From a bacterium (lineage in GTDB: Bacteria; Myxococcota_A; Bradymonadia; UBA7976; UBA1532): a stretch of 64,000 nt of DNA. How positions within the stretch are numbered: position 1 is the first letter of the stretch; the number at the start of each line of letters is the position of its first letter. Location: assembly GCA_030427205.1 (NCBI GenBank), contig JAUHXC010000013.1, forward strand, positions 70,413 through 134,412, in the 5' to 3' direction. Below the pieces are notes generated by a model that worked only from the letters and a program-made list of their open reading frames with translations, was not told where the DNA came from and searched no databases. Both the position numbers and the translations under genes were made by a program. Of the stretch, positions 1-64,000 are shown in pieces.

Positions 1-760
1 CGATGCGCGGCACGCCGTCGAGCGCTTCGCCCATCAGCCGGCCGGTATCGAAGGCCAGGATGATCTGGTGATTCCGCTCGGCCTCGAAGCGGCGCACGAT
101 GAGCTTCCGGTGGCGGGCCGAGGCCTTGTAGTCCATGGCGGTGTGGTCGAGCCCCGGGCGGTACTCTTCGAGGCGATCGAAGCTCGAGCCGTCGCCGATG
201 AACTTCCGCCGGCGCACGCCGACGATGAAGTCCCGCGAGCGGGCCAGACGCAGGGCGGCCTCGCGCACCGCGCGGATGTCGGGCACGACGCTGAGGGTCT
301 CGTCGACCGGGTGGCGCAGCGTACGGCGCCAGAGGCCGAGCGGGCCGGTCCAGCGCAGCCAGATCGCCTCGACCCGGGCGGTCCCGCGGCGGCGCGGCTC
401 GAGGGTCACCTCGACGACGCCGCCTTCGGGGTCGAGGCGGATGGTCTGCGGCGGCTGCGGCGCGAGCAGGGCGTCGAGGTCGGTCAGCAGCTCGACGACC
501 AGCGCGCGCGCCCTGCGGTGGGGGGTGAGCACGATCCGCAGCGGGTCGCGGTCGCCGATGTAGAGCATCTCGGGCAGCTCGACGCTGATCGCCAACCGGC
601 GGCGGGGCATGCCGGCCAGCGCGTCGACGATGATGGCCACCAGCGACGCGACGAAGAGCGCCAGCCACACCGTCCACAGCCGCGGATCGATCACCGCCGG
701 CGCCAGCGCGACGGGCAGGCCGGCGGCGAGCAGGAGCGCGGATCGGAGGGTGGGCTGCAC
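1..760 (-). CDS. DUF58 domain protein (3' end runs off window); GTG start at 760 with GGAGA RBS, 20 nt downstream of MoxR stop
   Basis: Reverse-strand translation gives ...[20 protein letters not shown]..., the hallmark DUF58 motif. It sits immediately downstream of a MoxR ATPase, which is the canonical pairing. The ORF track omits it because there is no stop inside the window. Confidence 0.8.
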
Positions 761-780
761 GGTGGACGGTCTCCGAAGGC

Positions 781-1739
<959 letters not shown>

Positions 1740-1743
<4 letters not shown>

Positions 1744-2972
1744 CGGTCTCTCCTGTGGGCGGCGGCGCCGGCGAGCATCGCCCGGCGCCAGCGGTGGATG
1801 CGGCGCGCGACGGCCAGCCGCTCGGCCGCCGAGGCGCGGTCGACGGCGTCGGTCAGCGTGGTCGGATCGTCGCTGACGCCCCGGCCTTCGCCGATGCGGG
1901 CCAGCCAGCGGTGCAGCGCGGGGCGATCGAGCCCGCTCGGCGCGTGCAGGGCCCGGCCGACCCCGTCGACGGTCATGCGCCCGTAGCGGGCGAGGGCGTC
2001 GGCGTCGTGCCCCGCGTATTGGCCGAGCGCGGCGGTATTCTCGATGAGCACCCGCCGGCCGCCCCGCTGGCGATCGACGGGATGCGGCGCGCCGAAGCGA
2101 CGCATGCCCGCCAGCAGCGCGAGCGCGATCATGGCCAGCGCGTGGGCAGTCAGCGCCGCGAGCGGGAACTCGAAGAGCTGGCGGGCGACGCTGGCGGTGG
2201 TCATGTAGCCGTGCAGCGTCTCGTCGACCACCAGCACCCGCCCCTCGAGCAGCGGCTGCAGCAGCTCGACGAGCAGCGGCGCGTGGTGCACCAGCCCCGC
2301 GTTGGCCAGCAGGTCGGGATCGGCGACGAGCACCAGCGGCGTGCCGTCGCGCAGCGTGCGGGCGACGACGTGCGCGCCCTCGCGCGCGAGCATGGGATCG
2401 AGCTCGCCCTCGACGCCCATCGGCTGCGTCAGCGCCGGCTCGACGGGCGGGGCGTCATCGTGCCAACGCCACGGGCCATCGGTGGCCGCGACGCTGCGGA
2501 CGTGGAGCCCCAGGCGCTTCAGCAGCGCGTCGCGCTCGTCGTGCTCGACCGCTTCGAGGCGGGCGATCCAGCCGTCGGTCTTCTGATGTTCGAGGCCGGT
2601 CCACTTGGGCAGGGCCAGCACGATGGCGTCGGCGTCGCTCGCATCGATCAGGCGCGCCAGCCGGCCTTCGGGGTCTTCGACGGGCGGCTCGAGGATGGCC
2701 AGGACGGTGCCTGGCCCGGCCTTGCGCGCGGTCGAGGCGCGGCTGATGACCACCGGCACGTCCAGCGCGCGCAGCCAGCGCACCAGCCCGCGGTGGCCGA
2801 TCGCCGAGCGGCTGAAGGTATCGGCCTCGTAGGACGGCACCGCGACCTCGCCCGGGTCGATCACCGCGAGCAGGATGCCGCCGACGAAAGAGAGCCCGGC
2901 GAAGATGGCCAGGCCGGCGATGAGCCGTCGCCCGCCTTCTCCCGGCGTCGTCCGGCGCGCGCTGTCGCTCAC
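1740..2972 (-). CDS. DUF4350-like membrane/periplasmic protein of the MoxR operon; GTG start at 2972 overlaps the upstream stop (GTGA)
   Basis: An N-terminal TM helix ([22 protein letters not shown]) is followed by a periplasmic domain. The 140-aa Arg-rich N-extension in the ORF track is rejected. A 4-nt overlap with the upstream gene and with MoxR indicates operon coupling. The family assignment is from recall, not from a search. Confidence 0.6.
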
Positions 2973-3625
2973 GCACCCCCCAGGGCCGATCGGATGCGGT
3001 CGAAGCAGGCGACGCAGCGGGCGTAATCGTCGGCGTCGGCCGAGCGTCCGCCGAAGCGGGTCAGCTCGACCGCCTCGACCAGATCGCCGAACGCCGCCCG
3101 CGCCGAGTCGGGCAGGCCCGCCCGGGCTTCGATCTCGCGGCTGGTGAGCGCCCGCGGCACGGGCATGTGGCTGCCGAGGGCCTGAATCGTGCGCAGCAGC
3201 AGCGCGTGCACCGCCTCGGCGAAGCGGCCCGCCGCGGCCAGCGCGTCGGCCTCGTCGACGATCGCGCGATCGGGCGGCGGCGGCGGGCGCGGCGTCGTCA
3301 GGGCGTCGCGTGGGGCGGGGGCGCCGGGCCCGATGCGCTCGCGCAGGAAGACGGCGGCCAGCCCGACGAGCAGCAGGCCGCCGACGATCCACAGGACGGC
3401 CGGCCCGATGGCGCTGCCCCGCTCGCCCCGTGGGGTGTTCGATCCGGTCGAGGAGCGCCCGCCGCGCCCGCTGCTCCCGGTTCGGATCGGGGTCGGTCGA
3501 GCGGGCGCGCCGGCCGGCAGCTCGGCCTGCAAGGACTCTTCGGCGACGATCTGCTGCGCCGACTGCCGCGCGGCCTCGGCTGTCGGCCAGCTCAGCAGGC
3601 CAACGAGCAGGATCATCGCCGTCAC
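2969..3625 (-). CDS. DUF4129-like membrane protein (MoxR operon member)
   Basis: Signal/TM helix at the N-terminus, a second TM, and an operon position upstream of the DUF4350-MoxR-DUF58 genes. ATGA overlap with the NUDIX gene. Confidence 0.5.
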   Translation of the reverse strand: MTAMILLVGLLSWPTAEAARQSAQQIVAEESLQAELPAGAPARPTPIRTGSSGRGGRSSTGSNTPRGERGSAIGPAVLWIVGGLLLVGLAAVFLRERIGPGAPAPRDALTTPRPPPPPDRAIVDEADALAAAGRFAEAVHALLLRTIQALGSHMPVPRALTSREIEARAGLPDSARAAFGDLVEAVELTRFGGRSADADDYARCVACFDRIRSALGGA

Positions 3626-4257
3626 GGGCGGGTCGATCCGGCGGCGGGCGGTGGCTGCGCTGTCTTCACGGTCTGCAATCGGCGCAGCTTGCCCAGCACC
3701 CGGCGCACGGCGTCGTCGACGCCCAGCTCTTCGACCGCGTCGAGTTCGAACCAGCGCAAGGCGTCGCTCTCGTCGGTGATCGCGATGGCCTCGGGCTGCT
3801 CGGTATACAGCGCGTAGCGGATGTCGAGGTGGTCGTGCGCCGGCTCGTGCGCGCGGCCGGGGATACGGTGCACGTCGATATCGAGCGGCCGCCGCCCGAC
3901 GGCGGGGTGGAAGACCAGGTCGGGCAGCCCGCTCTCCTCCTGCGCCTCGCGCAGCGCGGTCGACGCCGGGTCGACCTCGTCGGGATCGCTGTGTCCGCCG
4001 ACCTGAAGCCAGCGCTCGAGCTTGCGATGCAGCGTCATCAGCAGCCGCCCCCGCGGATCGAGCACGAACGCCGAGGCGGTGATGTGCCCCTCGGGATCGG
4101 CCTTGCCGAAGCAGTCGGGGTGGGCGCGCACGAAGGCGTCGATGAAGGCCACGTCGGCCGCTTCGGCGTCGTCGGCCGGCGCGTGGGCGGCGAGCAGCCC
4201 GAGCAGCAGCTGGCGCCGGTCGTCGGCGGGCAACGGTTCTGGTGTCGGAGATGCCAT
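3622..4257 (-). CDS. NUDIX hydrolase
   Basis: Nudix box-like segment GGHSDPDEVDPASTALREAQEESGL. ATG at 4257 (MASPTPEP...). The ORF-track N-extension is low complexity and is rejected. Confidence 0.8.
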   Translation of the reverse strand: MASPTPEPLPADDRRQLLLGLLAAHAPADDAEAADVAFIDAFVRAHPDCFGKADPEGHITASAFVLDPRGRLLMTLHRKLERWLQVGGHSDPDEVDPASTALREAQEESGLPDLVFHPAVGRRPLDIDVHRIPGRAHEPAHDHLDIRYALYTEQPEAIAITDESDALRWFELDAVEELGVDDAVRRVLGKLRRLQTVKTAQPPPAAGSTRP

Positions 4258-4394
4258 CGGGTCGTCATACCGCCGACCGACAGCGGGCTCAAGCGGCAGC
4301 AGGCTCGAGCGGCAGCGGGCTCGACGGTCGGGAAGAGGTTCGAAGGCAGGGGTCGAGTGGGTTCGAGGGGGAAGGGCCGAAACTGCGCGCGGGA

Positions 4395-4592
4395 TCAGTC
4401 GCGGGCGCGCAGCGCGAAGGCGAGCATGACCGGCAGCAGCAGCATCGGCGAGGGCAGGCTGCCGCCGGTCGACGCCGTATGGGTCGCCGCGTCGACGTCG
4501 ATGGCGGTGCCGACGAGCAGGCCCAGGGCGACCACGACCGCCGCCAGCGCCATGTGCCGCGGGCGAACCATCATTCGGTTGTCGGGCGTCAT
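4395..4592 (-). CDS. small membrane protein (65 aa, 2 predicted TM)
   Basis: ATG at 4592 is preceded by a GGGAGA RBS. The hydrophobic segments are ALAAVVVALGLLVGTAI and LLLLPVMLAFAL. The rest of the 145-aa track ORF crosses an AT-rich non-coding stretch and is rejected. Confidence 0.35.
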   Translation of the reverse strand: MTPDNRMMVRPRHMALAAVVVALGLLVGTAIDVDAATHTASTGGSLPSPMLLLPVMLAFALRARD

Positions 4593-4625
4593 GCGGTCTC
4601 CCTCGCGCGGGCGCTGCGTCCACTC

Positions 4626-4647
4626 TGATGGTGTCAAGTTACCATCA
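4626..4647. promoter_or_regulatory. inverted repeat TGATGGT-N8-ACCATCA inside an AT-rich (low-GC) intergenic island 4620-4760
   Basis: Seen directly in the sequence. It is a palindromic operator-like site in the only AT-rich stretch between the NUDIX operon and the glycosyltransferase gene. Confidence 0.3.
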
Positions 4648-5276
4648 TGGTGAATCTTGTTCCGGTGGTATATGCCCGTAACTGCTGGGTTTCCCGTACA
4701 GTTGTTCGCTTTGTGTGCAATTCGGAGGGGGTTAGCTGGCGAATGTGAACAATGGGCGAGTGGGTCTCGGGAGGAATGCGGTGGATGGGATCCTGAGCAC
4801 CGCGCCCACATGCGGTCGTACGCCGAGCGCACGCCCGGCAGGGATCACGGATCCGGCCCCTCGACGGCGTCCGGGGGCGGCGTCGAGTCGGGGGTCGATG
4901 CCCGGTTGTCGGGGGTTGCGCGCGGCAGTGGCAGCTCGGGTTGCATGTACGGCGCGAAGAGCCACAGCTGCCGGTCGGTGGGCCGCTTGCGCCGGCCGCG
5001 CCGCTCGCGCTGCCCGACGACGGGCGGTGCTGCCGCGATCGGCAGGGGCAGCTGGTCGTCGGTGGGCGGTCGTCGGGGCACGGCGGTCCGGCGGCGCTGT
5101 TGATCTCGGGCTGCACCGCTGCGCGACGCGTCAGGTCCCGGGTCTGGTTCGTCGAGAGTAGCGCCCTCCGCCGGTCGGGGCGACTTCGTGGCCCGCGCGG
5201 CCCGTATCGCCGTGGCGGCGGGGCGCATTGACAGGCCGGGGACCTCGCGGTAGAAGCGACGCTTCATGCGCCGTGC

Positions 5277-5295
5277 GACCGGAGGGCCTCCGGTC
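5277..5295. promoter_or_regulatory. perfect 9-bp-arm palindrome GACCGGAGG-G-CCTCCGGTC about 30 nt upstream of the glycosyltransferase start
   Basis: Seen directly in the sequence. It could be an operator or a 5'-UTR hairpin. Confidence 0.3.
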
Positions 5296-5323
5296 GTGAC
5301 CCACCCATGTTCCGGAGCAACCG

Positions 5324-7870
5324 GTGGCAGATCCGAGCGACGACCCCCGCCCCGAGGATGGGCCGCCGAGCGAAGGCGCGCAGGGATCCGATCGGGGTTC
5401 CGACGACGCCGCGGCGGCGGTCGATCCAGCCGTCGCGGCGGCCGCGGGCTCTTCGCAAACCGGCGCCGCGGACGCCCCGTCGAACGCCGCAGGGCCCGCC
5501 ACAGGTCCCGCCGCAGGGCCCGCCGCAGGGCCCACCGGCGTGCCGCGAGAGCCGCCTGCCGAGCCGCCCAGCGCCCCCCAGGGGCCCGCAGGGGCGCCCC
5601 CGGCACCTTCCTACTGGGGTCAGCGTCCGGCGGGCATAGCCGGCGACTGGCGCGTCCTGCTGGCCTTGGGCGTGCTGCTGACCGCCTTCTACTACCCCGG
5701 CCTGGGCAGCTACGGCCTGTTCGACCCTTGGGAGACCCACTACGGTGAGGTCGCCCGCAACATGGTCGAGTACGACAACTACATCGACCCCTGGTGGGGC
5801 TCGCACTGGGACACCAAGGACATCAAGCGTGAGCGGGAGGGCTTCTACAGCAAGCCGCTGCTGATCATGTGGATGATGGCCGGCGGCATGAACGTCGCCG
5901 GCTACGGTGAGCTGGGCGTCCGCCTCTTCTTCCCGTTCCTGGCGATCCTCGCGCTGTTGGCGGTCTATCTGGCCGTCTCGAGGTTCTACGGCCGGCGCGG
6001 CGGCATCCTGGCAGCGCTCGTGCTCGGGACGGCGCCCTTCTACGCGTTCATGAGCCGGCAGGCGGTGACCGACGGTCCATTGGTGGCCCTGATCACGGCC
6101 GGCATGATGGCGTTGTGTCTGGGCTTGTTCGGCACAGAAGACGACGAAGAGGCCTCACCGTGGCTCTACGGGTTCACGGTGGGGCTGCTCGTGCTGATCA
6201 TGGTCGGGCAGCTGTGGGCCATCCTGCCGATGGATCGCAGCCCGGACATCGTGCGCCCGTACCCCGGCGAGCGCGGCCCGTTCTTCGCCATCCAGTGGTG
6301 GTTCTCCGAGGTGTGGACCGTCGGGCGCGGCAAGGGCTGGGTGGTCTCGCTCGCGCTGCTGCCCATCGCCGGCTGGGCGACGTGGCGGGTCTCCCGGCAG
6401 CGCCGCCGGCGCATGCTGTACATCTACCTCTTCTACATCTGCTGCGGACTGGTGGTGCCGGCCAAGGGCTGGCTCGGCTGGGCGCCGATGGGGCTGTCGA
6501 TCATCGGCTACCTCATCGTCACCGGCGAGTGGAAGATCCTCGCTCGGGTCGACATCCCCACGGGGCTCTTGATCGTCTTCATGACCGGGCATCCGTGGAT
6601 CGTCGCGATGCTCGGCGGGCACCACCCCGGCTGGTGGAACCGCTTCATCGTGCACGACCACTACAAGCGCCTGTTCTCGGGCGTGCACAGCATCGATGAC
6701 GGCGCGTTCGAGTACTTCTTCCGCTGGATCGGCTACGGGCTCTTCCCGTGGATCGGGCTGTTGCCTGCGGCCTTGATCCGGGCCTTCGCCCGGCTGCGCG
6801 ATCGCGGCAAGGGGCTGACCCCGCAGAAGAAGTTCGAGTTGATGATGGTCTTGTGGGCCATCTTCGGCTTCTTCCTCTTCAGCAAATCGTCGACGAAGTT
6901 CCACCACTACATCTTCCCGGTCATCCCGCCGTTGGCCATCCTGACGGCGGTCTTCGTCGAGGCGATGTTGCTGCGGCGTGGCCGCAACCGACTGCTGATG
7001 CTCGCCTGCGCCGGCGCGCTGACCATCTGGGTCGGGCAGGACCTCTACCGCATGCCCGCGGCGCACGGTCAGGCGGCCCAGAACCTGGTGAACCTGTTCA
7101 CCTACAAGTACGACCGCGAGTGGCCCGAGTACACCCCGGCCGCCGACGTCGCCGAGCTGCCCGAAGACGAGCGACAGGCCGCCGAGAACGACAACCTCTG
7201 GCTCTTCTCGATGGCCAACCCCTTGCGCCTGATGGCGCTCATCGCCGTGCTGGGCATGCTGCTGCTCGCCGTCCGCCGCGATTGGATCAGGGAGGCCGGC
7301 ATACTCGCGCTGGGCTATGCGTCGGTCTGGTGCGCGTGGTGGTGTCTGCAGGAGTACCTGCCGGTGATCTCGGTCGACTGGTCGCAGAAGGGCATGTGGT
7401 CGGCGTACTACGATACGTGCACCAAGTACGGGCCCGACGAAGAGGACGAGTACCGCCGCCATCTCATCCTGACCTCGTCGCGAGTGCCCAACGACCTCGA
7501 GACCTTCCCCAGCGCGTGGTGCAAGGAGCCCTTCGTCGCCTTCCGCACGAACTGGCGCGGCGAGACCTTCTACTCGGCCAATACCGTGCTGCCGGCGATG
7601 GAGACGAAGTACATGAAGCCCTGGCTCGAGCAATGGGGCGAAGAGCAGGCCTTCTACCTGTTCACCGAGCGCAGCCGGGTGCGCAGCGAGCTCGAGCCGG
7701 CGCTGCCCAAGGACATGAAGGGCCAGTACACCGAGGTCCCGATTCCGCCGCAGCTGCCCGCCGCGCTCGTCGAGAAGTACCGCCTGCCCGACCGCAACTC
7801 GAAGTTCGTGCTGCTGCGGGTCCAGAAGGGCACCGGCAAGCCCGGCGCGGCCGACGAGGCGGCGCGCTGA
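5324..7870 (+). CDS. GT-C fold glycosyltransferase (family 39 / PMT_2, ArnT-like) with a disordered Pro/Ala-rich N-terminus
   Basis: Multi-TM protein carrying the loop motif GLFDPWETHYGEVARNM, which is typical of ArnT/PMT mannosyltransferases. GTG start with a GGAG RBS. The true start may lie further downstream. Confidence 0.8.
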   Translation: MADPSDDPRPEDGPPSEGAQGSDRGSDDAAAAVDPAVAAAAGSSQTGAADAPSNAAGPATGPAAGPAAGPTGVPREPPAEPPSAPQGPAGAPPAPSYWGQRPAGIAGDWRVLLALGVLLTAFYYPGLGSYGLFDPWETHYGEVARNMVEYDNYIDPWWGSHWDTKDIKREREGFYSKPLLIMWMMAGGMNVAGYGELGVRLFFPFLAILALLAVYLAVSRFYGRRGGILAALVLGTAPFYAFMSRQAVTDGPLVALITAGMMALCLGLFGTEDDEEASPWLYGFTVGLLVLIMVGQLWAILPMDRSPDIVRPYPGERGPFFAIQWWFSEVWTVGRGKGWVVSLALLPIAGWATWRVSRQRRRRMLYIYLFYICCGLVVPAKGWLGWAPMGLSIIGYLIVTGEWKILARVDIPTGLLIVFMTGHPWIVAMLGGHHPGWWNRFIVHDHYKRLFSGVHSIDDGAFEYFFRWIGYGLFPWIGLLPAALIRAFARLRDRGKGLTPQKKFELMMVLWAIFGFFLFSKSSTKFHHYIFPVIPPLAILTAVFVEAMLLRRGRNRLLMLACAGALTIWVGQDLYRMPAAHGQAAQNLVNLFTYKYDREWPEYTPAADVAELPEDERQAAENDNLWLFSMANPLRLMALIAVLGMLLLAVRRDWIREAGILALGYASVWCAWWCLQEYLPVISVDWSQKGMWSAYYDTCTKYGPDEEDEYRRHLILTSSRVPNDLETFPSAWCKEPFVAFRTNWRGETFYSANTVLPAMETKYMKPWLEQWGEEQAFYLFTERSRVRSELEPALPKDMKGQYTEVPIPPQLPAALVEKYRLPDRNSKFVLLRVQKGTGKPGAADEAAR
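5492..5539 (+). repeat. 4 x 12-nt tandem repeat (GGGCCCGCCGCA-like) encoding a (GPAA/GPTG)n low-complexity segment
   Basis: Seen directly in the sequence, inside the N-terminal disordered region of the glycosyltransferase. Confidence 0.6.
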
Positions 7871-8010
7871 CGGCGCCGGTCGATGCGGGCCGCCGGCGGC
7901 CGACCACGGGGCATGTGGCGTTCGCCGACGACCCGTCGTAGCATGGTCCCGCCGAGGCGGCCGATGCGAGGTCGAGCTGGTCTGCGGCGCATCTCGACAG
8001 CCGAGCGTCC

Positions 8011-9645
8011 GTGAACTTCCGAATCGCCATCACCCGTTTCCCTTCGCTCGGCGAGCCGGCCCGACAGCGCATCCTGGCGGCCCTCAGCGAAGCGACCGGC
8101 ATCTCGACGGACATGCTCGCCAGCCGGCTCGACAGCTCGCCGAGCTGGCTGTTCGACGTGCCCGACCGCGACGAAGCCGAGGCGTGGCGGGTCCTGCTCA
8201 ATCGACAGCGCGACGTGACCGTGGCCGCGCTGCCCTCGCTCGGTCGACCCGTGCCATCCCATCGCGAGGCGCTGCCCCGGGCGCGGGTCGCGCTGGGCGG
8301 CGGACGGACCGGCGCACGGGCCGGCGGCGGTCGTGTCGCCGAGGGGGGGCCGCCGTCGCAACCGAATACGCGGGTGTCCGGTGGCTCGCCTCGGCGGGGG
8401 ATCACGGCGCCGGTCGGTTTTGATGGCAGGCCGGGCGCGTCGAGCGCGGCCACGAGCGGCGCTTCGGATCCGGCCGAGGCGGCGCAGCGCGCCCCGAAGA
8501 CGGGCCGTCGCGGGATCACGGCGCCGGTGAGCTTCCTCGGTGATGGCGTGCAGACGCCCGATACCGAACCGCAGGTGCAGTCGCTCAGCGAGATGCTCGA
8601 GCACGAGCAGGCCTCCAGCGAGCACCCCGTACGCCTCGAAGACGGCGATCTGCAGCTGGCGTCGACCCGTCGAGCGCGGGGACACGCGCCGACGGTCGCG
8701 CCCGCCGGCCTGCGTCGCAAGGGCATCGACGTCCGGGTCTCGACCAGCGAGCGGGTCCTGGGCCCGCTCGTTCGGCTGCTGATCTTCGCCATCGTGCTCG
8801 GCGGCGGCGTCATGCTGTGGCGCTACTTCAATCGCCCGGTGGTCAACAAGCCGGTGCTGGCGACGATCGAGCTGCTCGAAGAAGGCCGGGTGCCCCTGGC
8901 CCCGCTGCGCTATGCCCCCGTCGAGGAGACCGAGACCTACAGCGTCGCGTTGAGCATCGAGCACCGGGTCGCCACCCGCCAGGTCGAGGTGCGGCCCGGC
9001 ATCGATACGATCGGCGGCGAGGGCCGACTCGAACGCAAAGACCAGGGCGAAGACTATTTCGACTATCTGCCGACCGGACGGGAGACCCGGCGTGGCCGCG
9101 TCCGGCTCGAGGCGATCAGGGTGCTCGATGTCGGGCATACCGGCGAGCTGCCCCCGCCGTGGCTGCCCGACGTGAGCGAAGACGACATGCCGGCGATGCA
9201 GGCTTTCGCCCGATTGCTGCGGCCGCCGTTCGTCCAGCTGCCGGTGGAGCCGGTCGGGGTGGGCGCCCGGTGGCGCTACCGCCAGGACGTCGACCAGAGC
9301 CCGCTGGCGATGCCGATCGACGTCGAGGTCGAGCTTCTGGGTCGCGACGGGCAGCGGCTCGAGCTCGGCCTGCGCTTCAAGGTGCCGCCCAGCCGGGATC
9401 CGGGCGAGGGCGCGAGCGCATACCAGCGCATCGGGCCGTTCTTCGTCCGCTACGACCCGCCGGTGCGCGTCTTCGACTTCGCCGGTGTCGGTGACGGACG
9501 GGCCACGATCAACCTCGAGCGCATGACCCCCGTGAGCCTCAATGTCGCCGTGCAGTTCGGCGCCCGCCTCGAAGCGCATACCGACTTCGGTCAGCAGCTC
9601 ATCGACTACTCGCCGGTGGTCAACCTCGAGATCGGCGAGGATTAG
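8011..9645 (+). CDS. hypothetical membrane-anchored protein (single TM near residue 250)
   Basis: 544 aa with normal amino-acid composition and a TM helix LVRLLIFAIVLGGGVMLW. It contains the duplicated motif RRGITAPV. The antisense 641-aa ORF is Arg-rich junk. Confidence 0.55.
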   Translation: MNFRIAITRFPSLGEPARQRILAALSEATGISTDMLASRLDSSPSWLFDVPDRDEAEAWRVLLNRQRDVTVAALPSLGRPVPSHREALPRARVALGGGRTGARAGGGRVAEGGPPSQPNTRVSGGSPRRGITAPVGFDGRPGASSAATSGASDPAEAAQRAPKTGRRGITAPVSFLGDGVQTPDTEPQVQSLSEMLEHEQASSEHPVRLEDGDLQLASTRRARGHAPTVAPAGLRRKGIDVRVSTSERVLGPLVRLLIFAIVLGGGVMLWRYFNRPVVNKPVLATIELLEEGRVPLAPLRYAPVEETETYSVALSIEHRVATRQVEVRPGIDTIGGEGRLERKDQGEDYFDYLPTGRETRRGRVRLEAIRVLDVGHTGELPPPWLPDVSEDDMPAMQAFARLLRPPFVQLPVEPVGVGARWRYRQDVDQSPLAMPIDVEVELLGRDGQRLELGLRFKVPPSRDPGEGASAYQRIGPFFVRYDPPVRVFDFAGVGDGRATINLERMTPVSLNVAVQFGARLEAHTDFGQQLIDYSPVVNLEIGED

Positions 9646-9814
9646 ACCCCAGGGCTCGGCCGGTCCCGTTCAGGATCTGGACGGCCTGGACACCTTGGAC
9701 GGTCCCGCAGCGACCCGCCTGCCTCCATAGCCACGCAGCACGCCCTATCCTCCGCCGTCACGGCTGGCATGGCGCGTGCTGTGTTCTCGCCCACAGCAAA
9801 CGCAGGAGGATCCG

Positions 9815-10231
9815 ATGTCAGGCCACGATGCCGTCGAGCACAACGCGCGTAGCGCTCACGAGCGTATCTGTCGCACCGCCCGTCGCCGTATACGCTGCCC
9901 CACGGCGCAGACCGGCCAGCAGCACGGGCCGCCGATGACGGGCAGGCCACCAGGGGACCATGAGACGTCGCCCACGAGCCGCCGGCCAGCGGAGCGGGCG
10001 CGCGCCGAGCGGGTCGACATCGCGTGGCTCATGGGCGTGACCGCCGGATGCGCACGGGGGCTTCTGGCGGGGCGTCGGCGGGCGCTGGAGATGGTATTGA
10101 CGGCCCGCTTCGGACCGCTCGCCGTCGACGCCTCGGCCCGGCTCGCCGCGGTCGAGCCCGATGTGCTCGATCAGCGTCTGCACGACGCGGCCCGAGCGCC
10201 CGATCTCGCGACGTTCTGGCGCGATGCATGA
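9815..10231 (+). CDS. small protein carrying a DUF4351-like C-terminal domain (the tail of an Rpn/YhgA-type PD-(D/E)XK nuclease/transposase); probably a remnant or stand-alone domain
   Basis: Consensus RBS CAGGAGGATCCG-ATG. The C-terminus ...LLAGRRRALEMVLTARFGPLAVDASARLAAVEPDVLDQRLHDAA... resembles the DUF4351 tail. There is no upstream nuclease core. The family assignment is from recall. Confidence 0.45.
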   Translation: MSGHDAVEHNARSAHERICRTARRRIRCPTAQTGQQHGPPMTGRPPGDHETSPTSRRPAERARAERVDIAWLMGVTAGCARGLLAGRRRALEMVLTARFGPLAVDASARLAAVEPDVLDQRLHDAARAPDLATFWRDA

Positions 10232-10251
10232 CCGACGAGCGACGCCGAGCG

Positions 10252-11595
10252 TCAGCCACGGCGCAGCGTCACGATGGCCAGATCGGGCACGCTGCCCGGC
10301 GTCTGATCGCACAGGGCGACCTCTTCGACGCTGTAGCGCGGCAGCGCTGCGAGGTCGCGCGCGAGCGCCGGCGCGAAGGGCGACAGACAGACGATGCGTC
10401 GCGGTGCCAGCGCGCGAACGGCGCCCATGGCTTCCGGTCCGAACGGCCGTCGCATGGCATGCATGACCACCAGATCGGCCCGGGCGCCGCGGGCGAGCAG
10501 CCGGCGCAGGGCATGCGCCGCCTCACCGGTCCGAAACGTCGCGTTGGTGACCCCGTTCTCGGCGGCGTTCGCTTCGGCGTCGAGCACCGCACCGCGCTCG
10601 ATGTCGATGCCGATCAGCGACCGGACCCGACGCGCGAGCGGCAGCGACAGCAGCCCGACACCGCAGCCGACCTCGATGACATCGTCGGTGGGCCGGCTGC
10701 CCGAGCCGTCGATGACTGCGCGTTGGATCGCGGGCACGGTCGCCGGCGCCTGTGGCACCCACGAGCGGGGGCCGGCGCGGAATCGGTCGTCGCCGATCGA
10801 GAAGCGCAGCATGGGATCGCCGCGAACCGGCCGGGGCCGATGAACCAGCCCTGCGCCGCGTCGAGGCAGTCGATCGACCAGCAGGGCCGTTTGCGGTTCG
10901 TCCACGAGCAGACGGTCGAATGGCGGATCGGCTGCGTGGGTATCCAGGGCCAGTATCACGCGGGTACTCGGCCCGATCCCGTGCACGATCACATGCCGCA
11001 ATACGCCCTCGCGCCGTTCGCTGTCCCAGGGCTCGACCGCCAGGGCCCGCAGCTCGCGTTCGAGGCGTGCCAACACCGCCCTCGAAGCCTCGTTCTGCAG
11101 CGGGCACTCGCCCAGCCTGACCGGCGGACACCCGCGTCGCGCCATGCCCAGGACCAGTCGACCGTCGCCGTCGCGCAAGGCCCGGGCGACGGCGCGGGCG
11201 CGTCCGCCGTCGTCGGCCGCCGAGGGCAGGCGTCGCCATGGCGCCTCGCCGGCCAGACCGCTCAGCGCCCGGTGATGCAGCGGGTCGGTGAGCTGGCGTC
11301 GATACGGTGTGGGCAGACCGCGAAGCGGGCAGCCCGGGCAGTCGTCGAACTGCTGACAGCGCGGGTCGATGCGCCGGGGCGAGGCGGTGAGCAACTCGAG
11401 GACGGTGGCGCGACCGTACGGGTCCGGCTGGACCTGCGCCGTCTCACCGGGCAGCAGGCCGGTGACGTCGAGGCGTATCGACTGGCCGGTTGTGACTCGC
11501 GTGGCGCCAGACCACCTCAGGGCATCGACGCCAGCGCCGACCCGAAGCGGCTCGATGCGCGGGTCGGGCTCACCGTCGACAGAGAGGTTCGGCAT
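10252..11595 (-). CDS. 23S rRNA (uracil-5)-methyltransferase RumA/RlmD-like (TRAM + Fe-S + SAM MTase)
   Basis: Cys cluster CPGCPL, SAM motif VIEVGCGVGLLSLPLA, and a C-terminal MTase domain. Confidence 0.85.
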   Translation of the reverse strand: MPNLSVDGEPDPRIEPLRVGAGVDALRWSGATRVTTGQSIRLDVTGLLPGETAQVQPDPYGRATVLELLTASPRRIDPRCQQFDDCPGCPLRGLPTPYRRQLTDPLHHRALSGLAGEAPWRRLPSAADDGGRARAVARALRDGDGRLVLGMARRGCPPVRLGECPLQNEASRAVLARLERELRALAVEPWDSERREGVLRHVIVHGIGPSTRVILALDTHAADPPFDRLLVDEPQTALLVDRLPRRGAGLVHRPRPVRGDPMLRFSIGDDRFRAGPRSWVPQAPATVPAIQRAVIDGSGSRPTDDVIEVGCGVGLLSLPLARRVRSLIGIDIERGAVLDAEANAAENGVTNATFRTGEAAHALRRLLARGARADLVVMHAMRRPFGPEAMGAVRALAPRRIVCLSPFAPALARDLAALPRYSVEEVALCDQTPGSVPDLAIVTLRRG

Positions 11596-11670
11596 GAGGC
11601 GGGCGGGGGGCGTGGGGCCGGCAGCGACGATGGCGCCGGCAGGGCGCAGAGCCGATGGGCGAGCGCGGTA

Positions 11671-13758
11671 TCAGTTGGGCGGCAGCTCGTAGAAGCGGTT
11701 GATCGGCTGAACCCGGCGGTCGCCCGGACTCCAGACGATCGAGGCGACCTCCCAGAAGTCCTCGGTATCGATGAGCTCGCGATCCGCCTCGAAGGCCAGC
11801 GCGCCGCCCAGGTAGATCCGCATCGTCACCAGGCTCGGGCCGTAGTCGCCCACGCCGGTCTCGCGGAACGAGCGGTAGTAGTGCGCCCCGACCCGGTAGG
11901 CCGAGCCGAGCGCCTGGGTATTCTCGGGGTTGTTGAGGTTGATGTTCTCCGGGCCGGCGCCGTTGACGTCGTCGATGTCGAGGCTCGGGTTGTCGTCCAC
12001 CTGGCCCAGCACGCCCCAGTCGGGGCTGGGGTTGCCGTAGTAGCAGCGGCGGCTGATGTCGCTCCAGCTCTGGGCGTTGGGGTGCAGGAACCACAGGTCG
12101 ACGTCGCTGCCGTCGGCGTCGGTCTGCGGGTTGACCGGCGAGGTGTCGTCGCCCGGGGTATCCCAGACCATCTGCACATGGATGTCTTCGTCGGGCTCGG
12201 CCAGGATCCGAATCTGGGCCGGCGCCTGCTCGCAGACGTCGCTCGGCGCGACCGCGTCGAGGTTGTCGACCACCCGCAGCTCGATGATGTACTCGCCGGT
12301 GAGGTCGACGAAGAACTGGGCGGTCGGGGTCTCGACCGAGTCGGGCGGGCCGCCGTCAGCGGGACGCAGCGGGTTGTGGAACTGCTCGACGGGCACCGCG
12401 GTCGAGCCCTGCGGGCGGCTGATGATGGTCCACTCGTAGCGCACGGGCCGCCCGTCGGGGCCGTCGGCGTCGACCGAGGGGCTGCCGTCCAGCGTGACGA
12501 TGTCGAGCGGCAGAACGACATACTCGGTGTCGGCGACCCGGGCTTCGGGGCACTCGTTGAGGGTGCCGCGGCCGACGAGCGGCACCTCGACCATCGGCAT
12601 GGCCGGATCGTTGGTGCTGATGACGACCATGCCCGCCGAGGCGTCCTCCGACTCGGGGGTGAAGACCACCGTGATGCCGCGGCTCGGCGGCACCGGCGGC
12701 TCGACGCTGCGGTCGAGGGCGGGCAGCTGCGAGGGCAGGGGGGGCAGGGTGTCGTCGTCGAGCGCGAAGACCCCGTTGCCGTCGTCGACGAGCTGAATGT
12801 CGTCGAGGCGCAAGGGCTCGCCGCCGCAGCTCTCGATGGTGAGGCGGCGCCGGTTGTCACGCCCGATGAGCGCCGCGCCGAACTCGAGGGTGCCCGGCAC
12901 CACGTTGATGCACGGCGTCGCGCCGTTGGCCCGCAGCTCGACGGTGCGCTCGGGCACCCGGTCGTTGCTGACGAAGACCACCAGCCCGTTGCTCGCCTCG
13001 TCGGCGTCGGGGGCGAAGGTCACGATGACCTCGAACGAGGCCGCCGGCGCGAGGCCCGCTTCACCGTCGCCGTCGGGATCCTCGAGCACCGCCGGGTTGG
13101 CGACGGGATCTTCGCCGTTGACGAGCAAGGTGAAGTTCTGGCTGCCGTCGACCCGCAGGCCCTGCATGAGCAGCGGCTCCTGGCCGATGTTGGTCGCCCG
13201 GATCGTGCGCTCGGCGGTGCTGCCGGCGGGCACCCGCTCGAAGTCGACGATGGTCGGGGTCAGGTTGAGCTCCGGTCCGCCGGCGATCACCTGCACCGGC
13301 ACGGTCACGTCCCGGTTCTCGGGGTCATTGCTCTCGAAGGTGATCTCGCCGCCGACCGCGTCGTCGGTGGCCGGGGCGAAGTTGACGTAGAGGGTCAGCC
13401 GCTCGCCGGGCGGCACGGTGACGACGCCGCCGAAGACGTTGACGCCGTCCTCGTAGGCGATGCGCTGAGCGCCATCGTCCTGCGTCGACAGCGCCCAGTA
13501 GATCCCGAATTCGCCGGAGAGGTTGGTATCGAGGTTGGCGATCTTGAGGTCGCCGGCGCCGATGTTCTCCACGGTGACGGTGCGCTCGGCGGACTCGCCG
13601 ACCGAGACCTTGGGGAACGAGATCATCTCGGGGATGACCTGCAACGACGAGAACGCCTCGTTGCGGATCGTCTCGTCACATCCCACCAGCATCCCGACCG
13701 CGGCCAGTATCAGGGGCATCGCGCGCAGCGAACGGCTGTGCATCCGGCTCTTCGTCAT
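11671..13758 (-). CDS. secreted lipoprotein with repeated beta-sandwich (choice-of-anchor-D/PKD-like) domains
   Basis: ATG at 13758 with a GGAGGA RBS. Lipobox LVGC. There are at least three ~100-aa repeats of the form 'I..FP.V.VG.S.ER.V.V.N.G...L.I' and a PKD-like 'RYEWTIISRPQGS' segment. Confidence 0.7.
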   Translation of the reverse strand: MTKSRMHSRSLRAMPLILAAVGMLVGCDETIRNEAFSSLQVIPEMISFPKVSVGESAERTVTVENIGAGDLKIANLDTNLSGEFGIYWALSTQDDGAQRIAYEDGVNVFGGVVTVPPGERLTLYVNFAPATDDAVGGEITFESNDPENRDVTVPVQVIAGGPELNLTPTIVDFERVPAGSTAERTIRATNIGQEPLLMQGLRVDGSQNFTLLVNGEDPVANPAVLEDPDGDGEAGLAPAASFEVIVTFAPDADEASNGLVVFVSNDRVPERTVELRANGATPCINVVPGTLEFGAALIGRDNRRRLTIESCGGEPLRLDDIQLVDDGNGVFALDDDTLPPLPSQLPALDRSVEPPVPPSRGITVVFTPESEDASAGMVVISTNDPAMPMVEVPLVGRGTLNECPEARVADTEYVVLPLDIVTLDGSPSVDADGPDGRPVRYEWTIISRPQGSTAVPVEQFHNPLRPADGGPPDSVETPTAQFFVDLTGEYIIELRVVDNLDAVAPSDVCEQAPAQIRILAEPDEDIHVQMVWDTPGDDTSPVNPQTDADGSDVDLWFLHPNAQSWSDISRRCYYGNPSPDWGVLGQVDDNPSLDIDDVNGAGPENINLNNPENTQALGSAYRVGAHYYRSFRETGVGDYGPSLVTMRIYLGGALAFEADRELIDTEDFWEVASIVWSPGDRRVQPINRFYELPPN

Positions 13759-14145
13759 GTCTTCCTCCGCCTGGCTACACGGACACGGTTCGTCTTGGGG
13801 ACGCCGCGCCAACGTCGTCATCATCGATACGTCGCCCGCGCCGACCAGTGCAAAATCCTGCCCGGCGTGGCGCATCTTTCCGCCCAGCCGGTAGATAATC
13901 AAGCGATAATCGATTCTGCTTGCAGGTCAGAGGCTTGCCGGTTGTCGGCGGCTCTGCGCTCGCGGGGCCGGCGCGCCCAAAATCGGCGTTGTTCCGAATA
14001 TGGGCCTGTCGGGCCGGGTGTCGGCCCGCGGCCGCGCGCTGTCAGCGGGATACCTTCGTGCCGTCGGGCGCCTTGCCCGTGGGGCGGGTGCCGGCGGCGC
14101 CCACGGCTTCGACGTGGTCGGACCGGGCGCTGCTTGCAGGGCGCG

Positions 14146-16881
14146 CTACTTCGATCCGCCGGTGGGCGCCTTCGATCCGGCGGCCGGCTCTGCATTCGAA
14201 GGCTCGGCCGCGGGCTTGCCGGCGGGCTGCAGCGCGGCCGTGAGCGGCTCCGCGATCGCCCCGCGCAGGCGGGCGCAGCGGCGAATATTCTCGAGCACCA
14301 GGCCGAGGTTCCGCGCCGTGCCATCGGGCGCATGGGCCGGATCGGAGAAGAACGCCTCGACCCGCTCGGCGTCCTGCTCGGTGCAGAAGCCGTTGCCGAC
14401 CCAGGGGAAGCGCGCCCGGTAGTCATCGCCCATGCGCTCGGCCAGGGCGTCGTAGTTGCGGGTCATCCACATCCACACGGCGTCACGGGTGGCGTGCCCC
14501 ACCCCGCGCAGCAGGGTCCTGAAGTCCTGCGCGGGCAGGGTCCCGTCGAGCATCAGGTCGAAGGTGCGCGTCGCCAGGGCAGGATCCTGGAAGGAACCCA
14601 ACGCACCGACGATGGCGACGCGCTTGATGGGATCGGGAGCGGTCTCGAGGGCCGCGCGCAGCTGTGTCCACAGCTCGGCATCGCCCTCCCACGCGGCGAT
14701 GGGCAGCACGAGGCTGGCCACTTCACCGGTCACCGCCTCGGGGTCGGCGAGCAGCGCGTCGACCTGTTCTCGGGCGAGCTTTCGCAGGGCGGCGTCGCGC
14801 CCGATATAGGCCAGCGGCGTCACCAGCCGCGGGCGCAGCAGGCGGGTCGCGACCGGGTCCTCCGCGCTCGGCAGAGGCCCGATGCGCTGCACGTGGGGAC
14901 CGATGGCCGCGCGCACGCGCCGGGCGAAGGCGTCGCCGAGGGCCGGACGATGCACGACCACCGCCTCGAAGAGTCGCCCGAAGCCGTCGACGACCCCCTG
15001 CACGACGAGGCGCTGAGTCCGCCGGGCGAGCAGGTCGAGCGCCGCGAGATAGGCCTCGACGGGCATCTCTCCGGCCTCGAGCAGCGTGCGGTAGGTGCCG
15101 GGCAGCGCGACCCGTTCGGCCGGCGTCAGGGCTTCGTAGTGCTCGCCGGCCAGGGCCAGCATGCGTTCGGGGGTCGTCTTCCACTGATAGTAGCCGCGCT
15201 GATCGTCGTTGCCCTGCAGCCAGTCGGGGCAGCCGGGCTGGCCGAGGGCGCGCTCGGCGGACTTGCCTTCGAACTCGAAGCACTCTCGATGGGTCTTGCC
15301 GCCGACGCCGTAGCGAATGCACATCGGCACCACCCACGGCTCGCCCTGCGGCGCGTCGCTGCCGGCGGGCAACGAGCGCTGCTGAGCCATGCCGAGGGTC
15401 GCCGGCGCGCCGTCGGTGCACGAGACCGTCAGCGCGACGAGCGGCGTGCCGGGCTGGTCGAGGAACATGCGGGCGGTCGCGGCGACCGGCTTGCCGGTGG
15501 ACGTCTCGAGGGCGTCCATGAGGTCGGCGGTGGTGCCGGTGCCGTAGGCGTGGCCCTTGATGTAGGCCCGGACCCCGTCGCGGAAGGGCTCGACGCCTGT
15601 CCACGACTCGAGCATGCGCAGCACCGCGGCGCCCTTGCCATAGGTGATGCCGTCGAATGCGTTCCCGACGTCGCCGCCGTCGGCGATGGGCTGGCGGATG
15701 GCGCGCGCGTGGCGCTGAGCGTCGAGATCCATCACATAAGCCGTCCCGGCGACCCGTTCGAGGTTCATCTCGAGCGCCGGATCGACCTGATGCACGATCT
15801 TGGCCGCCATCCACGTGGCGAAGGCCTCGTTCAGCCACAGGTCGTCCCACCAGGCGAGGGTGACCATGTTGCCGAACCACATGTGGGCCAGTTCGTGCGC
15901 GATGACCGACTGGCTCCACATCTTGCGGTTGGCCGGCGCGGTCTCCTCGTCGAGCAGCAGCAGCGTCTCGCGGTAGGTGACGAGCCCCACGTTCTCCATC
16001 GCGCCGGCGGCGAAGTTGGGCACCGCGACCATGTCGAGCTTGTCGAAGGGGTGCGGTCCGCCGAAGTACTCGCTCAGCGCGGCGTGGATGATCGGCGTGC
16101 GCTCGAGCGCGTAGTCCGCCAGCTTGCCTTTGCCCTTGGTCGCGATGATGCGAAACGGCACGCCTGGGATGGCGTCTTCGGGGGCTTCGACCACGTCGAA
16201 GTCGCCCACGGCGAAGGCCACCAGGTACGTGGGCAGCGGGCGGCTCTCGGCGAAGGTGAACGCGGTCAGTTCGCCGCCCTCGGCCTTCGACACCTGCAGG
16301 CTGTTGGAGAGCGCGAGCAGGCCGTTGGGCACCCGCAGCGTCGTATTGAACGGGGTCTTGAAGTCGGGCTGGTCGAAGCACGGGAAGACCCGCCGCGCCG
16401 ACAGCGGCTGGAACTGGGTGAAGGCATACCAGCTGCCCCCATCTTCGACCCGGTAGAGCCCGGTGGGCACCTCGGGCAGCTTGCCCTCGAACTGGAAGGT
16501 CAGCGTGGCTTCACCCGCTGGCAGCGGCTCGACGAAGACTGCGCCCAGCCCGCCGTTGGGTCCGCTGACCGCGCGCCCGGTTCGGGTCGCGTCGCCCACC
16601 TTGGCTTCCAGGGCGGTGATCGTGAGGTCTTCGCCGTGCAGCTCGATGATGGCCTGCGGCCCGCTGAGCCGCACGTCGATCGAGACGGTGCCGCGGGTGG
16701 TGGTGGCGTTCGGGTCGATCTGCAGGTCGAGCGTATAGCTCAGGGGCGTGACGGCGCTGCCCAGCCGGGCGTCGCCGTCCGGTCCCGCGGCGGAGGCTTC
16801 GCCGTTGTCGGGTGCCGGTGCCGGGGCGCTGCCACAGCCGAAGAAGAGCAACATGATGAGCCAGAAGCGTGTGTCGGGCAC
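14146..16881 (-). CDS. M1-family aminopeptidase N-like lipoprotein
   Basis: GAMEN motif and the HEXXH...E zinc site (VIAHELAHMWFGN...WLNEAF). GTG start at 16881 with an AGGAGGA RBS 7 nt upstream. Lipobox-like LFFGC. Confidence 0.9.
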   Translation of the reverse strand: MPDTRFWLIMLLFFGCGSAPAPAPDNGEASAAGPDGDARLGSAVTPLSYTLDLQIDPNATTTRGTVSIDVRLSGPQAIIELHGEDLTITALEAKVGDATRTGRAVSGPNGGLGAVFVEPLPAGEATLTFQFEGKLPEVPTGLYRVEDGGSWYAFTQFQPLSARRVFPCFDQPDFKTPFNTTLRVPNGLLALSNSLQVSKAEGGELTAFTFAESRPLPTYLVAFAVGDFDVVEAPEDAIPGVPFRIIATKGKGKLADYALERTPIIHAALSEYFGGPHPFDKLDMVAVPNFAAGAMENVGLVTYRETLLLLDEETAPANRKMWSQSVIAHELAHMWFGNMVTLAWWDDLWLNEAFATWMAAKIVHQVDPALEMNLERVAGTAYVMDLDAQRHARAIRQPIADGGDVGNAFDGITYGKGAAVLRMLESWTGVEPFRDGVRAYIKGHAYGTGTTADLMDALETSTGKPVAATARMFLDQPGTPLVALTVSCTDGAPATLGMAQQRSLPAGSDAPQGEPWVVPMCIRYGVGGKTHRECFEFEGKSAERALGQPGCPDWLQGNDDQRGYYQWKTTPERMLALAGEHYEALTPAERVALPGTYRTLLEAGEMPVEAYLAALDLLARRTQRLVVQGVVDGFGRLFEAVVVHRPALGDAFARRVRAAIGPHVQRIGPLPSAEDPVATRLLRPRLVTPLAYIGRDAALRKLAREQVDALLADPEAVTGEVASLVLPIAAWEGDAELWTQLRAALETAPDPIKRVAIVGALGSFQDPALATRTFDLMLDGTLPAQDFRTLLRGVGHATRDAVWMWMTRNYDALAERMGDDYRARFPWVGNGFCTEQDAERVEAFFSDPAHAPDGTARNLGLVLENIRRCARLRGAIAEPLTAALQPAGKPAAEPSNAEPAAGSKAPTGGSK

Positions 16882-17110
16882 CGGGCGTCCTCCTGAGCAG
16901 ACCGTGGCGGCGCAGCATACAGCACGGCGCCCGAGGCTGCGACGCCCTGGCATGCCGCGGCCTTCCCGAGAGCGGCCCGGCTCGGCCGAACTGCGACGCA
17001 GCCGAGCCTTGCGCCGTGGGCGCTCATCGCGCGTCGGCCTTCCAATCGGTGGAGTGCCCGACGAAGATGGACCGGTGGGCGATCCGCCCGCCCCGACCGA
17101 TGGAGCTGTC

Positions 17111-17866
17111 TTGACCCGGATCACCTGCCTCGGCTCGAGCGATGCGTTCAACAGCGGCGGTCGAGCCAACAGCTGCTTCTGGGTCGACGACGCCCACGGT
17201 GCCTTCACCGTCGACTTCGGGCCGACCGCGCTGCTGGCGATCGAGCGGCTGAAGCTCGACCTGAGCCGGCTCGACAGCGTCTTCGTCACCCACCTGCACG
17301 GGGATCACATCGGCGGGCTGGCTCAGTTGCTCTGCGCGTATCAGCATCGCGAGAAGCGCCGCAGACCCCTGACGATCGGGGGGCCGCCGGGCATCGAGCG
17401 GCGGTTGGCGGCGGCGATCGAATCGGCCTATCCCAGCTTGTCGCGACGTGGGTTGGGGTTTCCCCTGCGCATCGTGCGCTGGACGGTGCCCGGGACCACG
17501 GATTGCGGTGGGCGGACGGTCAGCGCCATCCGCGCCCGTCATGACATCCATGCCATCGCCTGCTCGCTGAGGATCACGACCGGCGAGCACGCGCTGACGT
17601 TCAGCGGTGATACCGGCTGGCAGGCCGAGCTGGTCGAGCTGGCAGCGGGCGCCGATCTCTTCGTATGCGAGTGCAGCGACGTCGAGGCGGGCTACTGGGC
17701 CCATATCAGCCTGACCGAAATCGCCGCCGAGCGCGCGACGATCCGGGCCGATCGGCTGTGGTTGACCCACTTCGGCGCCGCGAGCCGCGCTGCGGCCCTG
17801 GCCCGTGCCCAAGAGCTCGACCTCACGGTCGCCGACGACGGCCTCGTGCTCGAGCTGGGCCGTTGA
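17111..17866 (+). CDS. MBL-fold metallo-hydrolase (RNase Z/PhnP-like, ~250 aa)
   Basis: HxHxDH motif (THLHGDHIGG). TTG start with a GGAG RBS yields MTRITCLGSSDAF..., which is typical of an MBL N-terminus. The stop lies 14 nt before the next gene. Confidence 0.8.
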   Translation: MTRITCLGSSDAFNSGGRANSCFWVDDAHGAFTVDFGPTALLAIERLKLDLSRLDSVFVTHLHGDHIGGLAQLLCAYQHREKRRRPLTIGGPPGIERRLAAAIESAYPSLSRRGLGFPLRIVRWTVPGTTDCGGRTVSAIRARHDIHAIACSLRITTGEHALTFSGDTGWQAELVELAAGADLFVCECSDVEAGYWAHISLTEIAAERATIRADRLWLTHFGAASRAAALARAQELDLTVADDGLVLELGR

Positions 17867-17880
17867 CGGCGAGAGAGCGC

Positions 17881-19542
17881 GTGTCTGGTCCAGACGCAGC
17901 CGATACCGCGGGACACGTCTTCGTCGTGCGCGGTGACTTGACCCGATTCGGCTGCGACGCGTGGTTGTTGCCCACCGATCGCGTGCGGCACGTCACCCGA
18001 AGCTGGTGGCGCAACCCGTCGCTGGTGCCCCTGCTGCGTGCGGCCGGGTGTTGGCGCCACGGGGCCAAGCCCGACTTCATCGCGCCCTTCGAGGGGCGGG
18101 TGCTGCCGCTGCTCGACGCGCTCGACGGGCAGCCGGCGCGGCCCATCCCGTGCCTGACGCGGGTCGGCAACCGGGCGGATACGCCGCTCGAGTGGTACAT
18201 CGAAGGGGTCGAGGCCTTCGTCGATGTCGCGCTCGCGGCGCTCGCTGAGGGCCGGGTCCTGTCCCGTCGGGCGCGCCCGCTGCTCGCGCTGCCCCTCGTG
18301 GGCACGGGGCACGGCGGCAAGCGGCGCCATGCCGGGCAGGTCGCCGAGGCGCTGGTCGATGCGCTGTACGGCATCGCCGAACGGCGCGGTGTCGATCTGG
18401 CGCTGGTGACGCGCTCCGACCGCGATTTTGCGGGGGCGCAGGCGGCGCGTCGCGAGCGGGCGGCCTTCGCCGCGCTGTCGCCGCGTCTGGTCGAGCGCGC
18501 CCGCCGGCTGGCCCGGCAGGCGGCCACCGGGCAGCTGGTGATCTTCCTCGGCGCCGGGGTGAGCGCCGGGGCCGGTCTGCCGCTGTGGAGCGAGCTGCTC
18601 GCTCAGCTCGCCGGTCGGGCCGGGCTGCACACCGAGAGCGACGAGTGGCCGCATTTCGGCGCGCTCGGCGCCTTGGATCAGGCCGAGTATCTCGCGGCGC
18701 GCCTGCGTGAACACGGCGGGCTCGGGCAGGCCGTCGTCGACGCCCTCGAGCCCTACGACGTCTACAGCCTGGCCCACGGGCTCGTCGCCGGTCTGCCGGT
18801 CGGCGAGGCGATCACCACCAATTACGATCGGCTCTTCGAGCATGCCTGTCAGGCCGCCGGCCGCCCGTGCGCGGTCCTGCCCTACAGCCCCGGTACGCAG
18901 CACGATCGCTGGCTGCTGAAGATGCACGGGTGTCTCTCGCGGCCCGAAGACATCGTGCTCACCCGCGAGAGCTACCTGCGCTATGCCGAGCGCAACGCCG
19001 CGTTGGCGGGCATCGTTCAGGCGATGCTGATCACCCGGCACATGCTCTATCTGGGCTTCGGCCTGGGCGATGACAACTTCCTGCGCATCGTCGACGCGGT
19101 GCGCCGGGCCATGGTGCCGGGCGCGGCGTCGGGCAGGGTATCGGGCGACGCCGAGCGCAGCCGCGCCGGGTCGTCGGGCGACGCACCGCTCGGCACCGCG
19201 GTGATGCTGTCCGACAATCCGCTGCTGCGGACCCTGTGGCGTGGCGAGCTGGAGTGGCTCAGCGTAGACGACGGCGCGGCCGACGTGGCGATCGCCGCCC
19301 GCCGGGTCGAGATCTTCCTCGACTGCATCTCGCTGCACGCGACCGCGCCGGCGCACCTGCTCGACAATCGCTTCGCGCCGCTGCGGTCGGCCGAGGACGA
19401 GGCGCTCGCGCGGTTGCTCGACCCGCTGTCTCGCCTCGCCGCGGCCGACCCGGCGCGGCAGTCGTCCGCCTGGCCGATGGTGGCGCAGCTGCTCCGTCGG
19501 CTCGGCCGCACGCCGGGGCCGACGCGCAAGACCGACGACTGA
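17881..19542 (+). CDS. fusion protein: N-terminal macro-like (ADP-ribose-binding-like) domain + SIR2-family (DHS-like NAD/FAD-binding, SIR2_2-type) domain + ~150-aa C-terminal domain of unknown function
   Basis: SIR2_2 motifs are present: LVIFLGAGVSAGAGLPLWSELL, ITTNYDRLFE, LLKMHGCLSRPEDIVLTRESY, and LYLGFGLGDDNF. The N-terminus (VFVVRGDLTRFGCDAWLLPTD...LALPLVGTGHGG) resembles the macro-domain fold motifs. GTG start with a GAGAGAG RBS. The Arg-rich 72-aa extension in the track is rejected. Confidence 0.75.
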   Translation: MSGPDAADTAGHVFVVRGDLTRFGCDAWLLPTDRVRHVTRSWWRNPSLVPLLRAAGCWRHGAKPDFIAPFEGRVLPLLDALDGQPARPIPCLTRVGNRADTPLEWYIEGVEAFVDVALAALAEGRVLSRRARPLLALPLVGTGHGGKRRHAGQVAEALVDALYGIAERRGVDLALVTRSDRDFAGAQAARRERAAFAALSPRLVERARRLARQAATGQLVIFLGAGVSAGAGLPLWSELLAQLAGRAGLHTESDEWPHFGALGALDQAEYLAARLREHGGLGQAVVDALEPYDVYSLAHGLVAGLPVGEAITTNYDRLFEHACQAAGRPCAVLPYSPGTQHDRWLLKMHGCLSRPEDIVLTRESYLRYAERNAALAGIVQAMLITRHMLYLGFGLGDDNFLRIVDAVRRAMVPGAASGRVSGDAERSRAGSSGDAPLGTAVMLSDNPLLRTLWRGELEWLSVDDGAADVAIAARRVEIFLDCISLHATAPAHLLDNRFAPLRSAEDEALARLLDPLSRLAAADPARQSSAWPMVAQLLRRLGRTPGPTRKTDD

Positions 19543-19675
19543 CAAGGCGCGCCTCGCTGGGGCAGGGGTCGGGTCGATGCCCGTATCGCGGCCATCGCTG
19601 CGATGAATCGCGGCCTCACGGACACCTTGGCGCCGTCGATCGGTAGTCATCCCGACGCATTGATCGGGAGGTGCC

Positions 19676-20122
19676 GTGCACCGACGACAACTCGCCAGGC
19701 ACGCCGAGATCCTGCGGGCGATGATGAAGACCGGGGTGACGCTCGAACGCATCGGCGACAGCTTCGTCCGCCTCGCCGAACACCCCGACTTCCTCCGCTG
19801 CTCTCGGCCGCATCGCGATCCCGACCTCGAACGGCACCTGTGGGCCGCCGCGGTGCAGCGCGACCTCGTCGAACCCGAAGCGGCCCGCGGGACCCTGCCG
19901 TTGATGCGACATACGCCCTCCCGCCTGGTGCACGGCACGCTGCCGGGGACCGGCCTGCTGCCGGTGATCGTGTGCTGGTTCGAGCCCGATGCCCAGGGCC
20001 TGTTCATCGCCGCCGATCTCGAGCGGGGCAATGACTACCATCGCCTCTGTCGATGGCGACCGCCGGCAGCGCCCGGGCGCCGTGCCCGCTGGCGGCCCTT
20101 CGCGCGCGCAGCGAGCGCCTGA
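19676..20122 (+). CDS. hypothetical protein (148 aa), third gene of the MBL-hydrolase / macro-SIR2 cluster
   Basis: GTG start with a strong GGGAGG RBS 5 nt upstream. GC3-rich codon usage. No recognisable domain. Confidence 0.4.
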   Translation: MHRRQLARHAEILRAMMKTGVTLERIGDSFVRLAEHPDFLRCSRPHRDPDLERHLWAAAVQRDLVEPEAARGTLPLMRHTPSRLVHGTLPGTGLLPVIVCWFEPDAQGLFIAADLERGNDYHRLCRWRPPAAPGRRARWRPFARAASA

Positions 20123-20157
20123 CGGGGCCCGCAGGCCATGCTGCGCGGCGCTGCAGG

Positions 20158-23619
<3,462 letters not shown>

Positions 23620-23744
23620 CGGCAGGCCACCTCCTCACGCGCGGTCGGAATTCGACGCGTTGCTTTCGAGCTGTATCCGTTCGAGTCTACTCGCCCGTTC
23701 ACGTCGCGGCCATCACCACGATCGTCACGATCGTCGGCGTCGGC

Positions 23745-25172
<1,428 letters not shown>

Positions 25173-25343
25173 GACCGGCCCCGGATCACCCGAGCGGGGG
25201 CGGCCGGCTCGATCGGACCACGTCAGCAGGCGTCGGCTCTCTGGTGCATCGTCCATCACTTGTGGTGAGTAGCGCACCGGTCTGGATGGTGCAAGATGCA
25301 TCAGCCCGTCTCGCGAGGCCCGTCGGCATGCGGCCTGCCGCCC

Positions 25344-25359
25344 TGGCACGGCGGTTGCT
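25344..25359 (+). promoter_or_regulatory. sigma-54 (-24/-12) promoter TGGCACGGCGGTTGCT upstream of rtcB
   Basis: Exact match to the TGGCAC-N5-TTGC consensus with correct GG/GC spacing, 45 nt upstream of the rtcB ATG (RBS TTGGAG). Confidence 0.8.
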
Positions 25360-25403
25360 GACAACCTTGACCGTCTGCGTTCGTTCCTCTTGGAGTCTTC
25401 GTC

Positions 25404-26747
25404 ATGTCGCTCGACCACACGCCCCGCGCCGCGCCCACCCCCGCTCACCTGGAGACCTCCATGAACCCTCACGACACCGTCGGCGCGCGCGCGCCGGTCC
25501 ACCCCTCGGCCACCGGCCTGCCGCCCAACGCGCGGATCCTGGCGGGGCCCGATGTCTGGCTCGAGTCCCGGGCCGTCGAGCAGCTGGCCCGGGTCGCCGC
25601 GCTGCCCGCGTGCCGCTGCGCCGTCGGCCTGCCCGATCTGCACCCCGGCCGAGGCATACCCATCGGCGCCGCGTTCGACTTCGACGGCGAGGTCCGCCCG
25701 CGGCTGGTCGGCGGCGACGCCGGCTGCGGCGTGCGCCTCGTGGCCATCAAGAAGCTCAAGCACAAGGGCGACAGCCTGCTGCGGCGGCTCGCGGATGTGA
25801 TGCACGGCCCGGCCCTGCCCGCCTGCGACGACCGCGCCCTGCTGGCCGCCGTCTGGCGCGCCGGACCCGCCGGCCTGGCCGAGGTCGAGGGCGTGCCCGA
25901 CGCGCTCGCGGCGCTCGCCGCCACCGAGGCGGCCGATCCGGCGCCGAGCGACGACGACGGGCCCCTCGCCGCGCCGTGGCGGCCCAGCTTCGCCGAGCAG
26001 CTGGGCACCATCGGCGGCGGCAATCACTTCGTCGAGCTCAGCCGCGTCGACCGGGTCGTCGACAAGGCCACCGCCCGCGGGCTGGGCCTGACCGCGGGCG
26101 GCTGGGCGGTGGTGGCCCACTCCGGCTCCCGCGGGCTGGGCGGGCACATCGCCGGGCTGTACGACGAGACGCCGCTGGTCGACGGCCCCGCGCTGCGCAC
26201 CTATCTCGCCCGGCTGCGCGGCGCACTGAACTACGCCCGGGCCAATCGGCTCGTCCTCGTGTGGCGGCTGCTCGACGCCTTGGGCGCCGCCCGCGCGAGC
26301 CGCATCTCGGGCGGGTTCGACCTGATCCACAACACCGTGCTCCCGCTCGCGCCGGGCCGCTGGCTGCACCGCAAGGGCGCCGCGCCCGCCGCGGCCGGCG
26401 AGCCGACGATCGTGCTCGGCAGCCGCGGCACGCCGAGCTGGGTCATGCGGGGCTGCGGTCGGGCCGAGACGCTGTGCTCGGTGGCCCACGGCGCCGGTCG
26501 CAAGATGGGGCGCTCCGAGGCGGTGGCCAAGCTGCGCGGCAAGCACGACCGCCGCACGCTCAACCGCACCGCCACCGGCGGGCACGTCTTCTGCGACGAC
26601 GCGCGGCTGCTGCTGGCCGAGCACCCCGACGCCTACAAGCCCATCGAGCCCGTCGTCGCGGCCATCGAGGCCGCCGACGCCGCGCGGCGGGTGGCGGCGC
26701 TGGTGCCCTACGCCAACTTCAAGACCGGCGGCGGCCGGAGGGACTGA
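25404..26747 (+). CDS. rtcB: RtcB-family RNA 3'-phosphate/2',3'-cyclic phosphate ligase (RtcB2-like, paired with PrfH)
   Basis: Conserved RtcB segments are present: PDLHPGRG, GGDAGCGV, IGGGNHFVE, and HSGSRGLG. Confidence 0.9.
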   Translation: MSLDHTPRAAPTPAHLETSMNPHDTVGARAPVHPSATGLPPNARILAGPDVWLESRAVEQLARVAALPACRCAVGLPDLHPGRGIPIGAAFDFDGEVRPRLVGGDAGCGVRLVAIKKLKHKGDSLLRRLADVMHGPALPACDDRALLAAVWRAGPAGLAEVEGVPDALAALAATEAADPAPSDDDGPLAAPWRPSFAEQLGTIGGGNHFVELSRVDRVVDKATARGLGLTAGGWAVVAHSGSRGLGGHIAGLYDETPLVDGPALRTYLARLRGALNYARANRLVLVWRLLDALGAARASRISGGFDLIHNTVLPLAPGRWLHRKGAAPAAAGEPTIVLGSRGTPSWVMRGCGRAETLCSVAHGAGRKMGRSEAVAKLRGKHDRRTLNRTATGGHVFCDDARLLLAEHPDAYKPIEPVVAAIEAADAARRVAALVPYANFKTGGGRRD

Positions 26748-26749
26748 TC

Positions 26750-27370
26750 ATGCGCCGGCGCAACCCGATCGGCCGCGCGCTGGGCGAGCGGTCGCGCGAC
26801 CACGATCTTCAGCGGGCGACCGGTCCGCTGGTCCGCTTCCTGCGCAGTCGAGCCGGCCGCCGGTGGAGCGCCGTGCACAGCGAGCTCTGTCGCTCGCTGC
26901 CGCCGGGCAAGATCGGCGATCAGCTGCGCGAGCTGGTCTGTGACTTCGTCACGACGGACGTCGAGCGGCGTGCCGGCGTCCCGGGCGTCTTCGATCGTGG
27001 CGGCCGATGCCCGCTCTACAGCTGGCCGAGCCGTGGCTGGGGGGTGAAGTTCTACGCCGACCCGACGGACGGCACGCTGCGGGAGGCCCCGCCGCCGCCG
27101 CCCGAGCCCGCCGTGCCCGAACCCATCACCCGGATCGATCGCGGAGACGGGCTGCTCTACCTCAAAGACAATGGCATCTGGTACGCCGCCCAGCTGCGGC
27201 CCGTGCCCCGTGGGCGACCGCCGCTCGACCAGTGGCTGCGCGCGGCGGCCGATGCCAAGAGCGCCGATCGCCGACGCGCCCTGTACGGCCGCGGCCGACA
27301 CTACGCCGTCTGCAAACGCCAGCTCGATCGCCGGACGCTGCGGCGGGCCGGCTTGGAGAACGACCGATGA
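26750..27370 (+). CDS. hypothetical protein (206 aa) inserted between rtcB and prfH
   Basis: Translationally coupled on both sides: 2-nt gap after the rtcB stop, and an ATGA overlap with prfH. GC3-rich. No recognisable motif. Confidence 0.5.
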   Translation: MRRRNPIGRALGERSRDHDLQRATGPLVRFLRSRAGRRWSAVHSELCRSLPPGKIGDQLRELVCDFVTTDVERRAGVPGVFDRGGRCPLYSWPSRGWGVKFYADPTDGTLREAPPPPPEPAVPEPITRIDRGDGLLYLKDNGIWYAAQLRPVPRGRPPLDQWLRAAADAKSADRRRALYGRGRHYAVCKRQLDRRTLRRAGLENDR

Positions 27371-27987
27371 CCACCCTGATCCAGATCAGCGCCGGCACCG
27401 GCCCGGTGGAGGTCCGGCGCTTCGTCGCCCGGCTGGCCACGCCGCTGCGCATCGCGCTCGATGACGCCGGCTGCCCGATCGACGCCGAGATCCGCCACGG
27501 CGACGCGGACGCGCCGCGGTCGCTGGCGTTCGTGCTGGACGGCGTCGAGCCCGACGCGCCCGTCTTTCGACCGTGGCTCGGCACCCACTGTCGGATCGAT
27601 ACCAGCCGCGGGCGCGGCGCGCGCAAGCGATGGTATGTCGGGGTATCGGCGATTCGCTGGCCCAGCGGGACGCCGCCGACGCTCGACCCGGCCGATCTCG
27701 ACGTCACAGCGTGCCGCGCGGGCGGGCCGGGCGGGCAGCACGTCAACAAGAGCGAGACCGCCGTGCGCATCGTGCACCGGCCCACGGGCCTGCAGGTGCG
27801 CGCCGATCGCGAACGCAGTCGGGCGGCCAACCACCGCGCTGCCGAGCACCGCCTCGCGTCGCTGCTCGAGATGCGCGCGGTCGGGCGCGAGGCGCGGGCC
27901 CGGGATGCCGCATGGCGGGCACACCACCACCTCGAGCGTGGTCGCCCGGTCATGACCTGGCGCGGTGTGCCTTTGCAGCGGATCTGA
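27367..27987 (+). CDS. prfH: peptide chain release factor H-like protein (PrfH; GGQ peptidyl-tRNA hydrolase domain, lacks RF domain 1)
   Basis: GGQ motif in GGPGGQHVNKSETAVRIVHRPTGL. The ~206-aa size and the position next to rtcB match the RtcB2-PrfH ribosome-repair pair. Confidence 0.8.
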   Translation: MTTLIQISAGTGPVEVRRFVARLATPLRIALDDAGCPIDAEIRHGDADAPRSLAFVLDGVEPDAPVFRPWLGTHCRIDTSRGRGARKRWYVGVSAIRWPSGTPPTLDPADLDVTACRAGGPGGQHVNKSETAVRIVHRPTGLQVRADRERSRAANHRAAEHRLASLLEMRAVGREARARDAAWRAHHHLERGRPVMTWRGVPLQRI

Positions 27988-28026
27988 AGCCGCGCTGGAG
28001 AGCCCGGGCGGTGCGTTCTTCGGCGA

Positions 28027-28575
28027 TCAGAGCTTGCGCACGGTGTCGCCGACCGCGATGGCGCCGCCCTTCACCGTACGGGCGTAGACCCCGCGCAGCC
28101 GCAGCGCCCGGCCCGCCTCACTGTTGACGAAGAGCATCGCCGGCATGCCGTAGCGCTGGACGAACTTCTTGCAGCCGGTGTGCGCCTTGGGGGTGATCTC
28201 GATGACCGCCTCGCCCACCTGCAAGCGGGCGCCCACCGGCAGGTTGTCTTCGGCGAGGTCGAGGTCGACGTAGAGCTGGTCCCCGGCGAGCGCCCAGCGG
28301 TCTTCGCTGCCGGCGATCAGCTGCGCGAGCCGGGTATTGATCAGCGTCAGCTCGGCGTCGGGGTTCACGTCGCGGCCTTTGGCGACGTAGCGCTCGCGCC
28401 AGTTGTCGCCCTCGAGGCCGGCCTCGACGAGCAAGTGCCCCTGTTCGAGCGTCTCGCGGGCCTCGACCGTCGGCCGGCGCACGATCATCCGCAATGTGCC
28501 GCCGTCGGCCGGTGCGGCCTTGATGTGGGTCAGGCCTCTCTCGAGGGCGTCGGCGTCGAGGTGCGAGTCGGACAT
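28027..28575 (-). CDS. MOSC domain-containing protein
   Basis: MOSC beta-barrel signature with a conserved Cys (..KAHTGCKKF..). 182 aa. Confidence 0.75.
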   Translation of the reverse strand: MSDSHLDADALERGLTHIKAAPADGGTLRMIVRRPTVEARETLEQGHLLVEAGLEGDNWRERYVAKGRDVNPDAELTLINTRLAQLIAGSEDRWALAGDQLYVDLDLAEDNLPVGARLQVGEAVIEITPKAHTGCKKFVQRYGMPAMLFVNSEAGRALRLRGVYARTVKGGAIAVGDTVRKL

Positions 28576-28699
28576 GGGCTGCTCCAGGGGTGGCGTTCGA
28601 CCGGATGACCGTAGATGACTCCGCCGGCAGTGCCAATACGGTTGCGTTGGCCGGGGCCGTCGATGTCATGTCAGTGCTGTCATGGGTGTGATGTGTGCT

Positions 28700-28745
28700 G
28701 TATGGCATATGGCACATGGTGCATGGCATATGCCATCTGCCATGC
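28700..28745. promoter_or_regulatory. cluster of TGGCA/CATATG palindromes (tatGGCAtatGGCAcatggtgcatGGCATATGCCatctGCCAtgcc); the minus strand reads TGGCATATGCCATGCA, a sigma-54-like -24/-12 element facing the MOSC gene
   Basis: Seen directly in the sequence. It contains a 10-bp perfect palindrome GGCATATGCC and five copies of TGGCA within 45 nt. Confidence 0.4.
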
Positions 28746-28754
28746 CCGGATATG

Positions 28755-29477
28755 TCAGCGCGCCGGCTCGCCCCGGCGCATCTCCTGCAGCCCGACCTGC
28801 ATCGCCTCGCGGACCCGATCGCGCAGGGCCTCGACCTCCAGACCGTCGCTGGCGATCGGCGGCAGGAAACGCACCCGGGCCAGGCCGGGGTGGGTGACCG
28901 CCGAGCCCAGCGGGTGCAGCTCGTGGGCGCCGTCGATGAGCATCACGACCACCGGCGCCCCGCTCGCCTTGGCGATGTGAAAGGCGCCCTTCTTGAACGG
29001 CAGCAGCTCGCCGCCGCGACCGCGGGTGCCCTCGGGCGCGATGATGACCGTCAGCCGTTCGCGGGCCATGCGCGCGGTCGCGCGGTCGAGCACCCGCTTG
29101 GCCTTGTCGGTGTGCCCGCGGTCGATGAGCAGAAAACCCAGCGCCCACAACGCGACGCCGACCAGCGGGATGCGCAGCACCTCGCGCTTGATGCACGGCA
29201 CGCCGCCGCTGGGCTGCACCGCGGTGACCAGCATGGCATCGAGCAGCGAGGAGTGATTGAAGACCATCACCCGCATCTCGCGGCTGCTGGCGTGCTGCCA
29301 GCCCTCGACCCGCAGCTCGACCCGCTGGATGAACAGCATCACCCGGGCCCAGATCCGCAGAAACGCGGGCGTCAGCCAGGCGGAGAAGCGGCCGAGCGTC
29401 AGCAGGGAGACCGTGATGGCCAGGACCGCCCAGGCGAAGGTGAAGCCCCAGCCGAAGACGAATTGCACGCCGGTCAT
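28755..29477 (-). CDS. plsC: 1-acyl-sn-glycerol-3-phosphate acyltransferase (PlsC family)
   Basis: HX4D motif (FNHSSLLD) and an APEGTR motif. ATG at 29477 is followed by a TM helix. Confidence 0.8.
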   Translation of the reverse strand: MTGVQFVFGWGFTFAWAVLAITVSLLTLGRFSAWLTPAFLRIWARVMLFIQRVELRVEGWQHASSREMRVMVFNHSSLLDAMLVTAVQPSGGVPCIKREVLRIPLVGVALWALGFLLIDRGHTDKAKRVLDRATARMARERLTVIIAPEGTRGRGGELLPFKKGAFHIAKASGAPVVVMLIDGAHELHPLGSAVTHPGLARVRFLPPIASDGLEVEALRDRVREAMQVGLQEMRRGEPAR

Positions 29478-29697
29478 GAACCAGCCGATGCGGGCCCGGG
29501 CGCCGGCGCGCGGCAGGGGGTCGCGCTCGGCGGAGACCGAGGCGGACTGTGCCGATGGCGATGGGGCGGACGAGGATTTGATGACGGGGCCTCCGGCGCG
29601 AGCGGGGCCATCCTGCCCGAAGCGTACGGCTCGATCCACCGTCAACGCCCCACAAACGGACGCGGCGCGTGGGGGGCGGGGATGGTACAACACGGCC

Positions 29698-30858
<1,161 letters not shown>

Positions 30859-30896
30859 GGGCGTCGCGAGCGCACCGGCAGCAGAGGGGGGACCGT

Positions 30897-32231
30897 ATGG
30901 CCCGAACCGAGATACCCGGCGCCGGGGGCGCCTGGGCCCACGCTCTGCCGCTGGCGCGGGATCCGATCGGGCTCGCGAATCGGCTGCGCGACCAGGGGCC
31001 CGTCGTGCCGATGAAGGTCGGCTGGGCCCGCATCTTCCTGCTCAACGCCCCGGCGGCGGTTCGCCGGGTGCTGGTGGACAACGTCGGGCCCTACCGCAAG
31101 CGGACCCGGGGCTACGACAAGCTGCGCATGAGCCTGGGCAACGGGCTGGTGACCAGCGAGGGGGACTTCTGGCTGCGGCAGCGGCGCATCGCGCAGCCGG
31201 CCTTTCGCAAGAAGGCCCTGGCCGGTTTCGCCGGGATCATGGCGCGCCGCGCGCTGCACACCGCCGATCGTCTGGCCGAGCGGGCGCAGCAGGGCCCCGT
31301 CGACGTCGTCGGGCCGCTCAACCGCATGGCCCTCGAGATCGTCGCCGAGGCGCTGTTCGGGGCCGAGGTCGACGGGCTCGCCGACGACATCGAGCGCGGG
31401 GTCAGCGATCTGGTCGAGCCGTTCTGGCTCTACACCACCGCGCTGTATCCGCGCCCGGAGCTCGTGCCGCGGCCGCTCAACTGGCGCTTCTGGCGCAGTC
31501 GCCGGGCGATGCGCCGCGCCATGCGGCGACTGGTCACCGAGGCCCGCCGCCGACCCGACGACGCGCGGGATCTGATCTCGATGCTGATGACCGCGCGCGA
31601 TCCCGAGACGGGCGAAGCGATGAGCGACGCCCAGCTCATCGACGAGGGGCTCACGCTCGTCGGCGCGGGGCACGAGACGACCGCCAACGCGATGGCGTTC
31701 GGGCTCGATCTGCTCGCCCGGCACCCGGCGGTGGTCGAGCGGGTGGCCGCGGAGGTCGATGAGGTCCTCGGCGACGCCGCGGGACCCGACGCCGGGCAGA
31801 TCCTGGCGCTGCGCTATACCCGGCAGGTCGTCGACGAGATCTTGAGGCTGCATCCGCCGGTCTGGATGCTCGCCCGCAGCGTGCACGAGGACGACGTGCT
31901 GTGCGACGTGCCGATCCCGGCGAGGTCGTACGTGCTGGTCTCGGTCTACAGCATCCACCGTGACCCGGCGCTGTGGACCGATCCCGAGCGGTTCGATCCC
32001 GATCGCTTCGCGCCGGACGCGCCGACGCCCGATCGCGGCGCGTATCTGCCCTTCAGCCGCGGGCGCCGGCAGTGTATCGGCGATCGCTTCGCGTTGATGG
32101 AGGCCGTCTGCGCCCTCGGTCTGCTCTGTCGACGGTTCACCATGGCGCCCGACGGGCCGCCGCCGGTGCTCAAGCCGGCGCTGACCCTGCGCACGCGGGG
32201 GCCGATCCGGGTGCGCCTGACGCCGCGCTGA
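30897..32231 (+). CDS. cytochrome P450
   Basis: Heme-binding loop FSRGRRQCIGDRFA, an EXXR motif, and the I-helix motif AGHETT. Confidence 0.9.
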   Translation: MARTEIPGAGGAWAHALPLARDPIGLANRLRDQGPVVPMKVGWARIFLLNAPAAVRRVLVDNVGPYRKRTRGYDKLRMSLGNGLVTSEGDFWLRQRRIAQPAFRKKALAGFAGIMARRALHTADRLAERAQQGPVDVVGPLNRMALEIVAEALFGAEVDGLADDIERGVSDLVEPFWLYTTALYPRPELVPRPLNWRFWRSRRAMRRAMRRLVTEARRRPDDARDLISMLMTARDPETGEAMSDAQLIDEGLTLVGAGHETTANAMAFGLDLLARHPAVVERVAAEVDEVLGDAAGPDAGQILALRYTRQVVDEILRLHPPVWMLARSVHEDDVLCDVPIPARSYVLVSVYSIHRDPALWTDPERFDPDRFAPDAPTPDRGAYLPFSRGRRQCIGDRFALMEAVCALGLLCRRFTMAPDGPPPVLKPALTLRTRGPIRVRLTPR

Positions 32232-32358
32232 CCGGCGAGTCTGCGGCTGCAGGCGGTCGGCGGCCGAGCCATCCGCGCATTGCCGTCCGGTGCGTCGCGG
32301 ATTCTGCGGCGGGATGGCGCGTGGGACCATGACGGTCTGCCGACGAGGCCGCGGGGGG

Positions 32359-34521
32359 ATGCCGACGACCATGGTTCAGCAGAACGCTTCTGTCGCGCGC
32401 GGATCCTCGGGGCTGCTCGTCGCGTTGTGGGCGGTCTCCTGCGTCGCCGTCCTGGTGGCGGCCTGCGATACCCCCGACCGCGGGCGCACGGCGCCGAAAG
32501 CCGAGGCCGGTCGCATCGCGCTGAGCGACTGGTCGTTCGCCGACGAGGGCAGCGTTCCGCTGGACGGGCAGTGGCATTTCACCTGGGACGCCCTGGTACC
32601 GCCCGGCCAGCCGCTGCCGCAGACGATCGAGATGCCGGTGCCCGGGCCCTGGACCGCCGGCACCATCGACGGCGCGCCGGTGCCCAGCTATGGCTGGGGG
32701 ACCTACCGGGTCATCATCGATCTGCCGCCCGGCGAGCGGCTGCTGGCCCTGGACCTGCCCGCCATCCGCACCGCATTCAGGCTCTACGTCGACGGCGAAC
32801 TCGCCGCCCGCGCCGGCCAGCTCAGCGACGCCCAGGGTGAGGTCTATCCGGCCTATGCGCCGCAGATCGTCTACATCGACATCGATCGCCCGCAGGTCGA
32901 GCTGACCCTGCAGGTGGCCAATCAGCACCATCGCAGCGGCGGCATCACCCACTCGCTGATGCTGGGCGAGCCGCCGGTGGTCGTCGACGCGGCCATCCGG
33001 CGGGCGGGCAGCGACTGGCTGCTGGTGGGCGCCATCTTCGTGATGGCCATCTATCACCTGGGCCTCTTCGCCGTGCGCCGCCAGGAGCGGGCGGCGATGT
33101 ACTTCGCGGTGTACTGCGTGCTCGTCTGCAACCGGCTGCTCCTCACCGGCGACATGGCGTTCTTCCACGTCTTCCCCGAGGCCGATCTGCGCTATGTGCT
33201 GCGCTTCGAGTACATCACGTTCGTGCTCATCGGCCCGCCGTTCTGTCTGTTTCTGGCGTCGCTGTACCCGCGCACATGGCATCGGCGCGTGCTGCGCGGC
33301 ATCGTCGGGCTCACCGGGCTGATGGTCATCGCCTTTCTGGTGGTGCCGCTGTCGGTGATGACCCGGATGCTGGTGCCGGTGCAGATGGTCATCGCGGCGG
33401 GCGTGCTCTACACCGGCTACAGCCTCTTCCGGGCGATCTATCTGCGGCTGGACGGGGCAGTGCTGTTCACCGCGGGCTTCCTGGCCCAATCGGTGACGGT
33501 CGTCAACGACATGCTGTACTTCAACGGCGTCTCCCCGGTGGGGCCGCTGGCGGTCTACGGCGCGTTCATCTTCATCACCTTGCAGACGATGGTCCTCTCG
33601 CGGCGCTTCGCGGGGGCCTACTCGATGGCCGAGAGCTACGCCTCGACGTTCCGCAAGTTCGTGCCGACGCAGTTCTTGCGGCGCATCGCCAAGGAGGGCC
33701 TCGAGTCGATCCGACTGGGCAACGTCGAAGCGGTCGACATCAGCATCCTCTTCAGCGACATCCGCTCGTTCACGACGATCTCCGAGCGCATGGGGCCCGA
33801 CGAGGTCTTCGCGATGCTCAACGGCTACCTCTCGCGCATGGAGCCGCCGATCCAGGCGCAGGGCGGCTTCGTCGACAAGTACATCGGCGACGCGATCATG
33901 GCGCTCTTCGACCACGAGACCCGCCCCGACGGGGCGCGCAGCGCGGTCGAGGCGGCGCTGGGCATGCTCGATGTGCTCGCCGCCTACAACGCCGAGCAGG
34001 CCGCCGCCGGCCGCCCGCCGTTCGAGACCGGCATCGGGATCCACAGCGGCGAGGTCATGATCGGCACCGTCGGCAGCGATCAGCGCATGGACTCGACCGC
34101 CATCGGCGACGCGGTCAACCTCGCCGCGCGCATCGAGGGCATGACCAAGATGTACGACGCCGATCTGCTGGTCAGCGAGGATACCGTCGCGGCCCTCGGC
34201 ACGGCCGACACCGACTATCTGGTGCGCTTCATCGACCGGGTGCGGGTGAAGGGCAAGCAGAAGCCGGTGGCGGTCTGGCAGGTGCTCGGCCGCGCGGGAG
34301 ACCCACGACTGGCCCAGGTCGAGCCGCACCTGCCGATCTACGCCGAGGCGCTCGAACGCTACCTCGCGCGGGACTTCGAGGTCGCCGCGGCCGCGTTGAA
34401 GCGCTTCCTCGCGGCGGTGCCCGACGATACCGCCGCCGCGCTGCACCTCGACCGCTGCCAGCAGTTCGCCGGCGGCATCGACGATGACTGGGATGGCGTC
34501 GTCAGCCTCTCGACGAAGTGA
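32359..34521 (+). CDS. 7TM-DISM-type receptor adenylate/guanylate cyclase (extracellular 7TMR-DISMED2 domain + 7 TM + class III cyclase)
   Basis: An N-terminal signal/TM helix is followed by a periplasmic domain, seven hydrophobic helices, and a C-terminal cyclase homology domain (FSDIRSFT...KYIGDAIMA...GIHSGEV). Confidence 0.8.
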   Translation: MPTTMVQQNASVARGSSGLLVALWAVSCVAVLVAACDTPDRGRTAPKAEAGRIALSDWSFADEGSVPLDGQWHFTWDALVPPGQPLPQTIEMPVPGPWTAGTIDGAPVPSYGWGTYRVIIDLPPGERLLALDLPAIRTAFRLYVDGELAARAGQLSDAQGEVYPAYAPQIVYIDIDRPQVELTLQVANQHHRSGGITHSLMLGEPPVVVDAAIRRAGSDWLLVGAIFVMAIYHLGLFAVRRQERAAMYFAVYCVLVCNRLLLTGDMAFFHVFPEADLRYVLRFEYITFVLIGPPFCLFLASLYPRTWHRRVLRGIVGLTGLMVIAFLVVPLSVMTRMLVPVQMVIAAGVLYTGYSLFRAIYLRLDGAVLFTAGFLAQSVTVVNDMLYFNGVSPVGPLAVYGAFIFITLQTMVLSRRFAGAYSMAESYASTFRKFVPTQFLRRIAKEGLESIRLGNVEAVDISILFSDIRSFTTISERMGPDEVFAMLNGYLSRMEPPIQAQGGFVDKYIGDAIMALFDHETRPDGARSAVEAALGMLDVLAAYNAEQAAAGRPPFETGIGIHSGEVMIGTVGSDQRMDSTAIGDAVNLAARIEGMTKMYDADLLVSEDTVAALGTADTDYLVRFIDRVRVKGKQKPVAVWQVLGRAGDPRLAQVEPHLPIYAEALERYLARDFEVAAAALKRFLAAVPDDTAAALHLDRCQQFAGGIDDDWDGVVSLSTK

Positions 34522-34536
34522 GCCGGGCGCCGGGCA

Positions 34537-35934
34537 TCAGAGGCCGCGCTCGAGCGTGCCCATGACCCGGCGGAACCCATCGACGATCGCGTCTTCGGCC
34601 GGGTGGCGGCCCTCGCTGACGATGGCCTCGCCGGCGACCCAGGCGCTGCGCACGGCCCGCGGGGTCATACCGAGGCACAGGTCGGCGAGCAGCGTGCCGG
34701 CCCGCGTGCCGGCGAGCGCCGGATCGCGCAGGTCGAGGGCGATCATGTCGGCCGGATGACCCGGGGCGAGCGCGCCGCAGTCGAGCCCCAGGCTGCGGGC
34801 GCCGTTCTCGTTGGCCATGGGCCACAGCACGTCGGCCGTATGCCGTCGGCCGTCGCGCTCGTCGGCGTGATGGGCCAGCACGTTGCGCCGCTCGTGTCGC
34901 AGGCGCAGGTTGTTCTCGATCTGGCTCAGCTCGCTCCACGGGTCGATGCGCGACTGGCCATCGCTGCCGATGGCGATGTGCGCCCGCCTGGCGAGCAGCT
35001 CGCCCGCCGGCAGGATGCCATCGCCGAGGTTGGCCTCGGTCAGCGGGCAGGCGACGATGCTCGGCCCGCGCTCCTCGATGAGATCGAGCGCCCGCCGATC
35101 GAGGTGGGTCGCGTGCACCAGGCTGCTGCGGGTATTGAGCAGGCCCTCGTCGGCGATGACCTCGACGGGCAGCCGACCGTACTCGGCCTTGCACGCCTCG
35201 AGCTCCGCCCGCTGCTCGCAGGCGTGGATGTGAACCGGCAGCTTCATGATCTTCTGGTGCTCGCTGATCGACCACAGCCACTTGCCGGTCACCGCCCGCA
35301 CGCTGTGTGGCGCCATGCCGATCTCGACCCGCGGCTCGTGGCGCCAGGCCGCGTCGAGCGCGGTGACGGCGCCCAGGTAGCGATAGACGTCGCTGTCGAT
35401 GAAGCGGCGCTGCAGCGGATCGGGCGCCTTGCGAAAGCCGGCGCGCCCGTAGGCCACCCGCAGCAGGGTGATGCGCAGCCCGACCTTGCGCGCGGCGGCG
35501 ATGACCCGGTGGGCGAGGGTGTTCGGGTCGTCGTAGGGCGTGCCATCGGGCTGATGGTGCAGATAGTGGAACTCGCCGACGGTCGTGATGCCGGCGCGGG
35601 CCATCTCGAGGAAGGCCATCGCCGAGACCGCCTCGACCTGTTCGGGGTCGAGGGCGTTGGCCATGCGGTACATGACCTCGCGCCAACTCCAGAAGTCGTC
35701 TTGGCCCGCGGTGAGGTGCTCGGCCCGGCCGCGCAGCGCCCGTTGGAACGCGTGGCTGTGGGCGTTGACGACCCCCGGGACCAGCGCCGTTTCGCCGTGG
35801 TCGACGGCGTTGGCGTGGCGCGCCGCGTCATGGGGTCCCACGGCGACGACGCGCCCGTCGTCGATCGAGACCACGCCGTCTTCGATGACATCCCGATGAC
35901 AGACGACGAAGCGGGCGCGGTGATGGGTCGCCAT
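34537..35934 (-). CDS. amidohydrolase-family deaminase (formimidoylglutamate deiminase/HutF- or guanine-deaminase-like)
   Basis: Metal-binding HSH (NAHSHAFQR), HxH...H...D spacing, and an ATG with a GGAGA RBS. The N-extension in the track is rejected. Confidence 0.75.
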   Translation of the reverse strand: MATHHRARFVVCHRDVIEDGVVSIDDGRVVAVGPHDAARHANAVDHGETALVPGVVNAHSHAFQRALRGRAEHLTAGQDDFWSWREVMYRMANALDPEQVEAVSAMAFLEMARAGITTVGEFHYLHHQPDGTPYDDPNTLAHRVIAAARKVGLRITLLRVAYGRAGFRKAPDPLQRRFIDSDVYRYLGAVTALDAAWRHEPRVEIGMAPHSVRAVTGKWLWSISEHQKIMKLPVHIHACEQRAELEACKAEYGRLPVEVIADEGLLNTRSSLVHATHLDRRALDLIEERGPSIVACPLTEANLGDGILPAGELLARRAHIAIGSDGQSRIDPWSELSQIENNLRLRHERRNVLAHHADERDGRRHTADVLWPMANENGARSLGLDCGALAPGHPADMIALDLRDPALAGTRAGTLLADLCLGMTPRAVRSAWVAGEAIVSEGRHPAEDAIVDGFRRVMGTLERGL

Positions 35935-36119
35935 GGGCTGTCTCCGAGCGAGGGCGCAAGCGCTGCGCTCGTCGAGGATACCGTGAAGCCACCCGACCTG
36001 CATTGCCGGATGGGTGATTCGCGCGGTTGTTGCCGCCCCGCTGACGGCTTCGCCGAGATCGAGCACCCCGCCGAGCGGCCCGGTTGATCGGGGCCGGGGG
36101 CTGGGGCAGGCTGTCGGCC

Positions 36120-36917
36120 ATGAAGCCCCATGACTCCGCCGGGCCGCCCGAGGCCGACGTCACCCCGCCCCGCATCGCCCTGGTCACCGGCGCGTCGCGC
36201 GGCATCGGCGCAGCCATCGCCCGGCGCCTCGCCGCGACGGGCCTGCGGGTCGTCTGCGCCGCGCGCGCGGTCGACAGCGTGCGCGCGCTCGCCGACGAGA
36301 TCGGCGGGCTGCCCATCGCGCTCGACGTGACCGACGGCGACGCGATCGCGTCGGTCGGCGCGCGGATCGCCGCCGACTGGGGGCCGGTCGACGTCTTGAT
36401 CAACAACGCCGGCGTCAGCAGCAGCGCGCCGCTCGACAAGCACAGCGACGCCGACTGGGATCACATGCTGGCGGTCAACCTCACCGGGCCCTTCCGGCTG
36501 TGCCGAGCGCTCGTGCCCGGTATGGCCGCGCGGGGCTGGGGGCGGGTGGTCTTCGTGGCCAGCAACGCCGGGCTGACCGGCTATCCGTATACGACCGGCT
36601 ATTGCGCGTCGAAGCACGGGGTCGTCGGCCTGATGCGGGCGATGGCCGCCGAGCTGGCCCGCAGCGGCGTGACGGTCAACGCGGTCTGCCCCGGCTTCGT
36701 CGAGACCGACATGGCCCGCGACGCCATGGCCCGGATCACCGCGACCACCGGCCGCAGCCCGGAAGACGCGCGGGCGGCGCTGGCGCGGCTCAACCCCCAG
36801 AAGCGGCTGATCCAGCCCGACGAGGTCGCCGCGCTGGTGACCGCGCTCGTGGCCGACGACGCGTTGGGCATCAACGGCCAGGCGCTGGCCCTCGACGGCG
36901 GACAGGTGATGCATTGA
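36120..36917 (+). CDS. short-chain dehydrogenase/reductase (SDR)
   Basis: TGASRGIG cofactor motif, NNAG, and the YxxxK catalytic pair (YCASK). Confidence 0.85.
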   Translation: MKPHDSAGPPEADVTPPRIALVTGASRGIGAAIARRLAATGLRVVCAARAVDSVRALADEIGGLPIALDVTDGDAIASVGARIAADWGPVDVLINNAGVSSSAPLDKHSDADWDHMLAVNLTGPFRLCRALVPGMAARGWGRVVFVASNAGLTGYPYTTGYCASKHGVVGLMRAMAAELARSGVTVNAVCPGFVETDMARDAMARITATTGRSPEDARAALARLNPQKRLIQPDEVAALVTALVADDALGINGQALALDGGQVMH

Positions 36918-37375
36918 GCGATTCGACGGGCGATGGCCGCATCGCGGCCGACCGCATCGTTCAGCCGGCGGGCTGGGCGCGGCCGCGGGGTTACAGCAAC
37001 GGCATCATGGCCGAGGGGCGGGTGCTGGCCATCGGCGGGCAGGTGGGGTGGAACGCCCAGCAAGTCTTCGAGCGGCATGACTTCGTCGGGCAGTTCGAGC
37101 AGACCCTGGCCAACATCCGGGCGATCCTCGACGCGGCGGGCGCCGCGCCGGCGGATCTGGTCTCGATGACCTGCTACGTCACCGATCTCGACGCCTATCG
37201 CGCCAGCCTGAAGGCGCTGGGGCCGATCTGGCGCCGCCACCTGGGCAGGGCCTTCCCCGCCATGGCGCTGGTGGGCGTCAGCGGCCTCGTCGAATACGAA
37301 GCCCTCGTCGAGATCCAGGCCATGGCGGTGTTGCCCGGCGCCGCGCCACGCGAGCCCACAGGAGACATGACATGA
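36914..37375 (+). CDS. RidA/YjgF (reactive intermediate deaminase) family protein
   Basis: The TTG start overlaps the SDR stop (TTGA). The ...PAGWARPRGYSNGIMAEGRVLAIGGQVG... pattern matches RidA, and the C-terminus has ...ALVEIQAMA. Confidence 0.75.
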   Translation: MSDSTGDGRIAADRIVQPAGWARPRGYSNGIMAEGRVLAIGGQVGWNAQQVFERHDFVGQFEQTLANIRAILDAAGAAPADLVSMTCYVTDLDAYRASLKALGPIWRRHLGRAFPAMALVGVSGLVEYEALVEIQAMAVLPGAAPREPTGDMT

Positions 37376-38190
37376 CGCCGACGCATTTTCGCTTCGAGGT
37401 GCGTGAACGGGTGGGCATCATCACCCTCGACCGCCCCGATCGGCTCAACGCGCTGACCTTCGCCAGCTACGAAGAGCTGCGCGACTTCTTCGTGCACCTC
37501 GACCGCCGCGACGACGTGCGGGCGATCGTCTTGCAAGGCAGCGGGCGGGCGTTCTGTTCGGGCGGCGACGTCGAAGACATCATCGGCGAGCTCTTCAGCC
37601 GCGACATGAAGGGCCTCCTGGCCTTCACCCGGGTGACCGGCGCGTTGATCCAGAACATCCGCCGGGTCAGCAAGCCGGTGGTCGCCGCGGTGCACGGGGT
37701 CGCGGTGGGCGCCGGCGCGGTCATGGCGCTGGCCTGCGACGTGCGCATCGCCGGCCCCAAGGCGCGCTTCGGCTTCATCTTCCCGCAGGTCGGGCTGTGC
37801 GGCGCCGACATGGGCGCGGCGTACCTCTTGCCGCGCATCGTCGGCGCGGGGCACGCCTCCGAGCTGCTGTTCACCGGCGAGATCATCCGCGCCGACCGCG
37901 CGGCGAGCATCGGGCTGGCCAATCGGGTGGTCGACGATCCGCAGGCCGAAGCGCTGGTGCTGGCGACCAAGCTGGCCCGCGGGCCGGCGTTCGCCCACGC
38001 GATGACCAAGAAGATGATCGAAGACGAGGCGACGCTGTCGCTCGAGGCCGCCATCGAGGCCGAGGCGCAGGCGCAGGCGATCTGCATGGCGCACCCCGAC
38101 TTTCGCGAGGCCTACGACGCCTGGGTCGAGAAGCGCCCGCCGCGGTTCGAGGGCTTCGGGGGCGACGACGGCGAAGGGCAGGGCACATGA
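37372..38190 (+). CDS. enoyl-CoA hydratase/isomerase (crotonase fold)
   Basis: Oxyanion-hole motifs (AFCSGGD, the GVAVGAG/GG region) and a 4-nt overlap with both neighbours. Confidence 0.85.
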   Translation: MTPTHFRFEVRERVGIITLDRPDRLNALTFASYEELRDFFVHLDRRDDVRAIVLQGSGRAFCSGGDVEDIIGELFSRDMKGLLAFTRVTGALIQNIRRVSKPVVAAVHGVAVGAGAVMALACDVRIAGPKARFGFIFPQVGLCGADMGAAYLLPRIVGAGHASELLFTGEIIRADRAASIGLANRVVDDPQAEALVLATKLARGPAFAHAMTKKMIEDEATLSLEAAIEAEAQAQAICMAHPDFREAYDAWVEKRPPRFEGFGGDDGEGQGT

Positions 38191-39362
38191 AGCGGCCCGG
38201 CAGCTCGGCGGACGACCTGGGCGTATTCTTCAACGACTGGCACGGCGCCGTCGCCGACAAGGCGGCGACCTTGGCCGCCGAATGGGTCGTCGATCTGGAA
38301 GCCGACGATCGTGAGCGCACCCGCGAGGCGGCGCGTCGGCTGGCCGCCGCGGGGCTCCTGGCCTACTGCGTGCCCGAGCGCTTCGGCGGCGCGGCGGTCG
38401 GGCGGCCCGACGGGGTCGATACCCGCGCGCTGACGCTGGTCCGCGAGGCGCTGGGCTGGGCCGACGGGCTGCTCGACACCGCGTTCGCCATGCAGGGGCT
38501 GGGCAGCTACCCGATCACGCTCGCCGGATCCGACGCGCAGAAAGCGCGCTACCTGCCGGGGGTCATGGCCGGCGAGCGGCTGGGCGCCTTCTGCCTGACC
38601 GAGCCCGAAGCCGGCAGCGACGTGGCCTCGATGCGCTGCCGGGCCCGCCGCGCGGGCGATCGCTACATCATCGACGGCGAGAAGGCCTGGATCAGCAACG
38701 CGGGGGTCGCCGGGCAGTATGTGCTCTTCGCCACCGTCGACCCCGAGGCCGGGCGGCGGGGCATCACCGCGTTCGTCGTCGAGCCCGACGACCCCGGCCT
38801 GAGCGTCGAGCCGATGCAGGTCATCGCGCCGCATCCCATCGGCCGGCTGAGGTTCGACGGGTGCGCCATCCCGGCCGAGCGGCGCCTCGGGGCCGAGGGC
38901 GATGGTTTCAAGCTGGCGATGCGCACCCTCGATGTCTTCCGCACGACCGTCGGCGGGGCGGCGCTGGGCATGGCCCGACGCGCGCTGGACGAAGGGCTCG
39001 ATCGCGCGCTGCGGCGCCGTCAGTTCGGCAAGCCGATCATCGAGCAGCAGCAGATCGCGGCCTACCTCGCCGACAGCGCGACCGAGCTCGACGCTGCGCG
39101 GCTGCTCGTCTTCCGCGCGGCCCATCTGCGAGACACGGTCGAGCGGCGGGTCAGCACCGAGGTGGCCATGGGCAAGCTCTTCGCGACCGAGGCGGCCCAG
39201 CGCGTGATCGACCGCGGCGTGCAGATCCACGGCGGGCTGGGCGTGACCCGCGGATCGGCCGTCGAGCGGCTGTACCGCGAGATCAGGGCCCTGCGGATCT
39301 ACGAGGGCACCAGCGAGATCCAGAAGGTGGTGATCGCCGCCGGTTTGAAGGCGCGTCGTTAG
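38187..39362 (+). CDS. acyl-CoA dehydrogenase
   Basis: ACAD motifs ([10 protein letters not shown], a catalytic Glu near the C-terminus ...YEGTSEIQ) and an ATGA overlap with the hydratase. Confidence 0.9.
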
Positions 39363-39554
39363 GGACCGGAAGGAAACGAGTCGATCCACCGAGGGCGTGA
39401 GATCGCGCGCCAGGGCCGAGCGCCCCTGCAGGTCGCGACGAAGTCGTACCAGGGCGTACGTCGAGGAAGCGGCCGAAGCGGCAAGCCGGCCCTGGCGTGT
39501 GAGGTCGCGTCCGAATGGACGACTTGTTTCCTGACGGTGCCTTAGCCGACCCCG

Positions 39555-42500
39555 TCAGCTCGGCGGGCGGCCGTGGGTCCGGCGCAGCCGCTCGAGCGCG
39601 TCGCGGGCGTGCCGGGCATCGCGGCCGAGGCCGTCGAGCTGGGCGATCACGAGCTTCCAGGCCCGCGCCGCCCGGCGGGCTTTGCCGGCCGACGTCGCGA
39701 TGCGCGCCGCCCGCTCGGCCATGCGCGGCACATCCGGTTCGAGCAGATCGCTCTGATACAGCGGAGCCAGCCGGCCGAAGACCTCGTCCCACGCCGTCCA
39801 GTCGCCGTCGGTCGCCAGACACGGCAGCAGGCACGCGCGGAAGATGAGCCCCAGCTCCAGGCGGTGGCTGGCGTCGCAGCGGCGGATGACCTGCTCGAAG
39901 CGCTGGCGGGCCTCGGCGCTGCGGGCGGTCTCGAAGAGCACGAGGGCCAGGTTGCCGTCAGCCGCCAGGGCGTCCACCGAGCCCAGCCCGCCATAGAGTC
40001 GGCTGCTCTCGCGGTAGTGGGTCTCGGCGCCGTCGAGATCGCCGCCATAGCGCGCGATGTCGCCGAGCAGGTTCGCCGCGTGCGCCTGGCCCCAGCGGCT
40101 GCCGGCGCGGGCATACGCCGCCCGAGCGCCGGTGGCGTGCTGCCGGGCCATCTCTCGGTCGCCGCTTCGACGGGCCAGATCGGCCAGCGCCGCGAGCACG
40201 TTGGCCCGCATCAACTCGTCGTCGGCGCCCTGGTGTTCGAGGGCGATGCGATACGCCGCCTCGGCGCCGACGGGATCACCCGACGCCAGGCGCATGCCGC
40301 CCTCGAGCAGGCGGGCGTTGGCCTCGAGCGTCGGCTCGCCGGCCGCGGTGGCCCGATGCGCCGCCGCGATGACCAGCGGCAGCCCGTGGGCGATGCCCTT
40401 GGTGGTGCTCATGGCCCGGCCGCGCTCGAGCAGGGCGGTCGACAGGATCCGGTCGTCGCCCAGGCGCTCGGCGTCGACCGTGGCGTGGCGCGCGTGGCGG
40501 GCGGCGTCGGCGGTCGCGCCGCGCACCCAGCACAGCCGGGCCCAGCGCACCCGGGTCACCAGCCACTCGCGGTGCCGTCGCGGCCAGCGCAGCTTGCGCA
40601 ACGCCCGACAGCGGGCGACCAACGCCCGGTGCGCGCCGGCGACCTGCTTGCGGCTCAGCGCGGTATCGGCGGCGTCGAGCAGCGGGGCGAGGCTCTCCGA
40701 CCAGGCCCGGGCGTGCATCAGGTGCCGCGCGCGGCGGGCCGGCGGGCACTGTCGCCGAGCGAGCATCGCCGCGCACGTCCGATGCCCGTCGACGAATCGG
40801 CCGGCGCGACGGGCGTCTTCGAGCAGCGTCTCGCGCAGGGTGGGGTGCCCGAACGACCAGCGGTGCGCGCCATGGCCCGCGAGCAGCCCGGCGTCGAGCA
40901 GGCTGTCGATGACCGCCGCGTCGGTCGGGATGACCCCGGCCTCGGCGCAGACCGCGTGCCACTCGTGGGTATCGACCGTCTGCCCCAGCATGGCCGCGAG
41001 CTCGAGGGCCGGCGTCGGCTCGGGGCCGACGATGTCGGCCAGCCGCTCGCGCCAGATGGAGCGCACCCCGTCGGGCAGAGCGTCGTCGGCGCCCGGACGC
41101 AGCCGAAAACCCGTCGGCCCGTCCTCGAAGGCGCCCTGCGCCAGCCACCGCTCGAGCAGCGCCTCGGCGAAGCGCGGGTTGCCGCCGGCGCGCTCGACGA
41201 CCGTTGCGAGCAGCGCGTCGTCGAGGGGCAGGCGCTCGCCGATCTGGGCGACCATCGCCGCGTCGGAGAGCGGCTGCAGGACCAGCCGCTGTACGCCCGG
41301 CTGGCCGGTGATCCGGTCGAGCAGCTCGCGGACCGTGCCGTCTTCGGTGAGGCCCGCCTCGCGCACGGTGCAGACGAAGAGGATGGGCAGCTCGCGCCGC
41401 GCGGTGAGCACATGGTCGACGAAGCCCAGGGTATCGGTCGACCAGTGTACGTCTTCGAGCAGCAGGATCAGCGGGCGCCGCCGCGCCAGTACCGCGAGGC
41501 CGTCGGCGAGAACCGAGTTGCGCTCGGCCGCCGACGCGATGCGGATGTCGCCGTCCTCCCAGGCGTCTCCCGGCGCGACCAGGGCCGCGATGGCGTCGAC
41601 CAGCCCCGGCTCGACCCGCGAGCCGAAGACCCATTGCACCTGCCGCCGACGCTTGCGGGCGTCGAGCCCGTCGCAGCGCCAGGCGTGACTCAGCATCGGC
41701 CCGAGCCCGCCGTCGGGCCCGGCGGTCGCGTCGTGCTGGGCGACGAAGACATCGGCGACCCCCAGCTCGTGGGCCCGATGCGCCAGCCAGCGCGCCAGCC
41801 GGCTCTTGCCGAGCCCCGACGGCCCGTCGATGACCACCGCCCGGGCCCCATCACCCCGCGCCGACTGCCGCAGCGCCTGCCAGGCGACGTCCTGCTCGGT
41901 CTCGCGCCCGTGCAGCGAGGTGGGCCGCAGACCGAAGAGGCTGCGCCCCACGCCCAACAAAGGCGGCGGCCGGGCCGGCGGCGTCGGTCGGCGCCACGCC
42001 AGCGGGACCGGCGGCCGTCCGAGCAGATCGGGGCCCGCCGCCCAGCTCTCCGCCGAGGTCGACAGGAAGACCGGCGGTGCGACGATCGTGCGGTCGGCCT
42101 CGCTGGGATCGATATACGGCAGGCTGCCGGTGCGCGGTGGCGTCGGCGGCACCGGCGCTTCGTCGGGCAGAGCCATCAGCGCGACCGCCGCGTCGGCGGC
42201 GAACCGGAACCGCTCCGCCGGTCGCTTGGCCAGCAGCCGGTGCAGCCAGCGCTGGAACCCGCGGGGCACCGGCAGGTCGGCGGCGAGCGCGGGCGGCGGG
42301 GCGAGCAGCTGCGATCGGGCCACCTGACTCGCGTCTTTGCCGTCGAACGGCGGCGCGCCCGTGATCAGGGTGTGCGCCAGGCAGCCCAGCGCGTACAGAT
42401 CGGACCACGGGCCGAGCGCCTTGAGATCGCCGGTGACCTGCTCGGGCGACATGTAGTTCGGCGTGCCGGCGAAGGCTTCTTCCCGCGCGTCCGCCGCGCG

Positions 42501-43070
42501 CTCCGCGGTGAAGGCGACCCCGAAGTCGGTCAAGACCGCGCCGCGCTCGGTGAGCAGGATGTTGTCGGGCTTGAGATCGCGATGGATGACGCCCCGGGCG
42601 TGGGCGTGCCCCAGCGCGTCGAGCAGCCCCAGCAGGATCGGCCGCAGCGCATGCCAGGGCAGGCGCGCCGCGCGCCGGGTCAACGGGCCGCCGTCGAGCC
42701 ACTCCATGACCATGAACGGGGCATCCGCCGGCAGCCGGCCGGCCGAGGCGGCGGCCGTCGCCGGGTCGATGCGACCGTGGTCGAAGATGCGCACGACCCC
42801 CGGATGATCGAGGCAGGCGACCGCCCGCAGCTCATGGGCGAACCACGTCCGAAAGGTTTGTTGCCGGCCGACCGGCGCGGTGACCACCTTGACCGCCGCC
42901 GTCGCGCCCTGGCTGACGTGGTGCGCGCGCCAGACCTCGGCCATCGCCCCCCGTCCGGCGGGCGCGTCCAGCTCGAATGGTCCCAGGCGGATCGATGGGG
43001 CGGGCTGCATCGGCGGGAGCATACCAGGGTCGGCAGCCGGTTGGGTGTCGCTGACGACCTTGGGTGTCAT
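39555..43070 (-). CDS. Ser/Thr protein kinase-AAA+(STAND)-TPR protein, paralogue of the 20158-23619 gene
   Basis: Same architecture as the 20158-23619 gene. The paralogy is obvious (AAVKVVTAP vs VAVKIVTAP; FMVMEWLDGGPL vs YLVMEWLDGGPL; HAHARGVIHRDLK vs HAHARGVVHRDLK). Confidence 0.85.
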   Translation of the reverse strand: MTPKVVSDTQPAADPGMLPPMQPAPSIRLGPFELDAPAGRGAMAEVWRAHHVSQGATAAVKVVTAPVGRQQTFRTWFAHELRAVACLDHPGVVRIFDHGRIDPATAAASAGRLPADAPFMVMEWLDGGPLTRRAARLPWHALRPILLGLLDALGHAHARGVIHRDLKPDNILLTERGAVLTDFGVAFTAERAADAREEAFAGTPNYMSPEQVTGDLKALGPWSDLYALGCLAHTLITGAPPFDGKDASQVARSQLLAPPPALAADLPVPRGFQRWLHRLLAKRPAERFRFAADAAVALMALPDEAPVPPTPPRTGSLPYIDPSEADRTIVAPPVFLSTSAESWAAGPDLLGRPPVPLAWRRPTPPARPPPLLGVGRSLFGLRPTSLHGRETEQDVAWQALRQSARGDGARAVVIDGPSGLGKSRLARWLAHRAHELGVADVFVAQHDATAGPDGGLGPMLSHAWRCDGLDARKRRRQVQWVFGSRVEPGLVDAIAALVAPGDAWEDGDIRIASAAERNSVLADGLAVLARRRPLILLLEDVHWSTDTLGFVDHVLTARRELPILFVCTVREAGLTEDGTVRELLDRITGQPGVQRLVLQPLSDAAMVAQIGERLPLDDALLATVVERAGGNPRFAEALLERWLAQGAFEDGPTGFRLRPGADDALPDGVRSIWRERLADIVGPEPTPALELAAMLGQTVDTHEWHAVCAEAGVIPTDAAVIDSLLDAGLLAGHGAHRWSFGHPTLRETLLEDARRAGRFVDGHRTCAAMLARRQCPPARRARHLMHARAWSESLAPLLDAADTALSRKQVAGAHRALVARCRALRKLRWPRRHREWLVTRVRWARLCWVRGATADAARHARHATVDAERLGDDRILSTALLERGRAMSTTKGIAHGLPLVIAAAHRATAAGEPTLEANARLLEGGMRLASGDPVGAEAAYRIALEHQGADDELMRANVLAALADLARRSGDREMARQHATGARAAYARAGSRWGQAHAANLLGDIARYGGDLDGAETHYRESSRLYGGLGSVDALAADGNLALVLFETARSAEARQRFEQVIRRCDASHRLELGLIFRACLLPCLATDGDWTAWDEVFGRLAPLYQSDLLEPDVPRMAERAARIATSAGKARRAARAWKLVIAQLDGLGRDARHARDALERLRRTHGRPPS

Positions 43071-43126
43071 GTCTTATGGGGAACGACGTGCCCGACGGCG
43101 GATTTCGAGTCGTCGCGCACGCTTCG

Positions 43127-43166
43127 AAATAAAAAAGCACCGCCTGCCGGGGGGGATGGCAGACGG
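43127..43166 (-). terminator. rho-independent terminator-like hairpin on the minus strand (CCGTCTGCC-loop-GGCAGGCGG followed by TGCTTTTTTATTT)
   Basis: Seen directly in the sequence. The T-tract is striking in a 70% GC background. It sits ~60 nt upstream of the kinase start and ~350 nt downstream of the methyltransferase stop. Confidence 0.5.
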
Positions 43167-43518
43167 TGCAAGGCTTTCGTCCGTCGAGACCAACGGTCCG
43201 CTGGAAGAAAGAAGGAAAGCACAGCGTGCGCGTTGTGGTCCCGAGGACGAGGGACCCGCACGCTGCGCTTCCGCGCCGGTAGAACCGACGCGGTGGAGAA
43301 CCGGCCGCCGAAACGGCCGATGGGGGGTTCTCTGCTTGCGGATTCAGCCAAGCCTTCAGGCTTCGTCCGCTTGCCGTTGGTGTCATGACTAGGGGAGCAG
43401 TGAGTCGATCTGTCCGGCGGTTTGCAGATTTTTTCTCGATTTCATCGATCCGACCCGCGCAGGGCCGTGTCAGCAGCCCTGCCCGCAGCCCCGCCCGCAG
43501 CCCCGTCAGCCATGCCTG

Positions 43519-44559
43519 TCAGGACGCCGGGACGCCGGCTTCGCAGGCGTCGAGCACGAGCAGATCGACGGGCAGTCCGCCATTGCGCAGGCGGTGGCGC
43601 GCCGCGACCGGTCGCCCCAGCGCCGCGGCGTGACGGGGGGTCGCGCAGAAGACCGCCGCCCGCCACCCCGAGAACGGGCCGGCCAGCAGCGCGGCGAGTC
43701 GGCCGTAGGCGCCGGGTCCGCGGATCCGGCGGCCGTAGGGTGGGTTGCAGACGAGCAGCCCGCTGCTTGCGGGCGGGACCACATCGGCGGCGTCGCCCAC
43801 CGACCAGTCGAGGTCGACCGGCGGTCGAACGCCCGCTCGCTCGGCGTTGCGCATCGCCGCGTCGATCACGGGCCGGTGGCGGTCGTTGCCCCGCAGCACC
43901 GTCGCGATCGCCGGCCGGTCGGGCAGGGGAGTGGGTGCGCACCACGCGGCGCAGGCGAAGTCGCGGTCGATGCCCGGCCAGCGCCCCGCGGCCCGGGTCG
44001 CCGCCTCGATGGGCAGCGTGCCCGAGCCGCACATCGGGTCGACCAGCGCGGTGCCCGGGCGCCATCCCGCCAGCCGCAGAATGCCGGCGGCCAGCGTCTC
44101 TCGCAGCGGCGCCCGCCCGGTCTCCAGCCGCCAGCCGCGGCGGTGGGCCAGCTCGCCGGTGGTATCGACGCTCAGGGTGCAGCGGTCGCGGTGGAGCCGG
44201 GCGAAGAGCGTGCCCGGGCCCGCCGGCACCACCCGCGCCAGCCGCTCGGACACCGCGCCGCTGTGGTACAGCCGCGACTTGCGGCAGGTCACGTTGGGGG
44301 TGAGGCCGCCATAGGGCGACCAGTCGATCGCCGCGGCGCCCTTCATCAGCTGGGTGAAGTCGTGGGCCGGGAAGCGCGCCACCCGCTGCAGGATGCGGTT
44401 GGGCACCGCCAGCATGCGATTGGCCCGCAGCGGATCGCCGCGCAGGTTCACCCCGCCCGGCACCGCCTGCACGTCGGCGAAGCCCGCCTCACGGGCCTCT
44501 TCGGCCGCGGCGTCTTCGAGTCCGGGCCCCGTCGCCGCGAAGAGTCGGGCGCGCTGCAT
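43519..44559 (-). CDS. THUMP-domain RNA (guanine/adenine-N) methyltransferase, RlmL/UPF0020-like
   Basis: The N-terminus MQRARLFAATGPGLEDAAAEEAREAGF is THUMP-like. SAM motifs are present: a D/NPPY-type 'LLVCNPPYGRRI' and a VDPMCGSGT G-loop. Confidence 0.8.
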   Translation of the reverse strand: MQRARLFAATGPGLEDAAAEEAREAGFADVQAVPGGVNLRGDPLRANRMLAVPNRILQRVARFPAHDFTQLMKGAAAIDWSPYGGLTPNVTCRKSRLYHSGAVSERLARVVPAGPGTLFARLHRDRCTLSVDTTGELAHRRGWRLETGRAPLRETLAAGILRLAGWRPGTALVDPMCGSGTLPIEAATRAAGRWPGIDRDFACAAWCAPTPLPDRPAIATVLRGNDRHRPVIDAAMRNAERAGVRPPVDLDWSVGDAADVVPPASSGLLVCNPPYGRRIRGPGAYGRLAALLAGPFSGWRAAVFCATPRHAAALGRPVAARHRLRNGGLPVDLLVLDACEAGVPAS

Positions 44560-44560
44560 A

Positions 44561-45187
44561 TCAGCGGGGTTGGTCGACGACGAAGCGCACCTCGACCGGC
44601 AGATCACCGCCGCCGAGCACGAGCGCGTCGCCGTCCCGCCGGGCGCGATAGCTCAGCGGTGTGCCGCCGTCGGGGGTCAGGATCAGCCGCCCGTCCAGCG
44701 CGCTCCAGGTGCCCTCGGCGTCGGGGATGGGCGGGGCGCCGGGTCCGGTGGGCTGAGCGAGCGCGTAGCGGCCGTCGCCGCGCAGGCGCAGCACGAGCGC
44801 GCCGCCCGGCGCCGTGTGACGCCAGCCGCCGACCCAGGCCAGCGGTCGGGCGGGCGCCGGGTCGCGCACCGGCTCGATGTCGGGCAGGGGCGTCAGCCTG
44901 ATCGGCCCGAAGGCGCTGCCTTCGAGCAGCGCGCCATCGGCGTCGTGGCGCATGGTCAGCCTCAGCTCGCGGCCGCCGGGCGCCTTGAGGATCAGCGCCT
45001 CGCCCTCGGTCCGCCAGCGCAGGGCGGCGCCGCCGAAGATGGCCCGGCCGCCGTCGAGCAGCGCCAGATCGATCCGCCCGTGGGGCACCTCGCCGGCGTA
45101 GCGTCCGGGGGCCGGCGGCGCGCTCAGCAGCAGGGCGGTCAGCACGGGCAGGGTGAGAGGCATCGGGCCGTTCGACTCCATCGGCAC
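44561..45187 (-). CDS. secreted hypothetical protein, co-operonic with the methyltransferase
   Basis: Signal peptide MPLTLPVLTALLLSAPPAPG. Its stop overlaps the methyltransferase start. Confidence 0.5.
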   Translation of the reverse strand: MPMESNGPMPLTLPVLTALLLSAPPAPGRYAGEVPHGRIDLALLDGGRAIFGGAALRWRTEGEALILKAPGGRELRLTMRHDADGALLEGSAFGPIRLTPLPDIEPVRDPAPARPLAWVGGWRHTAPGGALVLRLRGDGRYALAQPTGPGAPPIPDAEGTWSALDGRLILTPDGGTPLSYRARRDGDALVLGGGDLPVEVRFVVDQPR

Positions 45188-45243
45188 GCGCCCGGCGCGA
45201 GGGCATCGTCGCCGGGATCACTCTGCTGTATCATGGCGCCGTC

Positions 45244-45672
45244 GTGCAACGAACCCCCGCCCCGCGCCCGCCGCGCTCCATCCGCCGAATCGTCCGGCTG
45301 CTCGCCCTCGGCGCCGCGCTGTCGACTGGCTGTGAAGACGCCTACGAGGCCGCCCGGGCGCCGCGCATCGACGAGGTCCGCCCCGAGCCGGCGCCGCCCG
45401 GGGCGCGCATCACCCTGGTGGGCAGCGGCTTCGGGCTGCGCGGAGAGCGCGACCGGGTCTGGCTCGGCGAGAGCGAGCTGGCCGTGGAATCGTGGACCGA
45501 CACCGCGGTGTTGGTGCGTCTGCCCGTCCGCGAACCGGGGCTGTCGACCCTGGTGCTGCGGGCCGGCGCTCGGGTCAGCGCCCCGTATCCCTTCGAGGTC
45601 GTCGCCCCGGCGGCGGCCGATCGGGACGCGGTCAGCGGCCCGGCAGACGTCGGATCCGACGGCGCGCGCTGA
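45244..45672 (+). CDS. lipoprotein with IPT/TIG-like domain
   Basis: GTG start. Lipobox LSTGC. The segment ITLVGSGFG is typical of IPT/TIG. Confidence 0.55.
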   Translation: MQRTPAPRPPRSIRRIVRLLALGAALSTGCEDAYEAARAPRIDEVRPEPAPPGARITLVGSGFGLRGERDRVWLGESELAVESWTDTAVLVRLPVREPGLSTLVLRAGARVSAPYPFEVVAPAAADRDAVSGPADVGSDGAR

Positions 45673-45799
45673 AGGTGCGTCGGCCTGCGCTTTTGGGTCG
45701 CAGGTTGGCCCGGGATGGTGTAGGAGATATCATACCTTGACGTACCTCAAACCGGGTGTTATCGCCAAGCCGAGGACCCCGTGCGACAGGACCTGATCC

Positions 45800-46522
45800 A
45801 TGGATAGCATCTTCGTCAACCTGGTCGCGGTGGCCGAAGCCGCGCCCGACATGAGCATCTCGAGCCTGCTGGCCCAGGCCTCGCCGGTGGTCAAGGGGGT
45901 GCTGGTCCTGCTGGTGCTGATGTCGCTGGTGAGCTGGTACATCATCGCCTACAAGTACCTCTACCTGCGGCGGGCGGCGACCGAGTCGTCGCGTTTCCTC
46001 GACATCTTCTGGAAGAACAAGCGCCTCGACGAGATCTACCAGACCACCGGCGAGCTGAAGCACAGCCCGGTCAATCAGGTCTACCGGGCGGGCTACGTCG
46101 AGCTGACCAAGCTCAAGAACGACGCCAACGCCGGCGATACGATGCACGGCCAGCTCGGCAACCTCGAGAATATCGAGCGCGCCCTGCGCCGCGCGCGCAC
46201 CGCCGAGGCGGTGCACCTCGAGTCGATGACCGGCTTCCTGGCGACCACCGCCTCGGCGGCGCCCTTCGTCGGCCTCTTCGGCACCGTATGGGGCATCATG
46301 GTCGCCTTCATCGACATCGCCAAGAAGGGCGACGCGACGCTGATCACGGTGGCGCCCGGCATCGCCGAGGCGCTCATCGCCACCGCCCTCGGGCTGGTCG
46401 CCGCGATCCCCGCGGTGGTGTTCTACAACTTCTTTCACAACAAGATGCGGGTGCTCGAAGCCGACATGGAGAACTTCGAGGCCGACTTCCTCAACATCGT
46501 CAAGCGCCACTTCTTCAAGTAG
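45800..46522 (+). CDS. tolQ: TolQ (MotA/TolQ/ExbB proton-channel protein)
   Basis: Three TM helices and the conserved C-terminal region ...TVAPGIAEALIATALGLVAAIPAVVFYN... Confidence 0.9.
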   Translation: MDSIFVNLVAVAEAAPDMSISSLLAQASPVVKGVLVLLVLMSLVSWYIIAYKYLYLRRAATESSRFLDIFWKNKRLDEIYQTTGELKHSPVNQVYRAGYVELTKLKNDANAGDTMHGQLGNLENIERALRRARTAEAVHLESMTGFLATTASAAPFVGLFGTVWGIMVAFIDIAKKGDATLITVAPGIAEALIATALGLVAAIPAVVFYNFFHNKMRVLEADMENFEADFLNIVKRHFFK

Positions 46523-46546
46523 GCCGCAGGGGAGGGGAGGTCAGCC

Positions 46547-47044
46547 ATGGGCATGAGCACAGGCGGTCGCGGCCGACTCAGCGACATCAACGTCACCCCG
46601 CTCGTCGACGTCATGCTGGTGCTGCTGGTGGTCTTCATGATCACCACCCCGATGATCGTCGAGGAGATGCAGCAGCGGCAGGTGGACGTCGACCTGCCGA
46701 GCACGACCAGTGAGAAGCCGGTCAAGCCCAGCGAGCTGAAGACCATCATCGTGCTCAAGGGCGACTTCACCGTCGGCCTCGACACCGGCCAGGAAGAAGG
46801 CGGGGTCAGCACGTTGGCCGATTGCACCGAGGCCGCGGCCAGCGGCACCTTCGGCGGCTGCCTCGACGGCATGGACGAGAAGCTCAAGGCCAACCCCAAG
46901 CTCAAGGACGCCGGCCGCATCTTCCTCATGGCCGACCGCAAGCTGCCCTACGGCTTCGTCGTCGACGTGATGGCCCGCCTGCGCAACGCCGGGCTGGTCA
47001 ACCTGGGCATGGTCACCAACCCGCCCGACGGGTCGTCCGGATGA
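46547..47044 (+). CDS. tolR: TolR (ExbD/TolR family)
   Basis: INVTPLVDVMLVLLVVFM N-terminal TM segment with the conserved Asp. Confidence 0.85.
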   Translation: MGMSTGGRGRLSDINVTPLVDVMLVLLVVFMITTPMIVEEMQQRQVDVDLPSTTSEKPVKPSELKTIIVLKGDFTVGLDTGQEEGGVSTLADCTEAAASGTFGGCLDGMDEKLKANPKLKDAGRIFLMADRKLPYGFVVDVMARLRNAGLVNLGMVTNPPDGSSG

Positions 47045-47889
47045 CCGGCGTCGCCCGCGATACCGGCCTCAAGACCGTCTCGACGGTCATCGCCGGGCTG
47101 GTCAACGGCCTGATCTTCACGGGCATGGCCATGGCCGGGTTGAGCCACGAGGAGCCGCCACCCGAGCTCGAGCCCCTGTCGTTCGTCGAGGTCACCCTCA
47201 TCCCCAAGCTGGGGACCAAGCCGCCCGACCCCAAGGCCCTGCCGCGCATCGTCGAGCCGGCCCCACCGCCGCCGCCCACCGACGAGGAGATCTCGCTCAG
47301 CCGCGAGAAAGAAGAAGAGCTGGAGCGCGAGCGGGAGCGCAAGAAGGAAGAGGAGCGCATCGAGGCGGAGCGCAAGCGGCAGGAAGAAGAGGCCCGCAAG
47401 AAGAAAGAGCGCGAGGACGAACGCCGCCGCGAGGAGGACGAGCGTCGGCGCAAGAAGGCCATGGAGCAGGCGCTCAATCGGGCCACCGACCCCCGCGCCG
47501 ACGACGAGGACGCCCCCGGCTTCGAAGAGGGCAGCGCGGTCGGCAACTCGCTCGACCCCAACTCGATCCGCAACAAGCAGCTCTACATCGCCCAGCTCAT
47601 GGTGGCCCTCAAGAGCCAGTTCGAGGTGCCCAGCGTCATCCCCGACGACGTGCGCAAGCGCCTCAAGGCCACCGTCTCGTTCAAGATCAACGCCCAGGGC
47701 AAAGTCGTCGGCGAGCCGCGCCTGCTTCAAAGCAGCGGGAACAAGTTCTTCGACGCAGCCGCTTTGAGCACCGTACGCAAGTTCGGCCCCGGCTCGGCGC
47801 TGCGCATCCCGCTGCCCACCGACGAGAAGCTGCGCAAGGAGGTCCTGCGCGTCGGCCTCAAGCCGATCATGCACGGCAAGGAACTTTGA
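47041..47889 (+). CDS. TolA-like (or TonB-like) energy transducer with a Glu/Arg/Lys-rich helical linker
   Basis: ATGA overlap with tolR. TM anchor, a proline-rich segment, an EERKRQEEEARKKKERE linker, and a C-terminal TolA/TonB-like domain. Located upstream of tolB. Confidence 0.6.
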   Translation: MTGVARDTGLKTVSTVIAGLVNGLIFTGMAMAGLSHEEPPPELEPLSFVEVTLIPKLGTKPPDPKALPRIVEPAPPPPPTDEEISLSREKEEELERERERKKEEERIEAERKRQEEEARKKKEREDERRREEDERRRKKAMEQALNRATDPRADDEDAPGFEEGSAVGNSLDPNSIRNKQLYIAQLMVALKSQFEVPSVIPDDVRKRLKATVSFKINAQGKVVGEPRLLQSSGNKFFDAAALSTVRKFGPGSALRIPLPTDEKLRKEVLRVGLKPIMHGKEL

Positions 47890-47930
47890 GCGCGCGCGAG
47901 CCCGGCGCGAGCCCCTTCGAATCCCACGTG

Positions 47931-49253
47931 ATGGAGATCCTCATGCGACGCACTCTGATCCCGGCGCTGCTGCTGCTCTTCGCGGCGCCGGCATTCGCCC
48001 AGGGCACCGGGGAAGGCCTCGAGTTCGACGTCACCGGCGGCGCGCTGGTGAAGTTCAACCTCGCCGTACCCGACGCCCTCAACCTCGGAGGACCGGCCGA
48101 TACCCGCGGCGTGACCGAGGCCCTCTCGGGCACCATCAGCCGCGACCTGCGCATCGCCGGCTACTTCAACCTCATCGACAAGAAGGCCTTCCTCGCCGAT
48201 CCGGCCAAGGAGGGCATGGAGCCCAACTACATCGACTGGCTCAACATCGGCACCCAGGGGCTGGTCAAGTCGGGCTATCGCATCCAGGGCGACGAGGTGG
48301 TCGTCGACCTGCGGCTGTACAGCGTCGACGGGCAGCGGCGCATCACCCTTGCCGCGCCCTACGACAAGGCGGCGACCCTGCCGCTCGACGCGGGCAAGAT
48401 CCGCTACCACGCCCACGGCTTCGTCAACGAGGTGATCCGCTACTTCACCAAGAGCCCCGGGTTCTTCAATACCCGGCTCGTCGCCGTGCGCCAGAACGGC
48501 CGGGCCAAGGAGCTGATCATGATCAGCCCCGACGGCCTCGACGAGGCCACGCTGACGAGCACCGGCGGCATCAACATGCTGCCCAGCCTCGGCGGCGGGC
48601 GGATCTACTTCACCAGCTTCCGCAACGGCGGCCCGCACCTCTTCGTGCTGTCCGGCGGCAAGGCCAAGCCCTTCGCCTCGTTCAAGGGCCTCAATACCGG
48701 CGCCGCGCTCAGCCCCGACGGGCGCTCGGTGGCGGTGACCCTCTCGAAGGACGGCAACCCCGAGATCTACCTGCTCGACCCAAACAGCGGCGCGATTCAG
48801 CGGCGGCTGACCGACTCGTGGGGCATCGACACCAGCCCCTCGTGGTCGCCCGACGGCCGGCGCATCGCCTTCGTCAGCGACCGCCACGGCTCGCCCCAGG
48901 TGTGGGTGATGAACGCGGACGGCAGCGGCCAGAAGCGGTTGACCTTCCAGGGGGACTACAACCAGACCCCCGACTGGAGCCCGCGCGGCGACCGCATCGC
49001 CTTCACCGCCCGTGACGAGCGCAATGTCTTCGACATCTTCACGATCACCCTGGCTGACGGCGCGGTCACCCGGCTGACGCAGAACCAGGGCAACAACGAA
49101 GAGCCGACGTGGTCGCCCGACGGGCGTTACGTCGCGTTCACCAGCACCCGCACCGGCAGCTCGCAGCTGTGGATCATGACCGCCGACGGGCGGGTCCAGA
49201 ACCGCGTGAGCACCGGCAAGGGCGGCTATATCACCCCGTACTGGGGCCGCTGA
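47931..49253 (+). CDS. tolB: TolB (periplasmic beta-propeller)
   Basis: Signal peptide, followed by an N-terminal TolB domain and repeated 'SPDG..IAF.S.R.G' propeller blades. Confidence 0.9.
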   Translation: MEILMRRTLIPALLLLFAAPAFAQGTGEGLEFDVTGGALVKFNLAVPDALNLGGPADTRGVTEALSGTISRDLRIAGYFNLIDKKAFLADPAKEGMEPNYIDWLNIGTQGLVKSGYRIQGDEVVVDLRLYSVDGQRRITLAAPYDKAATLPLDAGKIRYHAHGFVNEVIRYFTKSPGFFNTRLVAVRQNGRAKELIMISPDGLDEATLTSTGGINMLPSLGGGRIYFTSFRNGGPHLFVLSGGKAKPFASFKGLNTGAALSPDGRSVAVTLSKDGNPEIYLLDPNSGAIQRRLTDSWGIDTSPSWSPDGRRIAFVSDRHGSPQVWVMNADGSGQKRLTFQGDYNQTPDWSPRGDRIAFTARDERNVFDIFTITLADGAVTRLTQNQGNNEEPTWSPDGRYVAFTSTRTGSSQLWIMTADGRVQNRVSTGKGGYITPYWGR

Positions 49254-49261
49254 GAGGAGCC

Positions 49262-49972
49262 ATGACGATGTTTCGATTGCGAACGCTCGTGATCTGTTTC
49301 TTGTTCGGCGGCCTGCTCACCGGCTGCCCCAACCGCCCCGTCGAGACGCTCTCGGCGGCCGAAGGCGCGCTGGCCGACGCCGAGCTGGCCCGCAAGTGCG
49401 CGCCCGACGAGTTCGCCGCCGCCGAGCGGATGTACGCCAAGGCGCAGAAGCTGGCCGACGAAGAGAAGTACGACGAGGCCGAGACCGCGGCGCTCGCCGC
49501 CAAGAAGCTGGCCGTCAAGGCCCAGCAGAAGGCGCTGGCCCGCAAGGACGACTGCGAGGCGCCCAAGGTCGACCCCAACAACGACGTCAGCGAGTTCGTC
49601 GACAACTCGGGCGACAAGGGCCTGGGCGACGGCGACAGCGGCGGTATGAAGACGGTCTACTTCGACTACAACGCCCACGAGCTGACCGAGCAGGCCCAGG
49701 GCACCCTCGCGGCCAACGCCGCCTGGATGAAGGCCAACCCCACCGCGCGGGTGGTCATCGAGGGCCACTGCGACAACCGGGGCAGCACCGAATACAACCT
49801 GGCCCTCGGCGAGAAGCGGGCCCGGGTGGTGCGCAAGTACCTGTCCAACTGGGGCATCGACAGCGGCCGGCTGAGCATCGTCAGCTACGGCGAAGAGCAG
49901 CCGCTCGCCGGCGGTGAGGACGAAGGCGCCCACGCCCGCAACCGACGGGCCGAGTTCCGCGTCAAGCGCTGA
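49262..49972 (+). CDS. pal: peptidoglycan-associated lipoprotein Pal (OmpA-like domain)
   Basis: Lipobox LLTGC and the OmpA-C motif ...VVIEGHCDNRGSTEYNLALGEKRA... Confidence 0.9.
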   Translation: MTMFRLRTLVICFLFGGLLTGCPNRPVETLSAAEGALADAELARKCAPDEFAAAERMYAKAQKLADEEKYDEAETAALAAKKLAVKAQQKALARKDDCEAPKVDPNNDVSEFVDNSGDKGLGDGDSGGMKTVYFDYNAHELTEQAQGTLAANAAWMKANPTARVVIEGHCDNRGSTEYNLALGEKRARVVRKYLSNWGIDSGRLSIVSYGEEQPLAGGEDEGAHARNRRAEFRVKR

Positions 49973-50057
49973 GGCCCGGCCCGCGCGCCATGCCCGCCAG
50001 GGCTCGCCTTCGCCCCGCAGCGGCCGGCTCCTCGGCCGCGGCACCATCGGCCCTTCG

Positions 50058-51254
50058 TCAGAACCAGAACGCGCCTTGCAGCCCCACCCCGGCGCCCCCA
50101 GGGGCGATCGTCGGGGTGAGCACGGGCTGATTCGGCGCCTGCGGGTCGTCGAGCAGCCACAGCGCCGCGCCGAGGGCCGCGGCGACGCCGGCCGACGCGC
50201 CCAGGATCAGCGAATACTGAGTCCACGCATCGCGCTCGTCGACCCAGTTGTTGTACTGGTCGACCTCGCTCGCGTTCAGCCCCGAAGCCTGCCAGCGATC
50301 GGCCAGCGCCTGGGCGTCCTGCTCGGTCTGATACGCCAGGATGCCGGTGATGGTGCCGGTCGCGGCCAGCGCGCCCGCCAGCCCGAACGTGGCCCAGGCC
50401 GCGACCCGCTGCGGGGTCTCCTCGAGCTCGGCGGCGACCCGCGACTCGCCCTCGGCCTCCACCTGCACCATGTTGACGAACGGCTTGCGCCCCGAGGCGA
50501 GCACCACGACCCGATGCATGCCCGGTGACAGGGTCTGGGCTGCGATCGGCGCCAGGCCCAGCGAGCGGCCGTCGATCAGCACCTCGGCGTCTTCCTCCGT
50601 CGTCACGACCAGCCGGCCCGGCAGAGGCACCAGCGCCACGTTGATCGGCAACCCGGTGCCGCCGATGGCGACCACCTCCCGTATCTGCGGGGCGTGGCCC
50701 GGCGCCTCGACGGTGATCTGCACCGGCCCGGGCGGCATCTCGAACGCGGCCGGCACCTCCTGCGCCGGCTGGTCGCCGATGCGCACCGTCGCGCCCGGCG
50801 CGTCGGCCGAGACGATCACCCGGGCGACCGACTCGTCCCGCTTGCGGCTCAGCCGGCTGAGCTGCGGGTTGAGCGACGAGAGGTGACGCACCGCCAGCTC
50901 GCTCTGCTGCGGGTCGGCGTCGTCCCGTTCGAGGTACTGCCGGTAGTACTCGACGGCGTCTTCGATGCGCTCGAACTTGCCGTCGACGAAGTATTGCAGC
51001 CGGTTGGACTGAGCCAGCGCGAAGACGATCGAGGCTCGCGGGGCCAGTTCGAAGGCCGCCTCGAACGACGTGATCGCCACCTCGTAGCGGGCTTCGCTGT
51101 AGGCCTTGCTGCCGGTGATGAACAGGGAGCGGGCCCGCTCGAGCTGCTCGGCGGTGGGGCCGGTCGGGGCTTCGGTGGCCGTCGGCGCGGCGACGGAGAC
51201 CGTCAGCGGTGCCAGGGAGAGCGCGGGCAGGAGGGCGAGGGTGCAGCGACGCAT
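50058..51254 (-). CDS. secreted TPR + PEGA-domain protein with a C-terminal TM anchor
   Basis: ATG at 51254 with a GGAGG RBS. Signal peptide MRRCTLALLPALSLAPL. TPR-like helices and a PEGA-like beta region. The 200-aa Arg-rich N-extension is rejected. Confidence 0.6.
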   Translation of the reverse strand: MRRCTLALLPALSLAPLTVSVAAPTATEAPTGPTAEQLERARSLFITGSKAYSEARYEVAITSFEAAFELAPRASIVFALAQSNRLQYFVDGKFERIEDAVEYYRQYLERDDADPQQSELAVRHLSSLNPQLSRLSRKRDESVARVIVSADAPGATVRIGDQPAQEVPAAFEMPPGPVQITVEAPGHAPQIREVVAIGGTGLPINVALVPLPGRLVVTTEEDAEVLIDGRSLGLAPIAAQTLSPGMHRVVVLASGRKPFVNMVQVEAEGESRVAAELEETPQRVAAWATFGLAGALAATGTITGILAYQTEQDAQALADRWQASGLNASEVDQYNNWVDERDAWTQYSLILGASAGVAAALGAALWLLDDPQAPNQPVLTPTIAPGGAGVGLQGAFWF

Positions 51255-53944
51255 CACGGCGCCTCCGGTGCTTCGATGGTGCGGGTGCATTCGCCCTCGG
51301 CGGCTTCGAAGGCGGTGCACGGCGTCTGCAGTATCACCGCGCTCTGGCGCGGCCCGCTGAGCAGCAGATCGTCCACGCCGTCGAGGTTGGCGTCGAAGGC
51401 CAGCAGCGCTTCGACGTCGCTGTAGTCGAGGCGCGGCGTGGGCAGGCGCTCGGGCGCGGCGAAGTCGCCCAGCTCGACGTCGTAGCCGAGCAGGTACAGG
51501 CCATCGTCGTAAACCAGGATCAGCTCGACCCCCGGCCGGCTGTGGGTATCGAGCGCGGTGAACGCCCCGCGGAAGGTCGACTGGCTGCCGTCGTTCCGGG
51601 CGGCGCCCCGACGCACGATCGTCGTCGGCGACGTCTCGAACATGCCGTCGTCGGTGCCGTAGTAGATGGCCAGGCCCCCCTCGATGATGTCGTCGTCGCC
51701 CGGCTCGCGGCTCGCGCCGTGGCCGATGATCAGATCGGGCGCCCCGTCGCCGTTGATGTCGGCCACCTCGAGGTGGTCGGGGCTCGAGCGCAGCGGGCTG
51801 TTCTCGAGCACGCTGCACGTCAGCGAATCGTCCCCATCGAACACCAGGATGCGAGGGGTCCACGGCGTGCTCTCCATCATCGCCGCCATATCGGGGCCGG
51901 CGGTCTGCACCGTGACGATCCGATCGTAGCCGCCGTCGGGGTCGGCGAATGTGGCGCGCAGGGTCGGGCCGCCCATTGGGTTCACGCAGTCACCCTCGGT
52001 CTCGAGCGCCGGGGGGTCATCGTAGAGCGAGGCGGCGAGGGTCTCGACGCTCGCGACCCGGAAGAGCCGGCCCTCGTCGGCCTCTTCGATGGTCAGACCG
52101 ACGGCGGGCCGGGCGGGGTGGGACAGCACGAGCACCGCGTCGACCTCGGCGGGCAGGTCGAGCGGCGCCGACAGGCGGCGGGTGCCCGAGCCTTCGAGGT
52201 TGAGGCCGTAGACGCCGAGCTGGTCTTCGACGATGAGCAGGACATCGTCGATCGCGTCGTCCGAACCCTGGGCGCCGCGATAGGCGACCGCCTGCACGTT
52301 GCCCGCCAGCGAGACGACCTCGACCAGCTCGTCGGTCAGCCCCCGGCCGTCGTTGAAGCCGATCAGCAGCCGGCCGTCGACCAGCGCGAGCGCGTCGGGG
52401 AACAGATCGCCGTCGAAGTCGCCGAGGTACAGCTCGAGCTGCGCCGACTCGACGGTCATCTCCGACTGATTGAAGATGCCGTCCCCGTCGTTGAGCAGGG
52501 TCAGGACGCTGGGGCCGGTCGTCGCCACGAGGTCGACATAGCCGTCGCGGTTGAGGTCGGCCTGCTGCAGCTGCTGCCACTCGCGCGTCGGTCGATAGCG
52601 CTGCTCGTAGGTCAGCGGCTCGCCGATGCCGTCGCTGACCGCCTCGATGATGCCGCCCTCGGTGAGCAGGTCGGCGAAGCCGTCGTCGTTGACGTCGGCG
52701 ACGCCGAGCAGCCAGACCGGCGGCCCCATCTCCTGAGCGCCGGGCATCACCGGCCCGCCCATCATCGGCTGGTAGGTCACCGGCAGGGCGTATGCCGGCT
52801 CGAAGCCAGCGCCGTTGTTGAGGGCGACGCCGACGCCGATGCCTTCGCGGCCCTGGAGGCCGAACAGCAGATCGTCGATCTCGTCCCCGTCGACGTCGGC
52901 GATGAAGGTGCCCGCCTGGCCGAGTTGCCAGCCCGGCGGCGCGAGGACCCGGGTGATCTCTTCGAAGACGCATCGGACGCGTTCGGCGTTGGCGAACAGG
53001 TCGGGCAACCCCCCGAAATCGCAGACGAGGGAGAAGACCACCACGGCCTGCCCGCGATGGGGCGCGATCGCGAACTCCTCGATGCCGTCGGCCCCGAACA
53101 GGTCGGCGCTCGCCGTGCGCTCGGGCAGCTGATCGCCGGGGCTCTCGAGCTCGATCGCGTCGAGGAACTCGTTCTGGTTGGTCAGCAGGTAGGCGTAGAG
53201 CGCGTCGTCGTCCTCGACGAGTTCGAGCGCGACGATGTGCTCGCGGCGCAGCGGATCACCGAGCCCGACCGCCGTGAGCTTGTAGCGCTCGATGCCCTCG
53301 GCGAGGCCGAAGCTGGGCACCATGTACGGCACGACTGTCTGGTTGTTCTGGCCGCGGTACAGGTTGACCCGGCTGCCCGCGTGCACGATCAAATCGTCCT
53401 GGCCGTCCCGGTCGAGGTCGCCGATCACCGGCGCGTTGGGCGAGCTGTCGATGGGCGCCTGCAGGGTCACCTGGTACTGAGCCGTCGGGTTGCCGTAGGC
53501 GATGCTCAGCAGGGGCTCCTGCACCCCCGCGATGTCGATGAAGTGGTCGCCGTCGAAGTCGCCGATGGCGAGCGGCGTGGTGATGCCGGGGACCGGCCGG
53601 ATATCGGACAGCCGGCCCGACGGCGGCAAGCAGAAGCCCTCGGCTCCGCAGCCCCAGCCGGCGGGGCAGAGGGCCAGCTCTTCGCCCTCGCCGTCGTCGT
53701 CCTGACAGATGAAGCGGCAGCCGTTCTCTTCGGTGGGTGGCCCGCACAGCAGGCCGTCGGGCACCCCGCGGCCGGGCTCGCAGTCCTCGTTGTTGAAGGG
53801 CTCGAGCACACCGTTGCCGCAGGCGTTGTCCGCCTGGATCTCGGGCAGCTCGGCGCACCCGCTCGCGAGCACGGCCGCGAGCAGCGCCGCCGTCAGCCAG
53901 CCGAGCGGCCCGATGGCGATCTTCGTATGACTCATGCTTTTCAT
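51254..53944 (-). CDS. large lipoprotein with Cys-rich (EGF-like) N-terminus and FG-GAP/VCBS-type beta-propeller repeats
   Basis: Start at MKSMSHTK... with an AGAGG RBS. Lipobox LASGC. Multiple 'GDFDGDG..DL' FG-GAP motifs (GDFDGDHFIDI, GDLDRDGQDDL, ADVNDDGFADL, ADLNRDGYVDL, GDFDGDLFPDA, ADINGDGAPDL, FDANLDGVDDL). Confidence 0.75.
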   Translation of the reverse strand: MKSMSHTKIAIGPLGWLTAALLAAVLASGCAELPEIQADNACGNGVLEPFNNEDCEPGRGVPDGLLCGPPTEENGCRFICQDDDGEGEELALCPAGWGCGAEGFCLPPSGRLSDIRPVPGITTPLAIGDFDGDHFIDIAGVQEPLLSIAYGNPTAQYQVTLQAPIDSSPNAPVIGDLDRDGQDDLIVHAGSRVNLYRGQNNQTVVPYMVPSFGLAEGIERYKLTAVGLGDPLRREHIVALELVEDDDALYAYLLTNQNEFLDAIELESPGDQLPERTASADLFGADGIEEFAIAPHRGQAVVVFSLVCDFGGLPDLFANAERVRCVFEEITRVLAPPGWQLGQAGTFIADVDGDEIDDLLFGLQGREGIGVGVALNNGAGFEPAYALPVTYQPMMGGPVMPGAQEMGPPVWLLGVADVNDDGFADLLTEGGIIEAVSDGIGEPLTYEQRYRPTREWQQLQQADLNRDGYVDLVATTGPSVLTLLNDGDGIFNQSEMTVESAQLELYLGDFDGDLFPDALALVDGRLLIGFNDGRGLTDELVEVVSLAGNVQAVAYRGAQGSDDAIDDVLLIVEDQLGVYGLNLEGSGTRRLSAPLDLPAEVDAVLVLSHPARPAVGLTIEEADEGRLFRVASVETLAASLYDDPPALETEGDCVNPMGGPTLRATFADPDGGYDRIVTVQTAGPDMAAMMESTPWTPRILVFDGDDSLTCSVLENSPLRSSPDHLEVADINGDGAPDLIIGHGASREPGDDDIIEGGLAIYYGTDDGMFETSPTTIVRRGAARNDGSQSTFRGAFTALDTHSRPGVELILVYDDGLYLLGYDVELGDFAAPERLPTPRLDYSDVEALLAFDANLDGVDDLLLSGPRQSAVILQTPCTAFEAAEGECTRTIEAPEAP

Positions 53945-54007
53945 GCCTCTGATCGCGCAGTGGCGACCCCATGTCCGCAAGCGCCAAAGCTGCGTCGGGC
54001 CCACGGC

Positions 54008-55747
54008 TCAGAAGTCGGGCAGATCGTCGGCCTTGGGCTTCCGGGGCGGCGGCTTCGGCGTGGGGTTCGCCTTGGGTGGCGCCCGTCGGGTACGCCGCAC
54101 GGGCGCCTTGGGCGTGGGCTTGAGGGCGACCTGGACCACCATGTTGGCCTTGGGCACCACATCGAGGGCGTTGTCTTCGAAGCCCTCGGCCTCGAACGTC
54201 AGCGTGACCGTCTCGGTGCCCCGATCGAGCTCGACCGGGCCGTCTCCGGTGCGCAGGACGTCGCCGTCGGGCCCGAGGACCGACGCGCCGTCCGGCAGGC
54301 CGCTGAGCTGCACCTCGACCTTCGCCGGCAGCGACGCGTCCACCGGCGGCGCGACGTCCGGCGGGGCCGCGTCGGGCACGGCCGGCTCGGGGGCCGGCGG
54401 CGGCGGGGTCGTCACCACCGGGGCCTGCGCCGGTGGCGGCTGCTCTGGCGGCGGCGGATCGCCGCCCAGAACGAACCACGCGCCCGCGCCGGCCAGCGCC
54501 AGCAGCGCGACCGCGGCGAGCGCGATGCCCGTGCGGGCGCCGCCTCCGTCCACCGGCAGGTTCGAGATGGTCGGCTGTGGGCCGGTCGGCAGGGGCAGCG
54601 CTTCGGGCCGCTTGCCCAGCGCGGCGAGCCGGTCGACGAAGGCCATGCACGAGGGCGGTCGCTCGTCGGGCGCCTTGGCCAGCGCCCAGCCGAGCACCTG
54701 CTCGAGGCCGCGGGGCAGGCTGTCGACCAGCGACAGCGGATCGGGCGGCGGCTCGTTGACGTGGGCCGTCATGATCGAGAACGCCGAGTCGGCCGCGAAG
54801 GGCAGCTGCCCGGTGAGCATGTGGAAGGCCACCACGCCGAAGGCGTAGATGTCGGCCCGGTGATCGACGTTCTTGCCGATGACCTGCTCGGGCGCCATGT
54901 AGGCCGGCGTACCCACCGACGCGCCGGTGGCCGTCTTGTGGTCGACGTTGGAGTCGGGGGCCATGAGCTTGGCCACGCCGAAGTCGAGCAGCTTGGCCCG
55001 CCAGCCGCCGTCCCGCGGGGTCAGGAAGATGTTGTCCGGCTTGAAGTCGCGGTGGGCGACCCCCGATCCGTGGGCCGCGTCGAGGGCGCCGGCCACCTGC
55101 CGCAGCACATCGACCGTCTCGTCGAGGTCGAGGCGCCCGCGGCTCTGGATCAGCTCGCGCAGGCTCTGCCCCTCGAGCAGCTCCATGACGTAGTACTGCC
55201 GCCCGTCGGGCAGGCTGCCGAAGGCGAAGATGTCGATGATGCCGTCGTGGCCGATCTGATTGACCGCCCGCGCTTCGGCCACGAATCGCGAGACGATGTC
55301 GGGGTCGGACGAGTAGCGCACGTGCAGCACCTTGATCGCCACCGCCTTGCCGATGACCGGGTGCACGCCGGCGAAGACCTTGCCGAAGCCGCCCTCGCCG
55401 ATCAGCCGCTCGACGACGTACTCGCCCGCCCGATCACCCGGCGCCAGGTCGCCCGTGGGCCCGCTCGGGTTGCCGAAGCCGCCCGAGTGGCCGACCCCCG
55501 AGGTGGGGGCGACGGTCTCGGCGGAGACCAGCGACGACAGCGCGTCGCCCGAGCGCGGGCCGCCCGGCGTCGATGCGCCGGGCACCGCGAAGTGTCCGCT
55601 CGACGGGGCCATGGTATCGGCGCTGGACAAGGCGTCGTGATGCCCGCTGCTGGGCACCATGGTCTCCTCGGTGCCGAACGACGCGCCGTGCGCCGGGCGC
55701 TGGGCGCCGGCCGAGCCGTCGGGATCGCGGTCGGGATCGTGAGCCAT
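54008..55747 (-). CDS. Ser/Thr protein kinase with a single TM helix and an extracytoplasmic PEGA-like C-terminal domain
   Basis: Kinase motifs (GEGGFGKVF, AIKVL, HRDFKPDN, DFG, APE). TM helix IALAAVALLALAGAGAWFV. A Pro-rich linker. The N-terminus has imperfect tandem repeats (T[MV][AV]PSSGH). Confidence 0.85.
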   Translation of the reverse strand: MAHDPDRDPDGSAGAQRPAHGASFGTEETMVPSSGHHDALSSADTMAPSSGHFAVPGASTPGGPRSGDALSSLVSAETVAPTSGVGHSGGFGNPSGPTGDLAPGDRAGEYVVERLIGEGGFGKVFAGVHPVIGKAVAIKVLHVRYSSDPDIVSRFVAEARAVNQIGHDGIIDIFAFGSLPDGRQYYVMELLEGQSLRELIQSRGRLDLDETVDVLRQVAGALDAAHGSGVAHRDFKPDNIFLTPRDGGWRAKLLDFGVAKLMAPDSNVDHKTATGASVGTPAYMAPEQVIGKNVDHRADIYAFGVVAFHMLTGQLPFAADSAFSIMTAHVNEPPPDPLSLVDSLPRGLEQVLGWALAKAPDERPPSCMAFVDRLAALGKRPEALPLPTGPQPTISNLPVDGGGARTGIALAAVALLALAGAGAWFVLGGDPPPPEQPPPAQAPVVTTPPPPAPEPAVPDAAPPDVAPPVDASLPAKVEVQLSGLPDGASVLGPDGDVLRTGDGPVELDRGTETVTLTFEAEGFEDNALDVVPKANMVVQVALKPTPKAPVRRTRRAPPKANPTPKPPPRKPKADDLPDF

Positions 55748-55852
55748 GGTCTCCGTATCTCGCCAGCGGCGGCAGGTGGACGATGGGATTATGTTCACCG
55801 CCGGGGCCCCGGCGCAACATGGGCGGGCGTCGGGACACGCCGCGGAGCGGGA

Positions 55853-56596
55853 TCAGGCGGTCTGTTCGCGGTGCTCGATGAGCTCGTCGGGCGGGTTGAA
55901 GGCGGCCCAGACGCCGCCGACGGAGAGGTAGAGCACGCACAGGAACAGCATGTACTCGGGCATCAGCTTGAACGGCGCGAGCAGGTAGACCGCGACGATG
56001 TTGCCGATCTGGAACCAGTGCACGAGCTTGTTGCCGCGCCCCTTGAGCTTGGGCAGGCGGATGTTGCTGACCATCGCGAAGCCGGCGGCGACCAGCAGGA
56101 CCGGCGCGGCGTGCAGCAACCCGGCGTCGAGGCCGTACTTGTCCCAGGTGAGGTAGGCCAGCGCCAGCACCGCGCCGCAGAAGGTCGTCGGGATGCCGAA
56201 GAAGACCTTGTCCCCGCCCGGCGGCGAGCTGATGTTGAAGCGCGCGAGCCGGCCTGAGGTGGCGACCACGTAGCAGCCGAGCGCGACCATCAGCCCGATG
56301 CGCCCCAGGCCGTCGTCGAACGCCGGCAGCCCCTGCAGGCGGAAGAAGAAGAGGCCGGCGGGCGCGATGCCGAAGACCACGAAGTCGGCGAACGAGTCGA
56401 ACTGCATGCCGAACTCGGACGTGGCGTCGAGCAGCCGCGCGGCCGTGCCGTCGAGCTTGTCGAGCAGCACCCCCCACAGGATCATCCACGCGGCGAGGGT
56501 GTAGTCTCCCGCGGCGGACATGGCCACCGAGCTGAGCCCGAAGAGCATCGAGAGAGCGGTGAAGCCGTTGGGTACGGCGTACTTGAGGGCGACCAT
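55853..56596 (-). CDS. CDP-alcohol phosphatidyltransferase (phosphatidylserine synthase-like)
   Basis: D-G-x2-A-R...G...D-x3-D motif (LDKLDGTAARLLDATSEFGMQFDSFADFV) and a multi-TM profile. Confidence 0.8.
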   Translation of the reverse strand: MVALKYAVPNGFTALSMLFGLSSVAMSAAGDYTLAAWMILWGVLLDKLDGTAARLLDATSEFGMQFDSFADFVVFGIAPAGLFFFRLQGLPAFDDGLGRIGLMVALGCYVVATSGRLARFNISSPPGGDKVFFGIPTTFCGAVLALAYLTWDKYGLDAGLLHAAPVLLVAAGFAMVSNIRLPKLKGRGNKLVHWFQIGNIVAVYLLAPFKLMPEYMLFLCVLYLSVGGVWAAFNPPDELIEHREQTA

Positions 56597-56754
56597 GGCA
56601 GGCTCTCGGCCCCCGACCGCCGCGCGTCGCGCGCGGAGCGCCTCGGGGGCAGCGCCCCAAACTAGAAGCCCCGCCGGACTCCTGTCAACGCATCGTCACC
56701 ACCGCGCGCCCGGGCGATGCGCGCTGCGCCGGCGCCGGTGCCCATGCGGTCGCC

Positions 56755-58104
56755 GTGATCGGTCCATCGATGTACACTGCGCCCGATGTTCGCTCGACAC
56801 GCCACCGACATCGCCTCCATCCGGCAGCTCGCGCCGTGAGCGAGCCGCCGCGCTTCGAGCAGGATACCGATCCGACCCCCGATGGCCGCGGTTCGACGAT
56901 CGCCGACGCCGTCGATACGACCGCCGAGTCGCCGTCCAACCCCCGCTGGTCGGCCGACGCGCTGCCCGACGCCGCGCAGCCCGCCGGCCGGCAGGAGCCG
57001 CCGACCCGCCGCACCCGCAGCCAGCCCATGGAGATCATGGCGGGCACGCCCGCCGCCGGCGCGGTCCGCGACGGTCTGACCAGCCCGGCGACCGTGCGCG
57101 AGCGGGCGACGCCGCCGCCCCTGCCGCCGCTCGGGGCGCGGGTCGGCATCCACGATCAGCGGGACGGGCTGCAGCTCGGCGGCGCGCGCCGCAAGCCGCT
57201 CGATGCGCGCACCGTCGAAGTCAGGCTCAAGGACGTCGTCGCCGACGCGGCGGGGCGCCCCGCGCAGGAGCCGCTGGGCAAGGCGCCGGGGCCCCGCTCG
57301 GCCACGCTGAGCGCCCGCACCCGCATGGCCGTCTTCTTCGGCCCCAAAGGCGGGGTGGGGGCGACGACGTTGGCGTGCAACGTCGGCGGCATCCTGGCCC
57401 GCAACGATCGCTCGACGGTGCTCGTCGACCTCGACCTGCAGCTCGGCGCGGTGCCGGTCAGCCTGGGCGTGCAGCCGGTGCACAGCATCTCGACCCTGGT
57501 GCGCGAGGCGCGCCGCATCGGCGGCATGGGGGCCGGCCCGCTCGAGACCGAGCTCGACGCGCACCACACCGGGCTGCGTATCGCCGCCCAGACCCGCATC
57601 GAGGATCTGGGCGCGGTGACCGTCAAGCGCCTGCCCCGCTTCTTCGACGCGCTGGGCACCGGCTTCGCCCATGTGCTCGTCGATGGGCTGCGCGACTTCA
57701 ACGATCACGCGGTCATGACGATGGATCTGGCCCACCTCATCGTCATCGTCATCACCCAGGACGTACCCGCGGTGCGCGCCGGAGCCCGGGCGCTGCGGCT
57801 CTTTCGCCGGCTGGGCTACAAAGACGACCGCCTGCTGTTGGTGGTCAACCGCTATCACCGGCGGGCGCCGGTCACGCTCGACGACATCGGCCGGGTGCTC
57901 GGCATGCCGGTGCACGCCCGGGTGCACAACGACTTCCCGCTGATCGAGCAGGCGCTCAATCGCGGCCAGCTCGTCGATCGGATCCAGCCGCGGTCGCGGC
58001 CGGCCCGTGACCTGCTCGAGCTCGCGCGGCTGGTGGCCGGCGACGTCGAGCCGGCGCCGGCGGTCGACGAGCGCGGGCTGCTCGGCCGGCTCTGGCGCCG
58101 TTGA
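56755..58104 (+). CDS. ParA/MinD-superfamily ATPase (CpaE/FlhG-like) with a ~190-aa disordered N-terminal region
   Basis: Deviant Walker A FFGPKGGVGATTLACNVG with the signature Lys in KGGVG. A GTG at 56836 is an alternative start. Confidence 0.7.
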   Translation: MIGPSMYTAPDVRSTRHRHRLHPAARAVSEPPRFEQDTDPTPDGRGSTIADAVDTTAESPSNPRWSADALPDAAQPAGRQEPPTRRTRSQPMEIMAGTPAAGAVRDGLTSPATVRERATPPPLPPLGARVGIHDQRDGLQLGGARRKPLDARTVEVRLKDVVADAAGRPAQEPLGKAPGPRSATLSARTRMAVFFGPKGGVGATTLACNVGGILARNDRSTVLVDLDLQLGAVPVSLGVQPVHSISTLVREARRIGGMGAGPLETELDAHHTGLRIAAQTRIEDLGAVTVKRLPRFFDALGTGFAHVLVDGLRDFNDHAVMTMDLAHLIVIVITQDVPAVRAGARALRLFRRLGYKDDRLLLVVNRYHRRAPVTLDDIGRVLGMPVHARVHNDFPLIEQALNRGQLVDRIQPRSRPARDLLELARLVAGDVEPAPAVDERGLLGRLWRR

Positions 58105-58124
58105 CGCGCGGTCCGGCGGGGCTC

Positions 58125-58697
58125 TCAGCCGCCGTCGACCACCGTCGCCCCGGGCAGCGCCATCTCGGCCAGCGCGTCCGCCGCGCCGCCGAAGCCCCGG
58201 ATGAGGATCACCGGCTTGTCCTGAGCCCGCCCGCCGATGGCCTGCCGCCGGGCCTGCTCGCCGCCGCCGATCACCACGAAGCCGACGCAGGTATCGACGA
58301 AGAGCGCCGACTCGTCGCCGAATCGCTCGCCGACCGGCACCAGCCAGTCGACGGGCGCGACGGGCAGCGCGCGGCCGGCGTCGCAGGTGATGCCGATGGT
58401 GGTGACCCGCTGCGCAGCGCACCAGCGGGCGATCAGCGCCGAGATGCGCCCGTCGCAGGCACAACTCGCGACGGCCAGCCGTTCGCCGTGCAGCGCCCGC
58501 GCCTCGTCCAGCTGCGCGGACAGCGCGGCGGCGGCGGCCTCGGTCGCCGGCTCATCGAGCGTGGCGGCGTCACCCATGACCCCCACGACCGCCCAACCGC
58601 GCTCGCGACACAGGTAGCGAAACGTGGCCCCGTCGAGCACCTGGGCCCGCGTCGCCGGGCGCCAGCGGGCCCTCAGCGCGTGAATCGACTGACTCAT
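58125..58697 (-). CDS. LOG/TIGR00725-like Rossmann-fold (SLOG-type) protein
   Basis: Pattern GWAVVGVMGDA...VTTIGITCDAG...FVVIGGGEQ... resembles the LOG/TIGR00725 'lysine decarboxylase-like' family. ATG at 58697. The family assignment is from recall. Confidence 0.55.
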   Translation of the reverse strand: MSQSIHALRARWRPATRAQVLDGATFRYLCRERGWAVVGVMGDAATLDEPATEAAAAALSAQLDEARALHGERLAVASCACDGRISALIARWCAAQRVTTIGITCDAGRALPVAPVDWLVPVGERFGDESALFVDTCVGFVVIGGGEQARRQAIGGRAQDKPVILIRGFGGAADALAEMALPGATVVDGG

Positions 58698-58857
58698 GGG
58701 GTGCAATCTATCACCGCTTCGGCGGCCGGCCCACGGGGTCGCCCGTGGCCGGTGAACTCTGTACGGAACGGCGCGCAAAACTCTGCGGGATCCGCAGCCC
58801 GCTCTCCGCTATGTTGTGCCCCGCGCGCGGTCATGACAGTCGACTGAGGAGCACGCC

Positions 58858-60111
58858 ATGCGTCCGGTCTACATCGCGGGAGGGGCCCATACGCCCTTCA
58901 TCGGAAAGTTCCACCCCGACTTCATCTGGAAGGGCCACCCGGACTTCGGGACCCGCGAGAACCCCGACACCGAGGCCTACATCCGCAGCGTCGTGCCCGC
59001 GGCCCTGAGTCACGCGGGCGGCGACGGCGGCGCGGTCGACAAGGCCTACGTGGCCAACTTCGCCGGCGGCCTGTTCGACAACCAGGCGCACCTCGGCCCC
59101 TTCCTCGCCGCCGCCGACAAGGGGCTGCGCAGCAAGCCGGCCATGCGCATCGAAGGCGCCTGCGCCTCGGGCGGGCTGGCGATGTCGGCGGGCATCGACG
59201 CCATCCGCGCCGGGGCCGACGTGGTGCTGGTGGTGGGTGCCGAGGTGCAGACCACTCGCAACGCCAAGGACGGGGCCGACTTCCTGGCCCGGGCCAGCCA
59301 CTACAAGCGCCAGCGGGGCCTCGACCCGTTCACCTTCCCCGCGCTGCTCGCCCGGCGGGTCAAGATGGCGGTCGAAGCCGGCGAGCTGACCATGGACGAC
59401 CTGGCCCTGGCCTCGGTCAAGGCCTACAGCAACGCCAACAAGAACCCGTATGCCCACATGCGGTCCGTCGAGATGACCTACGAGCGCGCCTCGACGCCGA
59501 GCAAGGCCAACCCGACCTTCCTCTCGAACCCCGAACTGCGCCCCTACCTGCGGGTCTCGGACTGCTCCCAGGTGAGCGACGGCGCCTCGGCGATCGTGCT
59601 CGCCAGCGAGGCGGGGCTCGCCCGGCTGGGGCGGGCCAAGGGCGACACCGTCGAGATCCTGGCCTGCGCGGTGAGCTGCGCGCCCATCGACGAAGACAGC
59701 TCCGGGGTCGACCTCGACAACATCCACGCGGCGGTGACCCGGGCCTACGCCGAGGCCGATCTGGGCCCCGACGCGATCCAGGTGGCCGAGGTGCACGACT
59801 GCTTCACCATCGCCGAGGTGCTGATGTACGAGGCCATCGGCGTCGCCGAGAAGGGGCAGGGGGCGCGCTTCCTCAAGGACGGCCACGCGGCGATCGACGG
59901 CAAGGTGCCGGTCAATACCGGCGGCGGGCTGGTGGGCTTCGGCCACCCGGTCGGCGCGACGGGCGTCAAGCAGGCGTTCGAGGTCTTCCGCCAGATGAAG
60001 GGCATGTGCGGCGACTACCAGATGGCCAAGGCGCCGGGCGTCGGCCTGAGCGCCAACATGGGCGGCGACGACCGCACCGCCGTGGTCACCGTCTACCGCG
60101 ACGCCGGCTGA
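58858..60111 (+). CDS. thiolase-family protein (acetyl-CoA acetyltransferase / SCP-x-type lipid transfer thiolase)
   Basis: Active-site Cys in EGACASGG, a C-terminal NTGGGLVGFGHPVGATG segment, and a His/Cys pair. Confidence 0.85.
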   Translation: MRPVYIAGGAHTPFIGKFHPDFIWKGHPDFGTRENPDTEAYIRSVVPAALSHAGGDGGAVDKAYVANFAGGLFDNQAHLGPFLAAADKGLRSKPAMRIEGACASGGLAMSAGIDAIRAGADVVLVVGAEVQTTRNAKDGADFLARASHYKRQRGLDPFTFPALLARRVKMAVEAGELTMDDLALASVKAYSNANKNPYAHMRSVEMTYERASTPSKANPTFLSNPELRPYLRVSDCSQVSDGASAIVLASEAGLARLGRAKGDTVEILACAVSCAPIDEDSSGVDLDNIHAAVTRAYAEADLGPDAIQVAEVHDCFTIAEVLMYEAIGVAEKGQGARFLKDGHAAIDGKVPVNTGGGLVGFGHPVGATGVKQAFEVFRQMKGMCGDYQMAKAPGVGLSANMGGDDRTAVVTVYRDAG

Positions 60112-60133
60112 GCGCGCGGCGCAGCGCACCTCC

Positions 60134-61699
60134 TCAGCGCACCTCGAACGGCTCCGGCCGCCCCAGCACGGTGCACCACCGCTTCAGCCGGGGCACCGGC
60201 CGGGTATAGGGCTCGGGCTCGGGCATCACCACGAACGTCGTCGGACAGCGACACGGCTCACCCCGTTGATGGGCCGCGTGCTCGTGGGCCAGGAAGCTGC
60301 CCGTATTGACGAAGAATGCCCGGTGGTCGTGGGCCATGCGCCGGCGCACCGGGCGGTGGCTGTGCCCCATGGCCACCACCGGCACGTCGAGCAGCTGGCC
60401 GATGCCGCTCGCCGCCCGATCGAGCTTGGCCTTGATGTCGCGCGGGTAGCGCGCCCGCAGCGTCTTGACCGCGAAGACCCCGCCCACCGTCGCCGCGAGC
60501 AGCAGCCCCAGATCGATGAGCCAGCCCCACGGGGTCAGCAGCGTCGTCACCAGGGTCGTGATGCCCACCAGCATCGCGCTCCACTCGACCATGCCCATCA
60601 TGGTCCACAGCCCCAGCGCCCGCCCCATGATCGAGCGCGCGCCCAGGGCCTCGAGCTGCTGCAAGGTCGCATCGTCCAGCCCGAAACGCGCGCCGAGCGC
60701 CGCCCGCCGCTTGATGTGCGCCTCGTCCGCCGCCGGGCTCTCGAAGCGGCCGTGCTCCAGGTGATAGCGCGCGACCCGCCCCATCAACTCGCCGTAGAAC
60801 TTCAGGCTCTCGAGCGCCTGCTTGAGACCCAGCGTGCGAAAATAGGCGTAGTACTCCCGCAGCCCCCAGTGCTCCTTGTCGTGGGTCCGAAAGCCCGCCT
60901 GGCGGTTGGCGAAATAGCGGATGGCCAGATAGCTCAGCGGATGGGTCAGCTCCTCCTCCGCCTGTGGCTTGAGCGGGCACAGCTGCGGCGGAGTGACGCA
61001 GAAGTCGTCGAAGCGATGACCGTGCTCCACGTAGATCAGGCCCGGCTGGTAGTAGAACCAGCTGTTGAAGCGAATGCGCTCGGCGAACGACTCCGGGGTC
61101 TCGTCGGGGTGGCCCTCGTCGCCGAAGAAGAGATCGACGAGGCCGTCGACGAGCGCCTCGCGCACCGCCGGCCAGAAGAGCTCTTCGTCGTGGTTGCCCT
61201 GGATGATCTCCAGCCGGTGCCCGGCGCCGACGAAGGCGGCGAGGAAGACGAAGAAGTCTCGATGGCGCTCCATCAGCCGGCGCAGCTTCCACACCGACTC
61301 CTCCTCGCGGGTGCCCAGCCCGTAGAGCGCCGCCTCACCGGTGGTGCCCGGCGGCACCATCGTCACCTGCAGGAAGTCGAGCAGATCGCCGCCGAGCACC
61401 AGCCGCCACGGCCGCCCGCCCGGGCGGTGGGTCGCGTGATACTCGAGGAAGTTGCAGACGTGCCCATCGAGATCCGCCGCCCGCTTGAGGTACTCGATGC
61501 GCGAGTGCTCCTTGCAGGCCTCGCCCAGGTGCAGATCGCTGATCAGCAGCAGGTTCTCACCCGCGACCGGGCGCGGCTCGACCTCGTCGGGCAGCTCGAC
61601 CTCGGCGGTTCGGCGGGCGCGCCCCAGCAGGCGGCGCAGTCGGGCGATGCGGCTCACCCGCTCAACCGGGGTCGGTCCGCTCGCGGCACGGCAGATCAC
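60134..61699 (-). CDS. metallophosphoesterase (calcineurin-like) with C-terminal TM segments; start uncertain
   Basis: Motifs LISDLHLG, GNHDE and GHSH are present. The 5' end overlaps the upstream gene by 38 nt, so the true start is probably downstream of 61699. Confidence 0.75.
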   Translation of the reverse strand: MICRAASGPTPVERVSRIARLRRLLGRARRTAEVELPDEVEPRPVAGENLLLISDLHLGEACKEHSRIEYLKRAADLDGHVCNFLEYHATHRPGGRPWRLVLGGDLLDFLQVTMVPPGTTGEAALYGLGTREEESVWKLRRLMERHRDFFVFLAAFVGAGHRLEIIQGNHDEELFWPAVREALVDGLVDLFFGDEGHPDETPESFAERIRFNSWFYYQPGLIYVEHGHRFDDFCVTPPQLCPLKPQAEEELTHPLSYLAIRYFANRQAGFRTHDKEHWGLREYYAYFRTLGLKQALESLKFYGELMGRVARYHLEHGRFESPAADEAHIKRRAALGARFGLDDATLQQLEALGARSIMGRALGLWTMMGMVEWSAMLVGITTLVTTLLTPWGWLIDLGLLLAATVGGVFAVKTLRARYPRDIKAKLDRAASGIGQLLDVPVVAMGHSHRPVRRRMAHDHRAFFVNTGSFLAHEHAAHQRGEPCRCPTTFVVMPEPEPYTRPVPRLKRWCTVLGRPEPFEVR

Positions 61700-63200
61700 A
61701 CTGCCGGCGGCGGGCGCAGCCGTAGGCGCAGCCGGCGCTGGCGGCGAAGATCCGCAGCACCTCGTCGGCTCGGGCGATCTCGGGCACCAGCCGGCGGGCC
61801 GCCGCCGCGGCCAACGCCCGCTCGGCGGCGTCGGCCGCGTAGGGGCGATCGAGCAGGCCCAGCCGGTAGAGGGTATCGCGCACCGGTCGGTCGGGGCGGG
61901 CGGTGAAGTCGTCGATGCCCGCGTGGGGGACGCCGCCCGCGTCCGCGAGCAGCGTCATCAGGTGGAAGAGCTCCACCCCCAGGAGCCCGCGGCCCAGCGC
62001 CCCGTCCAGCCGGGTATAGGCCTCGGCCGCGGTCTTGCAGCGCTCCAGATCCGACGCCAGGTCGGGCTGCTCGGCGCAGCGCCGGGCCACCACCGAGGCC
62101 AGCATCAGGGCGCCGGCGTCGGTGATCGCCGGCGGATGCTCCGGGGCGGTGCCGTCGTGCAGCGCGTCGAGCACGCCCGCCCGATCCAGCTCGGCGAAGG
62201 CGGCGTCGGCGCCGGCCGGCGTGCGCTGGCCCTGACCGCCGAGCGCCGCGCGCACCGCCGCCCGGAAGAGCGCCCGCGGCGCATCCTCCATCCAGTCCTC
62301 GGGGCTCGGCGCGCCGGTGGCCAGCGACTCGGGGGGCACCAGCCCCGCGTCCTGGCGGGCGGCCCACCACTCGGCGAGCCGGTCGCGGGTGATGGCGAGC
62401 ACGTCGTCGTCGAAGAGGCCCGCCGAGGTGAAGCGCTGGATCGGCACCGCGCGCCCGCGGCCGAGCGGCGAAGGGCCTTCGACCCCGGGCGCCGGCGCCG
62501 GCGGAGCGGCCGGCCGCGCGGGCGCCGGGGCAGGCGGGGCGGCGGGCACGGCGGCGACGGGCGGCGCGGGCGCGGCGGCCGGCGCACTGGGCGCGGCGGG
62601 CGCAGCCTCGGCCGGCGCGCCGGGCACTTGCGGCGGCGGCTCGGGCTGGTCCTCGTCGAGGAAGTCCTCGAGGTCGAGGTCGTGCGCCCGTTTGAGCCAG
62701 GACTGCCCCAGATCGGTCAGGCCGAGCCGGATACCGATCGGCCGGAAGAGGCCCAGGCCCTGCGCCAGCGAGACCCACTGCCGCACCGCCGGCCCCGAGA
62801 GGCGGTTGCCGGGGTAGGCGAACGAGTCGACGTACTTCAAGATCTCGTTGGCCGAGTGCACCCGCTCTTCGAGCCGCTCGAGCACCACCTTGAACAGCAG
62901 CGGATTGACCGTCCACAGGCGCTCGAGCATGACCCCGCGGGCCTCGTCGAGCCCCGGCGCGTCGGCGAGGGCCCGCATGAATGCCGACGGCACGATCGGG
63001 TCGCTGTGCGGCACGTACAAGAACGCGAGCAGGTGGGGCAGCGTCTCGCGGCTCCACATCTGGGCCCGCTTGAGCCGCGCCCGGAACGCCTTGAACGGCT
63101 CGCCCTCGGGCGGCACGTCGCGCAGGGCGCGCAGCAGATCATCGACCGCGGCGCGGTACTCACCGCTGGGCAGTCGGGGGAAGTGGGTGAACTGAGGCAT
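61662..63200 (-). CDS. hypothetical two-domain protein with a long Pro/Ala-rich linker
   Basis: ATG at 63200 (MPQFTHFPRLPSGEYRAAVDDLL...). The N-domain and C-domain are separated by an (AP)n linker. The 260-aa N-extension in the track is Arg-rich and is rejected. Confidence 0.5.
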   Translation of the reverse strand: MPQFTHFPRLPSGEYRAAVDDLLRALRDVPPEGEPFKAFRARLKRAQMWSRETLPHLLAFLYVPHSDPIVPSAFMRALADAPGLDEARGVMLERLWTVNPLLFKVVLERLEERVHSANEILKYVDSFAYPGNRLSGPAVRQWVSLAQGLGLFRPIGIRLGLTDLGQSWLKRAHDLDLEDFLDEDQPEPPPQVPGAPAEAAPAAPSAPAAAPAPPVAAVPAAPPAPAPARPAAPPAPAPGVEGPSPLGRGRAVPIQRFTSAGLFDDDVLAITRDRLAEWWAARQDAGLVPPESLATGAPSPEDWMEDAPRALFRAAVRAALGGQGQRTPAGADAAFAELDRAGVLDALHDGTAPEHPPAITDAGALMLASVVARRCAEQPDLASDLERCKTAAEAYTRLDGALGRGLLGVELFHLMTLLADAGGVPHAGIDDFTARPDRPVRDTLYRLGLLDRPYAADAAERALAAAAARRLVPEIARADEVLRIFAASAGCAYGCARRRQCDLPCRERTDPG

Positions 63201-63458
63201 GTCCGCGTCTCGACTGCGATCTCGGTTTGCGCGCTCGGCCCGTCGGCAGCGGCGGGCACACGGCCCGCTGCGTCGGTCGACGGCGGACTCTACCCCGAAC
63301 CGCCGCCTCTGCCAACCGAGGTCGGGGGCTGGCCCGCATGCGGGACGCGCTGTGGCAGGCCTGCATCTGATATCGTGCGCGCCATGTCCACCCGCCTTCG
63401 ACTCTGCAGCCGTCACCGCGCGAACCCTGGGCGCATGGGCCCGGCGTCGGCGAGGCCG

Positions 63459-64000
63459 ATGGCGCTGATCGCGCTGCTCCTGGCGTCGGCGCCCCTCGTC
63501 GCCTGCACCGACGTCGTGCCGGGCGAAGACTCGGGGCTCGAGGCGCCCGACATGCAGCTCGCCGCGCGCTACGCCGTCGAGGTGGACGTGCTCGACGTCG
63601 GCGAGGGCTGCGTGATCGGCGGGCTGACGCCCAGCGGCGAGCCGGCGCGGGCCTCGACCACGCAGAGCGGGGCCAAGGTGCAGTGGAAGCAGATCGGCGA
63701 GAGCGGCAGCGGCCCGGAGTGGATCCTCACCGGCCACGTCTGCCCCGGCGACGGCGGCCACGGCATCCGGCTGTACGGCGGGCGCATCAGCCGCACCGGC
63801 GACGGCGACGACTCGGTCTGTCAGGTGGAGCTGGCGCTGCCCACGGGTCACGTCGGCGGTCGCCGCGCACAGAATCGCTGCCTCGACGAGCCGTGCAGCA
63901 CGCTCGAGCTGGTCTCGGACGGCTGCGGCGGCTGGGTGGGCGAATTCGAAGCGCGGTTGAGCTACGGCGCCGACTGCATCGAGCAACCCGAATGCATCAT
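63459..64000 (+). CDS. Cys-rich lipoprotein (3' end truncated at window edge)
   Basis: MALIALLLASAPLVAC lipobox, then a Cys/Gly-rich mature region. Found by manual translation. There is no stop within the window. Confidence 0.45.
   Translation, partial: MALIALLLASAPLVACTDVVPGEDSGLEAPDMQLAARYAVEVDVLDVGEGCVIGGLTPSGEPARASTTQSGAKVQWKQIGESGSGPEWILTGHVCPGDGGHGIRLYGGRISRTGDGDDSVCQVELALPTGHVGGRRAQNRCLDEPCSTLELVSDGCGGWVGEFEARLSYGADCIEQPECI

Follow-up and report, generated by a model that had tools for sequence, protein, structure and literature searches.

A bacterial macrodomain–SIR2 fusion encoded by a solitary accessory gene is a candidate ADP-ribose-ligand-gated NADase

Results

Three open reading frames follow one another on the forward strand of the window, the whole 64-kb stretch of DNA analysed, and all three were confirmed as same-strand frames. 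The first (17111–17866, +) encodes a 251-aa RNase Z/BN-like MBL-fold hydrolase with an HxHxDH motif (Pfam Lactamase_B_2, 3e-19), the second (17863..19542, +) the macro–SIR2 fusion and the third, ORF3 (19676..20122, +), a conserved 148-aa protein with GGGAGG upstream. The macro–SIR2 start was placed at TTG 17863 (559 aa) because relatives share an NTGA junction with the MBL gene; in the window the end of the MBL gene shares 4 nt (TTGA) with the beginning of macro–SIR2, and the overlap is kept as ATGA or GTGA in 3–4 relatives including L082, L084 and L085. On this sequence pattern TTG 17863 is probably the true translation start, and the two genes are probably translationally coupled in the source clade. 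An alternative start at GTG 17881 gives 553 aa, and residue numbers here count from that GTG. The 14-nt gap between the two genes given in the first-pass annotation exists only with the GTG start; with the TTG start it is replaced by the overlap.

The second gene had been described as a single-chain fusion of macro-like and SIR2 domains and this proved real, with both domain identities supported by sequence profiles and two high-confidence models. The AF2 model (pLDDT 92, pTM 0.93) predicts a soluble two-domain protein in which the N-terminal macrodomain packs against the C-terminal SIR2 domain, and the pTM indicates that the interface between them is fixed. The protein begins at macro strand β1 and the model contains no TM-like helix. 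No transmembrane helices were found in the sequence either, where the highest 19-residue Kyte–Doolittle mean was 1.61, over the Rossmann β1/Gly loop.

The macrodomain is divergent and occupies residues ~10–195 (17908..18465, +). It retains the Asp of GDLT, the adenine-contacting position of Af1521-type macros, together with the diphosphate loop LVGTGHGG (GTGxGG, loop 2). It contains a ~60-aa insertion, and the canonical catalytic loop 1 (GGG) is absent: after β2, where a catalytically competent MacroD-type macrodomain has an Asn and a Gly-rich loop 1 ('NAAN…GGG'), the sequence reads 'WLLPTD…'. With both the Asp for adenine contact and the diphosphate loop kept and the hydrolase loop 1 missing, the motifs tentatively favor a role in binding rather than catalysis.

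Residues ~200–545 (18478..19515, +) form a ThsA/KomC-type SIR2 (SIR2_2) domain, a predicted NADase, with a C-terminal helical tail. Pfam SIR2_2 matched residues 310–411 and the PADLOC ThsA SIR2 model matched residues 210–410 (2e-31). The domain carries a GAGVS Rossmann loop, TTNYD (N314, nt 18820–18822) and KMHG (H349, nt 18925–18927). Both the Asn and the His of the NAD pocket were therefore present; N314 and H349 align with N112 and H152 of BcThsA and were invariant in 60 homologues. The initial SIR2_2 assignment stood, while the further ~150-aa domain proposed to follow it is probably not a separate unit: in the model this region consists of strands and helices that extend the SIR2 domain and then a helical tail, so that most of it probably belongs to the end of the SIR2 fold and to the tail. 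A low-complexity loop spans residues 411–437.

To place the neighboring genes we compared them with curated families and with relatives. The MBL protein scored above the family cut-off only for Lactamase_B/Lactamase_B_2 superfamily models (Pfam, NCBIfam; Lactamase_B_2 69.8 bits against 27), in agreement with its original description as an MBL-fold hydrolase. Its scores of 22 bits for PF23023 (cut-off 50), 74.5 for NF041851 (400) and 86.7 for the RNase Z model TIGR02651 (293) were far under the curated cut-offs and do not support membership of the Apyc1, PDE or RNase Z families; the NF041851 match is a full-length likeness to cyclic-nucleotide phosphodiesterases. The MBL protein had 1,397 homologues. 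In all four examined lineages without macro–SIR2 (six contigs, L087–L092) its gene adjoined that of an M1 aminopeptidase, and the aminopeptidase (−)/MBL (+) pairing belongs to the core synteny of Myxococcota. ORF3 had no match in Pfam, PADLOC or NCBIfam. The small ORF picked out earlier for its GGGAGG ribosome binding site is nonetheless a real coding gene, with orthologues 82% (L084), 71% (L082) and 64.5% (L087) identical, the last at a locus without macro–SIR2, and with an upstream region that is conserved among relatives.

Gene order in relatives separated macro–SIR2 from its neighbors. L087–L089 have the order aminopeptidase, MBL, ORF3 orthologue and kinase orthologue with no macro–SIR2, and at L083 and L085 ORF3 is absent although MBL and macro–SIR2 are both present. 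A tblastn search of the ±8 kb flanking macro–SIR2, across 80 genomes spread over many phyla, found no relative of MBL or ORF3 in any of them. By this comparison MBL, ORF3 and the kinase are parts of a conserved Myxococcota block of M1 aminopeptidase/MBL/ORF3/kinase, and MBL is a core neighbor that is co-transcribed with macro–SIR2, not a dedicated partner. The compact three-gene operon proposed in the first-pass annotation was thus an over-reading of the window, in which two of the three genes sit in a conserved core context as ordinary neighbors and not as system components.

The occurrence of the block without macro–SIR2 in relatives, and the absence of MBL and ORF3 relatives from the 80 distant loci, identify macro–SIR2 as a solitary accessory gene. 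One lineage, which nests between two carriers, keeps the synteny of the block but has no macro–SIR2; on this gene content we read the gene as gained and then lost in one lineage. Macro–SIR2 would have inserted directly behind the core MBL gene, its start codon overlapping the MBL stop, where it could use MBL transcription, and one related lineage would have lost it afterwards. Its evolutionary rate was about equal to that of its neighbors, its base composition was the same as theirs with no compositional anomaly, and a search of the flanks of the insertion for repeats or traces of mobile elements returned only short repeats at chance level. PADLOC on the window neighbors returned only generic kinase matches, an RtcR match and one partial match to the mad2 model, so the window is not a defense island.

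The macro–SIR2 family comprised more than 460 full-length homologues and, at 50% identity, roughly 1,100–1,500 clusters (1,525 counted). The SIR2 part was present in all 91 full-length new representatives, suggesting that fusion to SIR2 is close to constant for this macro variant; tandem double copies also exist. Most members stand alone. Members were found in Myxococcota, Bradymonadia, Planctomycetota, Actinomycetota, Acidobacteriota, Chloroflexota and others, with enrichment in large-genome Myxococcota, Planctomycetota and Actinomycetota. Distribution was very patchy, with the gene confirmed in at least 245 of 185,579 species representatives. In the plasmid and phage collections searched we found no full-length macro–SIR2, only SIR2-domain matches.

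Neighbors of macro–SIR2 were assigned by BLAST with Pfam confirmation. Clustering of flanking ORFs gave no universal partner gene, the largest family being NrtR at 11 of 80 loci. The Pfam families of 60 immediate neighbors on the same strand were heterogeneous, with one unrelated Lactamase_B match and no TIR family among those listed; none was listed for the neighbors at L093–L095 either, although rare TIR neighbors may occur. A 525-aa gene upstream in L094 was tested as a possible paralogue and is not one. NrtR, ARPP-1 and ARG±DSPc lay beside macro–SIR2 in 8–11 of 80 loci, belonging to several genera and differing in arrangement. An ARG core together with a Nudix or WYL transcription factor, a phosphatase and ARPP was present at L046, L051, L052, L062, L064, L068, L077 and L081; in the 64-kb window tblastn found no NrtR, ARPP or ARG–DSP. 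Occasional neighbors included BrxC/D, REase-ARP, PLD-helicase with DUF3427, patatin and GIY-YIG proteins. Many loci, the window included, were in ordinary housekeeping surroundings and not in defense islands.

Discussion

SIR2 NADases are a major effector class in prokaryotic and, as is now emerging, animal immunity, and macrodomains are canonical ADP-ribose readers. A close comparison for the fusion is ThsA of type I Thoeris (SIR2–SLOG; BcThsA 6lhx, SeThsA 7uxt), with which it shares a SIR2 domain with catalytic Asn and His. The ThsA sensor is a C-terminal SLOG domain, whereas macro–SIR2 has an N-terminal macrodomain. The SLOG/STALD domain that binds 3'cADPR was absent from macro–SIR2: the PADLOC ThsA model matched only at its positions 13–211 of 478, and in ThsA chains the HMMER matches were confined to the SIR2 part (residues ~15–243). 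Type I ThsA also has an adjacent TIR (thsB) gene, while macro–SIR2 is solitary; no TIR/ThsB gene was found beside it in the window (Pfam, PADLOC, NCBIfam) and no partner recurred across the 80 loci. ThsA of type II Thoeris (TM–macro; EcThsA 8v6q) shares the macrodomain, which suggests a sensor role in macro–SIR2 by analogy, but has N-terminal transmembrane effector helices that macro–SIR2 lacks. The ligand sensed by the non-catalytic macrodomain of type II ThsA is ADPr-derived, either His-ADPR or ADPR (PMC11204291; 10.64898/2025.12.03.692087).

Other SIR2_2 NADases, including KomC (Kongming), DSR1/DSR2, SIR2–HerA, Avs5 and FAM118B, have no macrodomain, and their activators are partner proteins, such as the KomB that KomC requires, phage proteins or other nucleotides. 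Macro–SIR2 did not belong to DSR1 or DSR2: it scored 28 bits for NF041819 and 21 for NF041818, each with a cut-off of 1,400, and has 553 aa, whereas DSR proteins exceed 1,000 aa and carry SIR2 at the N terminus and a large sensor at the C terminus. An immune-type SIR2 with a macrodomain has been reported in eukaryotic SIRim clade C (SIRim + Macro; bioRxiv 10.1101/2024.09.18.613514). Searches of the accessible literature yielded no experimental account of a bacterial macro–SIR2 fusion, in line with the first impression that the architecture was not among described systems. ARG-centric NrtR/ARPP/phosphatase conflict systems, with Macro among their variable accessory genes, were described by Iyer et al. 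2022 (PMC9503650, section 3.8) and are predicted to counter viral ADP-ribosylation. Those authors chose systems without a linked sirtuin, and the macro–SIR2_2 fusion is not described there. The window holds none of the genes of such a system, whereas loci of relatives do.

We propose, at a probability of roughly 0.55, that macro–SIR2 is an accessory ADP-ribose-ligand-gated NADase with a macrodomain sensor and a ThsA-like SIR2 effector. The macrodomain would bind an ADP-ribose-containing ligand, whether ADPr in free form, one of its conjugates or a signal derived from it, and binding would release the SIR2 domain or assemble an active oligomer that hydrolyses NAD+, with depletion leading to growth arrest or abortive infection. 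Ligand-induced activation is inferred here by analogy: ThsA is gated likewise through its SLOG sensor and type II Thoeris through a macro sensor. As no signal-generating enzyme is linked to macro–SIR2, the ligand is probably made elsewhere or by the invader, possibly as a product of phage ADP-ribosyltransferases. An invader-made ligand would fit the recurrent linkage with NrtR/ARPP/ADP-ribosylglycohydrolase systems. The joining of macro and SIR2 in one polypeptide, in more than 1,000 clusters from several phyla and with no linked signal generator, makes this a candidate way of gating NAD+ depletion. Several observations weigh against the proposal: many loci have housekeeping surroundings, the plasmid and phage collections searched held no full-length copies, and macro–SIR2 resembles its neighbors in evolutionary rate and base composition.

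A more specific form of this proposal, which we hold tentatively and consider rather unlikely, is that macro–SIR2 on its own guards the cell against viral ADP-ribosylation by sensing ADPr adducts or the ADPr that ARG/ARPP modules free from them. Phage ADP-ribosyltransferase activity would then trigger SIR2 to destroy NAD+, removing the substrate of the transferase and arresting the cell. If true, macro–SIR2 would be an immune sensor of a pathogen's enzymatic product and not of a host-made second messenger, and would supply an effector arm for the predicted ARG-centric systems. We know of no experimental example of a bacterial host response that senses and answers phage ADP-ribosylation, and the NrtR/ARPP/ADP-ribosylglycohydrolase linkage offers a testable lead on it.

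A role outside immunity has to be weighed against gating in defense, with macro–SIR2 as a housekeeping or regulatory NAD+/ADPr enzyme such as an ADPr-feedback-controlled NAD+ consumer in development or stress. The many loci among housekeeping genes, the integration of the window gene in a core operon with native composition, the enrichment in large-genome phyla and the NrtR neighbors, NrtR being a known NAD-metabolism regulator family, are consistent with this. However, the gene is very patchy and its presence varies between close relatives, its nearest characterised relatives are all immune NADases, and the neighboring NrtR genes belong to an ARG/ARPP conflict-type module, making a housekeeping role unlikely. 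Somewhat further from our proposal, the SIR2 domain could, like SirTM, ADP-ribosylate a protein or a nucleic acid, with the macrodomain removing the modification. The macrodomain-linked SirTM sirtuins and the fused fungal Mfs1 (8rsn) resemble macro–SIR2 in having a macrodomain and a sirtuin fold in one operon or polypeptide. But SirTM is a class M ADP-ribosyltransferase clade (Pfam SIR2 type), to which macro–SIR2, of the SIR2_2 NADase clade, did not belong; its linked macros are active hydrolases and its operon partners differ from those of macro–SIR2. We regard this writer and eraser pairing as quite improbable.

Much the least probable is a dedicated NAD+/ADPr defense system of all three genes, in which MBL degrades or makes a (cyclic) nucleotide signal and ORF3 is an accessory. 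The shared strand, the conserved MBL/macro–SIR2 overlap, the phosphodiesterase likeness of MBL and the strong ribosome binding site of ORF3 speak for it. Against it, MBL and ORF3 persist without macro–SIR2, MBL keeps its aminopeptidase pairing in all four examined lineages that lack the fusion, ORF3 is missing beside macro–SIR2 in two relatives, neither gene has a relative at the 80 distant loci and the MBL scores lie well under the Apyc1, PDE and RNase Z thresholds. This phyletic independence largely refutes such a system. The conserved 4-nt overlap may still reflect a lineage-specific functional link between macro–SIR2 and MBL.

Domain structure and active-site residues of macro–SIR2

Among 5.8 billion proteins searched, macro–SIR2 (ORF2, 553 aa from GTG 17881, plus strand) had more than 460 homologues, nearly all of them 505–565 aa long and covering 96–98% of the query, and a 60-sequence alignment revealed strong motifs in both halves. 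Residues 9–200 were modelled separately (pLDDT 89) and essentially all of the 50 Foldseek matches listed for this model were macrodomains or macrodomain-built, with a probability of 1.0. A profile of the domain, using sequence only, reached macroH2A1.1 (E 0.0035), TTHA0132 and a PARP15 macrodomain. Because the structural and profile matches both lead to macrodomains, the N-terminal domain is a macrodomain, as the first-pass annotation had proposed. In the second half, Pfam SIR2_2 matched at aa 310–411 and the PADLOC ThsA SIR2 model matched aa 210–410 (2e-31), through model positions 13–211 of 478 only. HMMER alignment to BcThsA placed N314 (TTNYD) on catalytic N112 and H349 (KMHG) on catalytic H152. 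Both residues were invariant in the 60 homologues, and the SIR2 reading, which their absence would have weakened, held. Judged by these alignments the NADase catalytic dyad is intact and the closest kin of the protein are immune NADases. The modelled interface between the macro and SIR2 domains is fixed. Neither a transmembrane segment nor a Zn-ribbon Cys tetrad was found in the protein.

The macrodomain was mixed in its features. It retained the diphosphate-binding loop (LVGTGHGG) and the Asp of the GDxT motif, the adenine-contacting residue of Af1521-type macrodomains, and two elements of MacroD-type hydrolases, the Asn and the Gly-rich loop 1, were missing. A ~60-residue insertion followed β2. 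Residue roles were assigned from established macrodomain knowledge. As the Asp and diphosphate loop are kept and loop 1 and the Asn are missing, the pocket is predicted to be binder-like, the pattern expected of a binding module rather than a hydrolase.

The local genes and the start of macro–SIR2

Upstream of macro–SIR2 lies the MBL-fold hydrolase gene (ORF1, 17111–17866, plus strand, 251 aa; Pfam Lactamase_B_2 3e-19, Lactamase_B 2e-13), which scored far under the curated cut-offs for RNase Z, the cyclic-nucleotide-degrading phosphodiesterase family and Apyc1. Downstream lies ORF3 (19676–20122, plus strand, 148 aa), with zero matches in the Pfam, PADLOC and NCBIfam libraries. The upstream flank holds a minus-strand M1 aminopeptidase gene and an ASH/Ig-repeat protein gene; an open frame of 2,290 aa running antisense across both (10024-16896, plus strand) was rejected as a high-GC shadow ORF. 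Convergent with ORF3 is a Ser/Thr-kinase–AAA_16 (STAND-like) gene (20158-23619, minus strand), which has a 37% identical paralogue about 20 kb downstream (near 39558-43070, minus strand). An RNA-repair operon lies two genes from macro–SIR2, comprising an RtcR-type CARF–sigma-54 activator (23748-25283, minus strand; PADLOC RtcR_PspF2--CARF_AAA_HTH 2e-132) and a divergent RtcB RNA ligase (25404-26744, plus strand).

The public gene call for the window's macro–SIR2 protein (P0001) gives 538 aa; its start is set 15 residues too far downstream, which cuts off G11–H12–x–F14, invariant in macro strand β1 (window 17881-17926). Conservation favours TTG 17863 as the start, and an in-frame TTGA is present at that position. 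Among relatives in the clade the MBL stop codon shares bases with the start codon of macro–SIR2, as ATGA in locus L082 and GTGA in L084 and L085. The overlap indicates that macro–SIR2 is co-transcribed with the MBL gene and, within this clade, is probably translationally coupled to it. It is the sole argument for a local functional link between the two genes.

The three genes are not a unit

The first-pass annotation had presented MBL, macro–SIR2 and ORF3 as a candidate undescribed three-gene system. Close relatives, relatives lacking macro–SIR2 and distant loci all contradict this, and the system is not supported. The annotation was upheld in part, in its observation as in its interpretation, the fusion being confirmed. 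The full order aminopeptidase, MBL, macro–SIR2, ORF3, kinase was found in L082 and L084 (77–83% identity). In L083 and L085 (~60% identity) aminopeptidase–MBL–macro–SIR2 was kept and followed by an acetyltransferase, without ORF3. The MBL had 1,397 homologues and was divergent from an adjoining M1 aminopeptidase in every macro–SIR2-lacking context examined, including L090, L091 and L092. Loci L087–L089 carried methyltransferase, ASH-Ig, aminopeptidase, MBL, a 159-aa ORF orthologous to ORF3 (64.5% identity) and a 1,165-aa kinase, with no macro–SIR2 gene between MBL and the ORF3 orthologue. As the L087 kinase is the orthologue of the window kinase (69.5% identical), the kinase belongs to the core block. 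MBL and ORF3 thus persist without macro–SIR2. At the distant macro–SIR2 loci of 80 species-representative genomes, tblastn over ±8 kb found no relative of either gene.

In a crude neighbour-joining tree of the MBL, and by the aminopeptidase identities, the L087 lineage fell between two clades bearing macro–SIR2 at the same junction, which makes a single gain followed by loss the most parsimonious history. The region upstream of ORF3 was conserved with or without macro–SIR2. There were no flanking repeats around the insertion and no compositional anomaly, with G+C at ~72% across the entire window.

Spread and neighbourhoods of the family

The macro–SIR2 fusion is real and widespread. A profile built on the macro half alone, searched against 1.84 billion representatives, matched 1,525 clusters (50% identity), of which 1,127 reached E ≤ 1e-10. 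The SIR2 half was present in 91/91 new full-length representatives, and matches without it were all ≤281 aa and are probably fragments. No full-length copies were found in the plasmid and phage collections searched. The distribution is solitary and patchy, with gain and loss.

Neighbourhoods were heterogeneous and many were housekeeping; in 80 loci neither a TIR gene nor any other gene emerged as a universal partner. The one clear recurrent association (8–11/80 loci; L046, L051, L052, L062, L064, L068, L077, L080, L081 and L028) was with genes for a Nudix transcription factor of NrtR type (Nudix+WHD), ARPP-1 (PF20208) and an ADP-ribosylglycohydrolase, in many cases with a DSP-type phosphatase as fusion partner. 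These genes lay up- or downstream in either orientation, across several actinobacterial genera and two other phyla. They match the 'ARG-centric' module, with variable Macro, NADAR and REase accessories, predicted by Iyer et al. to counter viral ADP-ribosylation (PMC9503650 section 3.8), and link macro–SIR2 to ADPr-processing conflict modules. Occasional neighbours were BrxC/D, REase-ARP, PLD–helicase with DUF3427 and GIY-YIG proteins. In Paenarthrobacter and Pseudarthrobacter a PLD-nuclease–ResIII helicase–DUF3427 gene (~1,100 aa) recurred about 4-7.5 kb upstream (L054, L052, L060). In three Polyangium species (L021, L022, L024) macro–SIR2 followed a kinase-STAND gene (~1,300 aa) and preceded one for a patatin-like phospholipase (~755 aa), all on one strand (about 4000-11900) with overlaps or gaps ≤7 nt. 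This tight arrangement may be a genuine multi-effector operon centred on the family.

Predicted mechanism and relation to known systems

We propose that the macrodomain would sense an ADPr-containing ligand and gate NAD+ hydrolysis by the SIR2 domain, probably through oligomerisation on the model of ThsA, KomC, Avs5 and FAM118B. The source of the ligand would be either an unlinked enzyme or the ADP-ribosyltransferase activity of an invader. A housekeeping NAD/ADPr enzyme would suit the many housekeeping neighbourhoods; set beside the immune NADase kinship and the conflict-module association, it is unlikely. A writer–eraser pair of SIR2 domain and macrodomain, on the lines of SirTM, is slightly less likely still. 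Despite the start/stop overlap, a three-gene system is very improbable given the gene orders of relatives.

In predicted working the proposed sensor-gated NADase most resembles ThsA with a macrodomain in place of its sensor. The protein is set apart from type I ThsA, which has SLOG and ThsB, and type II, which has a transmembrane region and ThsB, as it lacks all of these; its different sirtuin clade separates it from SirTM, and size and scores separate it from DSR1/2. No paper describing a bacterial macro–SIR2 fusion was found in the searchable literature. Macro plus SIR2_2-type architectures are touched on only briefly, for eukaryotic SIRim clade C (bioRxiv 10.1101/2024.09.18.613514) and as a label on a tree of the FAM118 paper. 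To specialists in NAD/ADPr conflict systems the fusion would be an expected kind of domain recombination.

Four proteins (P0242, P0253, P0300 and P0241; 1,028–1,693 aa) were tandem (macro–SIR2)×2 polypeptides. The second SIR2 copy scored lower in the first three, a hint that the unit is an obligate dimer or that regulation involves a pseudo-enzyme. Two further homologues (P0007, P0008) carried a ~100-aa repetitive low-complexity insertion of DA/GD-rich repeats within the SIR2 helical subdomain.

Follow-up and report, generated by a model that had tools for sequence, protein, structure and literature searches.

A predicted 256-nt structured non-coding RNA gene downstream of an RNA methyltransferase gene in uncultured Myxococcota-like bacteria

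A gap between two minus-strand genes in a GC-rich bacterial sequence raises the question of whether it encodes an RNA and, if so, of what kind. The window, by which is meant the whole 64-kb stretch of DNA that was analyzed (64,000 nucleotides), is about 75% GC, and the original prediction described positions 43071-43518 as an AT-richer, non-coding island that lies between two minus-strand genes and might contain a small RNA. Both the composition and the position were borne out. The GC content was 63.5-64.5% over 43000-43499, compared to 72-79% in the flanks, and the gap separates two open reading frames on the minus strand. Upstream of the RNA is a gene for a THUMP/RlmL-type class I SAM-dependent RNA methyltransferase (43519-44607, minus strand), while the downstream gene (39555-43070, minus strand) encodes an 1171-aa Ser/Thr kinase with AAA_16 and TPR regions. 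PF01170 and PF22020 were present in all close homologues of the methyltransferase, and the kinase domains (Pkinase, AAA_16 and TPR_12) were read from the homologue in locus L023. Judged by comparative sequence analysis, the segment that runs from 43382 to 43127 on the minus strand is the gene for a 256-nt structured non-coding RNA, whose existence, strand, boundaries, fold and conservation are all supported.

The RNA gene (43127-43382, minus strand, 256 nt) was delimited by a covariance model and alignments and reaches from CACCAACGG, the first block that is both conserved and transcribed, to the last nucleotide of a U-run. We infer its 5' end with a precision of about 4 nt. The 3' end is formed by a predicted intrinsic terminator (43127-43169, minus strand) with a 12-bp stem, GCACCGUCUGCC (43169-43158) paired with GGCAGGCGGUGC (43148-43137), a 9-nt loop, AUCCCCCCC (43157-43149), and the U-run UUUUUUAUUU (43136-43127). 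The loop had an unpaired probability of at least 0.9 in the ensemble prediction. The two arms covaried only with each other, and 8 of the 12 pairs had changed on both sides in the covariance model alignment. The minus-strand terminator that had been noted at 43127-43166 is consequently real, but its stem has 12 rather than 9 base pairs. The consensus promoter and terminator scan, which had a loop limit of 8 nt, missed this terminator because its 9-nt loop exceeds the limit. An intrinsic terminator at the 3' end is a generic mark of trans-acting sRNAs.

The minus-strand fold had a z-score of -4.9, with none of 100 shuffled sequences as good, compared to -1.7 for the plus strand. Many conserved G-U pairs on the minus strand would become C-A mismatches if the plus strand were read. 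These G-U pairs, together with the terminator and the conserved boxes upstream, fixed the RNA to the minus strand. The expectation of terminator-like hairpins on both strands held for the minus strand only, as did the RNA gene. On the plus strand, the letters of the short stem and TTTTTTC at 43408-43435 are present, but the terminator scan made no call there and the stem is unconserved. The segment is the complement of an A-tract and a CGGACA box upstream of the RNA, and a plus-strand terminator was rejected, the T-run being the complement of the invariant A-tract.

Relatives of the locus were recovered with the methyltransferase protein as a handle, and the RNA was compared by BLASTN and alignment. 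It is found in ten further, distinct loci, with the full RNA in nine and just the core in L007; these loci are L001 (a MAG), L003 (the same as L004 and L005), L006, L007, L021, L022, L023, L026, L027 and L028. All ten are uncultured Myxococcota-like metagenome contigs or MAGs, and among the methyltransferase homologues at 62-64% identity the named sources are given as 'Myxococcales bacterium'. In 11 of 11 loci, the RNA lies directly downstream of a THUMP/RlmL-type methyltransferase gene. The covariance model, R1, scored 290.8 bits at 43127-43382 on the minus strand, with one copy in the window, 257-296 bits in nine of the other loci and 134.6 bits in L007. Each homologous locus has a single copy and there are no paralogues. 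In group 1 (the window, L021, L022, L001, L003 and L006), the RNA is 89-94% identical as against 76-81% for the methyltransferase coding sequence at the nucleotide level, and the corresponding values in group 2 (L023, L026, L027 and L028) are 74-78% and 71-74%. The most divergent locus is L007. Right after the U-run, the identity drops to 55-69% in short alignments, a value that was taken, without a shuffled control, as the background for short GC-rich stretches. An unconserved region between conserved flanking genes, which would have spoken against the original prediction, was looked for and is not what the relatives have.

The downstream neighbor is more variable. The kinase gene follows the RNA in the window as well as in 7 of the 10 other loci, while L001 and L007 have an unrelated gene there (a Dus-family gene in L007) and the L003 contig stops short of any downstream gene. 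Wherever a gene is visible past the RNA, the two share a strand. The distance from the RNA to the next start codon ranges from 57 to about 350 nt and the spacer is unconserved; in the window, the kinase start codon is 57 nt past the U-run. Three methyltransferase homologues at 60-62% identity (L008, L024 and L029) have no intergenic gap and no RNA detectable by the covariance model; among the loci examined, every one with the RNA has a gene-free gap after the methyltransferase gene. A methyltransferase scan of genome contigs gave one useful relative, L001, and another, L002, that was too distant and lacked the RNA. A scan of metagenome contigs with the invariant 20-mer CCGGTTCTCCACCGCGTCGG gave 12 loci, all of them chance matches in unrelated, apparently mostly coding DNA. 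L021, a JGI contig with a single SNP in the 20-mer, escaped this exact search. The RNA family is so far restricted to a narrow clade of uncultured Myxococcota-like bacteria. The invariance of individual loops carries limited weight because there are only 11 sequences from one clade.

The predicted fold consists of five hairpins, P2-P6, followed by the terminator hairpin, and is supported by covariation. RNAalifold, applied to the 11 sequences, gave a multi-hairpin fold with compensatory changes in 26 of 74 pairs. The structure was curated on alignment A4 as P1, P2-P5, a C/U tract, P6, a purine linker and the terminator. Covariation analysis with homologous intergenic regions, which had been proposed as a check on the original prediction, was carried out on two alignments. 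In the model-guided alignment, A6, 34 of 77 pairs had compensatory changes on both sides and 99.3% of the cells were paired. In the MAFFT alignment, the terminator was left out because MAFFT had shifted its register in group 2; here, 22 of 65 pairs had changed on both sides, 99.1% of 650 cells were paired, compared to 33-44% after the 3' partners were slid by 1-3 columns, and the observed covariation score was reached by none of 500 shuffles. The MAFFT result is the more conservative of the two because A6 leans towards the covariance model.

All of the elements of the fold are on the minus strand. The 5' single-stranded block, CACCAACGGCAA (43371-43382), is invariant in 10 of the 11 loci. In the P2 hairpin (43338-43370), 6 of 14 pairs had changed on both sides in the MAFFT alignment and 10 of 14 in the covariance model alignment. 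The outer 7 bp of P3 (43296-43332), GAGAACC/GGUUCUC, are invariant, while its inner 6-bp stem covaries; its asymmetric internal loop, CCCCAUC (43325-43319), is also invariant, with unpaired probabilities of 0.7-0.9 or higher. P4 (43271-43293) has 9 bp, with changes on both sides of 3 of the 9 pairs and pairing in 100% of the cells. The long hairpin P5 (43217-43270), with 14 + 6 bp, has changes on both sides of 11 of the 20 pairs, again with 100% of the cells paired, an internal loop, ACAACG, on its 3' side and an invariant apical loop, UCGUCCUC (43250-43243). P5 corresponds to the long imperfect hairpin noted previously at 43224-43263, which proved to be real and longer (43270-43217, 20 bp with the internal loop).

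The C/U tract (43203-43219) resembles an anti-Shine-Dalgarno sequence. The alignments show that it reads CUUUCCUUCUUUCUUCC in the window and GCCCUCCUUCUUUCUUCC in most relatives, that UCCUUC within it is invariant, and the ensemble prediction has it partly unpaired. A purine run had been reported in this region and was confirmed as GGAAGAAAGAAGGAAAG on the plus strand at 43203-43219, of which the tract is the minus-strand reading. P6 (43190-43204) has the sequence CCAGCG-GAC-CGUUGG and is rebuilt in L007 as CCACGG-UUUUCUU-CCGUGG. The purine-rich linker that follows (43170-43189), UCUCGACGGACGAAAGCCUU, is nearly invariant; its predicted partner is part of the C/U tract in group 1 and the U-rich strand after hairpin 1 in group 2. 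Group 2 has a second 3' hairpin with the loop UCCUCCUCCCCCC and another U-run, giving two tandem hairpin and U-run modules. The divergent L007 keeps only P3, P4, P5 and the C/U tract.

The 5' end has alternative partners. The sequence ACCAACGG (43381-43374) can form either the 3-bp P1 or, together with CCGUUGGU, a long-range helix of 8 bp. This invariant 5' end is perfectly complementary to CCGUUGGU, which is also the 3' arm of P6. In constrained folding, the long-range helix was better than P6 by 0.6-9 kcal/mol in 10 of 10 full-length homologues, and it forms part of the minimum free energy structure in group 2 and L021. In L007, however, two pairs of the rebuilt P6 have changed on both sides, whereas an A-G mismatch has arisen in the long-range helix. 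The modeled competition between these pairings may constitute a conformational switch that gates the C/U tract.

The possibility that the region is a small protein-coding gene was also considered. Open reading frames do cover it, one of 170 aa on the plus strand and two, of 94 and 184 aa, on the minus strand; a 78-aa open reading frame, given previously as the only one there, was not reproduced. However, the GC-rich DNA leaves each of the six frames open across this stretch in every one of the loci. Insertions and deletions of 1 and 2 nt between close relatives switch the frame, and no conserved reading frame is shared among the loci, as expected of non-coding DNA. The substitutions follow base-pairing rather than codon patterns, and no ATG is found in the sequence of the window's RNA. 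A coding gene is extremely improbable.

The 75 nt upstream of the RNA could be aligned without gaps in the 11 loci and contain blocks at a fixed spacing, GAAAAAA-N13-CGGACA-N17-CCCTAGTC-N5-CACCAACGG, in which the letters of the spacers vary freely and their lengths are constant. The G+A-tract GAAAAAA (43429-43435, minus strand), invariant in all 11 loci, resembles an UP element. The CGGACA box (43411-43416, minus strand), of which GGACA is invariant in the 11 loci, resembles a -35 element, and the equally invariant CCCTAGTC box (43387-43394, minus strand) resembles a -10 element. The last block, CACCAACGG (43374-43382, minus strand), is the start of the conserved RNA. A scan with the sigma-70 consensus called no site at these blocks, the match being too poor. 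Nevertheless, invariant blocks separated by free spacers of constant length fit the conservation of a promoter, not that of an RNA structure, which suggests that the RNA has a promoter of its own, comprising the A-tract as an UP-like element, GGACA as a -35-like one and CCCTAGTC as a -10-like one. The fixed boxes and the different downstream genes in L001 and L007 indicate that the RNA is probably its own transcription unit. Read-through and processing could be a second route to the RNA because terminator scans of the window showed no terminator between the methyltransferase stop codon and the RNA. Altogether, the suggestion of a possible sRNA in the gap gained support from the ten homologous copies, the 34 compensatory pairs out of 77, the promoter-like blocks, the lack of a kept reading frame, the conservation above that of the neighboring coding sequence and the sharp end at the terminator.

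Does the RNA belong to a known family? The scan of both strands against Rfam that had been recommended was carried out with Rfam 15 and gave 0 matches at the gathering score in the whole 64-kb window. With permissive settings, the best matches in the window were 6C at 27.3 bits (threshold 47) and sX13 at 21.5 bits (threshold 50), while the best scores in the homologue L023 were 32.1, 26.2 and 26.1 bits. These sub-threshold likenesses, to 6C, sX13, ar7, ar14, CcsR1 and Atu_C7, cover only the 3' hairpins. The score of ar7 was 26 bits. Membership in 6C, sX13, ar7, ar14 or CcsR1 was rejected, since all of the covariance model scores were well below the gathering threshold. No SRP RNA family matched either strand, even at E <= 10, in agreement with the doubt already cast on a resemblance to SRP RNA helix 8. 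There was no match to 6S RNA, and a match to Ms1 was on the wrong strand and scored 17.5 bits against a threshold of 162; an RNA of the 6S/Ms1 type was rejected, the covariation-supported fold being multi-branched and not rod-like. An ARAGORN search was negative for tRNA and tmRNA. The gene calls of the loci showed no RT, TnpB/IscB or cas gene, for which reason retron, omega-RNA and CRISPR-type RNAs were set aside as well.

Several segments of the RNA are both invariant and predicted to be single-stranded, 1) CCCCAUC in P3, 2) UCGUCCUC in P5, 3) the C/U tract, CCCUCCUUCU..., and 4) the terminator loop, which reads (A/C)CCCCCCC across the relatives and is invariant or nearly so. The predicted unpaired probabilities of the C/U-rich segments were mostly 0.7-0.9 or higher. 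Conserved runs of C in loops of predicted accessibility are the hallmark of the C-rich-loop sRNAs, and in most relatives the C/U tract contains CCUCCUU, the complement of a strong Shine-Dalgarno sequence. No G-rich site was apparent by eye in the start region of the kinase gene. In the case of sX13, repression requires C-rich loop motifs and G-rich motifs near the start codons or ribosome-binding sites of the targets, and does not depend on Hfq (PMC3771888). For 6C, it is the C-rich loops to which multiple mRNAs bind directly, and they do so in a high-GC organism and without chaperones (PMC6486639). The invariant C/U segments that are predicted to be exposed, the sub-threshold likeness to Rfam families and the experiments on sX13 and 6C favor repression in trans. 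By analogy, we give about an even chance to the reading that the RNA is a trans-acting sRNA whose C/U-rich, anti-Shine-Dalgarno-like segments pair with G-rich ribosome-binding sites. The RNA would be transcribed from its own promoter and end at the strong intrinsic terminator, and the fold would present C- or C/U-rich single-stranded segments, including the UCCUCCUCCCCCC loop in one subgroup. Base pairing would occur between these segments and the translation start regions of several mRNAs encoded elsewhere, at G-rich or Shine-Dalgarno sequences, and would block ribosome binding and alter mRNA stability.

The invariant outer stem of P3, the linkers, the 5' end and the size of the RNA point to constraints beyond seed pairing, which makes a protein partner the main rival. 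The core, P2-P5, perhaps closed by the 5'-end helix, would bind, titrate or guide a protein, and the C/U segments would be protein recognition sites. This is possible, if on balance improbable. The outer stem and internal loop of P3, the P5 loop and the linkers are unvarying even where the neighboring protein has 64% amino acid identity, typical C-rich-loop sRNAs are about half as long, a closing helix from the 5' end to position ~190 could form, and among close relatives the RNA is conserved above the neighboring coding sequence. However, no partner gene is consistently linked besides the methyltransferase and, usually, the kinase, the RNA has no match to 6S, Y RNA, CsrB-type RNAs or SRP, and its multi-branched fold is not 6S-like. 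GGA motifs are few, so that the RNA is not Csr-like. A related and quite unlikely reading treats the ~190-nt core as a sensor, in which ACCAACGG and CCAGCGG would compete for CCGUUGG(U) and the switch would expose or bury the C/U tract. The RNA would then be a trans riboregulator that responds to a signal or a protein, or else a novel kind of RNP, confined to this clade and genomically coupled to the methyltransferase and kinase genes.

The position of the RNA raises two further alternatives, each tied to one of its neighbors. It could be a cis-acting leader of the Ser/Thr kinase gene, similar to a riboswitch or attenuator, in which the structured domain senses a signal and the terminator decides on read-through. 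In the window, a terminator comes after a large structured domain and leaves just 57 nt to the kinase start codon, the alternative pairings of the 5' end are near-isoenergetic, and the downstream gene, where visible, shares the strand of the RNA in each case and is the kinase gene in the window and 7 of the 10 other loci. A leader would be expected to keep one constant family of downstream genes, but this is not the case in the other loci: L001 retains the whole RNA and L007 its core, despite the unrelated genes that follow. Neither the spread of distances to the next start codon, 57 to about 350 nt, nor the unconserved spacer fits a leader, nor do the tandem hairpin and U-run modules of group 2. 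Moreover, inspection of groups 1 and 2 revealed no conserved antiterminator complementary to either arm of the terminator, the only conserved alternative pairing, that of the 5' end and P6, spares the terminator, and no known aptamer class was matched. The leader is accordingly judged unlikely. The RNA might instead be just the 3' UTR and terminator of the methyltransferase gene, without a function of its own. That gene is its immediate upstream neighbor throughout, the stretch from the stop codon to the RNA showed no terminator, and in group 2 the A-tract comes straight after the stop codon. But a passive UTR would not exceed the conservation of the coding sequence by 10-15 points, would not keep 65 or more non-terminator pairs by compensatory changes and would lack the three invariant upstream boxes with their fixed spacing and free spacers, so that this explanation is very unlikely.

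The RNA represents a well-supported new structured family of 256 nt with about 77 pairs, 34 of them compensatory among 11 sequences, for which Rfam has no model. Its source is a high-GC lineage about which little is known and, to our knowledge, few regulatory RNAs have been described in Myxococcota. If the anti-Shine-Dalgarno seeds are real, the C-rich-loop strategy known from Xanthomonas, actinobacteria, alphaproteobacteria and staphylococci would be present in one more phylum, and something beyond seed pairing would be needed to explain the unusually large conserved core and the way in which the pairings of the 5' end compete. Model R1 can be used to annotate the RNA gene in metagenomes.

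Among the known systems, sX13 of the Xanthomonadaceae (RF02232) likewise ends at an intrinsic terminator and has several hairpins with C-run loops, and its covariance model gave sub-threshold matches over the 3' hairpins (21.5 and 26.1 bits). However, sX13 has 115 nt and three simple hairpins, whereas the RNA described here has 256 nt and five covarying hairpins in its core, to which nothing in sX13 corresponds; it also belongs to another phylum and another genomic context. The actinobacterial 6C RNA (RF01066) is similar in that it comes from high-GC organisms and has hairpins with a UCCCCCC-type loop, and it is the best sub-threshold Rfam match for the terminator region (27.3 and 32.1 bits), but it has only 75 nt and only the last ~90 nt of the new RNA align with it. 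At 256 nt, the RNA has about twice the size of the C-rich-loop families that it resembles, none of which has an equivalent of its covarying 190-nt core. The CcsR1-4 or 'cuckoo' RNAs and ar7/ar14 have anti-Shine-Dalgarno-like CCUCCUCCC loop motifs and tandem modules, comparable to the UCCUCCUCCCCCC loop of group 2. The CcsR, ar7 and ar14 RNAs are reported to be made up of repeated hairpin modules only (PMC4615179, PMC8034643). Their models scored 14.5-26 bits here against gathering scores of 58-65, and the new RNA has no upstream DUF1127 gene. RNAIII of Staphylococcus aureus, a member of the Firmicutes, is a multi-hairpin RNA of 514 nt that encodes delta-haemolysin, and several of its C-rich loops pair with the Shine-Dalgarno regions of different mRNAs. 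The resemblance to RNAIII is that of a large multi-hairpin RNA with C-rich loops, with no known sequence or structural homology. The RNA is a new family that, in its proposed mechanism, is closest to the C-rich-loop, anti-Shine-Dalgarno sRNAs and is a member of none of them.

The RNA, a 256-nt structured non-coding gene on the minus strand, was part of a conserved gene order (window 44561-47889; also L003, L023, L027 and L028): genes for a TonB-like protein, ExbD, ExbB (MotA_ExbB), a small protein with a TIG domain, a hypothetical protein and the methyltransferase came first, and the RNA and then the kinase gene came next. The GC content of the ExbB/ExbD/TonB block in the window was 61-66%, distinctly below that of the surrounding DNA.

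A tandem repeat, 2.8 copies of the 12-nt unit GCAGCCCCGCCC as read on the plus strand (window 43473-43505), was located past the methyltransferase stop codon and before the promoter-like boxes upstream of the RNA. The group-2 homologues (L023, L026, L027 and L028) lacked the entire spacer between the stop codon and these boxes, the methyltransferase stop codon leading directly into the A-tract. On the other side, a 56-nt spacer (window 43071-43126, minus strand) separated the terminator U-run from the kinase ATG; it was not conserved in relatives, contained a GACGAC...GUCGU segment able to form a hairpin and had no obvious Shine-Dalgarno sequence ahead of the ATG.

Within the RNA, two segments competed for one partner (window 43374-43381 and 43188-43204, minus strand): CCGUUGG(U) can pair either with the 5' end ACCAACGG, which is invariant, or with an internal CCAGCGG. 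Covariation did not discriminate between the two pairings. The two conformations were nearly isoenergetic, and the competition may therefore constitute a conformational switch.

The 3' domain of L007, the most divergent homologue, differed from that of the other ten loci, and a 17-nt sequence, GCATGCCCTCCTGACAT, occurred downstream of its RNA core in two copies about 80 nt apart (L007 1490-1600). The group-2 homologues carried a second, tandem hairpin and U-run (L023 4315-4372; L026 2523-2575; L027 4317-4370; L028 4318-4372) with the loop UCC(U/A)CCUCCCCCC. In the predicted group-2 folds, the U-rich strand 3' of the first hairpin was paired with the purine linker, so that the second hairpin is probably the real terminator.
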